A stretch of 64,000 nucleotides of DNA, taken from positions 48,347-112,346 of the forward strand of contig JAMOSB010000012.1 in assembly GCA_027068485.1 (NCBI GenBank), read 5' to 3'. Source of the stretch: Sulfurovum sp. Its GTDB lineage: Bacteria; Campylobacterota; Campylobacteria; Campylobacterales; Sulfurovaceae. The translations under genes were made by a program, and so were the position numbers. Positions 1-64,000 of this stretch are shown here, in pieces (the first letter of the stretch is position 1; every line of letters starts with the position of its first letter). The notes under the pieces were generated by a model, which was not told the origin of the DNA, did no database searches, and was given only the letters and a program-made list of their open reading frames with translations.

Positions 1-29
1 TCCAACCAGAAGGGGGCAAAGAGGGGGCG

Positions 30-1463
30 ATGATCGAGCAAAAAGAGGATGATCCCAACCACTTTTGTGGTAGCTACTTCAAGGGGCTAACATGGCAAAA
101 GGCTGATACGGATGCGATGGAGTATGTCTACTACCTCACCAAAGAGGTCTTTGACAACGCGTCTCAGAAGATCTTCAACGCCACCCATGGTGGAAGACTA
201 GAGGTCTTTCCTCGTGTTGCGTTTGAGTCTCTTTTCCCACATGCCAACCACACCAAACTCTCTGTACCTATCACAACAACCGATAGGACTAAGACCCTTG
301 TTGTATCGATCAATCCTGATTTGGAAAATAGCTTTGGACACTATCTTCACTATGATCTTACTATCGCAAATCATCTCTCTAATCAGAGTCAACTCTTTAT
401 CCTTGCCAATAAAACCCTCTCAGAGGAGTTAGGCAAAACCCATCGTACCATTCTACCTACCTTCACACATAAAAGCTGGAATATTGGACTCCCCGAACAA
501 CGAACCCCTAGCAGAGATAAGCAGTTTACCCTAGAGCTACTCAATGCTATCGCAACACTCGATCACCTACAAACTAACAAACTCTTCTATCTCTATACGG
601 GGAGCCTCAACCATGCTGAGCTTATCTATACTATACTTGAAGCCTATGATATTCCCTATACTTTCCATATCAATCTCTTTAGAGAGCATTTCAATGTTGA
701 GTACATCCAATCACACCTAACAGAGACCTTGGCACGCCTAGAGAAACTTAGTCAAACAAAACAGATCAAGCTCTATATCGACTCAGAAGAGATGAATGAG
801 ACCTTCCAATCACTCCTAGGTGTAACATTTGCTAAATGGACGATGTTTCCTGTGACCAACTTTGATGTCCCCACAACACCACTCCTAGAACAAACCCCCA
901 ACCAACACCTCAATGTCATCTTCCCTGGCAATCTTAGATTAGAGAAAGGGTTTGACCTCACCACCTCTGCAGTCAATAGGCTCGCCAAACAAAACCTCAA
1001 TGTCTATATCCGTTCTACGCTCATCAATATTAAAGATAAAGCAATTGCAGACTTATTAACACAGATTGATAATCGTGTTAATATCATTGAGGGAGTACTA
1101 AGTGAATCAGCGTACCTCTCACTTATGAAACAGGCTGATATCATCATCCTTCCCTATCGGGTATCAGAGTTTAAGACCCGTACTTCAGGCTTGATGGCAG
1201 ATGCCCTCTACCTCTCCAAACCTGTCATCGCTGCCAAAGGCACATGGATGGGCAATCTTATTGAGCAGTATGAGAATGGTGTGGTATTTGATGATGGAGA
1301 TGCCCAAAGCCTCATTGATGCCGTACTTAAAGTAGAAGCCTCGATCGATAGCTATCGAGCCAATGCAACTGCTTGTAGTCGTGTATGGCGTGAAAAGAAT
1401 AGTGTAAATCTATTAATCGAAACAATCTTTGGACTGGAGACGAATAATGAAAAACAAGATTAA
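30..1463 (+). CDS. Glycosyltransferase-like protein with a GT-B/GT1-type C-terminal half. The frame is open back to nt 3, so the true start could lie upstream of the window.
   Basis: 477-aa ORF. The C-terminal segment ADIIILPYRVSEFKTRTSGLMADALYLSKPVIAAKGTWMGNLIEQYENGVVFDDGD resembles the donor-binding half of GT1/GT4 enzymes. A GAGGGGG SD-like run lies just 5' of ATG 30. There is no in-frame stop between nt 3 and 29. Confidence 0.6.
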   Translation: MIEQKEDDPNHFCGSYFKGLTWQKADTDAMEYVYYLTKEVFDNASQKIFNATHGGRLEVFPRVAFESLFPHANHTKLSVPITTTDRTKTLVVSINPDLENSFGHYLHYDLTIANHLSNQSQLFILANKTLSEELGKTHRTILPTFTHKSWNIGLPEQRTPSRDKQFTLELLNAIATLDHLQTNKLFYLYTGSLNHAELIYTILEAYDIPYTFHINLFREHFNVEYIQSHLTETLARLEKLSQTKQIKLYIDSEEMNETFQSLLGVTFAKWTMFPVTNFDVPTTPLLEQTPNQHLNVIFPGNLRLEKGFDLTTSAVNRLAKQNLNVYIRSTLINIKDKAIADLLTQIDNRVNIIEGVLSESAYLSLMKQADIIILPYRVSEFKTRTSGLMADALYLSKPVIAAKGTWMGNLIEQYENGVVFDDGDAQSLIDAVLKVEASIDSYRANATACSRVWREKNSVNLLIETIFGLETNNEKQD

Positions 1464-1755
1464 TCAAAATGAGATTATGGTAAGGCTACTGCTTTCTTCA
1501 GCAGAAGAACAAGAGAGTGAGATTGAAAATCTCAAAAATCAAGTTAAAAAACTTACGCATGAAAATAAACTCTTAGGAAGAAAAAGAGAACATCTTCTAC
1601 AAGATAAACTCACCCTACAAAATAAATTAAAAAAATATGAGGGTCATCTTAAACAATCAATATGCACACTACGAGATACAAAATTTATCAAAGCACCTCT
1701 TAAAAAATATAGTGCCTACAAAGCAATGATTACTATTTTTCATACGATTAAGTAG
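1447..1755 (+). CDS. Small stand-alone coiled-coil protein (about 102 aa), K/E/L/N-rich.
   Basis: GGAGA at 1436-1440 lies 6 nt before ATG 1447, and the start overlaps the end of the upstream ORF. Heptad-like sequence EIENLKNQVKKLTHENKLLGRKREHLLQDKLTLQNKLKKYE. The tail PLKKYSAYKAMI resembles the tail of the next protein. Confidence 0.55.
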   Translation: MKNKINQNEIMVRLLLSSAEEQESEIENLKNQVKKLTHENKLLGRKREHLLQDKLTLQNKLKKYEGHLKQSICTLRDTKFIKAPLKKYSAYKAMITIFHTIK

Positions 1756-1783
1756 CCGTTGCCCCCTATAGCTAGGGTAACGG
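1756..1783 (+). terminator. Stem-loop directly after the coiled-coil ORF stop; possible attenuator or weak terminator.
   Basis: CCGTTGCCC (1756-1764) pairs with GGGTAACGG (1775-1783), including one G-U pair, around a 10-nt loop. No clear T-run follows. Confidence 0.3.
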
Positions 1784-1813
1784 TACTTAACCCCTTCCGA
1801 ACTTCGTTTAGTG

Positions 1814-1819
1814 TATAAT
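1814..1819 (+). promoter_or_regulatory. Candidate -10 box (TATAAT) upstream of the sulfotransferase-GT2 gene.
   Basis: Perfect TATAAT at 1814-1819, 35 nt upstream of GTG 1854, inside a 98-nt intergenic gap. Confidence 0.35.
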
Positions 1820-1853
1820 ACCCCCAAAACAAATTCTCCAAAAGGTTTCTACT

Positions 1854-3485
1854 GTGATTGTTTGGCTCGTATCGTACCCTCAAAGTGGTGATGCTTTAGT
1901 GCGTCACCTCCTACACCAAATCTTTGGGATTGAAGTAGAGACGGTTGAGGAGCAAAAGCAATCACTCACCACCCTCCGTCAAGCAGACACCCCCACCTAT
2001 CTTACAACCCACCACCATCCAGATCAGACGATTTATCCTGAAGATAAGGTACTCTATCTACTTCGTGATGGACGAGAGAGTACACTGCTCTACTACCAAG
2101 CCATAGCATCGGACTATACTTTGCGTGAGGTGATTGTAGGAGAGGTACCTCTAGGCAATTGGGGTACACATCTAGGCGCATGGGATCCCCAACAGCGTCC
2201 CAATACCCTCTTGATACACTATGAAAAACTCCTCCAAGACCCCTATAGCCAGATCCCTTCTATCGCACACTTTTTGGTATGCACACCACAAGAGAAGCCC
2301 CTCTCTTCACTCTCTGCCTATACAACACCTATCACACACACCTATAGCCCAGCAGAGGAGAACCTCTTCTATGCCAAACACTCCCTACGACTCAAAGAGT
2401 ACGGCTATACTATTCCTCCTCACCCCTCTGCCCCCTCTAGTGAGCTAAAGATCTCAGTGATTACCCCCTCTTTGAATGCGGGAGAGTATATTGAGCGGGC
2501 GATAGAGAGTGTACTCGATCAGCACTACCCAAACTTTGAACATATTGTTATTGATGCACAATCGACCGATAACACCCTAGAGATACTACGACGCTATCCT
2601 CATCTTAAGTGGATTAGTGAACCAGACACAGGACAATCCAATGCCATGAACAAAGGCTTCGCCCTTGCCTCAGGAGATATCATCGTCATCCTCAACCATG
2701 ATGACTACTTCATCCCCAATGCCTTTCATAGTGTTATCCCTTACTTTGAAGCAGGTGAGCAGTTTGTTGTAGGCGATCTTCTTGTACATGATATGACACA
2801 ACGCGAAGTGGTAGTCTCACCCCAAACCACACATGAAGCGATCCTACACCACTGGCGTAAACGCGACTATATCACTCCCACCCATGCACGCTCCTCCTTC
2901 CCCAACAACCCCGTACAGTACTTCTATACCAAAGCCGTACAGCACGCATGCCCATTTAACGAATCCAACCACTTTACCATGGATATTGAGTTTCTTATCG
3001 ATGCCTCAGCGTCTTACTCATTTTGTAAAATCGATACTATTTTAGGAGTCTACTTCCGCAGAGAAGATGCCAAAGCAGTCGTAGCAACCAGTGATGCACT
3101 CCACTACTGGACTTTTGAGACCTTTGCCTATATCGATCGCTATATTCAGCACTGGAAGCCTGAGAAGCTCCTACAATTCAAAGCTGCACAATCACAAGGC
3201 TACCTAGAGCATATCAGCCACAAGCTACTCCAAACGATTACCCAGCAAAACAAAGAGATCAAACAACAACAGCAACAGATTGAGCAACAAACACAAGAGA
3301 TAGCAGAGACGACCCATACACTCTCAGAGGTGACTCATCAGCTCACCTCTCTAATGGAGAGTATCGAAGAGATCACAACGCACCCCATCACCTCACAACC
3401 ACTCAAAAAGCTCAAAGCCTACCAAACCATGCTCGATAGATTCGATCATACTAGAAAGGAGAGACCCCTATGTCTATCAAAGTAA
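1854..3485 (+). CDS. Three-module fusion: N-terminal sulfotransferase-fold domain, central GT2 glycosyltransferase, C-terminal Q/E-rich coiled coil.
   Basis: GTG start. Sulfotransferase-like blocks are VSYPQSGDALV (5'-PSB-like loop), THHHP, KVLYLLRDGRESTLLYY (3'-PB-like RxxRxxxxS), GNWGTHLGAW and LLIHYEKLLQDPYSQIPSIAHFL. GT2 block: ISVITPSLNAGEYIERAIESVLDQHYPNFEHIVIDAQSTDNT...NHDDY. Coiled coil: QQNKEIKQQQQQIEQQTQEIAE. Confidence 0.8.
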   Translation: MIVWLVSYPQSGDALVRHLLHQIFGIEVETVEEQKQSLTTLRQADTPTYLTTHHHPDQTIYPEDKVLYLLRDGRESTLLYYQAIASDYTLREVIVGEVPLGNWGTHLGAWDPQQRPNTLLIHYEKLLQDPYSQIPSIAHFLVCTPQEKPLSSLSAYTTPITHTYSPAEENLFYAKHSLRLKEYGYTIPPHPSAPSSELKISVITPSLNAGEYIERAIESVLDQHYPNFEHIVIDAQSTDNTLEILRRYPHLKWISEPDTGQSNAMNKGFALASGDIIVILNHDDYFIPNAFHSVIPYFEAGEQFVVGDLLVHDMTQREVVVSPQTTHEAILHHWRKRDYITPTHARSSFPNNPVQYFYTKAVQHACPFNESNHFTMDIEFLIDASASYSFCKIDTILGVYFRREDAKAVVATSDALHYWTFETFAYIDRYIQHWKPEKLLQFKAAQSQGYLEHISHKLLQTITQQNKEIKQQQQQIEQQTQEIAETTHTLSEVTHQLTSLMESIEEITTHPITSQPLKKLKAYQTMLDRFDHTRKERPLCLSK

Positions 3486-5662
3486 GTCTCATTATCCCCG
3501 TTTATAATGTTGAGTCCTATCTACGCAACTGTTTAGACTCCGCCTGCACGCAAACCCTCCAAGAGATTGAGATTGTCGTCGTCAACGATGGCTCTACCGA
3601 TCAGAGTCTCTCCATACTTACGGAGTATCAAGCTAAAGATCCTAGAGTCAAACTCTTCTCACAATCCAATCAAGGGCAAGGCTACGCACGCAACCTTGCT
3701 ATACGAGAAGCCGTAGGGGAGTTTATCTTTTGCCTTGATGGTGATGATATCATCGCTCCACATACACTCGCCCAACTCTACCAAAAATCCCAAGATGAAG
3801 CCTCCGATGTAGTCATCTGTGGCTGGCAACGCATCGATGAGATGAGTGGTGATATCCTTGCTACGCGTGAAGATATCCATGCACTCAAATCCTATGACAA
3901 AGAGACCATCAACCGTACGATTTTTTCAGGACGGATGAATCTCATGGCGTGTGCATCACTAATCAAACGCTCTATTATCACCGATAACTACATCCTCTAC
4001 CCCAACCTCCTCCATGAAGATCTCTATGTCATGCCAAAGGTCTACTTCTTTGCCAAGAAGATTACAATCGATACAGAGAACCTCTACAGCTGGTTGGTAC
4101 GCAGTACCTCCACCACCAATACCTTTACGATGCAACACGCCATTGGTATCGCGGGAATTGCCAATGAGTGGCGTATGTTTCTACTCAAAGAGGGGGTCTA
4201 TGAGAGCTATAAAGATGCCTATGTCCAAGGGGTAATTGCCTATCTTGACTCCTATCTACGCAAAGTCTATGCGTTTGCCACCCCCCAAGAGAAAGACCAA
4301 CTCCTTGAGTTTCTCACTGATACTTTACGGGGGATTCATGAGCTTGCAGACTACAGCATCATCCTCTCAGACAAGGAGCTTGAAGCACGCAAATCGCTAC
4401 TACACTTCTACCAAAATGTCACCTCTCACAAACAGACAAACTGTAAAAAACTTGTCGTTCAAAATAGCCTACTCAAATCACAACTCAATGAGATAAAATC
4501 CTCACGAGGCTACAAACTACTACTCAAGTACTACCGTACACGCGAACGGCACCTCCCGATAGGAAGTCGACGCAGAGAGGTGGTAAAACATCTTGCCAAC
4601 TTCATCGCCAAGCGAGAGCTCTCTGTCCTCAAACCCAACAAAAACCCCAAACGCCCTACACCCCAGATGCACTATGACATTATCTTTCTACCACACAAAG
4701 ATTATCAAGTCTGGACTATGGGGCTTATCACCCGCGCACTCAAAGCAGAAGGCATTACCGCGTGTATGATGGATCTCACCGACTACTACAAGGATGAAGG
4801 GGCGAGAGAGGCGATTAAACAGTTTGAGGATATTGACTTTAAAGACCTCTCTGTACTACTAGAGCATCAAGTCTCCTATGATGCCTTGATCTGTATGAAT
4901 GATTGGGATCAGAAGGTAACACGCCCCTTGATCTTAGAGGCACAAAAAGATGGTAAAAAAACCATTGGGATTATCGAAGGGATCAATGACTTCCATGATA
5001 GTGATATCCCATGGCAACGCCACGCTTACCAGACCGTAGAGTATCTCCTTATGACAGGGGAACACGATAGAACCTTCTTCCCAAGCAAAACAGACAAGAG
5101 CTATGTCATCGGGGTACCTCGTCTCCAAGAGCTGATGCAAGAGACTCCACACTTCCCCAAAAAGCCCCTAGCCGTTATCAATCTCAACTTCTCTTATGGT
5201 ATCTTAGAAGATCAACGCGATGCATGGTTAACCAGTGTCCTAGAGGGGTGTAGCATTGCCAATATCGATTATGTGATTACACAGCACCCCGCAGACCATG
5301 CCGATTTGAGTGACTACCATGTCTCAACCAAAAATATGTATGATACAATTCGAGAAGGGACGATTATCATTAGCCGTTTTGGATCGATTATCCTAGAGGC
5401 ACTTGCGATGGGTAAACCCGCTATCTATCACAACCCGCATCAGGAGAAAGTAGTGAAGTTCCAAGACCCTATGGGTGCCTATAGCACCAGCCAAACCGTC
5501 CAAGAGCTAGCAGAGGCGATTAGGTTTGAACTCGGCTTATCGGTAGATTATCGAGAACGAGCCAACACCTTTTTGAATCACCACTGCAATATCAACCAAA
5601 CCCAGAGTTCTGCGACCCTTGCAGCCAAAGTTATCACCACAATCCTAAAGGAGCACTCATGA
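3470..5662 (+). CDS. Two-domain glycosyltransferase: N-terminal GT2, short coiled-coil linker, and a C-terminal GT-B-like domain (TagF/capsule-synthesis-like).
   Basis: AGGAGAG RBS, and a 16-nt overlap with the upstream gene. GT2 block: VSLIIPVYNVESYLRNCLDSACTQTLQEIEIVVVNDGSTDQS...LDGDD. The C-terminal IISRFGSIILEALAMGKPAIYHNP is typical of GT-B donor-binding halves. Confidence 0.8.
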   Translation: MSIKVSLIIPVYNVESYLRNCLDSACTQTLQEIEIVVVNDGSTDQSLSILTEYQAKDPRVKLFSQSNQGQGYARNLAIREAVGEFIFCLDGDDIIAPHTLAQLYQKSQDEASDVVICGWQRIDEMSGDILATREDIHALKSYDKETINRTIFSGRMNLMACASLIKRSIITDNYILYPNLLHEDLYVMPKVYFFAKKITIDTENLYSWLVRSTSTTNTFTMQHAIGIAGIANEWRMFLLKEGVYESYKDAYVQGVIAYLDSYLRKVYAFATPQEKDQLLEFLTDTLRGIHELADYSIILSDKELEARKSLLHFYQNVTSHKQTNCKKLVVQNSLLKSQLNEIKSSRGYKLLLKYYRTRERHLPIGSRRREVVKHLANFIAKRELSVLKPNKNPKRPTPQMHYDIIFLPHKDYQVWTMGLITRALKAEGITACMMDLTDYYKDEGAREAIKQFEDIDFKDLSVLLEHQVSYDALICMNDWDQKVTRPLILEAQKDGKKTIGIIEGINDFHDSDIPWQRHAYQTVEYLLMTGEHDRTFFPSKTDKSYVIGVPRLQELMQETPHFPKKPLAVINLNFSYGILEDQRDAWLTSVLEGCSIANIDYVITQHPADHADLSDYHVSTKNMYDTIREGTIIISRFGSIILEALAMGKPAIYHNPHQEKVVKFQDPMGAYSTSQTVQELAEAIRFELGLSVDYRERANTFLNHHCNINQTQSSATLAAKVITTILKEHS

Positions 5663-6333
5663 AACTCAAAGCCCTACTCCCGATGAAAGGGACCTCCGAA
5701 CGCGTCCCCAATAAAAATATGAGAGATTTTGATGGTGCACCGCTCTATCATGCTATTATGAAATCACTACTTGCCTCTCAGTATATCGAGGCGGTAGTGA
5801 TCAATACCGATAGCCAGATCATCGCCCAAGATGCCAAGAAGCACTTTGGGGAGCGTGTCATCATCATCGACCGTCCCGAAGCGATCCAAGGAGGCGATGT
5901 CTCGATGAACCTCATCATCGACTATGATCTCCAACAGCTTGGAGGAGAACACTTCCTACAGACACACAGCACCAACCCACTCTTGCGTGCGGAGACGATT
6001 GACCATGCAGTAGAGGCGTACTTTGCCAAGCTTGATCAACACGATTCGCTCTTTGGGGTGACACGGGTACAGACACGCTTCTATGACAAAGATGCCAACC
6101 CTATCAACCACAACCCCCAAGAGCTTCTACGCACCCAAGACCTTGAGCCTCTCTATGAGGAGAACTCCAACTTCTACCTCTTCTCCAAAGCCTCCTTTGA
6201 AGCATCCCAGAAAAAACGCATCGGGCTTACCCCTCAGATCTTTGAGGTCAACAAACTCGAAGCGGTCGATATCGATGAGCCAGAGGATTTCAAACTCGCA
6301 GAACTACTACATATACATAAGGATCACCTATGA
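5659..6333 (+). CDS. Acylneuraminate/CMP-sugar-acid cytidylyltransferase family protein (NeuA/KdsB-like fold).
   Basis: ATGA overlap with the upstream gene. N-terminal LLPMKGTSERVPNKNMRDFDGAPLYHAIMKSL and HSTNPLL are characteristic of the CTP_transf_3 family. Confidence 0.85.
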   Translation: MKLKALLPMKGTSERVPNKNMRDFDGAPLYHAIMKSLLASQYIEAVVINTDSQIIAQDAKKHFGERVIIIDRPEAIQGGDVSMNLIIDYDLQQLGGEHFLQTHSTNPLLRAETIDHAVEAYFAKLDQHDSLFGVTRVQTRFYDKDANPINHNPQELLRTQDLEPLYEENSNFYLFSKASFEASQKKRIGLTPQIFEVNKLEAVDIDEPEDFKLAELLHIHKDHL

Positions 6334-7094
6334 GTCTAAAGAAAAAACTACAAAACAATCAGCTGACCCTCGGTAGCTGGATTATGATGGGCAACACCAT
6401 GAGTGTCGAGGTGATGGCACTGGCTGGATTTGAGTGGTTGGTGGTCGATAGCGAACACACCGCGATGGATATGGAGACGATACAGACCCTTATCGCCACA
6501 ATCCAAGCCAAAGGGATCAAAGCCCTTGTACGCGTGAGCAAAAACGAAGAGGTGGTGATCAAAAAAGTACTCGATATGGGTGCAGATGGGATCATCGTCC
6601 CGATGGTCTGCTCTCAAGATGATGCCAAGCAAGCTGTCGCCTACGCCAAGTACCCCCCTGTGGGCAAGCGTGGAGTGGGACTCTACCGCGCACAGCAGTT
6701 TGGTATGGGCTTTGAGGCGTATAAGAAGTGGGTCGATGAGGAGCTTGTCATTATCGCTCAGATTGAGCATATCGATGCAGTCAACTCGATCGATGCGATT
6801 TTAGCGGTTGAGGGGATCGATGGGACAATTATTGGTCCTTATGATCTCTCAGGTAGTATGGGATACCCAGGGGAGTTTGAGCGAGAGGATGTCAAAGAGG
6901 CTGTCCAAAAAGTCCTCGATCGATGTCACGCACACAATATCCCCTCAGGGTTCCATGTTGTCGATACCGACCCTGCCAAACTCCAACTCAAGATAGACCA
7001 AGGGTGTACCTTCCTTGCGTATGGTATCGACTACTTCTTTATGCGAGATGCGGCTATCTCTGGGATGAAAACCTTACGAGAGGAGAATGCGTAG
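6330..7094 (+). CDS. HpcH/HpaI-family class II (divalent-metal) pyruvate aldolase.
   Basis: ATGA overlap. LGSWIMMGNTMSVEVMALAGFEWLVVDSEHTAMD...LVRVSKNEEVVIKKVLDMGADGIIVPMV...IAQIEHIDAV...GPYDLS matches the 2-keto-3-deoxy-acid aldolase family. Confidence 0.85.
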   Translation: MSLKKKLQNNQLTLGSWIMMGNTMSVEVMALAGFEWLVVDSEHTAMDMETIQTLIATIQAKGIKALVRVSKNEEVVIKKVLDMGADGIIVPMVCSQDDAKQAVAYAKYPPVGKRGVGLYRAQQFGMGFEAYKKWVDEELVIIAQIEHIDAVNSIDAILAVEGIDGTIIGPYDLSGSMGYPGEFEREDVKEAVQKVLDRCHAHNIPSGFHVVDTDPAKLQLKIDQGCTFLAYGIDYFFMRDAAISGMKTLREENA

Positions 7095-8048
7095 ATGAAA
7101 GTATTTGTATCCACCCATCCCTTCTCCTCCACCTCACCCCTCCCAATGCAACTCGTAGAGGAGCATCGCATTGAGCTAAGCCTCAATGAACACGGCAGAA
7201 AGATCACCTCCGCAGAGCTAGCAGAGGATATCAAAGATGCCGAGGTACTCATCGCAGGGACAGAGAAGATCACCCAAGCAGTCTTTGAGAATGCCCCCAA
7301 CCTCAAGCTCATCTCACGGGTTGGGATCGGACTCGATGGGATCGACTTTGATCTGTGTCAGCAGTATGGTGTACGCGTCGCCTACACCCCTGATGCCCCC
7401 ACGATGGCAGTAGCAGAGCTGTGTGTGGGGATGATACTTGACCTTGCACGCAAGATCTCCACCACCAATACCCAGATCAAAGCAGGTATCTGGCACCGTC
7501 ACATGGGGACACTCCTCTATGGCAAAACGGTAGGGATCTTTGGGATGGGACGCATCGGCAAGAGCCTCATTCACCTCCTTAGTGGGTTCAATGTCACCTT
7601 CAAAGTCTATGATACCACCCCTGATCTCGCCTTTGGACGACTCTATGGTGTGGAGTTTGTCTCCAAAGAGAGCGTACTCTCCCAGAGTGATATCCTCTCG
7701 GTCAATGTCCCACTCAAAGCCGATACCCTTGACTATATCACCCTCAAAGAGCTTAAGATGATCCAACCCCACGCACTCCTCATCAACACCGCAAGAGGGG
7801 GGATCGTCAATGAAGCCGACCTCTATACGGCACTCAAAGAGGAGATCATCGCAGGGGCTGCGATCGATGTCTTTGAGGAGGAACCCTACACAGGAGTATT
7901 GACCCAACTTGACAATGCCCTACTCACCTGCCACATGGGTGCGAGTACCATCGATAGCCGTACCGATATGGAGGTACAAGCCCTAGAGGAGGCGATACGC
8001 TACCAAAACAACCTCCCCCTCAAAAATGAGGTATCAAGCAATGCCTAA
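7095..8048 (+). CDS. D-isomer-specific 2-hydroxyacid dehydrogenase (phosphoglycerate/glycerate dehydrogenase-like).
   Basis: Starts 1 nt after the upstream stop. NAD motif GKTVGIFGMGRIGKSL, plus ...LINTARGGIVNEADL... and ...CHMGAST. Confidence 0.85.
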   Translation: MKVFVSTHPFSSTSPLPMQLVEEHRIELSLNEHGRKITSAELAEDIKDAEVLIAGTEKITQAVFENAPNLKLISRVGIGLDGIDFDLCQQYGVRVAYTPDAPTMAVAELCVGMILDLARKISTTNTQIKAGIWHRHMGTLLYGKTVGIFGMGRIGKSLIHLLSGFNVTFKVYDTTPDLAFGRLYGVEFVSKESVLSQSDILSVNVPLKADTLDYITLKELKMIQPHALLINTARGGIVNEADLYTALKEEIIAGAAIDVFEEEPYTGVLTQLDNALLTCHMGASTIDSRTDMEVQALEEAIRYQNNLPLKNEVSSNA

Positions 8049-8922
8049 AAAAATCGTCGTCTTTGGAGGCAATGGATTTATCGGAAGCTATCTGATTGAG
8101 GAGTTGCTAGACCACGGCTACCATGTCATCTCAGCCGATCTCACCCCCTCTAAGTATGTCGATGACCGATACTACACACGGTGTGATATCCTAGATAAGG
8201 CTCAGGTCACTGCCTTGGTAGAGGGTGCCTCTATCGTCTACAACTTCGCAGGCTTTGCCAACCTCGATGATGCCATCGCCAACCCCACCAAAGCCCTAGA
8301 GCTCAATGTCATGGGTAACCTCAATATCTTAGAGGCGTGCAAGACACACCATGTCAAGCGGTTTGTCTATGCCAGTAGTGCCTATGCGATGAGTGACAAA
8401 GGCTCCTTCTACGGTATCAGCAAACTCACCTCTGAGAAGCTCACCGAGGAGTACTACAAGAAGTTTGGACTGGAGTTTACTATCGTGCGTTATGGTTCAG
8501 TCTATGGAGAGCGAGACTACCACAACAACTACATCTACAATCTCCTCAAGCAGTCCGTTGCCACACAGGAGATCCACCATAGTGGCGATGGGGAGGAGAT
8601 ACGGGAGTATATCCACGCAGCAGATGTCGCCAAACTTGCACGGGAGATTATCGAGTCAGATGACTTTATCAATGAGCATATTATCCTTACAGGGGTCGAG
8701 CGGATGCAACGCAGAGAGCTTTTTGAGATGATCAATGAGATCTTAGGGGGGAGCCTCACCATCAACCTCAATGATGATGGCTACCACAACCACTACAAAA
8801 CCACCCCCTACTCCTTCCACCCTACACGCAGTAAGAAGCTTGTCGCCAACCCCTATATCGATATGGGGCAGGGGCTGTTAGATTGTCTCAAAGATATCGA
8901 GGAGAACCAGCCCAATGACTAA
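8041..8922 (+). CDS. NAD-dependent epimerase/dehydratase (extended SDR).
   Basis: MPKKIVVFGGNGFIGSYLIEELL Rossmann motif, and YGISK (YxxxK). I prefer ATG 8041 (GAGG 8 nt upstream) over ATG 8026. 8-nt overlap with the upstream gene. Confidence 0.8.
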   Translation: MPKKIVVFGGNGFIGSYLIEELLDHGYHVISADLTPSKYVDDRYYTRCDILDKAQVTALVEGASIVYNFAGFANLDDAIANPTKALELNVMGNLNILEACKTHHVKRFVYASSAYAMSDKGSFYGISKLTSEKLTEEYYKKFGLEFTIVRYGSVYGERDYHNNYIYNLLKQSVATQEIHHSGDGEEIREYIHAADVAKLAREIIESDDFINEHIILTGVERMQRRELFEMINEILGGSLTINLNDDGYHNHYKTTPYSFHPTRSKKLVANPYIDMGQGLLDCLKDIEENQPND

Positions 8923-9586
8923 ACGCCTCTACCTCTCCCACCTACTCGATAGCCAGACCCCCACCTATGGCAACCGCAACCAGTTTGTCTGTGAAAGACG
9001 CTCAGCTATCGCCAAGGGGGATGTGGCCAATGATAGTCACATCGAGACGACCGTACATATCGGCACCCATATCGATATGCCCTATCACTTCTTTGAGGAG
9101 GGGCAGACGATAGAGGATTTTGATAGTGACTTTTTTGCGTTTAACCGCGTACACTTTCTCTCCTTTACTCCCCAAGAGCGGGTGATCCATCAGGAGCTTA
9201 TCGATCAGCTAGAGCCGATCGAAGAGAAAGCCTCTATCGAGCTACTCATCATCAAGACAGGCATCTGCCATCAGCGTACGACTCCCTACTTCTGGGAAGA
9301 GAACTATGGATTTGCTCCTGAGGTGGCACACTACCTCCGCACCCACTTCCCCAAGGTACGCGTAATTGGGTTTGATAGTATCTCCGTCTCTAGCTTTGCA
9401 CACCGTATGGTTGGGCGTGAGGCACATCGAGCCTTTCTTGATCCCTCTCACCCTATCCTACTCATCGAAGATATGGATCTATGTCTGCTTCAGGCAAGCA
9501 GTCAGATCAAACACCTCACCGTCGCACCCCTACGCATCGCACAGTGCGATGGACTACCCTGTACCATCATAGCGGAGATAGCATAA
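8915..9586 (+). CDS. Cyclase-family protein (kynurenine-formamidase-like metal hydrolase fold).
   Basis: GGAGAA RBS. The HIGTHIDMPYHF motif is typical of the PF04199 cyclase/formamidase family. Confidence 0.8.
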   Translation: MTKRLYLSHLLDSQTPTYGNRNQFVCERRSAIAKGDVANDSHIETTVHIGTHIDMPYHFFEEGQTIEDFDSDFFAFNRVHFLSFTPQERVIHQELIDQLEPIEEKASIELLIIKTGICHQRTTPYFWEENYGFAPEVAHYLRTHFPKVRVIGFDSISVSSFAHRMVGREAHRAFLDPSHPILLIEDMDLCLLQASSQIKHLTVAPLRIAQCDGLPCTIIAEIA

Positions 9587-9771
9587 TGGCCATTTTTGAT
9601 ACCTCAATGGATCTCATCAACTACCACGACACCACCGACTACTCAGAGTTCACCCTACACGCAGGAGATATCGCAATCTTCTACCCCGATGATGCCCATA
9701 TGCCCTGCGTCCAAATAGACACCCCTACCAAGGTGGTCAAGAGTGTAGTCAAGGTCGCCTACCATGGCTAA
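9586..9771 (+). CDS. 61-aa ORF matching only the C-terminal third of YhcH/YjgK/YiaL (DUF386, EbgC-like) proteins; probably a gene remnant or mini-protein.
   Basis: TAATG overlap with the cyclase stop, with GGAGA 7 nt upstream. FTLHAGDIAIFYPDDAHMPCVQIDTPTKVVKSVVKV resembles the conserved C-terminus of the roughly 150-aa family. The N-terminal two-thirds are absent. Confidence 0.45.
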   Translation: MAIFDTSMDLINYHDTTDYSEFTLHAGDIAIFYPDDAHMPCVQIDTPTKVVKSVVKVAYHG

Positions 9772-10390
9772 GATCCACACCATTATCTTCGATTTTGATG
9801 GGGTGATCCTCGACTCTGTGCCTGTCAAGACAGAGGCATTTAGACGACTCTTTGAGGCGTTTCCCTCGGAGCAGGTTGAGCAGTTTATCGCCTACCATGA
9901 GTACAATGGCGGGATCTCCCGCTATGTGAAGATCCAGTACTTCTTTGAGCAACTCCTCCAAACCTCTATCTCTCAAGCAGAGATATCCTCCTACGCCACA
10001 CGCTACTCAGAGTTGACCAAAGAGGAGCTAAGCAAGCCTCAGTATCTCATCACCCAGACCCTCACCTTTATCCAAGCCCACTACCAGCACCTCAACCTCC
10101 ATATCGCATCAGGTGCTGATCAGGCAGATCTTCGCTATATCTGTAATGCCTTGGGACTCTCTAAGTACTTTCTCACTATCGGTGGCTCCCCCACCCCCAA
10201 AGGGGAGATTGTCAAAGAGATTCTCTTGGCACACCACTACACGCAAGAGGAGACGATCTTGATTGGGGATAGTATCAATGACTTTGCCGCAGCAGAGGCT
10301 AACCATATCGGATTTTATGGCTTTAACAACCCCGATCTCCAAGCCGACCACCCCTATATCGAGCAGTTTGAGACCGTTGACTTTCTATGA
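9764..10390 (+). CDS. HAD-superfamily hydrolase (phosphatase, subfamily IA-like).
   Basis: IIFDFDGVILDS (DxDG motif I), and ILIGDSINDFAAA (motif IV). Confidence 0.85.
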   Translation: MAKIHTIIFDFDGVILDSVPVKTEAFRRLFEAFPSEQVEQFIAYHEYNGGISRYVKIQYFFEQLLQTSISQAEISSYATRYSELTKEELSKPQYLITQTLTFIQAHYQHLNLHIASGADQADLRYICNALGLSKYFLTIGGSPTPKGEIVKEILLAHHYTQEETILIGDSINDFAAAEANHIGFYGFNNPDLQADHPYIEQFETVDFL

Positions 10391-11235
10391 AGATCTCCCT
10401 CATTCTTGCGACCCTCCATCGCACCCATGAGGTGCAGGCACTCCTCACTTCACTCACCCAACAGACCTATAGCCACTTTGAGGTGATTATCATCGATCAA
10501 AACAGTGATGAGCGTATCACACCGCTCATCCAATCCTTTGATCAACTCGATATCCTCCACCTTCGTAGTGCGATAGGACTCTCCCTCGCACGCAATGTGG
10601 GACTCTCTCACGCCTCAGGGGAGATTGTCGGGTTTCCTGATGATGACTGCACCTATCCACCGATGCTACTCCAATCGATTGTAGCGTTCTTTCAACAAGG
10701 AGCCTACCCACTCCTCACAGGTAAGACCATCGACCCCACGAGTCAACAGATCGTAGCGGGGAGTCTACACACCACCCCTACCCCTCTCTCCTGTACACAG
10801 ATACACGGCTCTTCCACCACGCTCTTTATCGCCACGGCTACACTCGGTACGCTTCGCTTTGATGAACGGTTTGGGCTAGGAGCCAAATACCACGCTGAGG
10901 AGGAGAATGAGCTGATCTTACGCCTCCTTCAGCAAGGGGTCAAAGGCTACTACCACCCAGAGATCAACACCGTCTACCACCCCCCCTCAGACCTTGACTA
11001 CCACGACACCACACGCATTGCCTACCGTGCGGTGGGGTTGGGGGCGTTTATCGCCAAACACCTTGGCTCTCTTTGTGGCGTACACTACCTCATCAAGTAC
11101 GCCCTTATCCGTCCCCTGCTAGGCTCCCTACTCTATAGACTCAAGGGTGATCCGATCAAAGCACGCTTCTACTTCGCAAAGTTTCGTGGGATCTGGCAGG
11201 GACTACTCACCTATCTCAAGGAGGAGCGATCATGA
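10387..11235 (+). CDS. GT2-family glycosyltransferase.
   Basis: ATGA overlap. ISLILATLHRTHEVQALLTSLTQQTYSHFEVIIIDQNSDE...GFPDDDC. Confidence 0.85.
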   Translation: MKISLILATLHRTHEVQALLTSLTQQTYSHFEVIIIDQNSDERITPLIQSFDQLDILHLRSAIGLSLARNVGLSHASGEIVGFPDDDCTYPPMLLQSIVAFFQQGAYPLLTGKTIDPTSQQIVAGSLHTTPTPLSCTQIHGSSTTLFIATATLGTLRFDERFGLGAKYHAEEENELILRLLQQGVKGYYHPEINTVYHPPSDLDYHDTTRIAYRAVGLGAFIAKHLGSLCGVHYLIKYALIRPLLGSLLYRLKGDPIKARFYFAKFRGIWQGLLTYLKEERS

Positions 11236-12257
11236 CCATACTATTTGATGGGCGGGTCTTGACCCATAGCATCTTTACAGGAGTCGAACACTACACAGAG
11301 TCGATCTATCATCAGCTTCGTACCCAACTCAACCTCTCACTCCAAAGCCCCCCCACCCGCAACAAGTACCTCGCCCACCTCTGGAGCCACTTAGTACTTC
11401 CTTTTGCCAAAGGGGAGCTACTCTTCTGCCCTGCCAACCTCGCCCCCTACTTCGTCCCCAAGCACAAAAAGCTAGTCATCACCCTCCATGATGTCGCCTT
11501 TTTACGCTATCCTCAGAGCTTCACCCCTCTCTTTTGGCGGTACTACCAGTGGCTCATCCCTCATGTGCTAATGCGTGCAGATCGTATCATTACCATCTCC
11601 CAAAGCTCCAAAGCGGAGATATGCCACTACTATCCTCAGATCCAAGAGAAGATAAGCGTGATTGGGCTAGGGGTCGAGCCACACTTTCGCCCACTCCCCA
11701 CCCCCCAAAAGCACAAGCAGATACTCTTTGTCGGCTCCCTCAATACCCGCAAGAACTTCACCGCCGTCCTTGAGGCATTTAAGCGACTCAACCGACCCGA
11801 GTATCAGCTCATCATGGTAGGCAACTTCTCAGCCAACTTTGCCCTTGACCCGACCACCCAAGCCCTCCTCGATGAAGCCAGAGCCAACCCCGCCATCACC
11901 TTCCGCTCCAACCTCTCAACCGAGCAACTCGTTGCCTGCTACCAACACGCTACTCTCCTGCTCTTTCCCTCTCTCTATGAGGGGTTTGGACTCCCTCCAC
12001 TCGAAGCGATGGCGTGTGGTACCCCTGTCATCACCTCCCACTGCTCCTCGATGCCTGAGGTGTGTGGAGAGGCAGCGACCTACATCGACCCACACGATAT
12101 CGACGATATCGTCGCCAAACTCACAGAGCTACTCGATGATGAGGCGGGCTACTCTGCTAGAGTCGCCAAAGGGATAGCACACGCCAAGCACTTCACATGG
12201 GAGCAGAGTGCTACGGCACATCTTGAGTGCTTTAGAGGAGTCCTCTCATGCGAGTAG
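11232..12257 (+). CDS. GT4 (GT1-clan) glycosyltransferase.
   Basis: ATGA overlap. [28 protein letters not shown] contains the E-x7-E type motif. Confidence 0.85.
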
Positions 12258-13327
12258 CCATTGTCCATGACTGGCTTGTCACCAATGCAGGAGCGGAGAA
12301 GGTACTTCGCAGTATCCTCAACTGCTACCCCGATGCTACCCTCTTTGCGTTGGTTGACTTCCTCAGTGAGGAGGATCGAACGGTGATTTTGGATGGAAGA
12401 GAGGTGACCACCTCGTTTATCCAGAATCTCCCCCTAGCCAGACGCTACTTCCGCCACTACCTCCCCCTCTTCCCTAGAGCCATTGAGTCGCTTGATATGC
12501 GTGGGTTTGACCTCATCATCAGCTCCTCATGGGCAGTCGCCAAAGGGGTCAAAAAGCACGCAGGACAGCTCCATGTCTGCTACTGTCACACCCCCATACG
12601 CTACGCATGGGATCTCTATGAGGAGTACACCGCCTCCCTCTCTCAACCCAAGAAGTTTTTGGTAGAGCAGAGTTTGAAGTACCTACGCAACTGGGACATC
12701 GCTACTCTCGATCGGGTCGATTACTTTATCGCCAACTCCCACTTCGTCCAAGAGCGTATCGCACGCACCTACGGGAGGGAGTCTCATCTCATCTACCCCC
12801 CCGTCGCACTCGACCGCTTCACCCTACAGCCCCAAAAGTCCTCCCTCTTCCTCACCGCCTCACGGCTTGTTCCCTACAAAAAAACCAAGCTTATCGTAGA
12901 GGCATTTAACCAGATGCCCCACCACACCCTTGTCGTCATTGGTGCGGGGGAGGAGTATGAGGAGATCGCTCGTATCGCAGGGGCAAACATCCAACTCCTT
13001 GGCTTCCAAGAGGATGCCATACTCATCGAGACAATGCAACACGCCCAAGCCTTTGTCTACGCAGCGGTGGAGGATTTTGGGATTGTACCCATCGAAGCGA
13101 TGGCGTGTGGCACCCCCGTCATCGCACTCGACCAAGGGGGGACAAAAGAGACCATCACCGAGGGGGTGACAGGCGTACACTTTGCCACCCAGAGCATCGA
13201 GGCCATCATCGACGCAGTGGAGCGGTTTGAGCAGTACCACTTCGATCCTACCACCATACGCCAAGAGGCGATGGGCTATGGAGCCTTTGAGCAAGAACTC
13301 GTAGCATTTATAGGGGAACTTCTCTAG
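12248..13327 (+). CDS. GT4 (GT1-clan) glycosyltransferase.
   Basis: 10-nt overlap with the upstream gene. [31 protein letters not shown]. Confidence 0.85.
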   Translation: MRVAIVHDWLVTNAGAEKVLRSILNCYPDATLFALVDFLSEEDRTVILDGREVTTSFIQNLPLARRYFRHYLPLFPRAIESLDMRGFDLIISSSWAVAKGVKKHAGQLHVCYCHTPIRYAWDLYEEYTASLSQPKKFLVEQSLKYLRNWDIATLDRVDYFIANSHFVQERIARTYGRESHLIYPPVALDRFTLQPQKSSLFLTASRLVPYKKTKLIVEAFNQMPHHTLVVIGAGEEYEEIARIAGANIQLLGFQEDAILIETMQHAQAFVYAAVEDFGIVPIEAMACGTPVIALDQGGTKETITEGVTGVHFATQSIEAIIDAVERFEQYHFDPTTIRQEAMGYGAFEQELVAFIGELL

Positions 13328-13373
13328 ACTATCTCTCTAGTGTGGAGAAGTACTCCTCACTGAGAGTGTATTT

Positions 13374-14567
13374 CTAATATAAAAACCCAAACAGCCACAA
13401 GGGTATCTTATTGCCAAACCCTACCTCTATCTCATCTGCCACCACAAAAGAGTTCTCTAGATCTTTTATCTGTTTAAAGCTCTTATGTTTGCCACCTATC
13501 TCAACAATATACTTCATATCAATCAAAAAATCACCCACCTTTGAATACGCTATTGTATACTCCTTATCTAGCTGATTGACAAAAAAGCTCTCTCTGAGTG
13601 TGCCACTCTCTTGCATATCACAGTAGGCGTAGTTGAGATTGGTATTGTTGAGATAGAGCTTGGAGGGCTTGGAGAAAACGGTATCTCCTTTGGCTTTGGG
13701 CTGTACTTTGAGAAATATATCTCCTAGTGTAAGGTAGTGGATGTAAAGGTAGAGTGTTTTTCTGTTGATACCTATCTTACTTGCAAGGTTTGTGAGATTC
13801 AGCTCATAGGGCTTTGAGTTACAGATATATGCCACCAGCTGTTTAAGCTTCATGATATTGCTAGGCTCGATATTAAAGATCATCGGCAGATCACTCTCCA
13901 CTACGACATTGACCGTCTCTTCAAGTTTGAGATAGTAGGTATCGGGGGTCTCAAAATAGAACGGGTAGTACCCAAACTGTAGATAGGCTTTGAACTGCTC
14001 CAAGGGTTTGATCTGTTTCGTGATCTCTTTGGCTAGTCTCGTATGATGCTCCAAGATATCATCGAGTGTATAGGGTTCAAATGTCTGCCCCAGTTTAAAC
14101 TCCAAAAACTCTCTAAAACTAAGCCCCTTCACACGGTACAATACCGCCCTACGACTCAAATCCGCCTTTTTATGCTCCAGTACGATAGCAGAACTCCCAC
14201 TGAAAATGACTTGTATATCTAAAAAGTCATAGATCTCTTTAAGTGCAATCTCAAAGTTTGGATACTTGTGTATCTCATCTATCACCAGTACTTTTCCACC
14301 AAGGTTAGAGAAGCTCTCTGCAATCTCAAAGAGTCTCTCCTCTGAGCCAAGTATACTATCTACACTGAAGTAGAGTTTTTTATCCTCTGCTATCTCTAGA
14401 CTCTCTAGATACTGGAGTAAAAAAGTAGTCTTCCCCACCCCTCTTGCACCTACGATACCGATCAGTCTTTCACGGAAGTCTACGATATCAAAAAAGTATC
14501 GCTTGTACTTTACAGCCTCTATCTTTTTGTTGATATATGCATATTTTTTAAAGAGTGTAGCGATCAT
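13374..14567 (-). CDS. AAA-family ATPase of the AAA_14/DUF4143 type (orphan ATP-binding protein).
   Basis: Walker A GARGVGKTT and Walker B VLVIDEIH. Opposite strand to both flanking operons, and visibly lower GC. Confidence 0.85.
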   Translation of the reverse strand: MIATLFKKYAYINKKIEAVKYKRYFFDIVDFRERLIGIVGARGVGKTTFLLQYLESLEIAEDKKLYFSVDSILGSEERLFEIAESFSNLGGKVLVIDEIHKYPNFEIALKEIYDFLDIQVIFSGSSAIVLEHKKADLSRRAVLYRVKGLSFREFLEFKLGQTFEPYTLDDILEHHTRLAKEITKQIKPLEQFKAYLQFGYYPFYFETPDTYYLKLEETVNVVVESDLPMIFNIEPSNIMKLKQLVAYICNSKPYELNLTNLASKIGINRKTLYLYIHYLTLGDIFLKVQPKAKGDTVFSKPSKLYLNNTNLNYAYCDMQESGTLRESFFVNQLDKEYTIAYSKVGDFLIDMKYIVEIGGKHKSFKQIKDLENSFVVADEIEVGFGNKIPLWLFGFLY

Positions 14568-14589
14568 AGCACCTTCCTTTTGTATAGTA

Positions 14590-14621
14590 TAAACAACAAT
14601 AGTATAATTAAATGTTGTTTA
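14590..14621. promoter_or_regulatory. 9-bp perfect inverted repeat flanking a TATAAT box in the divergent intergenic region; operator-like.
   Basis: TAAACAACA (14590-14598) and TGTTGTTTA (14613-14621) lie 14 nt apart, with TATAAT at 14603-14608 between the arms. Confidence 0.35.
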
Positions 14622-14744
14622 ACCTATACTTTCAATCCCTTTATCCCAGTCTATTTTGGTAGCTATCGTTGAAAAAATCGCTTCCATAGATTAAACCAAG
14701 ATGCTATTAACTTTTTGATAAAATACTATTAAAAAAGGTACCCT

Positions 14745-16061
14745 ATGCGAGAGCTTCTCTCTAAGACTATTTTTGTCTTTTTTGATACCCTTATGATAAT
14801 ACTCTCGCTCTATCTTGCCTATCTTCTGCGTACCTCATGGGAGGGACTTCACCCCCATACGATTACCTTTAACACCTATTTGCACTTCTATCCGCTCTAT
14901 ATCATCCCGCTACTCCTCTTTACCTATGAGGGGATCTATAGCTACCGTTATGACTTCTGGCATGAGAGTCGTCTGATCCTCAAGGCGGTGATCTTCTCTG
15001 CGATACTGCTCTTTGCCTACCTTGCAATGACCAAATCGATCGAACACTACTCTCGTCTGGTGATAGGTCTCTCCTTTTTTACTATGGCGATCTTGATCCC
15101 ACTCGCCAAAAATATCACCAAAAAAACCCTCTACCGTATCGGGCTGTGGCGTAAAAAAGCCCTTATCTATGGGGATGATCGCTTCCTCCAAGATGAGATC
15201 TACCACAACCCCTACCTAGGCTATGTCTCCCCCAAACACCCCAAGGAGCCATCAACGGTCTTTATCAACTCACAAAACACCACCGCCCATAGTCTCAAAG
15301 ATATCATCGCCGATCAGATCAAACGCCACCATGAGGTGATCTTCATCCCACTAATCGATGACTACAACCTCACCCACTCCCATATCTATGAACTCTCCAA
15401 TACACGCACCAATCTCATCGTCTTTCGCAACCGCCTCAAGAGTCGCTACCGTCTGATTCTCAAGAATATCTCCGATATACTCCTCTCCCTACTCATCTTC
15501 CCACTCTTGATCGTGGGGATGCTCCTGATTGCACTAGCGATCAAGCTCAAAGAGCCTCACAGTAGTATCCTCTTCAGACAGAAACGCTTGGGCAAACACG
15601 GTAAGCCCTTCACCTGCTATAAGTTTCGTACGATGGCAGATCAAGGTGATCGTATCTTAGAGGCGTACCTCGCCACACACCCCGAAGAGGTCGCACACTA
15701 CGCCATCTATCACAAGTACCAAAACGACCCCCGTATCACGCCTATTGGGGATTTTTTGCGACGCACCTCTCTCGATGAACTTCCACAGATTCTCAATGTC
15801 ATTAAGCGGGAGATGAGCTTTATCGGTCCACGCCCCTATATACTCACCGAAGAGCCAAAGATGAACAAGCTTCATGAGACGATCCTCTCTGTCAAACCTG
15901 GGATTACAGGGTTGTGGCAGGTGAGTGGACGCAGTGATGTGGACTTCAAGTCACGACTACAGCTAGATGTGTGGTATATCCGCAACTGGAACCTCTGGAT
16001 GGATCTGGTTATTTTGATCAAGACCATCAAGACCGTACTTCACAAAGGGGGGGCGGTGTGA
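14745..16061 (+). CDS. Polyprenyl-phosphate sugar-phosphate transferase (WbaP/bacterial sugar transferase family), the initiating enzyme.
   Basis: N-terminal multi-TM region. The C-terminal block ILFRQKRLGKHGKPFTCYKFRTM...DPRITPIGDFLRRTSLDELPQILNVIKREMSFIGPRP is diagnostic. Confidence 0.85.
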   Translation: MRELLSKTIFVFFDTLMIILSLYLAYLLRTSWEGLHPHTITFNTYLHFYPLYIIPLLLFTYEGIYSYRYDFWHESRLILKAVIFSAILLFAYLAMTKSIEHYSRLVIGLSFFTMAILIPLAKNITKKTLYRIGLWRKKALIYGDDRFLQDEIYHNPYLGYVSPKHPKEPSTVFINSQNTTAHSLKDIIADQIKRHHEVIFIPLIDDYNLTHSHIYELSNTRTNLIVFRNRLKSRYRLILKNISDILLSLLIFPLLIVGMLLIALAIKLKEPHSSILFRQKRLGKHGKPFTCYKFRTMADQGDRILEAYLATHPEEVAHYAIYHKYQNDPRITPIGDFLRRTSLDELPQILNVIKREMSFIGPRPYILTEEPKMNKLHETILSVKPGITGLWQVSGRSDVDFKSRLQLDVWYIRNWNLWMDLVILIKTIKTVLHKGGAV

Positions 16062-16591
16062 TGTACCCACACAAAGCCCTCTTTCTTGATCGTGATGGGG
16101 TGATCAATATCGACTACGGCTATGTCTCCACCCAAGAGCAGTTTCACTTCTCTGAGGGGATCTTTGAGCTGGTGCGTCTCTTTGAGGAGGCGGGCTACTG
16201 GATCTTTGTCATCACCAACCAGTCAGGTATCGGTCGGGGCTACTATACCCAAGAGGCGTTTCATCAGCTAAGTGCGTGGATGTGTGAGGTGTTTCAAGCG
16301 CATGGCATCACCATCCAAGCTGTCGAGTACTGCCCCCACCACCCTGATGCCCACTGTCACTGTCGCAAACCCAATACAGGAATGATAGAGCACCTCACCG
16401 CACGCTACCCTATCGACTTGACACACTCTTGGCTCATCGGGGACAAACCCAGTGATATCGCTCTTGCCAACCACGCAGGGATAGGTGGGAGTATCGCCAT
16501 TGGTAGCACCCCTATCCCCACCAGTACCCTACACTTTGAGAGCATCACCGCGTGCTATGACTATATCCAACACAACCGAGGTAGATTATGA
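16061..16591 (+). CDS. gmhB: D-glycero-D-manno-heptose 1,7-bisphosphate phosphatase.
   Basis: TGATG overlap with the upstream gene. ALFLDRDGVINIDYGYV, ITNQSGIGRG, and CPHHPDAHCHCRKP (zinc-binding loop). Confidence 0.85.
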   Translation: MYPHKALFLDRDGVINIDYGYVSTQEQFHFSEGIFELVRLFEEAGYWIFVITNQSGIGRGYYTQEAFHQLSAWMCEVFQAHGITIQAVEYCPHHPDAHCHCRKPNTGMIEHLTARYPIDLTHSWLIGDKPSDIALANHAGIGGSIAIGSTPIPTSTLHFESITACYDYIQHNRGRL

Positions 16592-18018
16592 TAGAGACCC
16601 TACGCCAGACCCAACCCACAATCGCTGTTATTGGTGATTTGATGATCGATCACTACATCTGGGGAGCGTGTGAGCGTATCTCTCCAGAGGCTCCCGTCCA
16701 AGTCGTCTCTACCGATAAGGAGAGTATGGTACTAGGAGGGGCGGGTAATGTCCTCTCCAACCTTGTCGCCCTAGATGCCAAGGTCAGCCTCTACTCTGTC
16801 ATCGGAGAGGATCACAATGCCAAGCGACTCCAGAGCCTCCTAGAGACCCTCAACCCCGCACAGATGACCCTCATCTCCGAGAGCTACCGTGTCACCACCC
16901 AAAAGAGCCGTGTCATCGCCTCAGGTCAACAGATCTTACGCTTGGATGAGGAGAGTACCAATCCCATCGATGATACCTCTCAATCAGCACTACTGGAGGC
17001 ACTCTCACACAACATCTCCCACTACGATGCCCTACTACTCTCTGACTATGGTAAAGGGGTACTCACCCCCACGCTCTGCCACGCACTCATTGGACTCGCA
17101 CATCAGCAGGGGATCCCAATACTCATCGACCCCAAGGGAGCCGACTACCACAAATACCACGGGGCAACCCTTCTCACCCCCAACAAAAAAGAGGCTTCCC
17201 TCGCCTCGGGTATCCCCATCGATACCCCCCAACACCTCTCAGAGGCACTCCTCTACTTCAAAGAGCAGATCGACCTCACCTACGCCCTTATCACACTGAG
17301 TGAAGATGGAATAGGACTCCTAAGTGACCAGCTCACCACCATCCCCACTGTCGCACGAGAGGTGTTTGATGTCACAGGGGCAGGCGATACGGTCTTGGCA
17401 TCGCTAGGGGTCGCACTCGCTTCAGGTATCGATATCGTCTCGGCGTGTCACTTCGCCAACAAAGCCGCCGCTGTCGTCGTCGCCAAAGTCGGATCAGCCA
17501 CCGCCACACTCGCAGAGATCGAAGAGTATGAACACTCCCTCAACAAAGGCGAAGCCCAGAGCAAGATCAAAAACTTTGAGCAGATCGCCCGTATCACCCG
17601 ACGACTCAAGGAGCAGGGACGCAACATCATCTTCACCAATGGGTGCTTTGATATCTTGCACCGTGGACATGCAAGCTACCTAGAGCGTGCCAAAGCTCTT
17701 GGCGATATCCTCATTGTAGGACTCAACTCCGATGCGAGTATCACCCGACTCAAAGGGGAGAGCCGTCCCATCAACACCCTCGACGATCGTGCCTTTTTGC
17801 TTGGGGCATTGGAGAGTGTGGACTTTGTTGTCCCCTTCTATGAGGATACACCCTATAACCTCATCGAGCAGATACACCCTGATATCCTCGTCAAAGGGGC
17901 AGACTATGAGGGTAAGTGTGTTGTAGGCTCTAATCTTGCGGGAGAAGTACGCCTTTTGGAGTTTGTCGAGGGCAGAAGCACCTCTGCGATTATCGCCAAG
18001 ATAGAGACCAAGGAGTAG
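16588..18018 (+). CDS. hldE: Bifunctional heptose 7-phosphate kinase / heptose 1-phosphate adenylyltransferase.
   Basis: N-terminal ribokinase-like domain (DVTGAGDT) and C-terminal cytidylyltransferase-like domain (IIFTNGCFDILHRGHASYL). Confidence 0.9.
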   Translation: MIETLRQTQPTIAVIGDLMIDHYIWGACERISPEAPVQVVSTDKESMVLGGAGNVLSNLVALDAKVSLYSVIGEDHNAKRLQSLLETLNPAQMTLISESYRVTTQKSRVIASGQQILRLDEESTNPIDDTSQSALLEALSHNISHYDALLLSDYGKGVLTPTLCHALIGLAHQQGIPILIDPKGADYHKYHGATLLTPNKKEASLASGIPIDTPQHLSEALLYFKEQIDLTYALITLSEDGIGLLSDQLTTIPTVAREVFDVTGAGDTVLASLGVALASGIDIVSACHFANKAAAVVVAKVGSATATLAEIEEYEHSLNKGEAQSKIKNFEQIARITRRLKEQGRNIIFTNGCFDILHRGHASYLERAKALGDILIVGLNSDASITRLKGESRPINTLDDRAFLLGALESVDFVVPFYEDTPYNLIEQIHPDILVKGADYEGKCVVGSNLAGEVRLLEFVEGRSTSAIIAKIETKE

Positions 18019-18022
18019 CCCC

Positions 18023-19858
18023 ATGCCGACACAGACTTTTCCACTTTTTTTTAAAGCCAACCTACTCCTCACCGCACTACTCTTTACCCTCTTTTTGAGC
18101 TTCAACCAAGGCTATACACTCCTCACCTTTGGAGTGACACTCGCAGGAGCGATAGGGAGTGCGGGGGTACTCTACCTCCTCTTTGCACTGATTCTACTCC
18201 CCCTACGATGGTCACCACGCTGGAGACTTCCACTCTCCGCACTCCTCTTTATCCTCACCGATGTAGCCCTTCTTACTGACCTCTTTATCTACAAACTCTT
18301 TGGCTTTCATATCAATGCAATGGTACTCAATATCCTCACCTCCCCCGATGCACTCGACTCGATCCAAGCGGGGGTTATGCCTCTGATACTCTTTGGGGGG
18401 TTGGTGGTGGGGAGTGTGGCACTAGAGTGGTATCTCCTACACCGACTCCACCGCCTAAGCCTCCCCACACAGCAGAGACTCAACCGCCTGAGTAATCGCG
18501 TTATCCTCCTTCCCCTCCTTGTGATTATCCTTGGGGAGAAGGTGAGCTATGGGGTCGCCTCACTCTTCTCCTACAACGCCATTGTCTCCAAGTTTCGCGT
18601 GATTCCTCTCTATCAGCCCTTGACCTTCCGACGCATCGCCGCCAAACACTTTGGGTTCAAGGCAGAGGAGCAGGCCAAATACAGTATCCAGACCGATGCG
18701 ACCCTCCACTACCCTCTTCGCCCACTCACCCTTGCACCCGACCAGAAACCCTTCCCGATCTTTATCATCGCGAGTGACGCAGTCAAGTATACGATCCTCA
18801 GCCCCGAACTCACCCCACACCTCACCGCCTTTGCCAAGGAGTCCCTCAACTTTAAGCACCACTACAGTGGAGGCAATAGCACACGGTTTGGGATCTTTTC
18901 ACTGATGTATGGACTCAATGCCACCTACTGGTTTAGCTTCCTCAATGCCAACCAAAAGCCCCTACTCTTTGATATCCTCCAACAGCTCCACTATCAGATC
19001 GATATCTTCTCCTCGACCAACACCAACTGGCCAGAGTTTCGCAAGACCTGCTATGTGGCGATCCAATCCTCTATCCACGATAGGTTTGAGGGGGTACCAT
19101 GGAGAAAAGATCGACAAAATACCGACTGCTTCCTTCAGAGTCTCACCCCCACCACCACCCCACGCTTTAGCTTCGTCTTCCTTGATGCTCCACATGGCTA
19201 CTCCTACCCCCAAGCGTTCAACCTACACCACGCCCCCAAAGAGGAGATCAACTACCTCAAGGTAACCCAAGGGAGCCAAGAGCTTCAAAAGGTCATCAAA
19301 CGCTACAAAAATGCTGTCGCCTACAACGATGCCCTCTTTGGGGAGATGATCGCCAAACTCAAAGCGGTAGGACTCTATGAAGAGTCACTTATCCTCTTCA
19401 CCTCCGACCATGGGCAGGAGTTTTTTGAGCAGGGCAACTTCGGACACAACACCGCTTTCTCAGAGGGGCAGACCCATATCCCTCTACTGATGAAGCTCCC
19501 CAAGTCACTCCAAAACCAAGGCTTAGGGCGTGCGATCAATGACTCACTCAGTAGCCATCAAGACCTCGTCCCTACCCTCCTCACACTCCTAGGTGTCACC
19601 AGTGACCCCCAGAGCTATAGCAACGGTAAAGATCTCTTAGCCCCCACCTTCCACCGTGACTATGTCCTCAGTGCCAACTGGAACAACAACGCCATTATCA
19701 CCCCCACACGCACCTATCTCTTCTCCAACCTCCCCAACAAGATGTTTAGCAGTGAGATACGCGATAGCCAAAGCTACCAACTCCTCTCCAAGGAGCGGGT
19801 ACCAAGTCAACTCATCCTCCACGCGATCGATGAGAACAAAAAATTTATACGCCCCTAA
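18023..19858 (+). CDS. YejM/PbgA-like inner-membrane protein with a periplasmic alkaline-phosphatase/sulfatase-superfamily domain.
   Basis: AAGGAG RBS. Five N-terminal TM helices, then a sulfatase-like domain (FIIASDAV...FTSDHGQEF). Confidence 0.7.
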
Positions 19859-19868
19859 GGAGAGAGTA

Positions 19869-20435
19869 ATGCAAGCGATGATTCAGCGTGAACTTCATGC
19901 CCACCAAGAGACCCTAACCCACACCATCGAGACGATGCGACCTGCGATCGAAGAGGCACTCACGACCCTCATCTCAACCCTTCAGCGGGGGAACAAAATC
20001 CTACTCTGTGGCAATGGAGGCTCCGCAGCTGATGCCCAACATATCGCAGCCGAACTCACAGGACGCTACCGCATCGAACGCCAAGCCCTTCCCGCCATCG
20101 CCTTGAGTACCGATACCTCGGCTCTCACTGCCATCGCCAATGACTATGGGTATGACGCTGTCTTTGAGCGACAGGTCGAAGCGTTGGCACGCAAGGGGGA
20201 TCTACTCATTGGGATCTCAACAAGTGGCAACTCCACCAATATCCTCCGTGCCATACACAAAGCCAACGCCATGGGGTGTCAGACACTAGGGTTGAGTGGT
20301 GCCAAGGGGGGAGAGATGCGTAGCGTCTGTGATCTTAACCTCATCATCCCCTCAGATGCGACCCCTCGTATCCAAGAGATGCACATCATGCTAGGGCATA
20401 TCCTCTGCCAAGGGGTCGATGAGGCGTTTGCCTAA
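19869..20435 (+). CDS. gmhA: Phosphoheptose (sedoheptulose-7-phosphate) isomerase.
   Basis: AGGAG RBS before ATG 19869. [19 protein letters not shown], and GISTSGNS. The longer track ORF (from 19656) overlaps the upstream gene and is not GmhA-like. Confidence 0.9.
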
Positions 20436-20441
20436 TCCACG

Positions 20442-22271
20442 CTAGTGGTGAAGTCGCTTATCGTAGATATAGTAGCTTCCATAGAGGTACTCCAACCCCT
20501 CCTTGATGCGTGTTTGGTTCTGCTCCTGTTTACGGTAGTCCAGCCCATAGCACTGCGGTGCGTGAGACTTTTGATAGAGGACAAACCCCCCATCACTCAG
20601 ATAAGCATAGGCACCATGGTGGATCATCAAGGCTCGGGAGTGATCCCTACGGGTGAGATCCTCTCCCATCGCAGGGATATCCGCCTCCACCCCTGCTACA
20701 TCGAGTAGGGTCGGAGCGATGTCGATCTGATGGGTCACCCCACGCACTTCACGCGGTGGGAGATCCTTGGCGATAAACAACGCAGGGATACGAAACATCT
20801 TCACAGGAACTTTCGCCTCACCATAGATCTTGGCATTGTGGTCTGCCACCATCGCAAGTACCCCATCCTCAAAAAATTCTTCTCTCTTAAGCCACGCATA
20901 GAACTCCCCTAGAGCATAATCCGCATACTTAATCGCATTGGGAAATGACGCAACAGGGGCTTGGTCATAGTACTCAATCTTCCCCTCAGGGTAGTCAAAT
21001 GGCTTATGGGCAGAGAGGGTAAAGAGCATCAAGAAGAGTGGTTTATCACTCTGAGAGAGGATCTCCTCTGCTTTAGCATAGAGTGCCTCATCAGGAACAC
21101 CCCAAGTGTAGCGTTTGATCCCTCGATCAAAATCATACTTATCGATCACCTCATCAAAGCCGTTATTGAGTGCAAACCCCTTCATCGTATCAAACTTACT
21201 ATCTCCCCCATAGAGAAAGACTGTCCGATACCCTTTTGCTTGCATCGTGCGTGCGAGTGTCCAGAAGTGTGTTTGAGACTTAGGAAGCTTGAGATAGGTA
21301 CTCGCATAGATCGGAAAGAGCGAACTTAGCACCGCCTCAAAGCCTCGGTTGGAGCGATAGGAGGAGGAGTACATATTGGAGAGGAACAGCCCCTCTTTGC
21401 TCATCGCATCGAAGTGTGGTGTAGTGGGTGTCCCCCCAAGGCTCCCCACATAACTCGACCCAAAACTCTCCATCAACACCAAGACCACCTGTCGTTTAGA
21501 ACTAAAGTGTGTCGATTGGTGGTGGCGTAGTGTCCTAGAGGAGTCGTAGGGCTTGGGGCTAAGGGCTTGGAGCGATGCGATCGGAGAGGAGGGTATCTCA
21601 CCAAACACTGGCATCCCCTCTTTTTGTTTGAGGTAGAGGGCGTAGAGCAGTGAGAAGAGGGTGTTGTTGACAATATCGTTTTTGATCGTGGAGTTGGTGT
21701 AGCTATAGAAGCTCTGATTGGGTGTAGAGGAGTCAAAGGAGGAGCGTATCCCGATAAAAAGCACCACCAAGAGCAACGGAAGCAGGAGGAGTTTGGGGAG
21801 TATAGGCGTAGCCACCAGATGCTTTTGGCTCACCCCAAAGAGGCGGTAGGAGCCATAGACCAAGAGCGGTACCACCACCACCAAGACCTGCCAGTAGGAG
21901 ACCCACACCATCTCTAAGACCTCTTGTGGATAGGCTAGATACTCTACAAACTGATAGTTGAGCCGTGTACGAAACTCCTCAAAGAAGTAGTAGTTTGCCA
22001 CCTCCAGATACCCCAACACAAAAAAGACCCCCACCAGTAGCACCCGTGCCAACCAGACCAGATTGAGCGTAAAGAGTAGCAGTGGCACCACCAACAGCGC
22101 AGAAAGGACGATACTATCCATCCGCAACGCATAGAGAAAAAAGGGCAGATCCAAGACGATATCATACGCATAGACCAGCACCATCCTTGCCACCCAAAAG
22201 AGGAGGAGTACTCCAAGGGCATACCACCCCAAGAGTCGGTACCCTCGCAACACATCTCTAAACTTCTCCAT
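20442..22271 (-). CDS. LtaS/OpgB-type membrane phosphotransferase (sulfatase-fold; phosphoglycerol or phosphoethanolamine transferase-like).
   Basis: Multi-TM N-terminus. The extracytoplasmic domain has VVLVLMESFGSSYVG and LFTLSAHKPF motifs. Confidence 0.8.
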   Translation of the reverse strand: MEKFRDVLRGYRLLGWYALGVLLLFWVARMVLVYAYDIVLDLPFFLYALRMDSIVLSALLVVPLLLFTLNLVWLARVLLVGVFFVLGYLEVANYYFFEEFRTRLNYQFVEYLAYPQEVLEMVWVSYWQVLVVVVPLLVYGSYRLFGVSQKHLVATPILPKLLLLPLLLVVLFIGIRSSFDSSTPNQSFYSYTNSTIKNDIVNNTLFSLLYALYLKQKEGMPVFGEIPSSPIASLQALSPKPYDSSRTLRHHQSTHFSSKRQVVLVLMESFGSSYVGSLGGTPTTPHFDAMSKEGLFLSNMYSSSYRSNRGFEAVLSSLFPIYASTYLKLPKSQTHFWTLARTMQAKGYRTVFLYGGDSKFDTMKGFALNNGFDEVIDKYDFDRGIKRYTWGVPDEALYAKAEEILSQSDKPLFLMLFTLSAHKPFDYPEGKIEYYDQAPVASFPNAIKYADYALGEFYAWLKREEFFEDGVLAMVADHNAKIYGEAKVPVKMFRIPALFIAKDLPPREVRGVTHQIDIAPTLLDVAGVEADIPAMGEDLTRRDHSRALMIHHGAYAYLSDGGFVLYQKSHAPQCYGLDYRKQEQNQTRIKEGLEYLYGSYYIYDKRLHH

Positions 22272-22289
22272 TCTTCTTCCTTTATCTTA

Positions 22290-22898
22290 CTAAACTTCAC
22301 CCACGAGATAGCCCCGCTCCTCAAGGTAGCTAAGCACCGATGCCACTAACTCCTCTAGGCTCATCTGCTCACCTCTTAGCCAGATCTCAGGTGTAGTGGG
22401 GGCTTCATAGGGTGAGGAGATCCCCGTAAAGTTGGGGATCTCACCACTGCGTGCCTTACGATATAACCCCTTGGGGTCTCTTGCTTCACAGATCGCTAGG
22501 GGGGTATCGACAAATACTTCGATAAACTCCCCCTGCTCTACGACCCCTCTCACCTGCTCTCTATCAGCTTGAAAAGGGGAGATAAATGCACTCAAGACGA
22601 TCATCCCCGCATCGACAAAGAGCTTGCCCACCTCCCCGATACGACGGATATTCTCCACCCGATCCCTATCAGAAAAGCCCAATCCTCGATTGAGTCCTAG
22701 ACGGATATTGTCCCCATCAAGGAGATAGGTGTGGTGTCCCCGCGTGACGAGTTCCGCCTCCACCGCATTGGCGATGGTCGATTTGCCACTGCCACTCAAC
22801 CCCGTAAACCAAAGAATCGCAGGTTTTTGAGCCTTGAGTCTTGCCCGTTGTAGCTTGGTGACTTGTGGCGTATGCCATGTGAGATGCTTAGTTGACAT
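22290..22898 (-). CDS. cysC: Adenylyl-sulfate (APS) kinase, canonical.
   Basis: [20 protein letters not shown]-loop, [32 protein letters not shown], and FISPF. Start taken at ATG 22898; the alternative is GTG 22946. Confidence 0.85.
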
Positions 22899-23613
22899 AG
22901 TGACGCTTGATATAGGTGACGATCTGCTCTGTTGCCTCCTCGACACTCAGACGATCCGTATCGATGATGATCTCGGCATGTTGAGGCTCCTCATAGGGGT
23001 CATTAACCCCTGAGAAGTAGGGCAACTCCCCACGCAACGCTTTGGCATAGACCCCCTTGTAGTCTCGTGCTTGACAACTTTGAGGGGTCGCTTTGATATA
23101 GACTACTACCGTATTTTTGACCATGTGACGGATCGTTTTTCGACTCTCGGTATAGGGGGAGACAAAGGAGGCTACCGTAGAGATCGCATTATTTTGTAGG
23201 GTTTTGATCAGGTGTCCTATCCGTTTCATATGACGGTTACGATCTTCTCGACTAAACCCAATATTGGGTACCACATCGCGTATCTCTTTGGAGTCGAGTC
23301 GCTCAAGGGGGATATCCAGCTTCAACAGCTCCTCATAGACACGGTTGGCAATCGTCGTCTTACCACTCAGTGGCAACCCTGTAAACCAGAGATTAAACGG
23401 CTCAATACGCTCCCGCCCCCATCGTACCTTAAACCACACCCGCTCATGAAGCCAGTAGAGTCCTACCTTGAGCAGTGTCTCAATCATCCCCGCAGCAATC
23501 GCAAGATCGAGCCGATCAAAGAAGAAGTAGACAATCACAATGGTCGTTGTCGTCGCAATAACACGCCAGCTTATCCCCTTGGCGATGGAGCGGGTATTGG
23601 TCTCTTTATACAT
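22888..23613 (-). CDS. Fusion of a DUF2061-type membrane domain to a divergent APS-kinase-like domain.
   Basis: N-terminus [24 protein letters not shown]...[10 protein letters not shown]. The kinase domain has P-loop [16 protein letters not shown], but LDSKEIR replaces the canonical LDGDNxR. Confidence 0.8.
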
Positions 23614-25028
23614 TAGATTGCTTTACAACCCCACTCAGGAAAGTGTGATCGGATATAGGCATTGAGTGCGACCTCTGAGGCACTATAGGTACGCGGTGGG
23701 GTGATTGTCCTATCACTCTCTCGCTTTGCCACATCGACAATCATCCCTGCCCCTACGGTGTTGTTAGTGAGACGATCGATTAAGATAAAGCTCCCTGTCT
23801 GACGGTTCTGTCGATAGGCATCTACTGCGATAGGACGGGTGAGGCGGAGGCGTGCAGAGGCGATATCATTGAGCTGAAGTTGCTCCGTCTGCTCTCGCTC
23901 ATAGGTGTTGATATCGATACGGTAGTTGATATGCTCCACCACCCCCGCAATCAGACTACTCGCACACTTGATATCATAGGTTCGCCCCACCTCCATGGCT
24001 ACCTCATCCATCCAGACGAGCATCACTTTGAGCATATTGGAGACGCGTGGCAGGGTATTGGTATGTACCAGCATATCCCCACGACTGATATCCACCTCGT
24101 CTGTGGTGGTCACCGTCACCGCCATCTTTTTAGAGGCGACTTGGGATACCTCTCCTGCATTGAGGATCTCCTTGATATGGGTACTCTTCCCCGAGGGCAA
24201 TACCGTAATCGTATCCCCTACTTTGACCTCTCCACTCGCAACCGTCCCGCAAAAACCTCTAAAGTCTAGATTGGGGCGATTGACATACTGCACAGGGAGG
24301 CGAAAGGACTCAGCATGAGGCGATCGCTCCACCTTCAGCCCATCAAGAAGGCTCAGGAGTGGCTCTCCCTTATACCACCCAAGGTGAGGTGTTCGCTCTA
24401 CGACATTATCTCCCGTCAAAGCACTAAGCGGTATCGTATAGGTGTGGGGGATCCCTAACTCTTGAGCAAGAAGTCCATAGGAGGCTTTGATCTGCTCAAA
24501 CACCTCTTGACTAAAGTCGACTAGATCCATCTTATTGATCGCAACAATCACATGCTCTATCCCCAAGAGGTTGACAATATAGCTATGCCGTCGGGTCTGT
24601 GTGAGTATCCCCTTTCGTGCATCGATAAGGATGATTGCCACATCTGCGGTGGAGGCTCCTGTAACCATATTGCGTGTATACTGCTCATGCCCTGGAGTAT
24701 CAGCGATGATATATTTGCGATGCTCTGTCGCAAAGAAGCGGTACGCCACATCGATGGTGATCCCCTGCTCTCGCTCACTCTGCAATCCATCCACAAGCAG
24801 TGCAAGATCGATCGCTTCACCTGTGGTACCATACTTCTGGCTCTCACGCTTCACAGAGGCGAGTTGATCATCTAAGACCATCTGACTATCATAGAGTAGT
24901 CGCCCAATAAGTGTACTCTTCCCATCATCAACACTACCACAGGTGAGAAAACGGAGCATATCTTTCTGCTCATGTGCTTTAAGGTACGCCTCTATATCGG
25001 TTGTGATGGCTTCTTTTTGGTTTGACAT
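23613..25028 (-). CDS. cysN: Sulfate adenylyltransferase subunit 1 (GTPase).
   Basis: GSVDDGKSTLIGRLL, DTPGHEQY and NKMDL GTPase motifs. No fused APS-kinase domain. Confidence 0.9.
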   Translation of the reverse strand: MSNQKEAITTDIEAYLKAHEQKDMLRFLTCGSVDDGKSTLIGRLLYDSQMVLDDQLASVKRESQKYGTTGEAIDLALLVDGLQSEREQGITIDVAYRFFATEHRKYIIADTPGHEQYTRNMVTGASTADVAIILIDARKGILTQTRRHSYIVNLLGIEHVIVAINKMDLVDFSQEVFEQIKASYGLLAQELGIPHTYTIPLSALTGDNVVERTPHLGWYKGEPLLSLLDGLKVERSPHAESFRLPVQYVNRPNLDFRGFCGTVASGEVKVGDTITVLPSGKSTHIKEILNAGEVSQVASKKMAVTVTTTDEVDISRGDMLVHTNTLPRVSNMLKVMLVWMDEVAMEVGRTYDIKCASSLIAGVVEHINYRIDINTYEREQTEQLQLNDIASARLRLTRPIAVDAYRQNRQTGSFILIDRLTNNTVGAGMIVDVAKRESDRTITPPRTYSASEVALNAYIRSHFPEWGCKAI

Positions 25029-25029
25029 C

Positions 25030-25941
25030 CTAAAAATACCCCTCTATCTTTTTGCGTTCCATCGCTCCCTCACTCTCCTTGTCGATAAGTCGCCCCTCTC
25101 GCTCACTACTCGTAGAGAGGAGCATCTCTTGGATAATCTCAGGGAGGGTGGAGGCGGTGGAGGCGATGGCTCCTGTGAGTGGATAGCACCCTAGCGTACG
25201 AAACCGTACCATCTCTTTGGTAGCAGTTTTGCGTAGTGCCTCAGGGACACGGTCATCATCGACAAGGATCTTTGTCCCCTCATAGGCTACCACCTCTCGC
25301 TCTTTGGCAAAGTAGAGTGAGGGGATCTCAATAGATTCGAGATAGATATACTGCCAGATATCTAGCTCTGTCCAGTTGCTCAAAGGGAAGACGCGTACCG
25401 ACTCCCCCTTGTTGATTGAGGTATTGTAGAGACTCCACAGCTCGGGGCGTTGGTTTTTGGGATCCCATCGGTGGTGCTGATCTCTAAACGAGAAGATACG
25501 CTCCTTAGCACGGCTCTTCTCCTCATCACGCCTAGCACCTCCGATGATCGCATCATACCCCCCCGCATCGAGGGCTTGCTTGAGTGCCTCAGTCTTCATC
25601 ACCTCCGTATGGACTCTACTCCCATGGGTGAAGGGGCTGATATCCATCGCAATCCCCTTAGGGTTGGTGTGTACTACCAGATCGAGTCCCAACTCTCTCG
25701 CACGCCGATCACGAAAGGCGATCATCTCATGAAACTTCCAGAGCGTATCGACATGGAGAAACTTCAAGGGAGGCTTAGCAGGAGCAAAGGCTTTCATCGC
25801 GAGGTGGAGCATCACAGAGCTATCTTTGCCCACACTATACATCATCACAGGATTCTCAAAGACCGCTACCACCTCACGGAGGATATGGATCGACTCCGCT
25901 TCAAGCTGTTTGAGATGGGTCAGTCGCTCTTGGGTTAGCAT
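25030..25941 (-). CDS. cysD: Sulfate adenylyltransferase subunit 2.
   Basis: [15 protein letters not shown]..., [14 protein letters not shown] (PP-loop SxGxDS), and a C-terminal KKIEGYF. Confidence 0.9.
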
Positions 25942-25994
25942 GAAGACTCCTTTGGTTGGGGGGATACTTTAGTGGTAGTATACCATAGTACGGG

Positions 25995-27041
25995 TTATCC
26001 CTCTGCTACCATCTGCTTATAGCGCTCAAAGGCGGGGTACTTGGTGAGTCTACCCTCTCGGTCATCGACGAGTCCATAGCCCGTAGCGATGAGTTGATGC
26101 CAGTAGATTCGCTCCACTTTGCCACTCTCACGGGCGATGGTGTGGTAGGTACCCATATAGCGTGCGTAGTCTAGGGGGCTGACACACTCTCGCTCGGAGG
26201 TGGGGGCGTAGGGGGCGGTGTTGGAGAGGGGCCAGTTGACCTCGGTGATGTAGAGGTGTTGGGTAGTCTTGGGGGAGAGTCTCATGAGTGCATAGAGCAT
26301 ATCGATCTTGGTACGGGTGTCAAAAATCCCCATCTGTTTATTGGTCGGAGCCCCGCGTCGATCGACATAGAGTAGTGCGCAGAAGCGATCATAGCGGAGG
26401 TTAAAACCATTGAAGAGGGTGCGAATAGTGTAGTGGTACTCAAAGTCAATCACCGAAGAGCCTACCAACTTTAGCTTGGGGTAGTCACGATCTCGTAGTG
26501 TTGCAATCTGCTCATACCACCCCAGATACTCCTCCATCGAGAAGAAGCCCCACTTGGTACGGTTGATGGCGTGACCAATCTGATACTCCGTGACAAACGG
26601 ACTAAACTTCTTAAAGATCTCTGCGACATCTCGTTGGAGTAGGTCACTATCTTCGATATGTTCGCGATCTTGGATAATCGAGAGTAAAATCTGCTTATCT
26701 GCTCCAAAACTCTGGGCAAAGGCGACCACCGCATCGATACGATCCATCTGCCATAGGGGCATCCGAATCAGAAGGTGCTTCACCCCAAGCTCCTCAATCA
26801 ACCCAACCTGTGCCTCTCCCTTGTCAATATCGACCCCCATACCATAAAACGCCTCCCCCTCGATCGCCTCCCCCTTAACCCATCGCATCATAAGCATCCC
26901 AAGCGGGAAAAAGATCATCGTAAGTAGCAGAAGGGGCAGATAACTCCAGCGATGCTTTGTTCGCATCTGTTGTTTATAGACTCGGTCTTTGATAGGATAG
27001 GGCTGATCAGAGTAACCATCCCAGATAAATGGTGCTTTCAT
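25995..27041 (-). CDS. Membrane-anchored hypothetical protein with a glycoside-hydrolase-like (TIM-barrel, clan GH-A-like) domain.
   Basis: One TM helix (YLPLLLLTMIFFPLGMLMM). YITEVNWP resembles the nucleophile-Glu strand of GH-A enzymes. The assignment is weak and made by eye only. Confidence 0.45.
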   Translation of the reverse strand: MKAPFIWDGYSDQPYPIKDRVYKQQMRTKHRWSYLPLLLLTMIFFPLGMLMMRWVKGEAIEGEAFYGMGVDIDKGEAQVGLIEELGVKHLLIRMPLWQMDRIDAVVAFAQSFGADKQILLSIIQDREHIEDSDLLQRDVAEIFKKFSPFVTEYQIGHAINRTKWGFFSMEEYLGWYEQIATLRDRDYPKLKLVGSSVIDFEYHYTIRTLFNGFNLRYDRFCALLYVDRRGAPTNKQMGIFDTRTKIDMLYALMRLSPKTTQHLYITEVNWPLSNTAPYAPTSERECVSPLDYARYMGTYHTIARESGKVERIYWHQLIATGYGLVDDREGRLTKYPAFERYKQMVAEG

Positions 27042-27108
27042 TCTACTTCCACTTTGCTACTGCTATAGTTCATACACGACTCCTCTCGTTGGTAGATTAT
27101 AACCTATC

Positions 27109-28137
27109 TTACCCCAATGCCCTCAACCGCTTCCATATCTTATACTTACGGATGAGGTTGAGTGGCTTTCGCTTGATGGTATGATGGCGTAAGAAATCCA
27201 AGCAGGCCTCTACCACCCGTTGGCTAGAGCGTCCATCCGCATAGGGGTGGGTCTGTGCGATAAAGCCCTCTAGTGCCTCCATCACCTTGGGAGGTCGAGT
27301 CAGTGCCTCTCGAATCGCCCCCTCGATGGCGTGGGCATCGGTGATATTGATCATATAGGGTTGGGGTTGGTTGTTGTTGAGTGTGACCACGGGCTTGTGC
27401 TGTAGGACAAACTCTGTGATGGCAGAGGTGGTATCGGAGAGCATCACATCGGCACGCGTAAAGAGCGGAATCAACTCTGTGGTGTCATAGAAGTGAAAAT
27501 ACTCCCCCTCCATCGCCAAAAACTGCTCCACAATCTCCCGCTCCATCTTGGGGTGTAACACCGCGATAAACTCCCACTCCCCTAGCCTTGCGAGTCGGGC
27601 GATCTCTGCAACTGCGGTGGGGTTCTTGGCTAGACTAAGACGCGTGGTGAAGGTGGAGCTGATCATCACCACTTTACGCGGTGTAGAGGGTAGCGATCTA
27701 GGCAGGGGGAAGAGTGGATCGACCTTACTCCACCCCGTCTCGACCACCTCAAAGTGGCGGTGCTTGGCTTGTAGTGCCTTAAAGGGTATGGTGGTACTAG
27801 GGCCTTGGGTACAGTAGAGATCAAAAAAGCCTCGGATATTGAAATGCCCCTTCGCATTGGAGCGTTTGCCCACACTAAACCCATGAAAAATCTGCACCTT
27901 AATCCCACTAAAGAAGTGCGGGACGACATTGGTTGCAACCAGTACAACATCGGGCTGATAGTGCTTCACCTCTGCAACCGTATGAAGCACCCTAGCGGTT
28001 TGATCGAGATGGGCTTTGGTCGCAGGCTCATCACAAAACCAATGCACCACTAGTCCGCGTCGCTCTATCTCCACTTGGAGGGGGCGACAGATAGGGATAC
28101 TGTAGGGTTGGGAGAGGTAGAGGAGAAATTTGGTCAT
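27109..28137 (-). CDS. CDP-glycerol glycerophosphotransferase (TagB/TagF)-like protein.
   Basis: ADVMLSDTTSAITEFVLQHKPVVTL resembles the conserved TagF-family C-terminal motif. Confidence 0.65.
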   Translation of the reverse strand: MTKFLLYLSQPYSIPICRPLQVEIERRGLVVHWFCDEPATKAHLDQTARVLHTVAEVKHYQPDVVLVATNVVPHFFSGIKVQIFHGFSVGKRSNAKGHFNIRGFFDLYCTQGPSTTIPFKALQAKHRHFEVVETGWSKVDPLFPLPRSLPSTPRKVVMISSTFTTRLSLAKNPTAVAEIARLARLGEWEFIAVLHPKMEREIVEQFLAMEGEYFHFYDTTELIPLFTRADVMLSDTTSAITEFVLQHKPVVTLNNNQPQPYMINITDAHAIEGAIREALTRPPKVMEALEGFIAQTHPYADGRSSQRVVEACLDFLRHHTIKRKPLNLIRKYKIWKRLRALG

Positions 28138-28149
28138 CTCTCACCTCCC

Positions 28150-28743
28150 CTAGAGCATATTGCTAGTGATAGCATTATCATCATGGAAAGTATCCCACCC
28201 CTTAACCACCTCTTGCCACGCTCCATAACGATAGCTCAGATAGGCTTCACTCTCCTGAGGGATGAGATAGGATTTGCCATCAAAGGTGTGTCGCTTGAGG
28301 TGCTGATAAAAGTGTGCAGGGACAGATTTTTTCTTCTGCCCCACCTGCCAAAAGTACTCCCCCTCCTGCTCAAACTTGATAAAGATATCGAGTGCTACCT
28401 CCCCACGGATAAAGTGAAACTTACGGTTGCGTATTTTGATGATGCGTTTGATCCCCTTTTTAAACGGGGCATCATCTCGCTCAAACTCCTTAAACCAGAC
28501 CATATAGCCTAGCTTACGGATCTCTCCCACTGCATCAAGTAGGGCATCATAGTAGGCTTCGGTGAGGGAGATATCCATATCGTTATCCCACGGAAGTAGA
28601 CGATTTTCGCGTATGACCCCAAGGAGTGTCCCCCCCTCTAGCCAATACTCAATCCCTTTGTGATCAAGTAGATCTGTAACGCGTCGTAGCATCGTCAAGG
28701 CGATTGTGCCATTTTTCCCCTCAAGGGTGTATTTGCCTGCCAT
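28150..28743 (-). CDS. LicD-family phosphotransferase (phosphocholine/polyol-phosphate transferase family).
   Basis: YWLEGGTLLGVIRENRLLPWDNDMDISL (LicD DxD motif). Confidence 0.8.
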   Translation of the reverse strand: MAGKYTLEGKNGTIALTMLRRVTDLLDHKGIEYWLEGGTLLGVIRENRLLPWDNDMDISLTEAYYDALLDAVGEIRKLGYMVWFKEFERDDAPFKKGIKRIIKIRNRKFHFIRGEVALDIFIKFEQEGEYFWQVGQKKKSVPAHFYQHLKRHTFDGKSYLIPQESEAYLSYRYGAWQEVVKGWDTFHDDNAITSNML

Positions 28744-28744
28744 A

Positions 28745-29485
28745 TTAGCCTTTCAATTGTTTCAATCGTTTTTTACGGGAGAGGTAGCGTTGTTGCTTCT
28801 CCAGATAGCCTTGTAGTAAGCCCCAAAGCTCCTCCACACGCTCCCCTGAGTGCTTCGCGTAGAGGGTGACTAGCGTGTAGTTATCCTCACGGTTGGAGGT
28901 CAACTTCGCGAGGCTCTTCATACGCAACGCACTATCAAGGCTCAAAAACTCCATACGATTGAGATCAATCAACGAGAAGTGATAGCCTCCCTCAAGTAGT
29001 TTGACCAAGATATTGCCTGGGGAGTAGTCGACATGGTAGACCCCTTTGGTGTGCAGGTCATAGGTAAAGGCGACAAACGCCTCTAGTATCGCCTCACGCC
29101 CCTCAAACGCAGGATCCTTCAAGACCGCTCGTATCTCAAAATCATACGCAAAGAGTCCACTAATATAGTAACTCTCCCCAAACAGAAAGCGGGAGGGGTA
29201 CTCATGGTAGCCTATCGGGGTCGGGGTATTGACCCCTAGTGTGACAAGACGCAATCCATTCTCATAAGAGCGTTTCGCCTTGGAGGGGCGAAAGAAGCGG
29301 TAGATGAGTTGGTTGAGACGGTGGGGTATCTTAAAGGACTTCACTACATAGGTCTGCTCTTGGTGGGTGACCACCTTGAGGGTGTTGCGTTTGTGAAAGA
29401 GTGTCTCATTGCCCTCTTGGGCAAAATAGTGCTGTATATTGGCGACAAATGCCTCATCACGAGGGTTAGCGACTTCATATCCCAT
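28745..29485 (-). CDS. Lipopolysaccharide kinase family protein (Kdo/WaaP/InaA-like).
   Basis: GVYHVDYSPGNILV catalytic-loop-like motif and LIDLNRMEF. Size and layout fit PF06293. Confidence 0.7.
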   Translation of the reverse strand: MGYEVANPRDEAFVANIQHYFAQEGNETLFHKRNTLKVVTHQEQTYVVKSFKIPHRLNQLIYRFFRPSKAKRSYENGLRLVTLGVNTPTPIGYHEYPSRFLFGESYYISGLFAYDFEIRAVLKDPAFEGREAILEAFVAFTYDLHTKGVYHVDYSPGNILVKLLEGGYHFSLIDLNRMEFLSLDSALRMKSLAKLTSNREDNYTLVTLYAKHSGERVEELWGLLQGYLEKQQRYLSRKKRLKQLKG

Positions 29486-30543
29486 TATGGCTCCTCTAGT
29501 AGGGTGACAATACGCTCAGAGACCTGCCCATCGACCACCCCACAGATCGCTTGGGTGTAGGCGGTGCGTATGGCGTGATAGCGTTCAGGGTATTGGAGGT
29601 TTGCCTTGACCATGGTGACCATCTGGGCATAACTCTGGGCATTGTCCCCAATCTTACGGTAGCTCTCTATCCCCTGATCGAGACGGTTGAAGAGCTTTTT
29701 TGGGTTGAGGATATAGCTCCATCGGAGCTTCAAAAAGCGATTGAGAATGACAGGTTTATCCAGTGCCGTAAACTCAAAAATCGCTGAACTCTCATCGGAG
29801 ATCATCACATCACACAGATGCAAAAAAGGTACCAAGGAGTACTCACTACTCTCACACACCACACAGTTGGGGTAACTCGCCCAGTGCCTAAAGCGTGCTT
29901 GCTGTTTGGCGTAGCGTTTGCGGTGAAGGCTGAGATAGTGCGGTTTGATAATGATATTGCACGCGTTAAAGTCCTGAGGAAAATCCATCGCCATCTTCTC
30001 GATAGAGGAGGGGTAAAAGGTGGGAGCGTAGAGAATCGTGGGCTTGGAGGGGTCGAGGTGGTACTTCTCTTGATAGTGGGTTTGTTCTGCCTCAGAGAAG
30101 TGTACAACCGCATCGAGCTTAGAGAAGCCCACCTTATGGAGCTTATGGGCAAATGCAGGATAGGCGTGACGCAAGGAGCTATCACGATACTCCCCCTCTA
30201 CAAGGACGATATCAAACTCCTCCAACGCACGGGCATAGTTACAGTGTTTGGTTCCTACCCCATGATCCATAAAGAGTGTCGTCGCAGAGATCTGAGCGAT
30301 AGACTCAAAGAAGTTGGCAAAGAAGATTGCATCTACCGTAGAGTCAAAGAGTTCTGACTCCTCCCATCCATAGTCTAGCCCCTCTCTCTGGGCTATCTCC
30401 TCCATCAGCACACTGTTTTGTTGGGTGCTAAGGATATAGCGTACCTGATCCCCCCGCTCCTCTAGCACCCTACCAATTGGTAAGAAGTGTGGAAAGTAGT
30501 AGGGGTAGGCGATATAAAATAGTACCGTGAGGGGCTTAGACAT
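29485..30543 (-). CDS. CDP-glycerol glycerophosphotransferase (TagF)-like protein.
   Basis: CDVMISDESSAIFEFTALDKPVIL motif. Start taken at ATG 30543 (MSKPLTVLFY), which gives an 8-nt overlap with the upstream gene. Confidence 0.75.
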   Translation of the reverse strand: MSKPLTVLFYIAYPYYFPHFLPIGRVLEERGDQVRYILSTQQNSVLMEEIAQREGLDYGWEESELFDSTVDAIFFANFFESIAQISATTLFMDHGVGTKHCNYARALEEFDIVLVEGEYRDSSLRHAYPAFAHKLHKVGFSKLDAVVHFSEAEQTHYQEKYHLDPSKPTILYAPTFYPSSIEKMAMDFPQDFNACNIIIKPHYLSLHRKRYAKQQARFRHWASYPNCVVCESSEYSLVPFLHLCDVMISDESSAIFEFTALDKPVILNRFLKLRWSYILNPKKLFNRLDQGIESYRKIGDNAQSYAQMVTMVKANLQYPERYHAIRTAYTQAICGVVDGQVSERIVTLLEEP

Positions 30544-31810
30544 GAGGACTCCTTGGGGTCGTCGGCTCAGGGGTACCATACTCTATAGAGAGCAGATACA
30601 TCACCATCACACTATAGCCATAAAATGGGATAAAGAACTTACTCGTAAAGAGTTCTGAGAGGCTAAAGAGTGTCACAATCGTCGTCACAATCAACACCAC
30701 AAAGGGAGCGGAGTGACTCGCTAGGGCAATTCGAAGCTGAGTAGAGAGGATCCAAAGCAACAACACAAGCCCCACCACACCAAACTGCATAAACATAAAC
30801 AGATACATATTGTGCGGATTGAACTGTCCTGAGCCATCACCTAGACACTGCTTAAAGAGCTGTTTGGCTTCGGGCTTACCTATGAGGCGTTGGAGTTCGA
30901 GGATACCATCACCTGAGCCGACCCCCAAGAGTGGATTGGCACGCCCAATCTGATAGGCGTAGTACCAAAACTCAAACCGACAGGTCAAGGAGCGTCGCTT
31001 GGTGGTATCTTGCTCTAAGACCTGAGCCTCAAGATCCATCGTCTTAATCACCTTGATTGTTGAGTCGACCTGATGCTTCACCTGAGGGAGAGTACCATAC
31101 GCAAGCAGTGCGAAGAGTACCAACCCACCAATCATCCCCACAACCCCACGCCACGAGAGCCTAAAGTGATAGAGTATTACAATCGCCGTAGCAATAAAGA
31201 GGTTGATATAGCCCATCCGTGAACCACTCACCTCAAGGGTATAGACCATCAATAGTGCAAGCAGTACCATCACCCCTGTATGCCATGAGACAAGGGGACG
31301 GGTGGCGATACGGTCTAAGAAGTAACTATACGCAAAGATAAGCATCCCCGCAAGATAGACACGGTGGACATAGGGTGAGGTGTCGATAGTATAGGGGATA
31401 TCGAGTAGACCCAAGGCGATCAAGCCTGTCATAATACCCGTCGTAATCAACGCCAACAGCATCGACCAGAGGTAGTAAGGGATAAACTTTCGCTGGTACA
31501 TCGAGAGGGCTATAGGGACGATCAGATAGAGTAGTGGGCGTTCAAGTATCTTACGTCCTGCGTAGAAGTTCTCTGTCCAGAGTAACCCCACCACAAACAT
31601 CCCCACAAAGAGCAGAAAAGTCCAGACAAGTTTATGAGATCTAATCCGCTCCCACTTTGCATGGAAATCTCCTGTCACAAGCCACAAAACCCCTAGCAGT
31701 ACCAAAATCGCACGGCTCGCCTTATGGTCAAAAAAGAGTACAAATCCAAAGAGGATAATCAGCAGATTAGCAAAGAGATAAAGCTTTGGCTTCACACGAG
31801 TAGCATACAT
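30536..31810 (-). CDS. O-antigen ligase / Wzy_C-family polytopic membrane protein (WaaL-like).
   Basis: About 10-12 TM helices, with a periplasmic loop containing GSGDG...FNPHNMYLFMFMQFG (Wzy_C-type H motif). Confidence 0.75.
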   Translation of the reverse strand: MYATRVKPKLYLFANLLIILFGFVLFFDHKASRAILVLLGVLWLVTGDFHAKWERIRSHKLVWTFLLFVGMFVVGLLWTENFYAGRKILERPLLYLIVPIALSMYQRKFIPYYLWSMLLALITTGIMTGLIALGLLDIPYTIDTSPYVHRVYLAGMLIFAYSYFLDRIATRPLVSWHTGVMVLLALLMVYTLEVSGSRMGYINLFIATAIVILYHFRLSWRGVVGMIGGLVLFALLAYGTLPQVKHQVDSTIKVIKTMDLEAQVLEQDTTKRRSLTCRFEFWYYAYQIGRANPLLGVGSGDGILELQRLIGKPEAKQLFKQCLGDGSGQFNPHNMYLFMFMQFGVVGLVLLLWILSTQLRIALASHSAPFVVLIVTTIVTLFSLSELFTSKFFIPFYGYSVMVMYLLSIEYGTPEPTTPRSPHV

Positions 31811-31816
31811 ACCTCT

Positions 31817-33526
31817 CTACCCCTCAAGCCCAAAGTTTCTCTTAAAGGCATCACTCTGTGCCACCTCACTATAACGACCTATCTCCACAATCTCCCCTTG
31901 ACTCATCACCACCACCTTATCGGCATGCTTGATGGTGTTGAGGCGGTGGGCGATGACAATGGAGGTCTTTGAGGCGATGATATGGAGAAGACTCTCTTGG
32001 ATCATATTTTCGGTATCGGTATCGAGTGCAGAGGTCGCTTCATCCAAAACAAAAAGTGAGGCATCTTTATAGAGTGCCCGTGCGAGGGCAAGGCGTTGGC
32101 GTTGTCCGCCTGAGAGCTTCTTCCCATTCTCCCCTACCTTGTAGGCATCCTTCTGACTAAACCCATCGATAAACTCACAATGAGCCAATGCAACAGCTTG
32201 AGCATAGCGTGCCTCATCGTAGGGGAGTCCATAGAGGATATTCTCTTGGATGGTGGTGTTGAATGTCCCTGCACTTTGATTGACATAGGAGATGTGATCA
32301 CGAATACTCGGTGCCATACGGGTGGTGATATCGATACCGTTGATAAGTATCTGCCCTGAGGTGGGTGTGCGAAACCCAAAGAGCAGGGTCAAGATGGAGC
32401 TTTTGCCCGCTCCTGTCTTGCCCACAAAGGCAAAGGTCTCATTCTCCTCTATGGTAAAGCTAAGATTTTTCAAGATCTCTTTATCTCCTATCGTAAGTGA
32501 AACCGCTCTAAATTCGATCTTCTTAATCGCCTCATCGAGTGGTGGGAGGGTGTGGTTCTCCTGTTTCATCTTGAGAATATTCTCTGTCCGCTTCACATAG
32601 GTGTCGAGGATATTGAGTACCAGTGCATTTTTGGTGACGACTTTAATCGGTGCATAGAGCATCATCAGAGCAGTCAAAAAAGCAAAGAAATCCCCCACGG
32701 TCATCCCATCTTCTATCACCAGTGTCCCCCCAAAGTAGACCACCGACGCAATCGCCAAGGAGACGAAAAACTCCATCGCAGGCGAGGTCGCCTCTTTGTA
32801 GCGAGAGAGCTTGAGCTGAAACTCTTTGTAGTACTCTAGTACCGTATCAAACCGCTTCTGCTCATACTCGGTGCGGTTGTAGACCTTGACAATATCGATA
32901 TGGTTGAAGGTCTCATTGATACTATCGGTAAGTCCTGAGATCATCTTCTCCGCACTCAAGACATGCTGTTTGACCCGCTTGCCTAGATAGCGTACAGGGA
33001 GTATCACAATCGACGCAAAGAGAATCGCAAAGAGTGAGAGCTTCCAGTTGAGAAAGAGTATCATCCCCACCAGTGCAATAATCGTCATCACACTCACAAG
33101 GTAGTTGGGGAGGGTACGGGCGATGACATTACGCATATTGAGTACCGTCTGGATGATATGGGCATTGAGATCCCCTACGGTCTTGTTCTGTATCGTAGCA
33201 AACTCCGCATTGATCGCCCGACCAAACATCTCAGAGCGGATCGTCTTGGTCACCCCTATCCCGATACTTGTAGCCAGATAGATACTCAAAAAGCGGAAGA
33301 TCCCCCGTGTCACAAAGAGGATAATAATCGCAAAAGGGATGAGTGTCAACATCGCTTCATTCTTATCCACAAAGATATTATTGAGGATAGGCTTCATCAT
33401 ATAGGCACCCAGTGCCGAGGTGATCGCCACCATCACCATCGAAAAGACCGCCCAGATGATACGCAGTTTATAGGTTTTTATATAGGGGAGTAGGAACTTT
33501 ACTCCATACCATTTTTCATTTTTCAT
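31817..33526 (-). CDS. MsbA/PglK(Wzk)-family ABC exporter (fused TMD-NBD half transporter); lipid A or lipid-linked-glycan flippase.
   Basis: Six-TM domain, Walker A GKTGAGKSS, signature LSGGQRQRLALARAL, and Walker B LFVLDEATSALD. Confidence 0.9.
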   Translation of the reverse strand: MKNEKWYGVKFLLPYIKTYKLRIIWAVFSMVMVAITSALGAYMMKPILNNIFVDKNEAMLTLIPFAIIILFVTRGIFRFLSIYLATSIGIGVTKTIRSEMFGRAINAEFATIQNKTVGDLNAHIIQTVLNMRNVIARTLPNYLVSVMTIIALVGMILFLNWKLSLFAILFASIVILPVRYLGKRVKQHVLSAEKMISGLTDSINETFNHIDIVKVYNRTEYEQKRFDTVLEYYKEFQLKLSRYKEATSPAMEFFVSLAIASVVYFGGTLVIEDGMTVGDFFAFLTALMMLYAPIKVVTKNALVLNILDTYVKRTENILKMKQENHTLPPLDEAIKKIEFRAVSLTIGDKEILKNLSFTIEENETFAFVGKTGAGKSSILTLLFGFRTPTSGQILINGIDITTRMAPSIRDHISYVNQSAGTFNTTIQENILYGLPYDEARYAQAVALAHCEFIDGFSQKDAYKVGENGKKLSGGQRQRLALARALYKDASLFVLDEATSALDTDTENMIQESLLHIIASKTSIVIAHRLNTIKHADKVVVMSQGEIVEIGRYSEVAQSDAFKRNFGLEG

Positions 33527-33541
33527 AGGCTCTCCTCTCCT

Positions 33542-34261
33542 TTAGCGTAAGGCACTCAACTGCTCTATCGCCCGATCGATATCCTCAAAGTCGATACCAT
33601 TAAGTTGTGCTAAATCATACTCCCACCACGCCAAAGCAAGGAGTTTCTCAATCTGCTGAGGATCAAAACGATACCGTATCACCTTGGCAGGTACCCCCCC
33701 TACAATCGCGTAGGGTGGGACATCTTTGGTCACAACAGACCCCGCAGCCACAATCGCCCCATCCCCTATCGTTACACCTGCCTTGACAAAGACCAGAGAA
33801 CCGATCCAGACATCATTGCCTATCACCGCCCCCTCAGGTGTATCAAAGGGCTTTTGAGCAAACCCATCACAATAGGGTTTATACTCAAAATGCTCTGCGA
33901 TATTGTACTGTATCGAGGAGCTACTGAGCCAATCAATGGGGTGATCCACCGCTCCTATCTCACACTTCTTGCCAATAGAGCAGTACCGCCCCACACGCGT
34001 GGTGTAGAAGAGTGTGGTACCGTTATTAATATAGCTAAATGCCCCGATCTTCACCTTGGCTCGGATATCAACATTGGCATAGAGGGTCACAGGGGCTTCA
34101 AGCTGTGCCTTTTTATGGAGATAGACCGAGGGAGCAATACGGTTATTGTTTTGTGATAAGTCACGCTTCTTACTCCCCACTGCACACGGGGTGATACCCC
34201 TTCGTACGACACGGCAGAGCTCTTTTTTGATCTTAGTGAGCATAGAGTTCTCTAAGTGCAT
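33542..34261 (-). CDS. Hexapeptide-repeat acetyltransferase of the XAT (CatB/Vat-like) class.
   Basis: Left-handed beta-helix repeats ([31 protein letters not shown]) and the DHPIDWLSS motif typical of XAT enzymes. Confidence 0.8.
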
Positions 34262-35303
34262 CCACTAATACATCAACATAGGCGCGATCCATCTCACCCA
34301 TATGAGACACCCTAAAGATTGTCTCTTGAAGTGCCCCGCCATTGGGACAGACCATCACCTTGGCATCACGCTCCAACGCATGGACAATCTCACTCGCTCC
34401 CCACCCATCAGTTGGCGTAAGTGTTGTCATAGCATTGGGCATAAAGGGGGTATAGGCTCGGAGTGGTAACCCCTTGATCTGCTCTCTGAAGTAGGTCGCC
34501 ATCTCTTTGGCTCGTTGGATCGTCGCCTCAACACCCCCCTCTCGCTCGATCTGCTCCAAGCGTGCAAGAAGCTGAAGGAGTATCGTCACCGCAGGGGTGT
34601 AGGGGGTCTGTCCCCGCTCCCCATCTTTGAGGTAGTTTTTGAAGTTGAAGTAGTGACTCTGCACCTCTCCTATCTTGGCGATCGCTTTGGGGTTGAGGAC
34701 AACCATCGTCAGCCCAGGAGGGAGTGCCAAGCCCTTTTGACTACTCAAGATCACCGTATCGATATGGTGCTGTTGCATATCGATAGGATCGGTGACAAAC
34801 ATACTAATCGCATCGACGATATTGAGGAGATTATGCTTGTGACAAAATGCTCCAATCGCTGGGAGATCATAGAGATGCCCCACACTGGTCTCATGGGCAT
34901 TGAGCACCAACGCAGTGTACTCCTCTCCCCTCACCCATCTCTCAATATCACTGAGGTTTCCCTCTGTAACAGGCAGGACATCATGGGGGACATGGTAGCT
35001 TTCACACAGATCAACAAAACGCGCACCAAATCCCCCACCATTGACCACCAACGCATGATCCTCCGCACCGAGTAGGTTCATCACCACCGACTCCATTCCC
35101 GCTGTCCCTGAAGCGGTCAAGAAGATCACCCGACTCCCCGTAGGAGCATTGAGCATCTTAAGCAGATACGCCTCACAGCGGTGTACCACTTGGGAAAATT
35201 CACTATTTCTAAAGTAAGGTGTCTGCTTCGCACCTATTGCGAGTATCTCCTGTGACATCTTCACAGGGCCTGGGGTAAAGATGGCGTAATCTTCATATAT
35301 CAT
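34233..35303 (-). CDS. Class V PLP aminotransferase (AGXT/PhnW/serine-pyruvate aminotransferase-like).
   Basis: [14 protein letters not shown]-terminus, [10 protein letters not shown], and [11 protein letters not shown] containing the PLP lysine. Confidence 0.85.
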
Positions 35304-36666
35304 TGGGATGCTCCTTATTGTATTGGACGACGATTTTATTGAGTTCTAGCATATCGTAGTGGGTGAGTCGTGCGGACTCTATCTCCCCTCGTTGGATCAA
35401 GGTCACAAACTCTGCAATCATATAGCGAAGTCCATCCCCCTCAAACTCATAAGAGAAGTGATACTCTTTGTGTGGATCTTCAAACTTGAAGTAGAACTCT
35501 TTGGTAAGCCACCACGGAGCGGGGATATAGAGATACCCTTTGGTACCAGAGATCACCGCATTGCCATCGGACTTCATCTCTATCCCCACAGTAGCCAGAC
35601 CAATCACCCCTTTTTTGTGTGTGGTGATGACACGGTTGCTACTATCATACCCCTGCGTCTTCTGATCAAAAAAGGTGATACTCTTGCTCTCTCCTGCGAT
35701 CTTCTGCACCAACAAAGAGGGGTAGGAGATGAGCAGATTTGTCGCACCATTTTGAATATACCGCTTAGGAAAGCCTCGCTCTTTGTAGAGGGAGGTGAAG
35801 GTACTTCTCACCTCTTTTATCTCCCCTATCACCCCACTCTTAAGCTCGGACAACATGGTATTAAAGGCAGGGGCAAAGGCGGTTTTGAGTGCCATAAGAA
35901 GCAGTCGATTCTGCTCTTTTGCCAACACAAAAAGCTCCTCAGCCTGCCCCTCCTCTAAGACCAGAGGATTTTCACATAGAACATGTTTTTTCTGCCTAAG
36001 TGCTAACTTGATCTGTGCGTAGTGGTGTTTGATATCGGTTGCGATATAGACCGCATCGATAGAGGAGTCTAAGAGATCAGCGTAGGAGTCGTAGAGTTCA
36101 GAGAGGAGAAACTCCTCTTGAAACTTACGCCGTGCTTTGGGCTTCTGGGAGTAGAGGGCGACCGCTTTGGCACTAGAGACAAAGGAGAGCTCCCGCAAAA
36201 ACCGTCTACTATCTCCATTGGCACCCACAATCCCAATCTTAATCGTATCGATCTGCTCATTACGTAGCTTGGTACTAGAGATCCCCTCGGTACGAGGGAG
36301 ATAGACCACTTGGGTATAGGCGTTGAGATAGTCAAACTTCCCTACCCAGTCATCCCCAATCACAAACTTATCGATACCATACTTCTGCATATCTTCGACT
36401 TTCTGTTTGGCGTGGGTTTCGAGTATCACCTCATCGACAAAATCGAGCCGTCGCACCGCCTCTAGTCGCTCCTCTTGACTCTGAGAGACATGCAACTTTC
36501 CACGCGATCGGTCATAATCCTCACTGGTCACCCCTACAATGAGATAGTCCCCTTGGGCTTTGGCTCGTGTGAGGATATTGATATGTCCGATATGGAGCAT
36601 ATCGTAGGTACCATAGGTGATGATCTTGGTTATCTTTTTTTGCTTCTTACTGCTTGCCAAAGTCAT
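35293..36666 (-). CDS. Fusion of a TagD-type (glycerol-3-phosphate-like) cytidylyltransferase to a Gfo/Idh/MocA oxidoreductase.
   Basis: N-terminus ITYGTYDMLHIGHINILTRAKAQGDYLIVGVTSEDY (HxGH nucleotidyltransferase). Then IGIVGANGDSRRFL...VYIATDIKHHYAQIKLALRQKKHVLCENP (Rossmann plus the EKP-like motif of Gfo/Idh/MocA). The start is uncertain: ATG 36666, 36696 or 36753. Confidence 0.8.
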   Translation of the reverse strand: MTLASSKKQKKITKIITYGTYDMLHIGHINILTRAKAQGDYLIVGVTSEDYDRSRGKLHVSQSQEERLEAVRRLDFVDEVILETHAKQKVEDMQKYGIDKFVIGDDWVGKFDYLNAYTQVVYLPRTEGISSTKLRNEQIDTIKIGIVGANGDSRRFLRELSFVSSAKAVALYSQKPKARRKFQEEFLLSELYDSYADLLDSSIDAVYIATDIKHHYAQIKLALRQKKHVLCENPLVLEEGQAEELFVLAKEQNRLLLMALKTAFAPAFNTMLSELKSGVIGEIKEVRSTFTSLYKERGFPKRYIQNGATNLLISYPSLLVQKIAGESKSITFFDQKTQGYDSSNRVITTHKKGVIGLATVGIEMKSDGNAVISGTKGYLYIPAPWWLTKEFYFKFEDPHKEYHFSYEFEGDGLRYMIAEFVTLIQRGEIESARLTHYDMLELNKIVVQYNKEHPNDI

Positions 36667-37378
36667 CTCCTTGCTGGGTGATACACTCACTCTCATCCCA
36701 TGAAACATCAGGGGTCTGCCACGCACCATAGATCGCGGTGAGATAGGCTTCATAGTTTTTGGGAATGGTACACTTCAGGTGATAAAAATCGATCTCAATC
36801 AGCCCCCCCTCCAAGAGATCCTTAGGGATACTCTGGACACGATTTTCTGCCATCCAATAGAGTGACCCCTCCTTCTCATACTTAAAGAAGATATCCATGG
36901 AGTTGTACCCCGCTTTGCGTTTGCGTAGTAGTCCACTGGTTCGGCTATTGCGTATCTCAGCCAATCGGTAGTAGTAGGGGTCTGTGAAGTCTATACTGTC
37001 GACAAAGACACTGAGTGAGGGATTCTTTTGGAGTTTGAGTTTGCGGTTTTTGATACTCCGATAAAAAGAGACCACCCACCCGTGAAGCCCCTCTGCTCGT
37101 AGGTCTTTGAGTACCTCTTGTATCTTGTGATAGTCACACTCATCTACCAACGAGATATCGACATCATCATCCCACGGGATAAAGCCCTTCTCTCGTACGG
37201 CTCCCAAGAGCGTCCCAAAATCCAAATAGTAGGCGATATCGTGTGCCTTAAGTACCGCGATACTCTTCTCTAGTATCGCTAAGGAGTTGGTGACATTGTG
37301 TGGATATTTAAACTGCTTTTGCTCTTTGCGTTGTGCTCTTCGTTTGGCTTTGGATAGACTCAATACTCTCATAAACAC
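36647..37378 (-). CDS. LicD-family phosphotransferase.
   Basis: YYLDFGTLLGAVREKGFIPWDDDVDISL. Confidence 0.8.
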   Translation of the reverse strand: MFMRVLSLSKAKRRAQRKEQKQFKYPHNVTNSLAILEKSIAVLKAHDIAYYLDFGTLLGAVREKGFIPWDDDVDISLVDECDYHKIQEVLKDLRAEGLHGWVVSFYRSIKNRKLKLQKNPSLSVFVDSIDFTDPYYYRLAEIRNSRTSGLLRKRKAGYNSMDIFFKYEKEGSLYWMAENRVQSIPKDLLEGGLIEIDFYHLKCTIPKNYEAYLTAIYGAWQTPDVSWDESECITQQGDDFGKQ

Positions 37379-38019
37379 TCTCCTTGTAGTTGTGTTGGAC
37401 TCTCATCTTCTCTCCAGGTACGGTTGGGGATCTGCCACTCGCCATAGAGCTGACTCAAGTACGCCTCATACGCCACAGGTACACTACACGAGATACCACA
37501 AAAATCAATCTGCTTCACCCCCTGCTCTAGCAGTGAGGCATCGATACGGTTGATGCGACCATCTGCAAGCCAGTAGAGTCCCCCCTCAAAACTATATTTA
37601 AAGAAGATATCCATCGTCGTATTGCCCCGCCCAAAGATCCAAAACTTATTGGTACGAAGCTTAGCAATCTGAAAATCCTCATCCGATGCAAAGGAGATAT
37701 GCTCATGAAAAATAGGGTTGTGGTTTTTGCGACGCTTCTCTCTAGAGCTTCGGAAGGTAAAGAGATAGGTGCGGTAGCGATAGCGTTTCTGTATCTCTCT
37801 TAGCACCTCTTGAGCTTTGGGGTAGTCGGAGGGGTTGAGCAGGCTGATATCGAGATCATCATCCCATGGGATCAATGCCCCCTCACGCATTGCACCCAAA
37901 AGTGTCCCAAAATCCAAATAGTAGGCGATATGGTGTGCGTCTAGTGTCGTCACCACCGCCTGAAGCATCTTCAGTGCCTCCACTACATTCTCTTGATGTA
38001 TAAATCGTTTATCTGCCAC
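37369..38019 (-). CDS. LicD-family phosphotransferase (paralog of the previous gene).
   Basis: YYLDFGTLLGAMREGALIPWDDDLDISL. 10-nt overlap with the downstream LicD gene. Confidence 0.8.
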   Translation of the reverse strand: MADKRFIHQENVVEALKMLQAVVTTLDAHHIAYYLDFGTLLGAMREGALIPWDDDLDISLLNPSDYPKAQEVLREIQKRYRYRTYLFTFRSSREKRRKNHNPIFHEHISFASDEDFQIAKLRTNKFWIFGRGNTTMDIFFKYSFEGGLYWLADGRINRIDASLLEQGVKQIDFCGISCSVPVAYEAYLSQLYGEWQIPNRTWREDESPTQLQGECL

Positions 38020-38077
38020 AACTCCCCCTCACACTTTAAGATCTATATTTTATCTAACAAACACTTAGCCCCTCTCT

Positions 38078-38674
38078 TTAGAAGTGGTGCTTGAGTCCTA
38101 CCATCACCTTATCACTATCGAAGTAGAGCAGTAGTGGCGTCTCTCGCTTATATGCCCAATACCCAGAGGCAAACCCGACCAACGCCCCAATGAGGACATC
38201 ACTCTGCCAGTGGGCTTGGGCTTTGAGCCGTCCTCCCATCTGATGGAGAGGAAATGCCCAGAGCAGGTGTACCCACGGTGACTCCTCTTGATACTCCAAA
38301 ATATAGGGGGTCACCAGTGCAGTCATCCCCGAGACATGCCCACTAAAGAAGCTCTTACCTCCACTAAACCACTCTGAGGAGCTATCGGAGTCACGAGGGC
38401 GTAGGCGACCTGTCCCACGCTTAGCGATCTCAGCAATCAACTGACTCATAATCCCCGCATCCAGACTCTTCCAAGAGGTTCGTCCAAAGCGACTCTCTGT
38501 CCCCTCATAGAGAGCCGTTGCGACAATCCCTACCGTAGCGATTTTGGGAATATCATAGTGTGCCCCCCAGAAACCACTCTCATCGAGCTTCACTTTGTGG
38601 TCAAACTCCCATGAGAGGAGCAGACTCACGCCCAACACCATCACACCGATCACTCGACCCATCATCTTTAGCAT
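38078..38674 (-). CDS. PAP2-family lipid phosphatase (LpxE/LpxF-like candidate lipid A phosphatase).
   Basis: KRGTGRLRPRD, SFFSGHVS and QAHWQSDVLIGALVG match the tripartite PAP2 motif. GAGGAAG RBS before ATG 38674. Confidence 0.75.
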   Translation of the reverse strand: MLKMMGRVIGVMVLGVSLLLSWEFDHKVKLDESGFWGAHYDIPKIATVGIVATALYEGTESRFGRTSWKSLDAGIMSQLIAEIAKRGTGRLRPRDSDSSSEWFSGGKSFFSGHVSGMTALVTPYILEYQEESPWVHLLWAFPLHQMGGRLKAQAHWQSDVLIGALVGFASGYWAYKRETPLLLYFDSDKVMVGLKHHF

Positions 38675-38685
38675 ACTATCTTCCT

Positions 38686-39585
38686 CTATTTCCATCGTTT
38701 GTGCATCCAAAACCACTGCTTGGGGTAGGTACGCATCACCTGCTCCATCACCTTGGCTTGGGCTTGTGTCATCACTATCAAGTCTCGCTCTTGATCTTCA
38801 CTCTTGATGGGGGGGAGTGGCTCATAGATCGTCACATGGTAGTTGATATAGTCATCGGTATGGATAAACGCAGGGATCAGTGCCACCCCAAACTTGCGTG
38901 AGAGTATCGACGCGAGTGGGGTATGGGTCGCAGGATAGCCAAAGAGCTTCACTCCGATGGAGAACTTCTTGCGTATCGCCTGATCGATCAAGATCCCTAC
39001 GGCTTTGCCTTGAGAGAGTGCCTTAAGACACCCCTTCATCGCCCCTTTTTTATAGACCATCTCGACATTGAAGCGTTCGCGGTTGGCTTTGAGTACCTCA
39101 TCCATCACCGCACTATCGAGCTTCCGTCCTACCCCCACAAGGGTGAGATCAAACTTCAGAGCAATCGCTTGGGAGAGCAGCTCCCAGTTGCCTTGATGCC
39201 CCGTCACAAAGATGATCTTCTGCCCCTGATCCTGATAGGCACGGACAATCTCCTCCCCCTCAAAGGTCACATTCTCTAGTACCTCTTGGGGAGTCAACCG
39301 CTCCCGCTTGATAATCCCAAAGAGGGTATCGATGAGATTGACAAACGCCTCTACCCCTATCGTTCGCTTCTGCTTGATCGTCAAGGTATGTGCAAATGCC
39401 AAATCAAGATTGTGGTGGATAATCGCCCGATGTTTGGCACTCACCCCATACGCAATCCACGCCAATCCACGCATCAATCCACGCACCATCCACGCAGGCA
39501 CTATCCACAACACCACCCCAAAGAGACGGTAGATCCCCAAGTAGAGCCAATCAATCACCCAAAAGCTCCTTGGCAATGGTGACAA
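38686..39585 (-). CDS. lpxL: Lipid A biosynthesis late (lauroyl/myristoyl) acyltransferase family.
   Basis: NLDLAF..., FVTGHQGNWELL (HX4D/E-like acyltransferase motif region), and GILIDQA. Confidence 0.75.
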   Translation of the reverse strand: MSPLPRSFWVIDWLYLGIYRLFGVVLWIVPAWMVRGLMRGLAWIAYGVSAKHRAIIHHNLDLAFAHTLTIKQKRTIGVEAFVNLIDTLFGIIKRERLTPQEVLENVTFEGEEIVRAYQDQGQKIIFVTGHQGNWELLSQAIALKFDLTLVGVGRKLDSAVMDEVLKANRERFNVEMVYKKGAMKGCLKALSQGKAVGILIDQAIRKKFSIGVKLFGYPATHTPLASILSRKFGVALIPAFIHTDDYINYHVTIYEPLPPIKSEDQERDLIVMTQAQAKVMEQVMRTYPKQWFWMHKRWK

Positions 39586-40546
39586 TCTCAGCTACAGCAA
39601 TCTCCTCAATAGAGAAGTCTTGCTTATTGAGCTTGTAGGGGTTGACCCTACTAGAGGAGTTGACCACGCGGTTGATGGGGGTTTCGTAGACACGGTTGAT
39701 CGGTGTGGGACCAAAGATTGTGATGGAGGGGATATTGAGTCCCCACGCCATATGCGTAGGTCCCGTATCGTTACCAATCAGCAGATCAGCGTGAGCGATC
39801 AGGGCTTTGAGGGCATTGAGATTGAGTGGGGGGAGTGCTGTAGCGTAGCGACTCTGTTGCGCGATCCACACTGCACGCTCCCGCTCCGTCTCACTCCCCC
39901 ACACCACAAGGATATTGGCACGCAGTGCATCTGCAATCTGAGCAAACTTCTCTTTGGGGTAGTTGCGACTCTCCCAAGTCGAGCCAATCACGAAGATCAC
40001 CATAGGGGTATCCTCACGCAGATAGGGGACAATCTCAGGAGCCTCCTCATAGAACAAAAAGGGCTTCTTAGCTTGAATCATCGCGGGGGTAATCTCCACA
40101 CCAAGAGGCTCAGAGAGGACTTTGGCATTGCGGTCAATGGTATTGGCATCATAGGCGATCGTCACTTTTTGGGTGTAGAGGTAGGAGGCGATGCCCTCTC
40201 GGATAGAGGATTTGGAGAAGCCTGCTCTGCGTTTACCAAGGAGCATGGTGGTAAGTGCCGATTTGATTAGTCCTTGGGCATCGATCACCAGATCGTAGTG
40301 ATTTTGGGCATAGGCTCTGACCTGTCGAACCTGTGCAACGAGTGCTTTTTTATCTTTTTTGATCGCTTTGAGGTTGAGTGGTAGGATATGGTCAATATCG
40401 GGATTGCCCTCTAGCACCTTGGCAAACCCCGCCTCAACAACCCAATCGATCTCTAGCTCTGGATTGGCACGCTTGAGATACTGAAGTGCGACCATTGCAT
40501 GGATGATATCCCCCATGGCTGAGAGTTTGACAATCGCGACTTTCAT
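39551..40546 (-). CDS. waaC: Lipopolysaccharide heptosyltransferase I.
   Basis: MKVAIVKLSAMGDIIHAMVALQYLK N-terminus and the GNDTGPTHMA motif of GT9. Confidence 0.85.
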   Translation of the reverse strand: MKVAIVKLSAMGDIIHAMVALQYLKRANPELEIDWVVEAGFAKVLEGNPDIDHILPLNLKAIKKDKKALVAQVRQVRAYAQNHYDLVIDAQGLIKSALTTMLLGKRRAGFSKSSIREGIASYLYTQKVTIAYDANTIDRNAKVLSEPLGVEITPAMIQAKKPFLFYEEAPEIVPYLREDTPMVIFVIGSTWESRNYPKEKFAQIADALRANILVVWGSETERERAVWIAQQSRYATALPPLNLNALKALIAHADLLIGNDTGPTHMAWGLNIPSITIFGPTPINRVYETPINRVVNSSSRVNPYKLNKQDFSIEEIAVAEIVTIAKELLGD

Positions 40547-40599
40547 ACGCTCCCCTAGTTTTTGTTTTTGATATTTTACCCAAATTTAACTATTTTGGA

Positions 40600-40605
40600 T
40601 ATAAT
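40600..40605 (+). promoter_or_regulatory. Candidate -10 box for hisH.
   Basis: TATAAT lies 30 nt upstream of GTG 40635, in the divergent AT-rich waaC/hisH gap. Confidence 0.4.
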
Positions 40606-40634
40606 CGCATCTATTTAATACAAGGAGTCGCACC

Positions 40635-41246
40635 GTGATAGGCATCGTCGATTACAATATGGGAAATCTCGCTTCTGTTATCAACGCATTTGCAAAAGTA
40701 GGTGCCGATATCCAACTAGAGCGTGACCCCAACCAACTACACCGCTATGATAAACTCATCCTCCCTGGCGTAGGTGCCTATGCCGATGCGATGGAGCATC
40801 TGCGTAGCAATGGCATGGATAAAGCAGTCATCGCCTATGCCCAGAGTGGCAAACCCCTCCTAGGGATCTGCCTTGGGATGCAACTCCTCTTTGAGAGCTC
40901 TGAGGAGTTTGGCTCTACCCAAGGACTCGGACTCATTGAGGGAAAAGTCGTGGCGTTTGATAAAGCGAAGTTTGACCACAAAAGCAAAGTACCCCATATG
41001 GGTTGGAATGAACTCTTCCAACACCACCATACACCACTATTTGAGGGGCTAGAAGAGGAGTTTTACCTCTACTTTGTCCACTCCTTCCACGCCGTATGCG
41101 ATGAACAGTACGCTATAGGCAAGACCTTTTACGGCTATGAGTTTGTCTCCGCAGTCCAAAAAGAGAACATCTACGGTATCCAACCCCACCCCGAAAAGAG
41201 CCACGAAAACGGGCTTAAAATCATAGAAAATTTTGTCAACCTATAA
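40635..41246 (+). CDS. hisH: Imidazole glycerol phosphate synthase, glutamine amidotransferase subunit.
   Basis: GTG start with AAGGAG 7 nt upstream. IGIVDYNMGNL, LPGVGAY, GICLGMQLL (catalytic Cys), and QPHPEKS. Confidence 0.9.
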   Translation: MIGIVDYNMGNLASVINAFAKVGADIQLERDPNQLHRYDKLILPGVGAYADAMEHLRSNGMDKAVIAYAQSGKPLLGICLGMQLLFESSEEFGSTQGLGLIEGKVVAFDKAKFDHKSKVPHMGWNELFQHHHTPLFEGLEEEFYLYFVHSFHAVCDEQYAIGKTFYGYEFVSAVQKENIYGIQPHPEKSHENGLKIIENFVNL

Positions 41247-41258
41247 GCGAGTATCTCC

Positions 41259-41627
41259 ATGACCCCACACTTTATCACACGCATCGAGATCGATAACTTT
41301 AAGTGCTTTAAGAAGTTCAAAGCAGAAAGCTTTGGTCGGGTTAACTTGATAGGTGGGAAGAATAATGTGGGGAAGACGGCCTTTATGGAGGCATGTTCAA
41401 TCAATGTCTATTCACAAGATATTGAGTCTATGACAATGGCATTAAGAAACCCAAAATATAGAAGAGAAAAGTTAAACCTTTTGAAAGAAACCTATAGTGA
41501 AAACGATACAAAACAATTTATTGAACAGATTAATGGTTTTTTTGCTCAAAGTAATATAAGAAAAGTACTGTTTGATTGGTTTATAGATGAGATAGAGCAA
41601 GAGCATGAGGTTCGTGGATGTCTATAA
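41259..41627 (+). CDS. N-terminal fragment (122 aa) of an SMC/OLD/ABC-type AAA ATPase; truncated.
   Basis: ITRIEIDNFKCFKKFKAESFGRVNLIGGKNNVGKTAFMEA is the typical N-terminal beta-strand plus Walker A of AAA_15/AAA_21-type ATPases. No Walker B or signature region is present. AT-rich, with no obvious SD. Confidence 0.6.
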   Translation: MTPHFITRIEIDNFKCFKKFKAESFGRVNLIGGKNNVGKTAFMEACSINVYSQDIESMTMALRNPKYRREKLNLLKETYSENDTKQFIEQINGFFAQSNIRKVLFDWFIDEIEQEHEVRGCL

Positions 41628-42073
41628 GAATTTTTGTGGAGGGTAATGATGATAAGAAATTCATCATTACTCTATTAAATGATTTAAAGAAAGATAAAGA
41701 GATAGAAGTTCAAGATAATATTAATTTTAATGCATATATTGAGGTAATGGGTTGTAAATCACATCTTCTTGATCACTCAAATGCTTGTTTTATGGAATTA
41801 AAGGATAAATTAAAATGGACTATACCTATAGATAATTATATCTTCAGTAAAAACTTAGACTATTTTTTAGTAGAAACAATAAATACAAAAGCGTGTTATG
41901 AATATTTTGATAAATTAATAGCGTGTTTAGATGTAGAAAAACTAAAACTAAACAAAAAACCGATAGCAAATTTATATAGAGATTTATATCCTTATCCTCA
42001 ATTTGATTTTAAAGATAATAAATTCAACGAACTAAAAACCAAACTAAAAAACTTATTTAAGGAACAAAACTAA
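41618..42073 (+). CDS. Small (151 aa) protein with a TOPRIM-like N-terminal motif (DUF3226/DUF4435/DUF4276 class); hypothetical.
   Basis: [21 protein letters not shown] resembles the hhhEG-x-D start of OLD-type TOPRIM partner proteins. GAGG 7 nt upstream, and a 10-nt overlap with the ATPase fragment. Very AT-rich. Confidence 0.45.
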
Positions 42074-42074
42074 C

Positions 42075-42785
42075 ATGACCATACTACCAGCCATAGACCT
42101 CAAAGACGGGAAAGCCGTACGACTAAGCAAAGGACTCATGGAGTCTGCCAAGATATACTCAGATGAGCCGTGGCAGGTTGCCAAGCGATTTGAAGAACTT
42201 GGGAGTGAGTGGGTACACCTTGTTGACCTAAACGGTGCGTTTGCAGGACAGCCTGAGAACCTAGAGCAGATTCGTAAGATCCGAGCCAACTGTAACCTCA
42301 AGCTAGAGCTTGGTGGGGGGATTCGTGATGAGGAGACGATTAAGATGTATCTGGAGTTGGGGATTGATAGACTTATCCTTGGCTCTATCGCGGTCAAAGA
42401 TGCTCAGTTTGTCAAAGATATGGCAGCGAAGTACCCTATCGTCGTGGGGATTGATGCGATTGATGGGATGGTAGCTGTAGAGGGTTGGGCTGAGACCTCT
42501 GATATGAAAGCCACCGACCTAGCCCGTGCCTTTGCCGACTGTGGCGTAGAGGCGATTATCTGTACGGATGTGGGGCGTGATGGGATGATGACGGGGGTCA
42601 ACTTGGAGTTTACCAAAGCGATCCAAGAGGCTTCAGGGCTTGAGACGATTGCGAGTGGAGGACTCAAAGATATGAGTGATATTCATGGGCTTATCGACGC
42701 GGGGATTGATGGGACGATTGTCGGTAAGGCATTTTATGAGGGGACGCTTGAGCTTGAAGAGGCGTTTGGAGTTGCCAATGCATAA
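42075..42785 (+). CDS. hisA: ProFAR isomerase.
   Basis: [30 protein letters not shown], and ASGG...[11 protein letters not shown]. Confidence 0.9.
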
Positions 42786-43605
42786 GCACTACTATGAGCT
42801 GACCATTACACTCGATAGCGATCTTGTGGAGTTTGTCGCGGACTTTATCGGGACACTCTCCTCTGATGGGATAGAGCTTGGCAGAGGGGAGATTGTCGTA
42901 CGCAGTGAGTCTGATGTCACCTTTATCCAAGAGGCACTCACCAAGCTTGCCACAGAGCTAGGCGAAGGGGTCACCCTCTCTAGCCATATCGAGCAGAAGG
43001 AGAATGTCGACTGGATCAAGCAGTATCAAGACTCTATTGAGCCTATCTTAGCAGGCAAGTTCTATATCTTCCCTAGCTGGTACCCACCCAAAGAGGATGC
43101 TATCAATATCAAGATCGATCCTGCCCTCGCCTTTGGTTCAGGACACCATGCGACGACCTTCTCCTGCTTGGAGGCGGTGAGTCGTTATGTCACGCCGAGT
43201 CACCATGTGGTAGATGTAGGATGTGGATCGGGTATCTTAGGGCTTGCGTGCTGTAAGCTTGGAGCAACGGTTGATCTGTGTGATACCGATCCACTCTCCG
43301 TGGAGAGCTGTGAGCAGAACTTTATCCTCAACCAAGAGCAGTACCACAAACTCTGGGAGGGTTCTATCCACCAAGCAACGCATACCTATGATGTCGTCAT
43401 CGCCAATATCATCGCTGATGTACTCAAATTTATCGCAAAAGATCTCAAAAAATCTGCCAAAGAGGGAGGGATACTCATCCTCTCAGGCATCCTTGATACC
43501 AAGGAGAAGAAGGTGACAGAAGCGTTCAAGGAGCTTACCCTTATCGAAAAAATCGTCAAAGATGAGTGGGTCACACTTGTCTATAAGAAGGAAACCAATG
43601 GCTAA
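42778..43605 (+). CDS. prmA: Ribosomal protein L11 methyltransferase.
   Basis: Start at ATG 42778 ([10 protein letters not shown]). [15 protein letters not shown], and [12 protein letters not shown] (SAM motif I). Confidence 0.9.
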
Positions 43606-45541
43606 CTCTAACAACCAAAACAACAATAACAACAACTTTTTTAACAACAATCCACTACTGGCATTTGCCCTCTTCTCTATCATCATTATTATGCTTTTTA
43701 AATCCTTCGTAGGAGAGGGAGAGGGGCTAGAGACGATGATGGGCAACACAAACAATGTGGCTCAAACCAAACAGGTCAAATACTCTCAAATCAAAGCAGA
43801 GATCGCCAAAGGGGGAGTAGAGAGTGTCAAACTCACCCCTACGACAATCGAAGCGATTGCCAATACAGGGAGCCACAAAATACGCTTTGTGGCTCAAAAT
43901 GTCCCCACTTATGATAAAGAGCTTATCCCCCTCCTTGAGGAGAAAAATATCACCTATGAGGGGGTTATGGGGGGAGGCTTTATCCAAGAGCTTATCAGTA
44001 TGATGCTCCCGATCTTGATCTTCTTTGCGATCTGGATCTTCTTGGCACGCAAGATGTCCAAGGGGATGGGCGGAGGTATCTTGGGTGCAGGTAAAGCCGA
44101 TGGGCTAATCAATGCCGAAAAGCCCGATACGAAGTTTGATGATGTCCAAGGGGTCGAAGAGGCGAAAGATGAAGTCAAAGAGATTGTCGACTTCCTCAAA
44201 TACCCTGAACGCTATATGGAGCTAGGGGCGAAGATCCCCAAAGGGCTTCTGCTTGTCGGACCTCCAGGAACGGGTAAAACCCTCCTTGCCAAAGCTGTTG
44301 CAGGAGAAGCAGAAGTCCCCTTCTTCTCCGTGAGTGGTTCAGGCTTTATTGAGATGTTTGTCGGAGTGGGAGCGAGCCGTGTGCGTGACCTCTTTGCCCA
44401 AGCCAAAAAAGAGGCTCCCTCTATTATCTTTATCGATGAGATCGATGCGATAGGAAAGAGCCGTGCGAGTGGTGGACAGATGGGGGGCAATGATGAGCGA
44501 GAGCAGACACTCAACCAACTCCTAGCAGAGATGGATGGCTTTGGTACGGATACGCCTGTCATCGTCCTTGCAGCGACCAACCGCCCTGAGACACTCGATG
44601 CAGCCTTGCTTCGTGCGGGGCGTTTTGATAGACAGGTACTCGTAGACAAACCTGACTTTGATGGGCGTTTGGCTATCTTGAAGGTACACAGTAGTGATGT
44701 GAAGCTCTCCAAAGAGGTGGACTTGGAGATTGTTGCCAAGCAGACTGCGGGACTCGCAGGGGCAGATCTTGCCAATATCATCAATGAGGCAGCCCTCCTT
44801 GCGGGACGCTTCGATAAAAAAGAGATCGAGCAGGCGGATCTTCTTGAATCGATCGAACGCTCCTTTGTAGGACTAGAGAAGAAGAACCGTAAGATCTCGG
44901 ATGTTGAGAAACGCATTGTCGCCTACCATGAGAGTGGACATGCCCTCATGGCAGAGCTGAGCAAAGGGGCGACCCGTGTCACCAAAGTCTCTATCATCCC
45001 TAGGGGCTTGGGTGCATTGGGCTATACCCTCCACCTCCCTGATGATGAAGATCGCTTCCTCAAACAGAAACATGAACTCCTAGCAGAGGTCGATGTCCTG
45101 CTTGGGGGGCGTGCCGCAGAGGAGATCTTCATCAAAGAGGTGAGTACAGGAGCGGGCAATGACCTTGACCGTGCTACGGCTATCCTCAAAGATATGATCT
45201 CCGTCTACGGGATGAGTGAAGTAGCAGGACTCATGGTACTCAAACGCACAGAGAACTCCTTCCTTGGGGGTGGTATGGCATCTACAGACTACAGCCAAAA
45301 GACCGCTGAGGCGATCGATGTAGAGATCCGCACCACACTCAATGAACGCTACGCCTTTGTCAAACAGACCTTGAGAGACTACCATCAAGCCATTGAAAAT
45401 ATGGCACAGATACTCCTTGATGTTGAGGTGATTGAGGGTGACAGAGTACGCTCTATCATCCAAGCGTATGAAGAGGAGCAGGGTATGACTAGCCGTCTAG
45501 CACATCCAGACAAACCCAAACCAACACCCCCCTCAAAGTAG
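43598..45541 (+). CDS. ftsH: ATP-dependent zinc metalloprotease FtsH.
   Basis: Start at ATG 43598. [27 protein letters not shown], the SRH region, and the HESGHAL zinc motif. Confidence 0.95.
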
Positions 45542-45547
45542 CGGGGG
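45527..45547 (+). terminator. G/C stem-loop spanning the ftsH stop codon; possible terminator.
   Basis: CCCCCC (45527-45532) pairs with GGGGG (45543-45547) around a 10-nt loop. Only an interrupted T-rich stretch follows. Confidence 0.3.
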
Positions 45548-45611
45548 TTCACTCTCTTGTGATTTTATCCCATTTAGTGTATACTTACACCAAATTATGC
45601 AGGAGAGCTTT

Positions 45612-45683
45612 ATGAAAACAACCATCATACCACAGACTATTTTCACTCCAGATACTCCCCTTCTGCTACTGCTTACACTCTAA
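45612..45683 (+). promoter_or_regulatory. Candidate leucine-rich leader peptide ORF (23 aa) upstream of leuA.
   Basis: AGGAGA (45601-45606) lies 5 nt before ATG 45612. It encodes MKTTIIPQTIFTPDTPLLLLLTL: five consecutive Leu codons (CTT CTG CTA CTG CTT), one more Leu as the last sense codon, then TAA. leuA starts 126 nt downstream. Confidence 0.5.
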
Positions 45684-45808
45684 TCGTTTAAAACGATCCA
45701 ATTTCCCTTTTTACAACTTCCAACTATTAGTTTCTAATAACCACATTTTAGGTAAAATTAGACAATTTACAGCCACTTCTAGTGGTCTTTATACAACAAG
45801 GTAACACA

Positions 45809-47365
45809 ATGAGTCCAGAGACGATTAAAATATTTGATACAACACTAAGAGATGGTGAGCAGAGCCCAGGGGCTTCGATGAACACCGAAGAGAAGATACA
45901 GATCGCTGCACAGTTGGAGCGGTTGGGTGTCGATATCATCGAAGCGGGGTTTGCTGCGGCTAGTCCAGGGGATTTTGATGCGATAGAGAAGATCGCCCAA
46001 CGCGTCACTACCTCTACCATCTGCTCCCTCGCCCGTGCCATCGATAGCGATATCAAATCCGCAGGAGAGGCGATAGCCAAAGCCAAGATGAAGCGTATCC
46101 ACACCTTTATCGCGACCTCCTCTATCCATATGGAGCATAAACTCAAGATGACCCCTGATGAGGTGATTCGTCGTGCGGTGCGTGCGGTATCCTACGCACG
46201 CACCTTTGTGGAGGATGTTGAGTTTAGCTGTGAGGATGCGGGACGCTCCGATATGGGCTTTATGAAGGAGATCAGTGACGCAGTGATAGAGGCAGGGGCA
46301 ACGACGATCAATCTCCCCGATACGGTAGGGTTTCGACTCCCCTCTGAGATCGGAGCGATGGTCAAGGAGATGAGTGAGTACACCCGTGGTAGAGCTATCA
46401 TCTCTGTGCATAATCACAATGACTTGGGCTTAGGGGTTGCCAACTCTCTTGAGGCAGTGGTCAATGGTGCAAGACAGGTTGAGTGTACGATCAATGGTCT
46501 AGGAGAGCGTGCGGGGAATGCTGCCTTGGAGGAGATCGTCATGGCACTCAAAACCCGTAGTGATATCTTTGCCAATTACACTACAAACATCAATACCACA
46601 GAGATCTACCCCTCTAGCCGTTTGATTGCTAGTATCACAGGGATTGAGCCACAACCCAACAAAGCCATTGTCGGGAAGAATGCCTTTGCCCATGAGAGTG
46701 GTATCCACCAAGATGGTATGCTCAAAAACAAAGCTACCTATGAGATCATCACCCCTGAGAGTATAGGACTCGTCAAAGATGACACCTTGGTACTTGGCAA
46801 ACACTCAGGGCGTGCCGCATTTAAAGATAAGTTAGCCAAGCTCGGGTTTATCTTGGATGAGGAGGCACTCAACGCTTCATTCGCACGCTTCAAGATCATG
46901 GCTGATAGAAAAAAAGAGATCTATGATGATGACTTAAGAGCCTTAGTCACCAATGAGATGACCAAAGCAACACAGATCTATGAGCTTCTCTCTTTGCAGT
47001 TGATGGACTGCTCTGATGGGGTTCCCTCTGCTGCGGTAAAAATCAAGACCCATAAAGATGAGATTATCGAAGCGGGGATTGGTGCGGGGACAATGGATGC
47101 GATCTTTAAGACCATTGACCGTATCTCAGGCTATGAGGGACAGCTTCTTGACTACAAAGTCAAATCCGTCAGCCAAGGCAAAGATGCCCTTGCAAGTGTC
47201 ACCGTCAAAGTCTCCTTCAATGGAGAACCTGCTATCATAGGACATGGACTCAATATCGATACCATGCTAGCGAGTGCGAGAGCCTATATCGGTGCGTTAA
47301 ATAGCTACCTTAGTATGGAGGGGAAACTCAAGTCACGCCATAGTGACAGCTCCAAAACAGTCTAA
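45809..47365 (+). CDS. leuA: 2-isopropylmalate synthase.
   Basis: [30 protein letters not shown], and [11 protein letters not shown]-terminal LeuA regulatory domain is present. Confidence 0.9.
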
Positions 47366-47371
47366 CCCCTA

Positions 47372-47395
47372 GGGGTTTCTCCTCTGAGAAGCCCC
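47372..47395. terminator. 10-bp stem-loop between convergent leuA and serS; putative bidirectional terminator.
   Basis: GGGGTTTCTC / GAGAAGCCCC (one G-U pair) with the 4-nt loop CTCT. No strong U-tract on either strand. Confidence 0.5.
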
Positions 47396-47405
47396 TCCCC
47401 TCGTG

Positions 47406-48650
47406 CTACATATACTTTTTGAGTACCTTAGGGATCTCAATGGTACCATCTTCATTTTGATAGTTCTCCATAATCGCCACAATCGTACGCCCTACTGCCA
47501 ACGCAGAGCCATTGAGTGTATGGACAAAGCGGTTCTTCTTCCCCTCTTTGAATCGAATCTTTGCACGGCGTGCTTGGAAGTCTCGGGTATTGGAGATAGA
47601 GGAGATCTCACGGTATTGGTTTTGTCCAGGGAGCCACACCTCTAGATCTATCGTCGTCGCGGCAGAGAAGCCCAAGTCTCCACCACACAGCTCTACCACC
47701 CTATGGGGTAGCCCAAGTTGGGTGAGGATATCCGAGGCATTGGCTACCATCATTTCAAATACCTCTTGACTCTTATCAGGGTGAGCAATCGCTACCATCT
47801 CTACTTTGTTAAACTGATGCTGACGGATAATCCCACGGGTATCGCGTCCTGCACTTCCTGCCTCTTTACGAAAGCATGGGGTATACCCTGTCATAAGAAG
47901 CGGTAGCTCCTTTTCAGAGAGGATCTCATCGTGGTAGAGATTGGTTAGGGGAACTTCTGCGGTAGGGATAAGGTAGAGATCCTCCTCCTCAATCTTATAG
48001 AGATCCTCCTCAAACTTTGGAAGCTGTCCTGTCCCTTGAAGCATGGTTGCATTATTGAGGAAAGGGACAGAGTGTTCGATGAAGCCTTGTTTGGCATTGC
48101 TATCTAAAAAGAAGTTGATCAACGCTCTCTCTAGCCGTGACCCCTCTCCACGCAAGACAGAGAAGCGAGAGTGTGCGAGTTTGACCCCTCGCTCAAAGTC
48201 GATCCACCCATTCTGCTCTCCTAAGTCCCAATGCTCTTTTGGGGTAAAGGAGAACTCTCGTGGCTCTAGTACACGACGAAGCTCTACATTGTCTGACTCA
48301 TCTGCCCCTTCAGGGACATCATCATCAGGGAAGTTTGGCATAGAGAGTGCCACTGTAGCGAGTGCTTGTTCTGCTTCTCGTACCGCCTCTTGGAGTGGTA
48401 CCATTGCCTCTTTATTGGCATCGACTTTGGCTTTAAGCTCAGTGATATCTCTACCCTCTTTTTTGTACTGACCAAAGAGCTTAGACATACTATTTTGCTC
48501 GGCTCTGAGTAGTTCGAGATTCGCATTGAGCTCTTTAAGCGTCTGAAATAGGGTTTGAAGAGTTTGGAGCGTAGCAGATGCTACCCCCTTTTTTTGAAGC
48601 TTTAGACTCGCCTCATCAAAGTTTTTTTGTAGGTATTTTAAATCGATCAT
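47406..48650 (-). CDS. serS: Seryl-tRNA synthetase.
   Basis: N-terminal coiled-coil arm ([13 protein letters not shown]...). Class II motifs [21 protein letters not shown] and GSALAVGRT. Confidence 0.95.
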
Positions 48651-48682
48651 TCTATCTGCCTCTCTATGGGTTTAGTAGTGGC

Positions 48683-48688
48683 ATTATA
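48683..48688 (-). promoter_or_regulatory. Candidate -10 box for serS.
   Basis: The minus strand reads TATAAT about 30 nt upstream of the serS ATG. It follows a T-rich tract, as is typical for Campylobacterota promoters. Confidence 0.45.
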
Positions 48689-48691
48689 GTC

Positions 48692-48724
48692 AAAAAAAGG
48701 TAAGGGGAACGCTATGCCCCCCTT
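48692..48724 (-). terminator. Rho-independent terminator downstream of the lipoprotein gene.
   Basis: The minus strand reads AAGGGGGG-CATAGCGTT-CCCCTT followed by ACC and a T7 run. Confidence 0.65.
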
Positions 48725-48738
48725 GGATGGAGAAAAGG

Positions 48739-51078
48739 TTAAAACTCCTGAGATGGGAAGATATCTTTGATTGTTATGTAACAATCTTTACTTCCTGCTT
48801 CGACTTTATAGACGACATATGCCTGTCCATCGTAGTTACCATAGTTGACACACGCAGTCGTTGGATCATCATCTTCATCTACACAGACCGTATTGTCACA
48901 CTTTCGTGCATCATAGCTATTACTTGTAGCAGCCACATCGATAGTTTTACACTCTCCCGTATAGAGCAGGTCATATCGAAAGTGAGCATTGCGGTAGCGT
49001 TCAGGGGCATTTTTATGCCAAATATCAAACTGTACATATTCTGTAGTATCCTGTTTGACCGTATAGCCCTCTTCAGGGTTCTGTACGAGTTCTATCCCTC
49101 GTAGTGTATGTTTCACCGCCTCCCCAATACGCGTCTGCTTACCTGTATCGGGTTGGATTCCATCGAGATTGACCCAGATCATAGGGTCTTTTCCTGTGAG
49201 GTGATAGTCATACTTATAAGAGACGATGACTGTCCCCTCTTCATCAAGCTGATAGCTCTCTGAGCTAGTCGTACCAACCCACTCACGCCCATCCTCAAGA
49301 CACTGATCTTGATAGTAGTTGTGTCCTACCGCGTAGTAGAGTTCACTTCTATCGACACCATAGTAGCCATCTTGTAGCGTGAGGGTATGGTTATCTGTTC
49401 CTTTGAGTATATCCCATTTTCCCATCGCCTCATAGGCCTTCTTCGCACCAAAGACAACGAGTTTATCCGTATTGTTCCCTTCCCCATTGACATACTGAAA
49501 GACATCTGAGCGATCATTAATCGTATCTTCAAAGTTGGTTGTACCACTATCACTATCTCCAAGCGTATCGATAATACCAGAAGCATCCCCTGCCTCAATA
49601 CTACTCTTACCATAGAAGAGTCGGCGGGTCTTATAGCTCTCTTTATCCGTAGACTCTTTACCATCTACTGCATACCCCACAATCGCTCCTAGAGAGATAT
49701 TGGGACGGGTATTGACTTGGTTTCCATACTCATCTTCGACTGAGATAGCCAACTTCTCGATATACTTGGCACGGCTTGAGTCTTGGTCTGTCCCAACATA
49801 GGAGATACTGATCGCAGAGGGGGGACCTGAGAAGACCATCACATTGATCGTCATCTCCAAGGTTTTAGCATCGCCATTGGCATCTTTGAACTCCATGGTG
49901 ATATGCAGTGGTACCAAGCCTGAAGTCTTATTGGACTTGAGGGTAAACTTACTGCTATTTTCTGTGGCTATCTCTAGCTCTTTAACCTCTGTTGCAGGGG
50001 TAGTACTCGTATCGAGGATCTTAGCGACAAACTCATTCTCTGTAGCTACCGTAATCTTGGTGATATTCTCATCGGTGAGATCAACGGCTTTTCCACTAGA
50101 GTCTTCGGCTCGAAGCAGTACAGAGAAGACCTTCTCTTTGGCAGGGATCCCCATCTTAAACTCACTATCTGCTGTGATAATATCAAGCGTATAGTTACGG
50201 TTGACAAAGGTACTTTGAGGCATCTCATACTTCACGGTCATCGTCTGCTTATCGGCACTATTGTCTGCGTGATAGAACTTAAAGATACTCTGAGTATCTC
50301 CACTATTGATAAGGCTTTGGAGATTGGCTGGACCACTATACTTAAAGAGTGCGATCCCTTGCGCATCTACATCGATACTATAGGCTTCAAACTGTCCTAC
50401 ATCAACCCCAGTCAAGACCTTGGTTGGGAGTTCGACTTTGACTGTCCCTTGACCATAGGGTGCCATATCTTTAAAGGCTTGGATACGGATCTCAATTTGT
50501 GCTGCACTGTTGTCTTTGAGAGTGATTACCTTTTGTGCATTGGGTACCACGACGATAGGCAATGCCGTATTGACCACAGAGATATTGGCATCGGCAAAGA
50601 GAATCTTCATCTTAGCACTATCAATTGTTCTACCATTGGCATCAAAGACCACATCAAACTCATAGCTCTTACCGATAAGCGTATCAATCGATGCAGGAGC
50701 GGTATAGATAAAGTTGGCAAAACCATTGGCATCTGTCTTAACCGCTTGTTTCTCGATCTCCCCATAGTTGGTACTATACGCCAAGATCTCAATCAACTGA
50801 TCTGGCTCACCTTTGAGCTTCTTATTGATAAGCTGGATTTTAAGTGGATACTTCTCTGCTGGCTTATCAATCACCGTCACAGAGGGGATATTATAAAACG
50901 CATAGTCCCCCTTGACAATTGGTACTTCAGGATCAATAGGCTCTGTCGTACCCTCATCCCCTACACTACCATTTATATCGATTGTATCTATAATAGGATC
51001 CGCTTTGGTATTACTCCCACAGCCAGAGATCCCCATAAGCCCCAAAAGAAGCATCAGTGTTATTATATAGTTTTTCAT
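48739..51078 (-). CDS. Large (779 aa) lipoprotein with several bacterial Ig-like (Big/invasin-type) repeats and a Cys-containing C-terminal domain.
   Basis: Lipobox LLLGLMGISGC. Recurring motifs of the type DANGFANFIYTAPAS / DAQGIALFKYSGPAN / DANGDAKTLEMTINV. Confidence 0.75.
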   Translation of the reverse strand: MKNYIITLMLLLGLMGISGCGSNTKADPIIDTIDINGSVGDEGTTEPIDPEVPIVKGDYAFYNIPSVTVIDKPAEKYPLKIQLINKKLKGEPDQLIEILAYSTNYGEIEKQAVKTDANGFANFIYTAPASIDTLIGKSYEFDVVFDANGRTIDSAKMKILFADANISVVNTALPIVVVPNAQKVITLKDNSAAQIEIRIQAFKDMAPYGQGTVKVELPTKVLTGVDVGQFEAYSIDVDAQGIALFKYSGPANLQSLINSGDTQSIFKFYHADNSADKQTMTVKYEMPQSTFVNRNYTLDIITADSEFKMGIPAKEKVFSVLLRAEDSSGKAVDLTDENITKITVATENEFVAKILDTSTTPATEVKELEIATENSSKFTLKSNKTSGLVPLHITMEFKDANGDAKTLEMTINVMVFSGPPSAISISYVGTDQDSSRAKYIEKLAISVEDEYGNQVNTRPNISLGAIVGYAVDGKESTDKESYKTRRLFYGKSSIEAGDASGIIDTLGDSDSGTTNFEDTINDRSDVFQYVNGEGNNTDKLVVFGAKKAYEAMGKWDILKGTDNHTLTLQDGYYGVDRSELYYAVGHNYYQDQCLEDGREWVGTTSSESYQLDEEGTVIVSYKYDYHLTGKDPMIWVNLDGIQPDTGKQTRIGEAVKHTLRGIELVQNPEEGYTVKQDTTEYVQFDIWHKNAPERYRNAHFRYDLLYTGECKTIDVAATSNSYDARKCDNTVCVDEDDDPTTACVNYGNYDGQAYVVYKVEAGSKDCYITIKDIFPSQEF

Positions 51079-51103
51079 TACGGTTCCTTACTGAGAAAAT
51101 AGA

Positions 51104-51619
51104 CTAATAGAGGTAGTTCAACCCAACAAAAGCCGTACCCATATGGTCAAACTCATCTGCTCCTGCGAGCGAGTAGCGGTACCCAACATCGATATCAAGT
51201 GAGTCCATAATCTCTGAGACAAATCCAAACTGTGCACCATAGAGAAAGGCATCTGTATCCTCTTGATAAGAGACCTCATAGCTTGCATAGCCCATATTGG
51301 CACCGAGATAGGGGTTGAAGTAGCGTCCTCCCTCTTGGGTATCAAAGATAAAGTAATCCACACTCACCATCAGTTTTTCTGTGTTGTGATCCCCCTCATC
51401 GAAGTAGTTTAAAAGCACCATACTTCGCCACTGATCAAGCTGTGCACCTACACGCAAACCAAACTCAATCCCTGTCTCATCACCTCTTACACTATCTCCC
51501 TGCACTTTGGCAGGACCTGCTTCAATCCCTACGAACTTCTCACTCTGTGCCATACTTCCTGCATAGAGGCTACTACTGAGCACGGTAGACAAAAGTGTCA
51601 TTGCTATCTTCTTTACCAT
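51104..51619 (-). CDS. Small outer-membrane beta-barrel protein (8-stranded OmpA-N/OmpW-like class).
   Basis: Signal peptide MVKKIAMTLLSTVLSSSLYAGS, alternating hydrophobic beta-strand pattern, and an aromatic C-terminus (VGLNYLY). Confidence 0.75.
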   Translation of the reverse strand: MVKKIAMTLLSTVLSSSLYAGSMAQSEKFVGIEAGPAKVQGDSVRGDETGIEFGLRVGAQLDQWRSMVLLNYFDEGDHNTEKLMVSVDYFIFDTQEGGRYFNPYLGANMGYASYEVSYQEDTDAFLYGAQFGFVSEIMDSLDIDVGYRYSLAGADEFDHMGTAFVGLNYLY

Positions 51620-51757
51620 CTGTAAACTCCTTATAGTTATCTAAGTTTGGATCACTCTGATGCTATATCAAAATGACTATCTTCAAAGAATATCATATTT
51701 TTATATTTTTTAAGATTAAATATTTCAAAATATTAAAGAATTACAATGGGGAAAATC

Positions 51758-54118
51758 CTAGAGATAGACCCCTCTCTCACACAGTAGAGCAAACTCACAA
51801 AAGGTACATTTTTGAAGTGATTCACATCGTTTGGCGACAAAGCGTGTCGTCTGCTTGAGTTGGATAATCGTCTCAAAAAGTAGACTATCATACGCCTCAA
51901 GCAAGCCCACATCCTGCATTCCCCCTCCATCAAAAAGCTTAAGATATGCCATCTTGATAGTTTGAAAACGACCTTTTAGCATCTGATGATAGATAGCCAT
52001 CTGAAAATCTGTCACCATATCAGGATTGAGTGTACGAGGCTCTTTGGCTACACGACCACTCTTGTAGTCTATCACCAGCGTCTCTGTGGCATTCTGGTCG
52101 ATACGATCGATACGCCCCTTGAAGGTGAGTCCTCCAATGGTTGTCTGATACTCCTCTTCACGCACCACCACACGCCATCCTGCTTCAAAATGTTCTATCT
52201 GCTTCTGGATAAACCCCTCTAGCTTGGCTAGCCAGAGTTGCTTCTCATAGGAGGCTTTCGCCCCTTGATAGGGGTGCATCCTATCAAGGAGTTTTTCTAG
52301 GGCTTGGTGCATCTGGCTCTGAGTCGTATAGTGGTCGATAGGATCAAAGAGGTGGTTGAGTATCATATGTAGATGTGCCCCCTCATTGAGCTCCTCTTGT
52401 ACTTTGGTGGGAATCTTCTGAATATAGCGGTAGTAGTATTTGCGTTTACACTCCAAAAAGACCTTCAGACGCGAGGCAGACCAAGTAGTAGCACGGGCAT
52501 CAAACGCCTCAACGATAGGATCTTCCATCCACTGAAGCTTTGAGGGTTGCGCATAGAGTAACTCAAGGGGTGCGGTGCGGGATATGGCAGACTTCACCCC
52601 TAACTCATAGAGAAACTTAGAGGGGAGGAGATTGTCTGTCGTAGTATAGAGGATGACAGACTTATCTGCCTGCTCCAAGAGGCGTTTGTAGTACTGCTTC
52701 TGGAGGGCTTCTCTATCGAGTTTGGTAGGGAGATTGGCGAAGGCTCTTACTTGAGAGTTGAGAAACTGATCTTTGCTTGAGGTCGCAGGGATACGCCCCT
52801 CATTGAAATCTACAATCACCACCCCCTCAAAGGCAACCCCCCGTGTCTCTAGTACCCCCATCACCGTCACAAGCCCCCCACGCACATCATCTTGGGTGAT
52901 CTCTCCTAATGCTTTAAGCCACAAAAAGAGCCACTCTTTGAGTGTTAGGGTATAGGTGTGGAGGATCTGTGTAAAGTGTCGATACCTCTCCTCTACCCCC
53001 TCATGGGTCTGCCCCTTTCGCTCCCCCCCAATCAGTGAAGCTTCATGGAGTCCTAGGCTATCGATAGCGTTAAAAAAGGGTGCTATTGCCACCCGACTCC
53101 CTGCATGGAGTGGTGCGATGCGACTCACCTCTACCCCATAGTAGGCTAGTCGTGCTTTAGGCTCTGGTTCGGTGGGCTGTTGCCAATGAAGATAGAGTGT
53201 CTCTAACGCTCTGTAGATAGGCGTATGGTGATAGTCATACCCCATTGCAAAGTTGAGATTGTTGTGGTGATCAAAGAGCATAAAGTGCTCCTTAAACGAC
53301 TCATCAGGGAGAATCAGCGCGATCTTATCAGGGGCGATCCCCTCTTGTACCATCGTCTCAATCGCCTCAAATGCCACCGCTACCTGCTCCTCTCGCTCCT
53401 CAACAGCGTAGAGTGTCGCCTCAATCTTCGCTTCATTGGGTATGGCGTACACTACCCGCTTCTCTTGGAGTGAAAAGGTCGTATGGTGGTGGGGAGGAAG
53501 CACTATACCTACCGCTTCAAAACGCTCTTGCATCTTGAGGTTAAAGGGGCTAGTGGTGTAGTGGACACTCAGAGGTATATGCGTTGCGATACGCATAAAG
53601 AGTTCTAGCTCATAGTGACTCAGATACCCCTCAAGGTGGAGGTCGATCTCTGTATAGTGGCGTAAAAACCCCTCATTGAGTTGGTAGTGTGTAGGGAGGA
53701 GGAGCTTATCACTCAGTCCCTTGGCATCAAGCAGTGTGATGTAGTTATCCCGGAGCTGTTGGAGTATCTCTAAGTGGGTGCCAAACTCTGCGTAGGCATC
53801 CGCTTCACCCAACTGCTCAAACCCAACCCCCTCAAGTGCCAACTCCTCAAAAAACTTAAAGAGTGCCTCACTCTTGGTAAAAAACTGTACCAAAGAGCGA
53901 TCAAAATGGAGTTGCTCAAAATGCTCAAAGTGTGTAGCTTCACGCAGAAGTAGTATCCGCTGTAGTCTATCCACTTGCACCCGATCTTCAAGCAGTACTA
54001 CACGCTGTTCAAACTCATCGATACGCATCAGGGAGGGGAGAAATCCCTCTAAAGTTTTGTGTTGGAGGCTAACGCGACGCAGTGCTCTGGAGGTGGGGTA
54101 TAGGTGTAGATGATTCAT
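51758..54118 (-). CDS. addB: AddB-like helicase-nuclease subunit (PD-(D/E)XK nuclease with an Fe-S cysteine staple).
   Basis: RecB-family nuclease motif FKGRIDRIDQNATETLVIDYKSGR. Cysteines at FLECKRKYYY plus CTFCEFALLC (C-x2-C-x5-C). Confidence 0.7.
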   Translation of the reverse strand: MNHLHLYPTSRALRRVSLQHKTLEGFLPSLMRIDEFEQRVVLLEDRVQVDRLQRILLLREATHFEHFEQLHFDRSLVQFFTKSEALFKFFEELALEGVGFEQLGEADAYAEFGTHLEILQQLRDNYITLLDAKGLSDKLLLPTHYQLNEGFLRHYTEIDLHLEGYLSHYELELFMRIATHIPLSVHYTTSPFNLKMQERFEAVGIVLPPHHHTTFSLQEKRVVYAIPNEAKIEATLYAVEEREEQVAVAFEAIETMVQEGIAPDKIALILPDESFKEHFMLFDHHNNLNFAMGYDYHHTPIYRALETLYLHWQQPTEPEPKARLAYYGVEVSRIAPLHAGSRVAIAPFFNAIDSLGLHEASLIGGERKGQTHEGVEERYRHFTQILHTYTLTLKEWLFLWLKALGEITQDDVRGGLVTVMGVLETRGVAFEGVVIVDFNEGRIPATSSKDQFLNSQVRAFANLPTKLDREALQKQYYKRLLEQADKSVILYTTTDNLLPSKFLYELGVKSAISRTAPLELLYAQPSKLQWMEDPIVEAFDARATTWSASRLKVFLECKRKYYYRYIQKIPTKVQEELNEGAHLHMILNHLFDPIDHYTTQSQMHQALEKLLDRMHPYQGAKASYEKQLWLAKLEGFIQKQIEHFEAGWRVVVREEEYQTTIGGLTFKGRIDRIDQNATETLVIDYKSGRVAKEPRTLNPDMVTDFQMAIYHQMLKGRFQTIKMAYLKLFDGGGMQDVGLLEAYDSLLFETIIQLKQTTRFVAKRCESLQKCTFCEFALLCERGVYL

Positions 54119-54176
54119 GCCAAAAGTATACCATATTTTGGCATGAGAGAGTAGTGAGGGTGTACCCCCTACTCTG

Positions 54177-54725
54177 TTATGATTTGAGGTAGGCTGGTTG
54201 CTCTAAGTAGCCTATCGCCTCTCCCAGATTGACTCTAAGCTGCAGAATATAGCGACCCGCTTTTTCAATCTCAATATCTTTGATCCGATACTCCCCCTCA
54301 ACAGGTGAGATATTGGCAATAAGCCTATCCTCTCTACGCGTATGTGGGCGTGTCAACAAAAAAGTCACATTGGCATCTTCAAGTGGATGGCTACCAATCG
54401 CTTCAATCTTATAGCGAAAGCTATTGCTTCCTTTAGAGAGAATCACCACACGCTCATCTTTGGCTCGTTTGCTGTTTTCAAGTGCAATATTTTCACGCTT
54501 CACATCCATGAGCGTGATACGATACGCTTGATCAAACAACGCACGCTTCTGAATAATCTCATTGATATTCATATCCGCTTGTTGATACTTGAGCATATAG
54601 TTATTGGACTCTTGTACAGGCATTGAGCTAGCAGATTTGACCGTCCAGTAACTCAAGGTCATACCCAAAAAGAGAAATCCCAAAATCATATGAGGCCAGT
54701 AGGTCTTTTCACTATTTTTTGCCAT
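54177..54725 (-). CDS. FixH/CcoH-like cbb3 oxidase accessory protein (putative).
   Basis: Single N-terminal TM (YWPHMILGFLFLGMTLSYWTV) followed by an Ig-like soluble domain. Positioned in the cco operon. Confidence 0.5.
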   Translation of the reverse strand: MAKNSEKTYWPHMILGFLFLGMTLSYWTVKSASSMPVQESNNYMLKYQQADMNINEIIQKRALFDQAYRITLMDVKRENIALENSKRAKDERVVILSKGSNSFRYKIEAIGSHPLEDANVTFLLTRPHTRREDRLIANISPVEGEYRIKDIEIEKAGRYILQLRVNLGEAIGYLEQPAYLKS

Positions 54726-55341
54726 TTCGTATCCTTATTATAATCGGTCTGAGAATAAATATCCAAAAGACAAAGAGCGCCCCGATGTAGACCAAGATCT
54801 TCACATAGCCAATAATCGTCTTGGTATCATTGGGGATAGTGGTCGTTAGCTCCACATGTTTACTTGTAGCAATCTCATCGGCAAGCTCAGAGAAGCCTTG
54901 TACAATCCCGATATTAAACTTATCCTCTTTGCTGTTTTTATCCTTCGCAGCCACCACATCAATGGTCGCATCCATCACATCACTTCTATGGTAGTGTGCT
55001 ACCAAACTTGGATCAGAGGGGATGATTCCTACCCGCCCTTTCTGTCCAGAGGCTTGGGTTATCACTGCATTAGGGGCAAATATCAACATCACATAGGGCT
55101 TACTTATGTTAGCTTCATACTTCGTACTGTAGGCAACAAGATTAAATCTTTCGGGAAATTTCTCATTGGTTGCAACAACATAACCATGAATACCCGTCTT
55201 AGAGAAGAGTTCTTCACCCATCGTTTCGATAAGTTTAGAGGCTTCAGGTTTTAAAAGGTCATCTTTGAGAAGTGTTGTAGCGTTGAGTAGAAGAGGAAGT
55301 AACAAAGCAAGCAAGGCGAACCTTACTACTGCTTTGTTCAT
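54712..55341 (-). CDS. Secreted, C-terminally membrane-anchored protein of the cco downstream cluster (TPM/YgcG-like fold suspected).
   Basis: Signal peptide MNKAVVRFALLALLLPLLLNA and a C-terminal TM (ILVYIGALFVFWIFIL). 14-nt overlap with the downstream gene. Confidence 0.4.
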   Translation of the reverse strand: MNKAVVRFALLALLLPLLLNATTLLKDDLLKPEASKLIETMGEELFSKTGIHGYVVATNEKFPERFNLVAYSTKYEANISKPYVMLIFAPNAVITQASGQKGRVGIIPSDPSLVAHYHRSDVMDATIDVVAAKDKNSKEDKFNIGIVQGFSELADEIATSKHVELTTTIPNDTKTIIGYVKILVYIGALFVFWIFILRPIIIRIRNGKK

Positions 55342-55344
55342 GCG

Positions 55345-55449
55345 TTACCCTATAAAAAGGTGATTGGGTGTGAGTACAGCCCATGCAGTATACGCTGCAC
55401 AAAGAACCATACCCCAACCGAGTACTTTATCCATAATTGTAATCATCAT
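55345..55449 (-). CDS. Unlisted 34-aa single-TM micro-ORF between the DUF4006-like and TPM-like genes.
   Basis: The minus strand encodes MMITIMDKVLGWGMVLCAAYTAWAVLTPNHLFIG. AAAGGA lies 4 nt upstream of the ATG. Its stop is 3 nt before the next gene's ATG. It falls below the size cut-off of the ORF track. Confidence 0.4.
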   Translation of the reverse strand: MMITIMDKVLGWGMVLCAAYTAWAVLTPNHLFIG

Positions 55450-55464
55450 TTATCCTTTTATGAA

Positions 55465-55701
55465 TTACTTAGCATCGACAAATGCAAACTGTGCATTGTC
55501 CTTACTATCTGCTTTGACATTATCCAAGTTACTTGTAATTGGTGTTGGGTCATAGAAGTTTGTTGCACTTTTTTGTTGTACACTAATTCCCCATACGGTT
55601 AAGAAGGCAAGGATTGAGAGCAACAATACCGTTGCTATCAACATACCTGTTACACCATGAAGACCAAATACGGCTCTGTTTGTATTTTCAGTTGCTGACA
55701 T
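55465..55701 (-). CDS. DUF4006-like small membrane protein, typically linked to ccoP in Campylobacterota.
   Basis: 78 aa with one TM (GMLIATVLLLSILAFLTVWGI). It starts 2 nt after the ccoP stop. Confidence 0.6.
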   Translation of the reverse strand: MSATENTNRAVFGLHGVTGMLIATVLLLSILAFLTVWGISVQQKSATNFYDPTPITSNLDNVKADSKDNAQFAFVDAK

Positions 55702-55702
55702 C

Positions 55703-56596
55703 TTATTCTCCTTGACCTAATGTTTTGATATATGTTGCCAATGCCTTAGTCTGTACAGGTGTCATTCTATCGTGGAATGCTGGCATTACACCCAATGCAC
55801 CTTTTTTACCACTCTTGACAACATGGACAATCAAGTCTTCATCAAAGCTTGCAATGTTTGGTGCAGTACCACCCATCCCTTTACCATCTGCTCCGTGACA
55901 TCCCGCACACACACCAAATGACGCAGGCTGTTCACCCTTCATACCACCCGCTACATACGCAGCGATAGCTTCAGCATCTTGACCTGTCGCCATCATTGGA
56001 GGCATTGCACCCATAGCGTACCCAAGTTGATCTGAACCTTTTTCAATCACATCAAGTACCTGTGCTTTACTCATACGGCTTGTGAAGTCATGTGCTTTAC
56101 CAGAAAGCCCATCCCCTGTACTACCGTGACATGGTGCGCACTGTACCAAGAAGATAGACTCACCCATCTCTGTCAAGGTTGCTTTATCGGCATTTTTATT
56201 AGTCTTTTCAAACTTAATATTATAAGCCTTAACCTCTTCGTTCCATTGACCAATCTGGCTAAAACTATTGACTGGGTATCCAATAGTCCAGTACCAAATA
56301 GCCCAAATCATAGTCCCCAAAAATGAGTATGCCCATCCACCAGGAAGTTCATTTTTATACTCACCGATACCATCCCAGTTCTCTTCAGCCAACTCACCTT
56401 GTGCGGTGTCTGTCTTCATCTGGTTGATATATTTAGCAGATACACCAAAAGTGAGTACTGCAATTGCGATCGCACCGATCATCGTGATCATGTTGATAGG
56501 ATCACTTAGGTCGATATTCATAGACTTCACAACAGCAAGCGTTGCACCAATCAGTACTGCTGAGAAAGCCAATGCTTTTATCATTAACGCATTCAT
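55703..56596 (-). CDS. ccoP: cbb3-type cytochrome c oxidase subunit III (diheme).
   Basis: Two heme c motifs, CAPCHG and CAGCHG, and N-terminal TM helices. Confidence 0.9.
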   Translation of the reverse strand: MNALMIKALAFSAVLIGATLAVVKSMNIDLSDPINMITMIGAIAIAVLTFGVSAKYINQMKTDTAQGELAEENWDGIGEYKNELPGGWAYSFLGTMIWAIWYWTIGYPVNSFSQIGQWNEEVKAYNIKFEKTNKNADKATLTEMGESIFLVQCAPCHGSTGDGLSGKAHDFTSRMSKAQVLDVIEKGSDQLGYAMGAMPPMMATGQDAEAIAAYVAGGMKGEQPASFGVCAGCHGADGKGMGGTAPNIASFDEDLIVHVVKSGKKGALGVMPAFHDRMTPVQTKALATYIKTLGQGE

Positions 56597-56811
56597 TTAT
56601 TTTGCTCCTTGTTTTCACTCGGAAGAGGATCACTCGTATTAATAGGGGGACTATCGATCTCATCATCAAGTGCGATATTCCCTAACTTTTCGTAATCCTT
56701 CTCCCCCTTTTTTTCACTTCTGTAGAGGTACACAATATACCAATACAGCATCACCACTAAAAAAATGGTCATAAAGAAACTGGCATAGCCTTGAAGTTCT
56801 CTAATCTCCAT
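56593..56811 (-). CDS. ccoQ: cbb3-type oxidase small subunit CcoQ.
   Basis: 72 aa with a single TM. ATGA-type overlap with ccoP, and positioned between ccoO and ccoP. Confidence 0.7.
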   Translation of the reverse strand: MEIRELQGYASFFMTIFLVVMLYWYIVYLYRSEKKGEKDYEKLGNIALDDEIDSPPINTSDPLPSENKEQNK

Positions 56812-56820
56812 CTCTCTTCA

Positions 56821-57486
56821 CTACTTCAATCGATTGAGGTATGCAATCAATGCAACAATCTCAGGAACATTTCCTGCTTTGACTGCATCTTTAACATCTT
56901 GATTTTTCATACCCGCAGCGATCTTTTGCGCTTCTGCCAAAATAGCTGGTTTATGTGCTTCAAACGCCTCTACACCTGGTTGAATCTCATCACCATATGG
57001 TGTTTTGAAGATATTTTTCACAGTGACGGCTTCTGCATATGCAGTAGCAATATCTGCTACATTGGTAAACATATGCTTATAAGCGGGCATAATAGACCCA
57101 GGTACAACCGAAGTTGGCTCCCACATATGGTTTTCATGCCAATCTGTTGTACGGTAGTTTCCTACACGGTGAAGATCTGGACCAGTTCTTTTTGAACCCC
57201 AGAGGAATGGTCTATCATACGCATACTCTCCAGAGAGTGAGTATTGACCATATCTGTCTGTTTCTGCTTTAAATGGACGAATCAATTGTGAATGACAAGC
57301 AATACACTGATCTTTCATATAAATATTTTTACCTGCCAGTTCAAGAACAGAGTAAGGCTTAAGCCCTACCACTGGTCTTGAAGCCTCTGCAAAGTTTGGC
57401 AGAATCTCGATGAGTCCTGCAAATGCGATAACCAAAAATACTCCTACTGAAAAGAAGAATGGATTTTTTTCTAACCAATGAAACAT
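56821..57486 (-). CDS. ccoO: cbb3-type cytochrome c oxidase subunit II (monoheme).
   Basis: CIACHSQLIRPF heme motif, and GPDLHRVGNYRTTDWH. Confidence 0.9.
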   Translation of the reverse strand: MFHWLEKNPFFFSVGVFLVIAFAGLIEILPNFAEASRPVVGLKPYSVLELAGKNIYMKDQCIACHSQLIRPFKAETDRYGQYSLSGEYAYDRPFLWGSKRTGPDLHRVGNYRTTDWHENHMWEPTSVVPGSIMPAYKHMFTNVADIATAYAEAVTVKNIFKTPYGDEIQPGVEAFEAHKPAILAEAQKIAAGMKNQDVKDAVKAGNVPEIVALIAYLNRLK

Positions 57487-57497
57487 AACCTACCTCC

Positions 57498-58964
57498 TTA
57501 TGCCATAGGTGAGCTAAACTGTGGCTCTTCTTCAAGTTTTCTAGAAGAAGTCATAGTTTTAACCATATTGTAAGCGAACATCAAGAAACCTGTCAAGAAT
57601 AATACACCTGAGAGAGCTCTAATCGCATAGTAAGGGTGAAGTACAGTAACGGTATCGATGAATGAATACATCAAGTTACCATACTCATCAACCGCTCTCC
57701 ACATCATACCTTGTGTGATACCTGCGATCCACATAGAAGTAAAGTAAAGAACAACGGCTGTTGTCTGAAGCCAAAATTGTGCTTCAATCAATTTTTTAGA
57801 GTAGATTTCTCTTTTGAACATGCGTGGAGCCATGTGGAAGAGTGCTGCCATAATCATAAACGCAACCCAACCAAGTACACCATCGTGGACATGCCCTGGA
57901 ATCCAATCTGTAAAGTGTGCAATCGCATTGACTGACTTAATCGCTTGGATTGGTCCTTCAAGTGTAGAGAGCATATAGAATGTAGAGGCAAGAACCATGA
58001 ACTTAATCAATGGATTCTCTGTCAACTGGTTCCACTCACCTTTCATAGTAAGGAGCATGTTGATCGCTGAACCCCATGAAGGAAGGATCAATACAACTGA
58101 GAAGATAGACCCCATTGTCTGCATCCAATCTGGGACAGTTGACCAAAGAAGGTGGTGTGAACCAGCCCAAAGGTAGACAAACATCAATCCCCAGAAAGAG
58201 AGTAGTGACAATTTATACGAGTAGACTGCTTGACCAGACTCTTTTGGCAAGAAGTAGTAGATCATCGCAACAATAGGCACAGTAAAGACGAATGCAACCG
58301 CATTATGTCCCCACCACCACTGTACGAGTGCATCATTGGTTCCTGCATACATAGAGACTGAGTGCATCATACTACCCACACCACCTGAAGCGAAGTAAGT
58401 TGGCACTTCCATATTGTTGAAGAGGTAGAGCATCGCAACACCCAAGAAACATGCGATAAAGTACCACATAGAGATATAGAGTGCCTTCTCTCTTCTAATA
58501 CCAATCAAGGCAAACATCGCTAGACCCCAAGTAACCCAAATGACAACAATTATAATATCAAGTGGCCACTCCATTTGAGCATACTCTTTACTTGTAGTGA
58601 TACCCATAAGCAGGGTCAATACCATCGCTACCGCAGCGACAAGATAGAGTCCAAAGTGGAATTTACCAAGGAACATAATGAACTTGGACTCCGCCATAGA
58701 GACCTTAAGTACTCTCTGTGCTGAGTAGTAGAAAGTTGCCCAAACTCCACTTAGTGTAAATCCGTAAATTACCACATTCGTGTGAAGTGGTCGTAATCTT
58801 GAGAAAGTCCCATACTCACCTAGTAAGTAGTTCAATTCTGGAAATGCTAGTTGAGCCGCGATAAGCGTACCAATTAACATACCTACAAATCCAAACAAAA
58901 TTGCCGTATAAGTAAACAGTTTTGCTACGGAATAATCGTATTCCAATGCTGCGTTTGATTGCAT
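57498..58964 (-). CDS. ccoN: cbb3-type cytochrome c oxidase subunit I.
   Basis: 12-TM heme-copper oxidase with WWGHNAV and HFTDWIPGHVHDG motifs. Confidence 0.95.
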   Translation of the reverse strand: MQSNAALEYDYSVAKLFTYTAILFGFVGMLIGTLIAAQLAFPELNYLLGEYGTFSRLRPLHTNVVIYGFTLSGVWATFYYSAQRVLKVSMAESKFIMFLGKFHFGLYLVAAVAMVLTLLMGITTSKEYAQMEWPLDIIIVVIWVTWGLAMFALIGIRREKALYISMWYFIACFLGVAMLYLFNNMEVPTYFASGGVGSMMHSVSMYAGTNDALVQWWWGHNAVAFVFTVPIVAMIYYFLPKESGQAVYSYKLSLLSFWGLMFVYLWAGSHHLLWSTVPDWMQTMGSIFSVVLILPSWGSAINMLLTMKGEWNQLTENPLIKFMVLASTFYMLSTLEGPIQAIKSVNAIAHFTDWIPGHVHDGVLGWVAFMIMAALFHMAPRMFKREIYSKKLIEAQFWLQTTAVVLYFTSMWIAGITQGMMWRAVDEYGNLMYSFIDTVTVLHPYYAIRALSGVLFLTGFLMFAYNMVKTMTSSRKLEEEPQFSSPMA

Positions 58965-59023
58965 GCATACCCCCTTGTAAAATTTATGCTGAAACTCGAA
59001 AAAAGTGACAACATTCAGCCCTA

Positions 59024-59029
59024 ATTATA
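59024..59029 (-). promoter_or_regulatory. Candidate -10 box for the ccoNOQP operon.
   Basis: The minus strand reads TATAAT about 60 nt upstream of the ccoN ATG, preceded by a T9/A-T-rich tract. AAGGGGG RBS before the ATG. Confidence 0.4.
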
Positions 59030-59123
59030 AGATTTTTTTTTAGCTATGTAGCTTAATAAAGTTAACGGTTTTTTGATTTTAAATACAATTTTACGAAATT
59101 AAAGTGGGGAAGGAGCGGGAGAG

Positions 59124-59150
59124 AAAATAGGAGGACAAAACTCCTATTTT
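59124..59150 (-). terminator. Perfect 10-bp stem-loop at the ddl stop codon; putative terminator separating ddl from cco.
   Basis: AAAATAGGAG (59124-59133) pairs with CTCCTATTTT (59141-59150) around a 7-nt loop. The trailing sequence on the minus strand is T-poor. Confidence 0.45.
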
Positions 59151-60195
59151 ACACTTTGCCTTTGGCACTCTGAATGGAGTGGATATAGTCATACCCAATG
59201 ATAATATCCTGCTCTTTAGGAAGGTGTTGACTCAGACGATAGAGCATCACTTCAAACTCCTCAAAGAGGTAGTTTGCCATCGAGCCGGGGATAGGATTGA
59301 TCTCATTAAGGAGTACCTCTCCCTCCACAACAAAGAAGTCACAACGAATAATACTCCCCCCAAAAAGGGAGCCATAGACCTTCTTAAAGCTCTCTTGGAT
59401 CGATGAGGCTAGGGTATCAGGGATATCCGCAGACAATACCTGTCCATCACGCGAGAAGTCCATATACTTCTTCTCAAAGTCCAAAAACTCCTCTTTGTGA
59501 GGCTCTTCAATAAGTGAAAGCTCCCATCGATCGGTATAACACCCTGCTTGGTTGTACTCCTTGACCCCCTCAATAAAGGGCTCAATAATCACCTCACTAT
59601 CAAACTCAAATGCCACATCCAACGCATAATCAAGTGAAGATGCCTCCTTGACAATACTCACCCCGATACTTGAGCCGAGTCTCACAGGCTTGATAATCAC
59701 AGGATACTGCAAGGGGATATCACGGCTATCAGTTGTGCGAAGTAGTTGGTAGGGTACTGTCTTGACCCCTAGGCTCTGAGCCAAGAGCTTGGTGTAGAGT
59801 TTGTTGTAGGAGAGTGTAGAGGCTTCCATACGCGGTGAGATAAAAGGGATACCAAAGAAGCTCATCATTGAGGCGATTTTGCCATCCTCTCCATCTCGAC
59901 CGTGGATAAGATTAAGCAGGGTATCAAAAGGAACACGCTTACTCCCCAAGAGTCCTTCAGTAAAAAACCCGCCCTGCTTAAGGAGGAGTTTTTTGGACTT
60001 TTTGTAGCCTCCTGAAGAGAAGTACTTTGAGGTCATAGAGGCACTATCGATGAGATAAAAGTCACGATTGGCATCGACAAAGATAAAGGATAACTCACTC
60101 TTTTTGAGTACCTTTTTGAGTGTAATCGCAGAGACGATGCTAATCTCATGCTCAAAGCTTGAACCTCCAAAGAGTATGGCTAACTTCATCCTCAC
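59149..60195 (-). CDS. ddl: D-alanine--D-alanine ligase.
   Basis: ILFGGSSFEHEISIVSA, HGRDGEDG, ATP-grasp blocks, and EINPIPGS. Confidence 0.9.
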   Translation of the reverse strand: MRMKLAILFGGSSFEHEISIVSAITLKKVLKKSELSFIFVDANRDFYLIDSASMTSKYFSSGGYKKSKKLLLKQGGFFTEGLLGSKRVPFDTLLNLIHGRDGEDGKIASMMSFFGIPFISPRMEASTLSYNKLYTKLLAQSLGVKTVPYQLLRTTDSRDIPLQYPVIIKPVRLGSSIGVSIVKEASSLDYALDVAFEFDSEVIIEPFIEGVKEYNQAGCYTDRWELSLIEEPHKEEFLDFEKKYMDFSRDGQVLSADIPDTLASSIQESFKKVYGSLFGGSIIRCDFFVVEGEVLLNEINPIPGSMANYLFEEFEVMLYRLSQHLPKEQDIIIGYDYIHSIQSAKGKV

Positions 60196-60198
60196 CCC

Positions 60199-61317
60199 TT
60201 AGAGCATCTTGGCAAATTCGCCAAAGATATAAGCACTCTCATGTGGACCAGGACTCGCCTCTGGGTGATGCTGGACAGACATCGTTGGAGTGTCATTGTA
60301 CCGCAACCCCTCAATGGTCTGGTCAAAGAGATTGGTGTGTGTCACCGTGGCGACCTCTGTGATACTCTCAGGGACATTGTAGTTGTGGTTTTGTGCGGTG
60401 ATCTCCACACTCCCTGTCATCTCATTTTTGACAGGGTGGTTCCCCCCGTGGTGACCAAACTTCAGCTTGTAGGTATCATACCCATGAGCGATAGAGAGGA
60501 GCTGATGCCCTAGACAGATACCAAAGAGTGGTATCTTATGGGCGATAAGCTTCTTGATCTTCTCCTGCTCCTCCTTGAGAATGAGTGGATCCCCTGGTCC
60601 ATTGGAGAGAAAGACCCCATCGATCACCTTAGCCTCAAACTTCTCGATAATCTCCTCTGCGGTGATGGCATTTGGTACCACCGTGACCTCCATCCCTGCA
60701 TGGGTGAGTTCATTGAGGATATTGCGTTTGACCCCAAAATCTAGTGCGAGGATCTTCTTGGTTGTCTCTGGTGCATTGTAGGCAAAAGTATCAGTGTTGT
60801 AGCGTGCATGTGCATGGACATACGCCTCTTTGGTACTTACCTGCTCGATATAGTTGATCTCTTCGATACGCGGAGCACTCTCAAGCACTTTTTTGAGTGC
60901 TGCCTCCTCATGGATCTCAGTCGATGCGACCATCATCATCGCCCCCTCATCTCTGAGCATCTTCGTAAGATAACGGGTATCGACCTGTGTAATCCCTAGT
61001 ACATTCTCTCGCTTGAGGAGTGACGCGAGTGTCTCTTCTGAGCGGAAGTTAGAGGGTCTCTCTTGGTAGGAGCGGACGATAATCCCTTTACAGTGAGCCC
61101 CTTGGCTCTCCATATCTTGTGCATTACACCCAACATTTCCAATCTCAGGCATCGTAAAGGTGACAAACTGCCCCGCATAAGAGGGGTCTGTCACGATCTC
61201 TTGATACCCTGTCAACGAGGTATTAAATACCACTTCCCCAACAGAAGTACCCTCTGCCCCAAAACTCTTCGCTTCTAACAATAGCCCATTCTCAAAATAT
61301 AGTGAAACCTTTTGCAT
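60199..61317 (-). CDS. carA: Carbamoyl-phosphate synthase small (glutaminase) subunit.
   Basis: GEVVFNTSLTGYQEIVTDPSYAGQ, GICLGHQLL (catalytic Cys), and VQHHPEASPGPHE. Confidence 0.95.
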   Translation of the reverse strand: MQKVSLYFENGLLLEAKSFGAEGTSVGEVVFNTSLTGYQEIVTDPSYAGQFVTFTMPEIGNVGCNAQDMESQGAHCKGIIVRSYQERPSNFRSEETLASLLKRENVLGITQVDTRYLTKMLRDEGAMMMVASTEIHEEAALKKVLESAPRIEEINYIEQVSTKEAYVHAHARYNTDTFAYNAPETTKKILALDFGVKRNILNELTHAGMEVTVVPNAITAEEIIEKFEAKVIDGVFLSNGPGDPLILKEEQEKIKKLIAHKIPLFGICLGHQLLSIAHGYDTYKLKFGHHGGNHPVKNEMTGSVEITAQNHNYNVPESITEVATVTHTNLFDQTIEGLRYNDTPTMSVQHHPEASPGPHESAYIFGEFAKML

Positions 61318-61868
61318 TACAACATCCCTCTTTTTGCCAACTCTTCTTCATAATACTTCTCATAAAGCAGTTCATAATCCTGTGTCCCAGGGATCACCTC
61401 TTTGGTCATATTTTTAATCTTACTATAGACAATATCATCGATCTTATCATACGCATCGGCAAACGCCTTAAAGGATTTGAAGATGATATTTTTGACCTGA
61501 TTTTCATTGATTGTATACTCTGCGAGGTAGTTCTCATAGAGTTCATCCAAGATAAGGTGTGCGAGATCATTGTAGCGATCATCATAGTTCATAATCACCC
61601 CATGCTCCGCAGCCATCTTCTTCTTGATCATAAAGAAAAGCTGTCGCTCATCGGCGTGTTGAAACTCTATCTCATCATAGTTCTCATCGAGTATCTTCTT
61701 GACCTTCTCATCGAGTGCATGCTCTTGTGCCAAGTTCTCATCAATGATGCGTTTGGCTGCTTCCACCACGGCATCTTTACCCTTAGGCAGTGTGATGAAT
61801 GATGCATTGGCCAAATCGATCCCAATCTTACTTGCTACATATCGTGTCTGTTGTGGTTTTAGTCTCAA
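61317..61868 (-). CDS. DUF507-family protein.
   Basis: MRLKPQQTRYVASKIGIDL start and acidic helical content, in the conserved position upstream of carA in Campylobacterota. Its stop overlaps the carA start by 1 nt. Confidence 0.75.
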   Translation of the reverse strand: MRLKPQQTRYVASKIGIDLANASFITLPKGKDAVVEAAKRIIDENLAQEHALDEKVKKILDENYDEIEFQHADERQLFFMIKKKMAAEHGVIMNYDDRYNDLAHLILDELYENYLAEYTINENQVKNIIFKSFKAFADAYDKIDDIVYSKIKNMTKEVIPGTQDYELLYEKYYEEELAKRGML

Positions 61869-61897
61869 TTACTGCCCCTTTATTTCTATGGTTGCGA

Positions 61898-64000
<2,103 letters not shown>

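Follow-up and report, generated by a model that had tools for sequence, protein, structure and literature searches.

A widespread, previously undescribed gene set, whose probable role is to decorate surface sugars with a small phospho-amino-alcohol, encodes FUS, a fusion protein in which a TagD-like cytidylyltransferase (CTase) is followed by a Gfo/Idh/MocA-fold domain, together with a class V aminotransferase (AT) and LicD-family transferases. Comparison of 161 related loci defined the conserved unit: FUS comes first, AT second and, in most cases, a LicD transferase third; the acetyltransferase that follows AT in our window (the whole 64-kb stretch of Sulfurovum sp. DNA analysed) does not belong to it. 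The evidence supports FUS and AT being one functional module that feeds CDP-alcohol phosphotransferases.

In the window, FUS, AT and an XAT-type acetyltransferase are encoded by three overlapping minus-strand genes at positions 33542-36666, the coordinates given in the first-pass annotation of this DNA, inside an LPS-core operon. FUS (35293..36666, 457 aa) lies in an ORF spanning 35293-36753; its likely start is the ATG at 36666, with an AAGGAG directly upstream, and the junction sequence shows a 20-nt overlap with the 3' end of the upstream LicD_a gene. AT (34233..35303, 356 aa; Pfam Aminotran_5, E 2e-22) starts with an ATG 7 nt past another AAGGAG and overlaps the FUS stop by 11 nt. The acetyltransferase gene (33542..34261; 233 aa from a probable start at 34243) overlaps the AT stop by 11-29 nt. 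The upstream part of the operon, also on the minus strand, encodes two LicD-family phosphotransferases, LicD_a (36647..37378; Pfam LicD, E 2.6e-19) and LicD_b (37369..38019; E 5.2e-17), which are 43% identical by tblastn, a PAP2 phosphatase (38078-38716; Pfam PAP2), a lipid A acyltransferase (38686-39585; Lip_A_acyltrans) and a GT9 heptosyltransferase (39551-40546; Glyco_transf_9). On the other side, and on the same strand, are genes for an MsbA-like ABC exporter (31817-33526; ABC_membrane and ABC_tran), a Wzy_C/O-antigen-ligase-family protein (30536-31810; Wzy_C), a TagF-like CDP-glycerol glycerophosphotransferase-family protein (29485..30579; Glyphos_transf, E 5.1e-19), a Kdo/WaaP-family LPS kinase-like protein (28745..29485; Kdo, E 1.7e-7), a third LicD-family phosphotransferase, LicD_c (28150..28743; LicD, E 1.2e-17), and a second, weak TagF-like/Epimerase_2-like protein (27109..28137; Epimerase_2, 2.9e-9; Glyphos_transf, 5.3e-5). 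Counted together, the operon has three LicD-family enzymes and one or two of the TagF-like type.

The two-domain architecture of FUS, which the first-pass annotation had proposed from the ORF, was confirmed by Pfam and NCBIfam profile searches and by an AlphaFold2 model (pLDDT 88.9, pTM 0.81). Pfam matched CTP_transf_like to ORF residues 45-165 (E 3e-20) and GFO_IDH_MocA to residues 171-286 (E 1.9e-19), together with the C-terminal GFO domain. In protein numbering, the CTase domain comprises aa 13-137 (nt 36256-36630), including the motifs HIGH (36583-36594) and RTEGISST (36271-36294), and the Gfo/Idh/MocA-fold domain comprises aa ~141-452 (nt 35311-36246); Foldseek superposed the latter on Gfo/Idh/MocA structures, with a target-normalised TM of 0.88 and an rmsd of 2.6 Å to 3e9m. 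Bacillus subtilis TagD (PDB 1coz; E 1e-35) and the CTase domain share 61 of 124 aligned residues (49%), and the domain scored 125 bits against TagD, 82 against ECT and 48 against CCT. The fusion had been thought unusual; it is instead widespread, being present in all of the best 120 database matches (at least 57% identity), with 225 clusters (50% identity) matching FUS at E<=1e-30.

The Gfo/Idh/MocA-fold domain of the AT-linked clade is, judged by its residues, not a canonical NAD(P) dehydrogenase: it has lost the catalytic Lys as well as the acidic residue, and its cofactor signature is incomplete. When the window protein was aligned to solved homologues, all of which (3e9m, 3evn, 2o48 and KijD10) carry the family motif EKP, the motif was replaced by ENP (aa 232-234; 35965..35973, minus strand), with Asn233 in the position of the catalytic Lys. 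This Asn is conserved in 100% of 87 ENP-class sequences, as is the Lys in the EKP class, and the Lys is missing from every AT-linked relative (N, S, T, H, L or G). A three-class alignment showed that the glycine-rich loop, GxGRIA in canonical fusion relatives, has become GLGRDT in AT-linked FUS proteins and GANGDS in the window protein (aa 148-153; 36208..36225, minus strand), which has lost the second Gly of GxGxxA. The sequence NGATNLLISYP (aa 306-316; 35719..35751, minus strand) was recognized by HMMER alignments to 2o48 and KijD10 and by class comparison as a remnant of GGx3[D/E]x3[Y/H], in which the acidic residue is now Leu and Tyr315 is kept. Other changes in AT-linked proteins are SPHxxH to TDxxxH and E416 to M, and members from Arcobacteraceae have a 24-residue Rossmann deletion and still keep AT. 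EIP-class FUS proteins also lack the Lys, yet AT was found in 0/23 of their loci, so loss of the Lys is not uniquely tied to AT. Because the fold is well kept and D152, N233 and Y340 are class-specific invariants, the degenerate domain is under selection and could still catalyze something; most likely, however, it works without redox chemistry, as a scaffold or by binding a ligand. Its ancestor was a reductase, which AT-less relatives still have in intact form; these relatives probably make a CDP-polyol.

AT belongs to aminotransferase class V, as the first-pass annotation had recognized from the SSQK motif (nt 34734-34745, with the Schiff-base lysine K190), and not to the DegT type. Its PDB matches were 3f0h (1e-85), PhnW (1m32, 3.5e-24) and a PntC-AEPT fusion (6pd1, 1e-16). 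The best NCBIfam match was PhnW-AepZ, at 168.9 bits against a cutoff of 360.8, and SerC matches were weak (59 bits). There is precedent for class V enzymes in such a setting, as AEP transaminases are coupled to cytidylyltransferases (PMC6697681).

Linkage to AT differs between the FUS classes. Of the 76 ENP-class loci with sufficient context, 74 had AT directly next to FUS; dereplicated at 90% identity, the count was 40/42, and a LicD gene lay at most 6 kb away in 29/33. In contrast, AT was found in 0/12 EKP-class (canonical-motif) loci (Fisher p = 2.7e-10 against the ENP clade). GDPD domains and TagF-like genes are fusion partners or neighbors of EKP-class relatives. FUS-AT pairs span Campylobacterota, Gammaproteobacteria, Bacteroidota and Clostridia, whose acceptor glycans differ. 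The FUS-AT pair of Canicola haemoglobinophilus belongs to a Wzx/Wzy locus that also encodes two TagF-like transferases. The Solemya pervernicosa gill symbiont, whose genome is complete, has FUS-AT-LicD as an isolated cassette surrounded by housekeeping genes, which argues that its substrates come from central metabolism. Four capsule loci have an ENP-class FUS without AT in cis; a MAG with an AT-less FUS locus (L001) also has FUS-AT-LicD (L007). Five loci (L001, L145, L165, L168 and L054) encode a plain TagD alongside FUS, so FUS does more than duplicate CDP-glycerol synthesis, and this argues that the FUS product would differ from CDP-glycerol. The CTase domain itself hardly differs between AT-linked and AT-less classes (55 common conserved positions versus 2 class-specific), which fits a common substrate, such as G3P or DHAP, better than different substrates. 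Its likeness to TagD and the GDPD/TagF context of the EKP class argue for C3/glycerophosphate chemistry.

The acetyltransferase does not share this linkage. It was correctly annotated as a hexapeptide XAT enzyme, with hexapeptide repeats (Pfam Hexapep) and CatB, Vat and XAT proteins as its best solved relatives; among NCBIfam models, TIGR03308 (138.9 bits, under the 201.65 cutoff) was followed by Vat and CatB. The first-pass annotation had treated the three genes as a unit, and the FUS-AT part of that unit held up (40/42), whereas XAT was near FUS in only a handful of loci, and about 95% of FUS-AT loci lack it. Most of its orthologues (62-70% identity) belong to capsule loci of the ABC-transporter type, where they are flanked by TagF-like genes and plain TagD, without AT. 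We regard XAT as an accessory enzyme for tailoring that this one operon has acquired, and the comparative context favors a putative polymer or polyol O-acetyltransferase over N-acetylation of an amine.

The linkage of FUS, AT and LicD makes an amine-bearing, CDP-activated, serinol-like small alcohol phosphate the leading product hypothesis. We hold with moderate confidence that the genes decorate surface glycans by the following route, which we propose by analogy with two tailoring pathways, those for phosphocholine (Lic1) and for aminoethylphosphonate (Pnt, with its PntC-AEPT logic). AT, whose nearest characterized relatives are AEP transaminases, would aminate a three-carbon carbonyl phosphate drawn directly from central metabolism, most likely DHAP to serinol phosphate or, alternatively, glyceraldehyde-3-P to 3-amino-1,2-propanediol phosphate. 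The TagD-like domain would then combine CTP with the amino-alcohol phosphate to give a CDP-amino-alcohol ("CDP-serinol"), and LicD-family and TagF-like enzymes would place the phospho-amino-alcohol on the LPS core or O-chain. The family assignments for the last two steps are clear; we infer the identity of the amine. Our literature searches turned up neither a phosphoserinol substituent nor CDP-serinol, which fits novelty and equally fits a wrong guess at the product.

The first-pass annotation had also predicted a CDP-activated amino-polyol donor, and that much remains the leading hypothesis; its route to the donor, modeled on WbpB/WbpE/WbpD, is not supported. In that route, CDP-glycerol made by the TagD domain is oxidized at C2 by the Gfo/Idh/MocA domain to CDP-dihydroxyacetone, aminated by AT to CDP-serinol and N-acetylated by XAT. 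It would reach the same end product from a central metabolite with only the genes at hand, a fusion would be expected to channel CDP-glycerol, and the near-identical CTase of all FUS classes fits G3P as common substrate. Among the nearest solved relatives is KijD10, whose substrate is a nucleotide-linked ketone; Glu232, Pro234 and Tyr315 are kept in a domain under selection; and the best NCBIfam match of XAT is a hexapeptide transferase family of C-P lyase operons, which might acetylate aminoalkyl phosph(on)ates. We nevertheless consider it unlikely, since the redox residues and parts of the cofactor signature are gone in the AT-linked clade, the Lys position varies among its lineages, AT is kept beside Rossmann deletion variants, the canonical EKP fusions lack AT (0/12), and XAT is mostly missing, with its orthologues in AT-less loci. 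No class V aminotransferase is known to act on a nucleotide-linked ketone. A different amine handled by the same AT, CTase and LicD/TagF logic, either phosphoserine (from 3-phosphohydroxypyruvate) to CDP-serine or phosphoethanolamine (from glycolaldehyde phosphate) to CDP-ethanolamine, is quite doubtful. Class V does include SerC, which AT matched weakly (59 bits), human ethanolamine-phosphate cytidylyltransferase was the third-best solved match to the CTase (E 5e-22), and extra Arg residues in FUS (DRSRGK versus NLQKQK in TagD) could bind a carboxylate. CDP-serine would resemble the CDP-threonine proposed for the Clostridium difficile flagellar type A glycan, for which the pairing of a TagF-like enzyme with a cytidylyltransferase for an amino-acid phosphate is reportedly discussed (PMC10714395). 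However, SerA and SerC already supply phosphoserine, and a dedicated AT would add nothing; glycolaldehyde phosphate is no standard metabolite; the CTase is far closer to TagD than to ECT or CCT; and the GDPD and TagF surroundings of the family suggest a C3 alcohol of the glycerol type.

Two further explanations give AT or its substrate another meaning. FUS could be a synthase of CDP-glycerol or another CDP-polyol with a vestigial or regulatory domain, and AT could act outside the donor pathway by modifying the acceptor or supplying an amino sugar or amino acid. The TagD-like CTase is unchanged between classes, some ENP-class FUS genes in capsule loci have no AT in cis, and CDP-glycerol and CDP-ribitol are known donors for TagF-like and LicD enzymes. 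This is very unlikely given the near-obligate FUS-AT adjacency (40/42) over four phyla or classes with different acceptor glycans, the stand-alone three-gene cassette, which offers AT no other partner, the coexistence of plain TagD with FUS in five loci and the FUS-AT-LicD locus in the same MAG as the AT-less L001. It is highly improbable that AT is an AEP transaminase, that FUS makes CMP-AEP for transfer of AEP by LicD and that Ppm and Ppd are encoded elsewhere. PhnW-AepZ and PhnW structures are among the matches of AT, XAT best matches a phosphonate-operon family, and HxGH-type CTase domains occur in such pathways, with the Fom1 N-terminal domain (PDB 5x3d) as a weak match. But AT falls below the cutoff and so is not an AEPT equivalog, the CTase is TagD-like and not PntC/LicC-like, and Ppm, Ppd and AEPT genes are normally clustered (PMC6697681). 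A PEP mutase motif was absent both from the 64-kb window and from 164 related loci (1.68 Mb); with no Ppm/Ppd there, the substrate would have to be a phosphate ester, not a phosphonate.

The favored pathway, from C3 carbonyl phosphate to CDP-amino-alcohol, shares parts with several known systems. A pneumococcal CDP-2-glycerol system reportedly consists of Gtp1, Gtp2 and Gtp3 with the WchX transferase. At the level of protein family, it brings together the three kinds of protein also seen here, to supply a CDP donor of the glycerol type; EKP-class loci, e.g., in Psychrobacter sp. HD31, resemble a fused Gtp2-Gtp1 with LicD-like and TagF-like neighbors. The window differs in that the enzymes are fused, the oxidoreductase lacks catalytic residues and an aminotransferase is added. 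The LicD-like Gtp3 is reportedly a glycerol-2-phosphotransferase and not the final transferase, which counts against the favored pathway. Gene roles are described for Gtp1 (oxidoreductase), Gtp2 (TagD-like cytidylyltransferase) and Gtp3 (LicD-like) (PMC1391919, PMC5581491). CDP-ribitol synthesis by TarI/TarJ and Bcs1 likewise has a redox fold fused or coupled to a CTase, making a CDP-polyol donor for TagF-like or LicD-like transferases, and a reductase-cytidylyltransferase description probably applies to the EKP-class relatives; those systems, however, pair an IspD-type CTase with an MDR/SDR reductase, whereas FUS pairs an HxGH-type CTase with a Gfo/Idh/MocA fold that is degenerate in the window clade. 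The resemblance to WbpB/WbpE/WbpD, with a Gfo/Idh/MocA fold, an aminotransferase and a left-handed beta-helix acetyltransferase, is superficial: the catalytic residues of the dehydrogenase are missing, AT is not DegT-type, the acetyltransferase is XAT/CatB-like and not WbpD/PglD-like, and the trio is not conserved.

The reaction proposed for AT has precedents in the RtxA N-terminal domain of Bradyrhizobium elkanii, which transaminates DHAP to serinol phosphate (PMC3222319), and in Campylobacter jejuni Cj1437, reportedly also a DHAP aminotransferase making serinol phosphate (PMC11800397). The likeness drawn here is one of reaction, and in both systems serinol phosphate is dephosphorylated and free serinol is used for rhizobitoxine or GlcA amidation, with no CDP-activation. 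Phosphonate tailoring (Ppm/Ppd/AEPT with PntC) also activates the product of a class V aminotransferase with a cytidylyltransferase for surface glycans. Treponema denticola Tde1415, in which PntC and AEPT are fused, makes CMP-AEP (Rice et al. 2019, PMC6697681); AEPT is the nearest named family to AT, which matches the 6pd1 structure of Tde1415, and the aminotransferase-nucleotidyltransferase coupling is by fusion there and translational in the window. Unlike phosphonate tailoring, the window lacks Ppm and Ppd, its CTase is HxGH/TagD-type and not LicC/PntC-type, and it has the extra Gfo/Idh/MocA-fold domain. Finally, Lic1 (LicA/B/C/D) is a similarly compact cassette ending in LicD that transfers a zwitterionic phospho-alcohol, phosphocholine, from a CDP donor onto LPS or teichoic acid; the window cassette, however, has no kinase or transporter, its CTase is of another superfamily and its alcohol phosphate would arise by transamination. 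The outcome of the pathway we favor would likewise be a zwitterionic substituent on the LPS.

The ORF map of the window holds three overlapping ORFs on the minus strand (33542-36753), and the fusion ORF, class V aminotransferase and hexapeptide acetyltransferase named in the first-pass annotation are all present there. The 457-aa fusion protein (FUS), a cytidylyltransferase (CTase) joined to a Gfo/Idh/MocA-fold domain, probably starts at ATG 36666, with AAGGAG directly upstream and the start lying 20 nt inside the 3' end of a LicD gene. The aminotransferase (AT, 34233-35303) starts 7 nt past an AAGGAG and shares 11 nt with the end of FUS, stop codon included; its Aminotran_5 match (E 2e-22, with K190 as the SSQK lysine) agrees with the earlier assignment to class V and not to the DegT type. 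The third gene (XAT, 33542-34261, probable start 34243) codes for an XAT/CatB/Vat-like hexapeptide acetyltransferase and overlaps the AT stop. Given these overlaps, the three genes are translationally coupled. Along transcription, the operon encodes a GT9 heptosyltransferase, a lipid A late acyltransferase, a PAP2 phosphatase, LicD, LicD, FUS, AT, XAT, an MsbA-like exporter, an O-antigen-ligase-family protein, a TagF-like transferase, a Kdo/WaaP-family kinase, a third LicD and a second, weak TagF-like protein. The operon is of the LPS-core type, and its content places the FUS-AT module amid glycan-decorating enzymes that use CDP-activated alcohol phosphates. It encodes three LicD proteins together with the donor-synthesis genes, and none of the operon genes scanned by Pfam is choline-kinase-like (LicA).

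Directly downstream of the LPS operon, on the same minus strand, lie genes for CysD (25030-25941) and CysN (23613-25028), followed by two minus-strand APS kinases, one at 22888-23613 with an N-terminal DUF2061 membrane segment and the other at 22290-22946. After these comes a 609-aa membrane protein (20442-22271, minus strand) with a Sulfatase-family domain and LtaS/EptA-like architecture. This PAPS supply beside the LPS genes (window 20442-25941) makes LPS sulfation or phospho-group transfer possible. Between the TagF-like gene and cysD there is a minus-strand ORF of 348 aa (25995-27041) for which the Pfam scan returned no match.

Pfam placed CTP_transf_like (PF01467, E 3e-20) in the N-terminal part of FUS and, after it, GFO_IDH_MocA (E 1.9e-19) with the C-terminal domain of that family, and an AlphaFold2 model built on a 99-homologue alignment (pLDDT 88.9, pTM 0.81) gave the same two-domain architecture as the HMM search, as had been proposed. 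The N-terminal 125 residues share 49% identity with Bacillus subtilis TagD (1coz) over 124 residues (E 1e-35). The CTase is of the HxGH type (PF01467), not the LicC type of nucleotidyltransferase, and both nucleotide-binding motifs, HxGH and RTxGISTT, are intact (LHIGH at aa 24-28 and RTEGISST at aa 125-132). R55 and K57, invariant in the 99 homologues, align with the basic residues Lys44 and Lys46, which have a role in TagD. Against solved families the domain scored 125 bits for TagD, 82 for ECT and 48 for CCT, and FUS fell below the TagD/Gct equivalog cutoff (TIGR01518, 122.4 bits versus 165.4). In five cases the locus that carries FUS has a plain TagD as well, which argues, indirectly, that FUS does not simply duplicate CDP-glycerol synthesis. 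Elsewhere in the window, a plus-strand ORF of 476 aa (16588-18018) carries a second cytidylyl/adenylyltransferase-like region (tblastn match 17641-17958) and is probably an HldE-type heptose kinase/adenylyltransferase.

The C-terminal two-thirds of the FUS model superpose on Gfo/Idh/MocA proteins in Foldseek, with 3e9m the best match (target-normalized TM 0.88) and KijD10 and dihydrodiol dehydrogenase close behind, and the two-domain fold (Rossmann plus alpha/beta C-domain) is clearly present by Pfam (70.9 bits versus a cutoff of 24). The catalytic motifs tell against canonical dehydrogenase activity. In HMMER alignments the lysine of the EKP motif is replaced, giving ENP (N233), and this asparagine is 100% conserved within the clade of the window FUS. 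The five best solved homologues all carry EKP, save for an engineered KijD10 K102E mutant, and since every solved outgroup has lysine, the ENP state is derived. The GGx3[D/E]x3[Y/H] motif reads NGATNLLISY in the window, so that the acidic residue has become leucine and the tyrosine alone is kept, and the GxGxx[G/A] dinucleotide loop is also altered (G-A-N-G-D-S in the window and GLGRDT as the clade consensus, versus GxGRIA in the classes with EKP or EIP). Judged by these residues, the domain is not a canonical dehydrogenase.

We aligned 162 fusions and classed them by the residue at the lysine position, counting AT adjacency only in loci with enough flanking context. The EKP class (n = 18) is fully canonical, with GxGRIA, an S-R pair typical of NADP binding, SPHxxH, EKP and GGxxxE...Y, and an AT adjoins FUS in 0 of 12 loci. 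In the EIP class (n = 43), from rumen and gut metagenomes, GSGRIA is kept alongside EIP and GGAMTEH, and again no AT is adjacent (0/23); these fusions often lie near LicD, TagF-like or XAT-like genes (loci L083-L157, e.g. L093:6001-7326). The ENP class (n = 87), which includes the window, has GLGRDT (GANGDS in the window), TDxxxH, ENP, leucine for the acidic residue, and methionine at position 416, where glutamate is conserved in the other two classes. Here AT directly adjoins FUS in 74 of 76 loci; when the set is dereplicated at 90% identity, the count is 40 of 42. The dereplicated difference between the ENP and EKP classes gives a Fisher p of 2.7e-10, a value to be read with the classes being clades and not independent events. 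Minor AT-linked groups have S, T, H, L or G at the lysine position. Because the EIP class has no AT, loss of the lysine can occur without one. Among 48 two-domain representatives (50% identity) the position is lysine in 17 and S, T, P, A, N or others in the rest; of the 29 Gfo-only (single-domain) relatives whose motif could be located, 22 have lysine.

The ENP-class domain stays well folded in the AlphaFold2 model, and it has class-specific invariant residues (D152, N233, S317, Y340 and M416), and is therefore under selection for something. A domain-wise comparison for relaxed selection gave Rossmann/CTase divergence ratios of 2.14 (ENP), 1.49 (EKP) and 4.87 (EIP). Two ENP-class fusions of ∼423 aa from Arcobacteraceae (L005:1831-3066 and L008:403-1641) have a 24-residue deletion in Rossmann beta2/alphaC and a GLGDDNQDT loop, and the AT is still immediately downstream. 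The CTase domains of the AT-linked and AT-less classes share 55 conserved positions and differ in only two class-specific ones; the CTase substrate is therefore likely to be the same or very similar, differing for instance only in OH versus NH3+.

The fusion itself had been called unusual, a description that does not hold: both domains occur in all 120 of the best 120 database matches (57-100% identity), and a search of 1.84 billion representatives found at least 225 clusters at 50% identity that match FUS at E≤1e-30. The closest FUS relatives come from Sulfurovum and Campylobacterales MAGs (68-69% identity). Using tblastn and ORF clustering, we compared the neighbors of collected FUS loci (80 from genomes, 80 from metagenomes seeded with EKP-type fusions, and a few individual ones). 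Most of these loci are metagenomic, and they cluster phylogenetically. The fusion and its neighbors recur together only in part: the unit found again and again has FUS followed by AT and by a LicD-family protein of ∼257 aa, and XAT does not belong to it. LicD lies within 6 kb of an ENP-class FUS in 29 of 33 loci, and in the collected loci AT is better conserved than FUS (65-71% versus 57-61% identity to the window proteins). The cassette occurs in Campylobacterota, sulfur-oxidizing and symbiotic Gammaproteobacteria, Pasteurellaceae, some Bacteroidota and some Clostridia. The gill symbiont of Solemya pervernicosa, whose genome is complete, carries FUS-AT-LicD as an isolated cassette amid housekeeping genes (SMC, ZipA, SurA, BolA), so these three genes should be enough to make a decorated glycan when central metabolites are the starting material. 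The Wzx/Wzy polysaccharide locus of Canicola haemoglobinophilus combines FUS and AT with two TagF-like transferases and lacks LicD, which indicates that either transferase family can use the product. No FUS-AT fusion proteins (Rosetta-stone evidence) were found among the relatives searched, the longer ones carrying GDPD and Metallophos domains instead. Four ENP-class capsule loci have no AT in cis (L001, L145, L165 and L168); for L001, supply in trans is plausible because the same MAG also has FUS-AT-LicD (L007).

The acetyltransferase had been regarded as a full member of the trio, and its distribution speaks against this. Of the 33 ENP-class loci with large context, only one has a relative of the window XAT within 6 kb of its FUS gene. 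L001 and L145, the sole loci among the 76 without an adjacent AT, have the order FUS, TagF-like, XAT (64-67% identical to that of the window), a plain TagD of 141-153 aa, and TagF-like. A search seeded with XAT recovered orthologues (62-68% identity) in ABC-transporter capsule loci (KpsMT-like, Poly_export), where they have TagF-like genes on one side and a plain TagD on the other; some of these loci (L165 and L168) also encode FUS, L167 does not, and AT is in none. From these contexts, the steady partners of XAT are TagF-like enzymes, not AT, and we downgraded, but did not reject, its role as the N-acetyltransferase of the AT product. The best NCBIfam match, TIGR03308 (138.9 bits versus a cutoff of 201.65), comprises hexapeptide transferases of C-P lyase operons, and on this match XAT might N-acetylate a small aminoalkyl phosphate. 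XAT also scored below the Vat (111.7 versus 300) and CatB (107.5 versus 350) equivalog cutoffs, so it can be placed no more narrowly than among XAT-like hexapeptide proteins in the broad sense. The operon most closely related to that of the window, L166:1023-9575, runs GT9, LicD, XAT, two CTP_transf_like fragments of 77 and 79 aa that look like a decayed plain TagD, FUS, AT, MsbA-like, LicD and Kdo kinase, but with XAT on the other side of FUS; it suggests that a capsule-type module and a FUS-AT module merged to give the gene order of the window. We also observed that the ABC-transporter capsule loci L165, L168, L001 and L145 (e.g. L168:3256-9332), on Campylobacterota-like contigs, combine an ENP-type FUS, one or two TagF-like genes, XAT and plain TagD, and look like teichoic-acid-type capsules made from two different CDP donors.

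Which substrate the module uses was approached through its relatives. Seven EKP-type relatives (P0250, P0253, P0254, P0257, P0359, P0373 and P0393) are fused to GDPD and calcineurin-like phosphoesterase (Metallophos) domains, and relatives with these fusions, whether to the whole FUS or to the Gfo/Idh/MocA domain alone, reach 1240 aa. In Psychrobacter sp. HD31 the locus order is LicD-like, FUS (EKP), TagF-like, GDPD. Because of these fusions, this locus and the closeness of the CTase to TagD, we favor a C3 glycerophosphate-type chemistry for the module. Another amine, phosphoserine or phosphoethanolamine, is quite unlikely to be the substrate; the ECT score of the CTase lies well below its TagD score. 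The reading as a plain CDP-polyol synthase, with AT serving another role, accords with the TagD-like CTase but is at odds with the near-constant adjacency of AT to ENP-class FUS; we consider it improbable. A phosphonate pathway with Ppm encoded elsewhere, for which a class V AT would be suited by family, was rejected and is very improbable: a six-frame search of the window and 164 related loci (1.68 Mb in total) for the PEP mutase EDKx5NS-type motif found nothing, and AT lies far below the AEPT equivalog cutoffs (168.9 versus 360.8 bits for TIGR03301 and 115.6 versus 400.8 for TIGR02326).

The route first envisaged, oxidation of CDP-glycerol followed by transamination and N-acetylation on the WbpB/WbpE/WbpD scheme, would reach the same product, and FUS does retain the dehydrogenase fold. 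However, this route needs an active dehydrogenase, and the scheme finds no support in any of its components: the catalytic residues are lost, AT belongs to Aminotran_5, the acetyltransferase is nearest to TIGR03308/Vat/CatB, and the trio is not conserved (1/33). We regard it as unlikely.

From the families, synteny and motif losses described here we infer instead an order in which AT acts before the CTase and LicD or TagF-like enzymes act last, on a C3 amino-alcohol phosphate, and we give this model an even chance of being right. AT would aminate a C3 carbonyl phosphate from glycolysis, converting DHAP to serinol-P or, alternatively, GAP to 3-amino-1,2-propanediol-P, the latter mirroring the aldehyde substrate of AEPT. 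The TagD-like domain would then form the CDP-amino-alcohol, and LicD or TagF-like enzymes would move the phospho-amino-alcohol onto LPS. The conversion of DHAP to serinol-P is known from RtxA (PMC3222319), and in the PntC-AEPT fusion Tde1415, AEP is made first and CMP-AEP second (PMC6697681), the order on which our model is built. The degenerate Gfo/Idh/MocA domain may be the relic of a reductase which, in EKP-class relatives, would turn the same kind of carbonyl into a polyol, and its lost activity would keep FUS from competing with AT. A more specific reading falls somewhat short of even chances: the widespread three-gene cassette, with a repurposed pseudo-dehydrogenase as its Gfo/Idh/MocA domain and an AEPT-like AT, would make CDP-serinol or an isomeric CDP-aminopropanediol, a nucleotide donor so far undescribed, and LPS, O-antigens and capsules would thereby acquire a new zwitterionic phospho-amino-alcohol.

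The module would work much as Lic1 and Pnt tailoring do, with a CDP-polyol supply similar in kind to that of TarIJ/Bcs1. With Lic1 it shares a LicD-family transferase encoded with donor genes, and it lacks the LicC-type nucleotidyltransferase and the LicA kinase; compared with Pnt/PhnW-AepZ, the AEPT equivalog score and PEP mutase motif are missing; compared with WbpB/E/D, so are the active dehydrogenase residues, a DegT-type AT, a WbpD/PglD-type acetyltransferase and conserved co-occurrence. By sequence, then, the module departs from TagD equivalogs, active Gfo/Idh/MocA oxidoreductases, AEPT equivalogs and the WbpB/E/D scheme. The pneumococcal Gtp1-3 genes for CDP-2-glycerol presumably resemble it at the family level. 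In our literature search we found neither the cassette nor CDP-serinol described, nor any glycan with a phosphoserinol substituent, and no structural glycan data for Canicola haemoglobinophilus, Psychrobacter sp. HD31 or the Solemya symbiont. Phosphoserinol (+153.02 Da) and glycerophosphate (+154.00 Da) differ by 0.984 Da and are easily confused in low-resolution MS, so the substituent may have been overlooked or misassigned, which matters for LPS mass spectra.

Phosphoethanolamine, phosphocholine and AEP-type substituents govern cationic-peptide resistance, host mimicry and immune recognition. If the proposed product is correct, the known CDP-activated donors would gain a new member, and bacterial surface glycans a charged decoration of a new kind. 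The reductase domain, its fold kept and its catalytic residues lost exactly where an aminotransferase joined the pathway, would make a clean evolutionary case. The cassette is common and reaches animal-associated bacteria (Canicola haemoglobinophilus and the bivalve symbiont), so that assigning its function would also set right many database entries that read “glycerol-3-phosphate cytidylyltransferase” or “Gfo/Idh/MocA oxidoreductase” at present.
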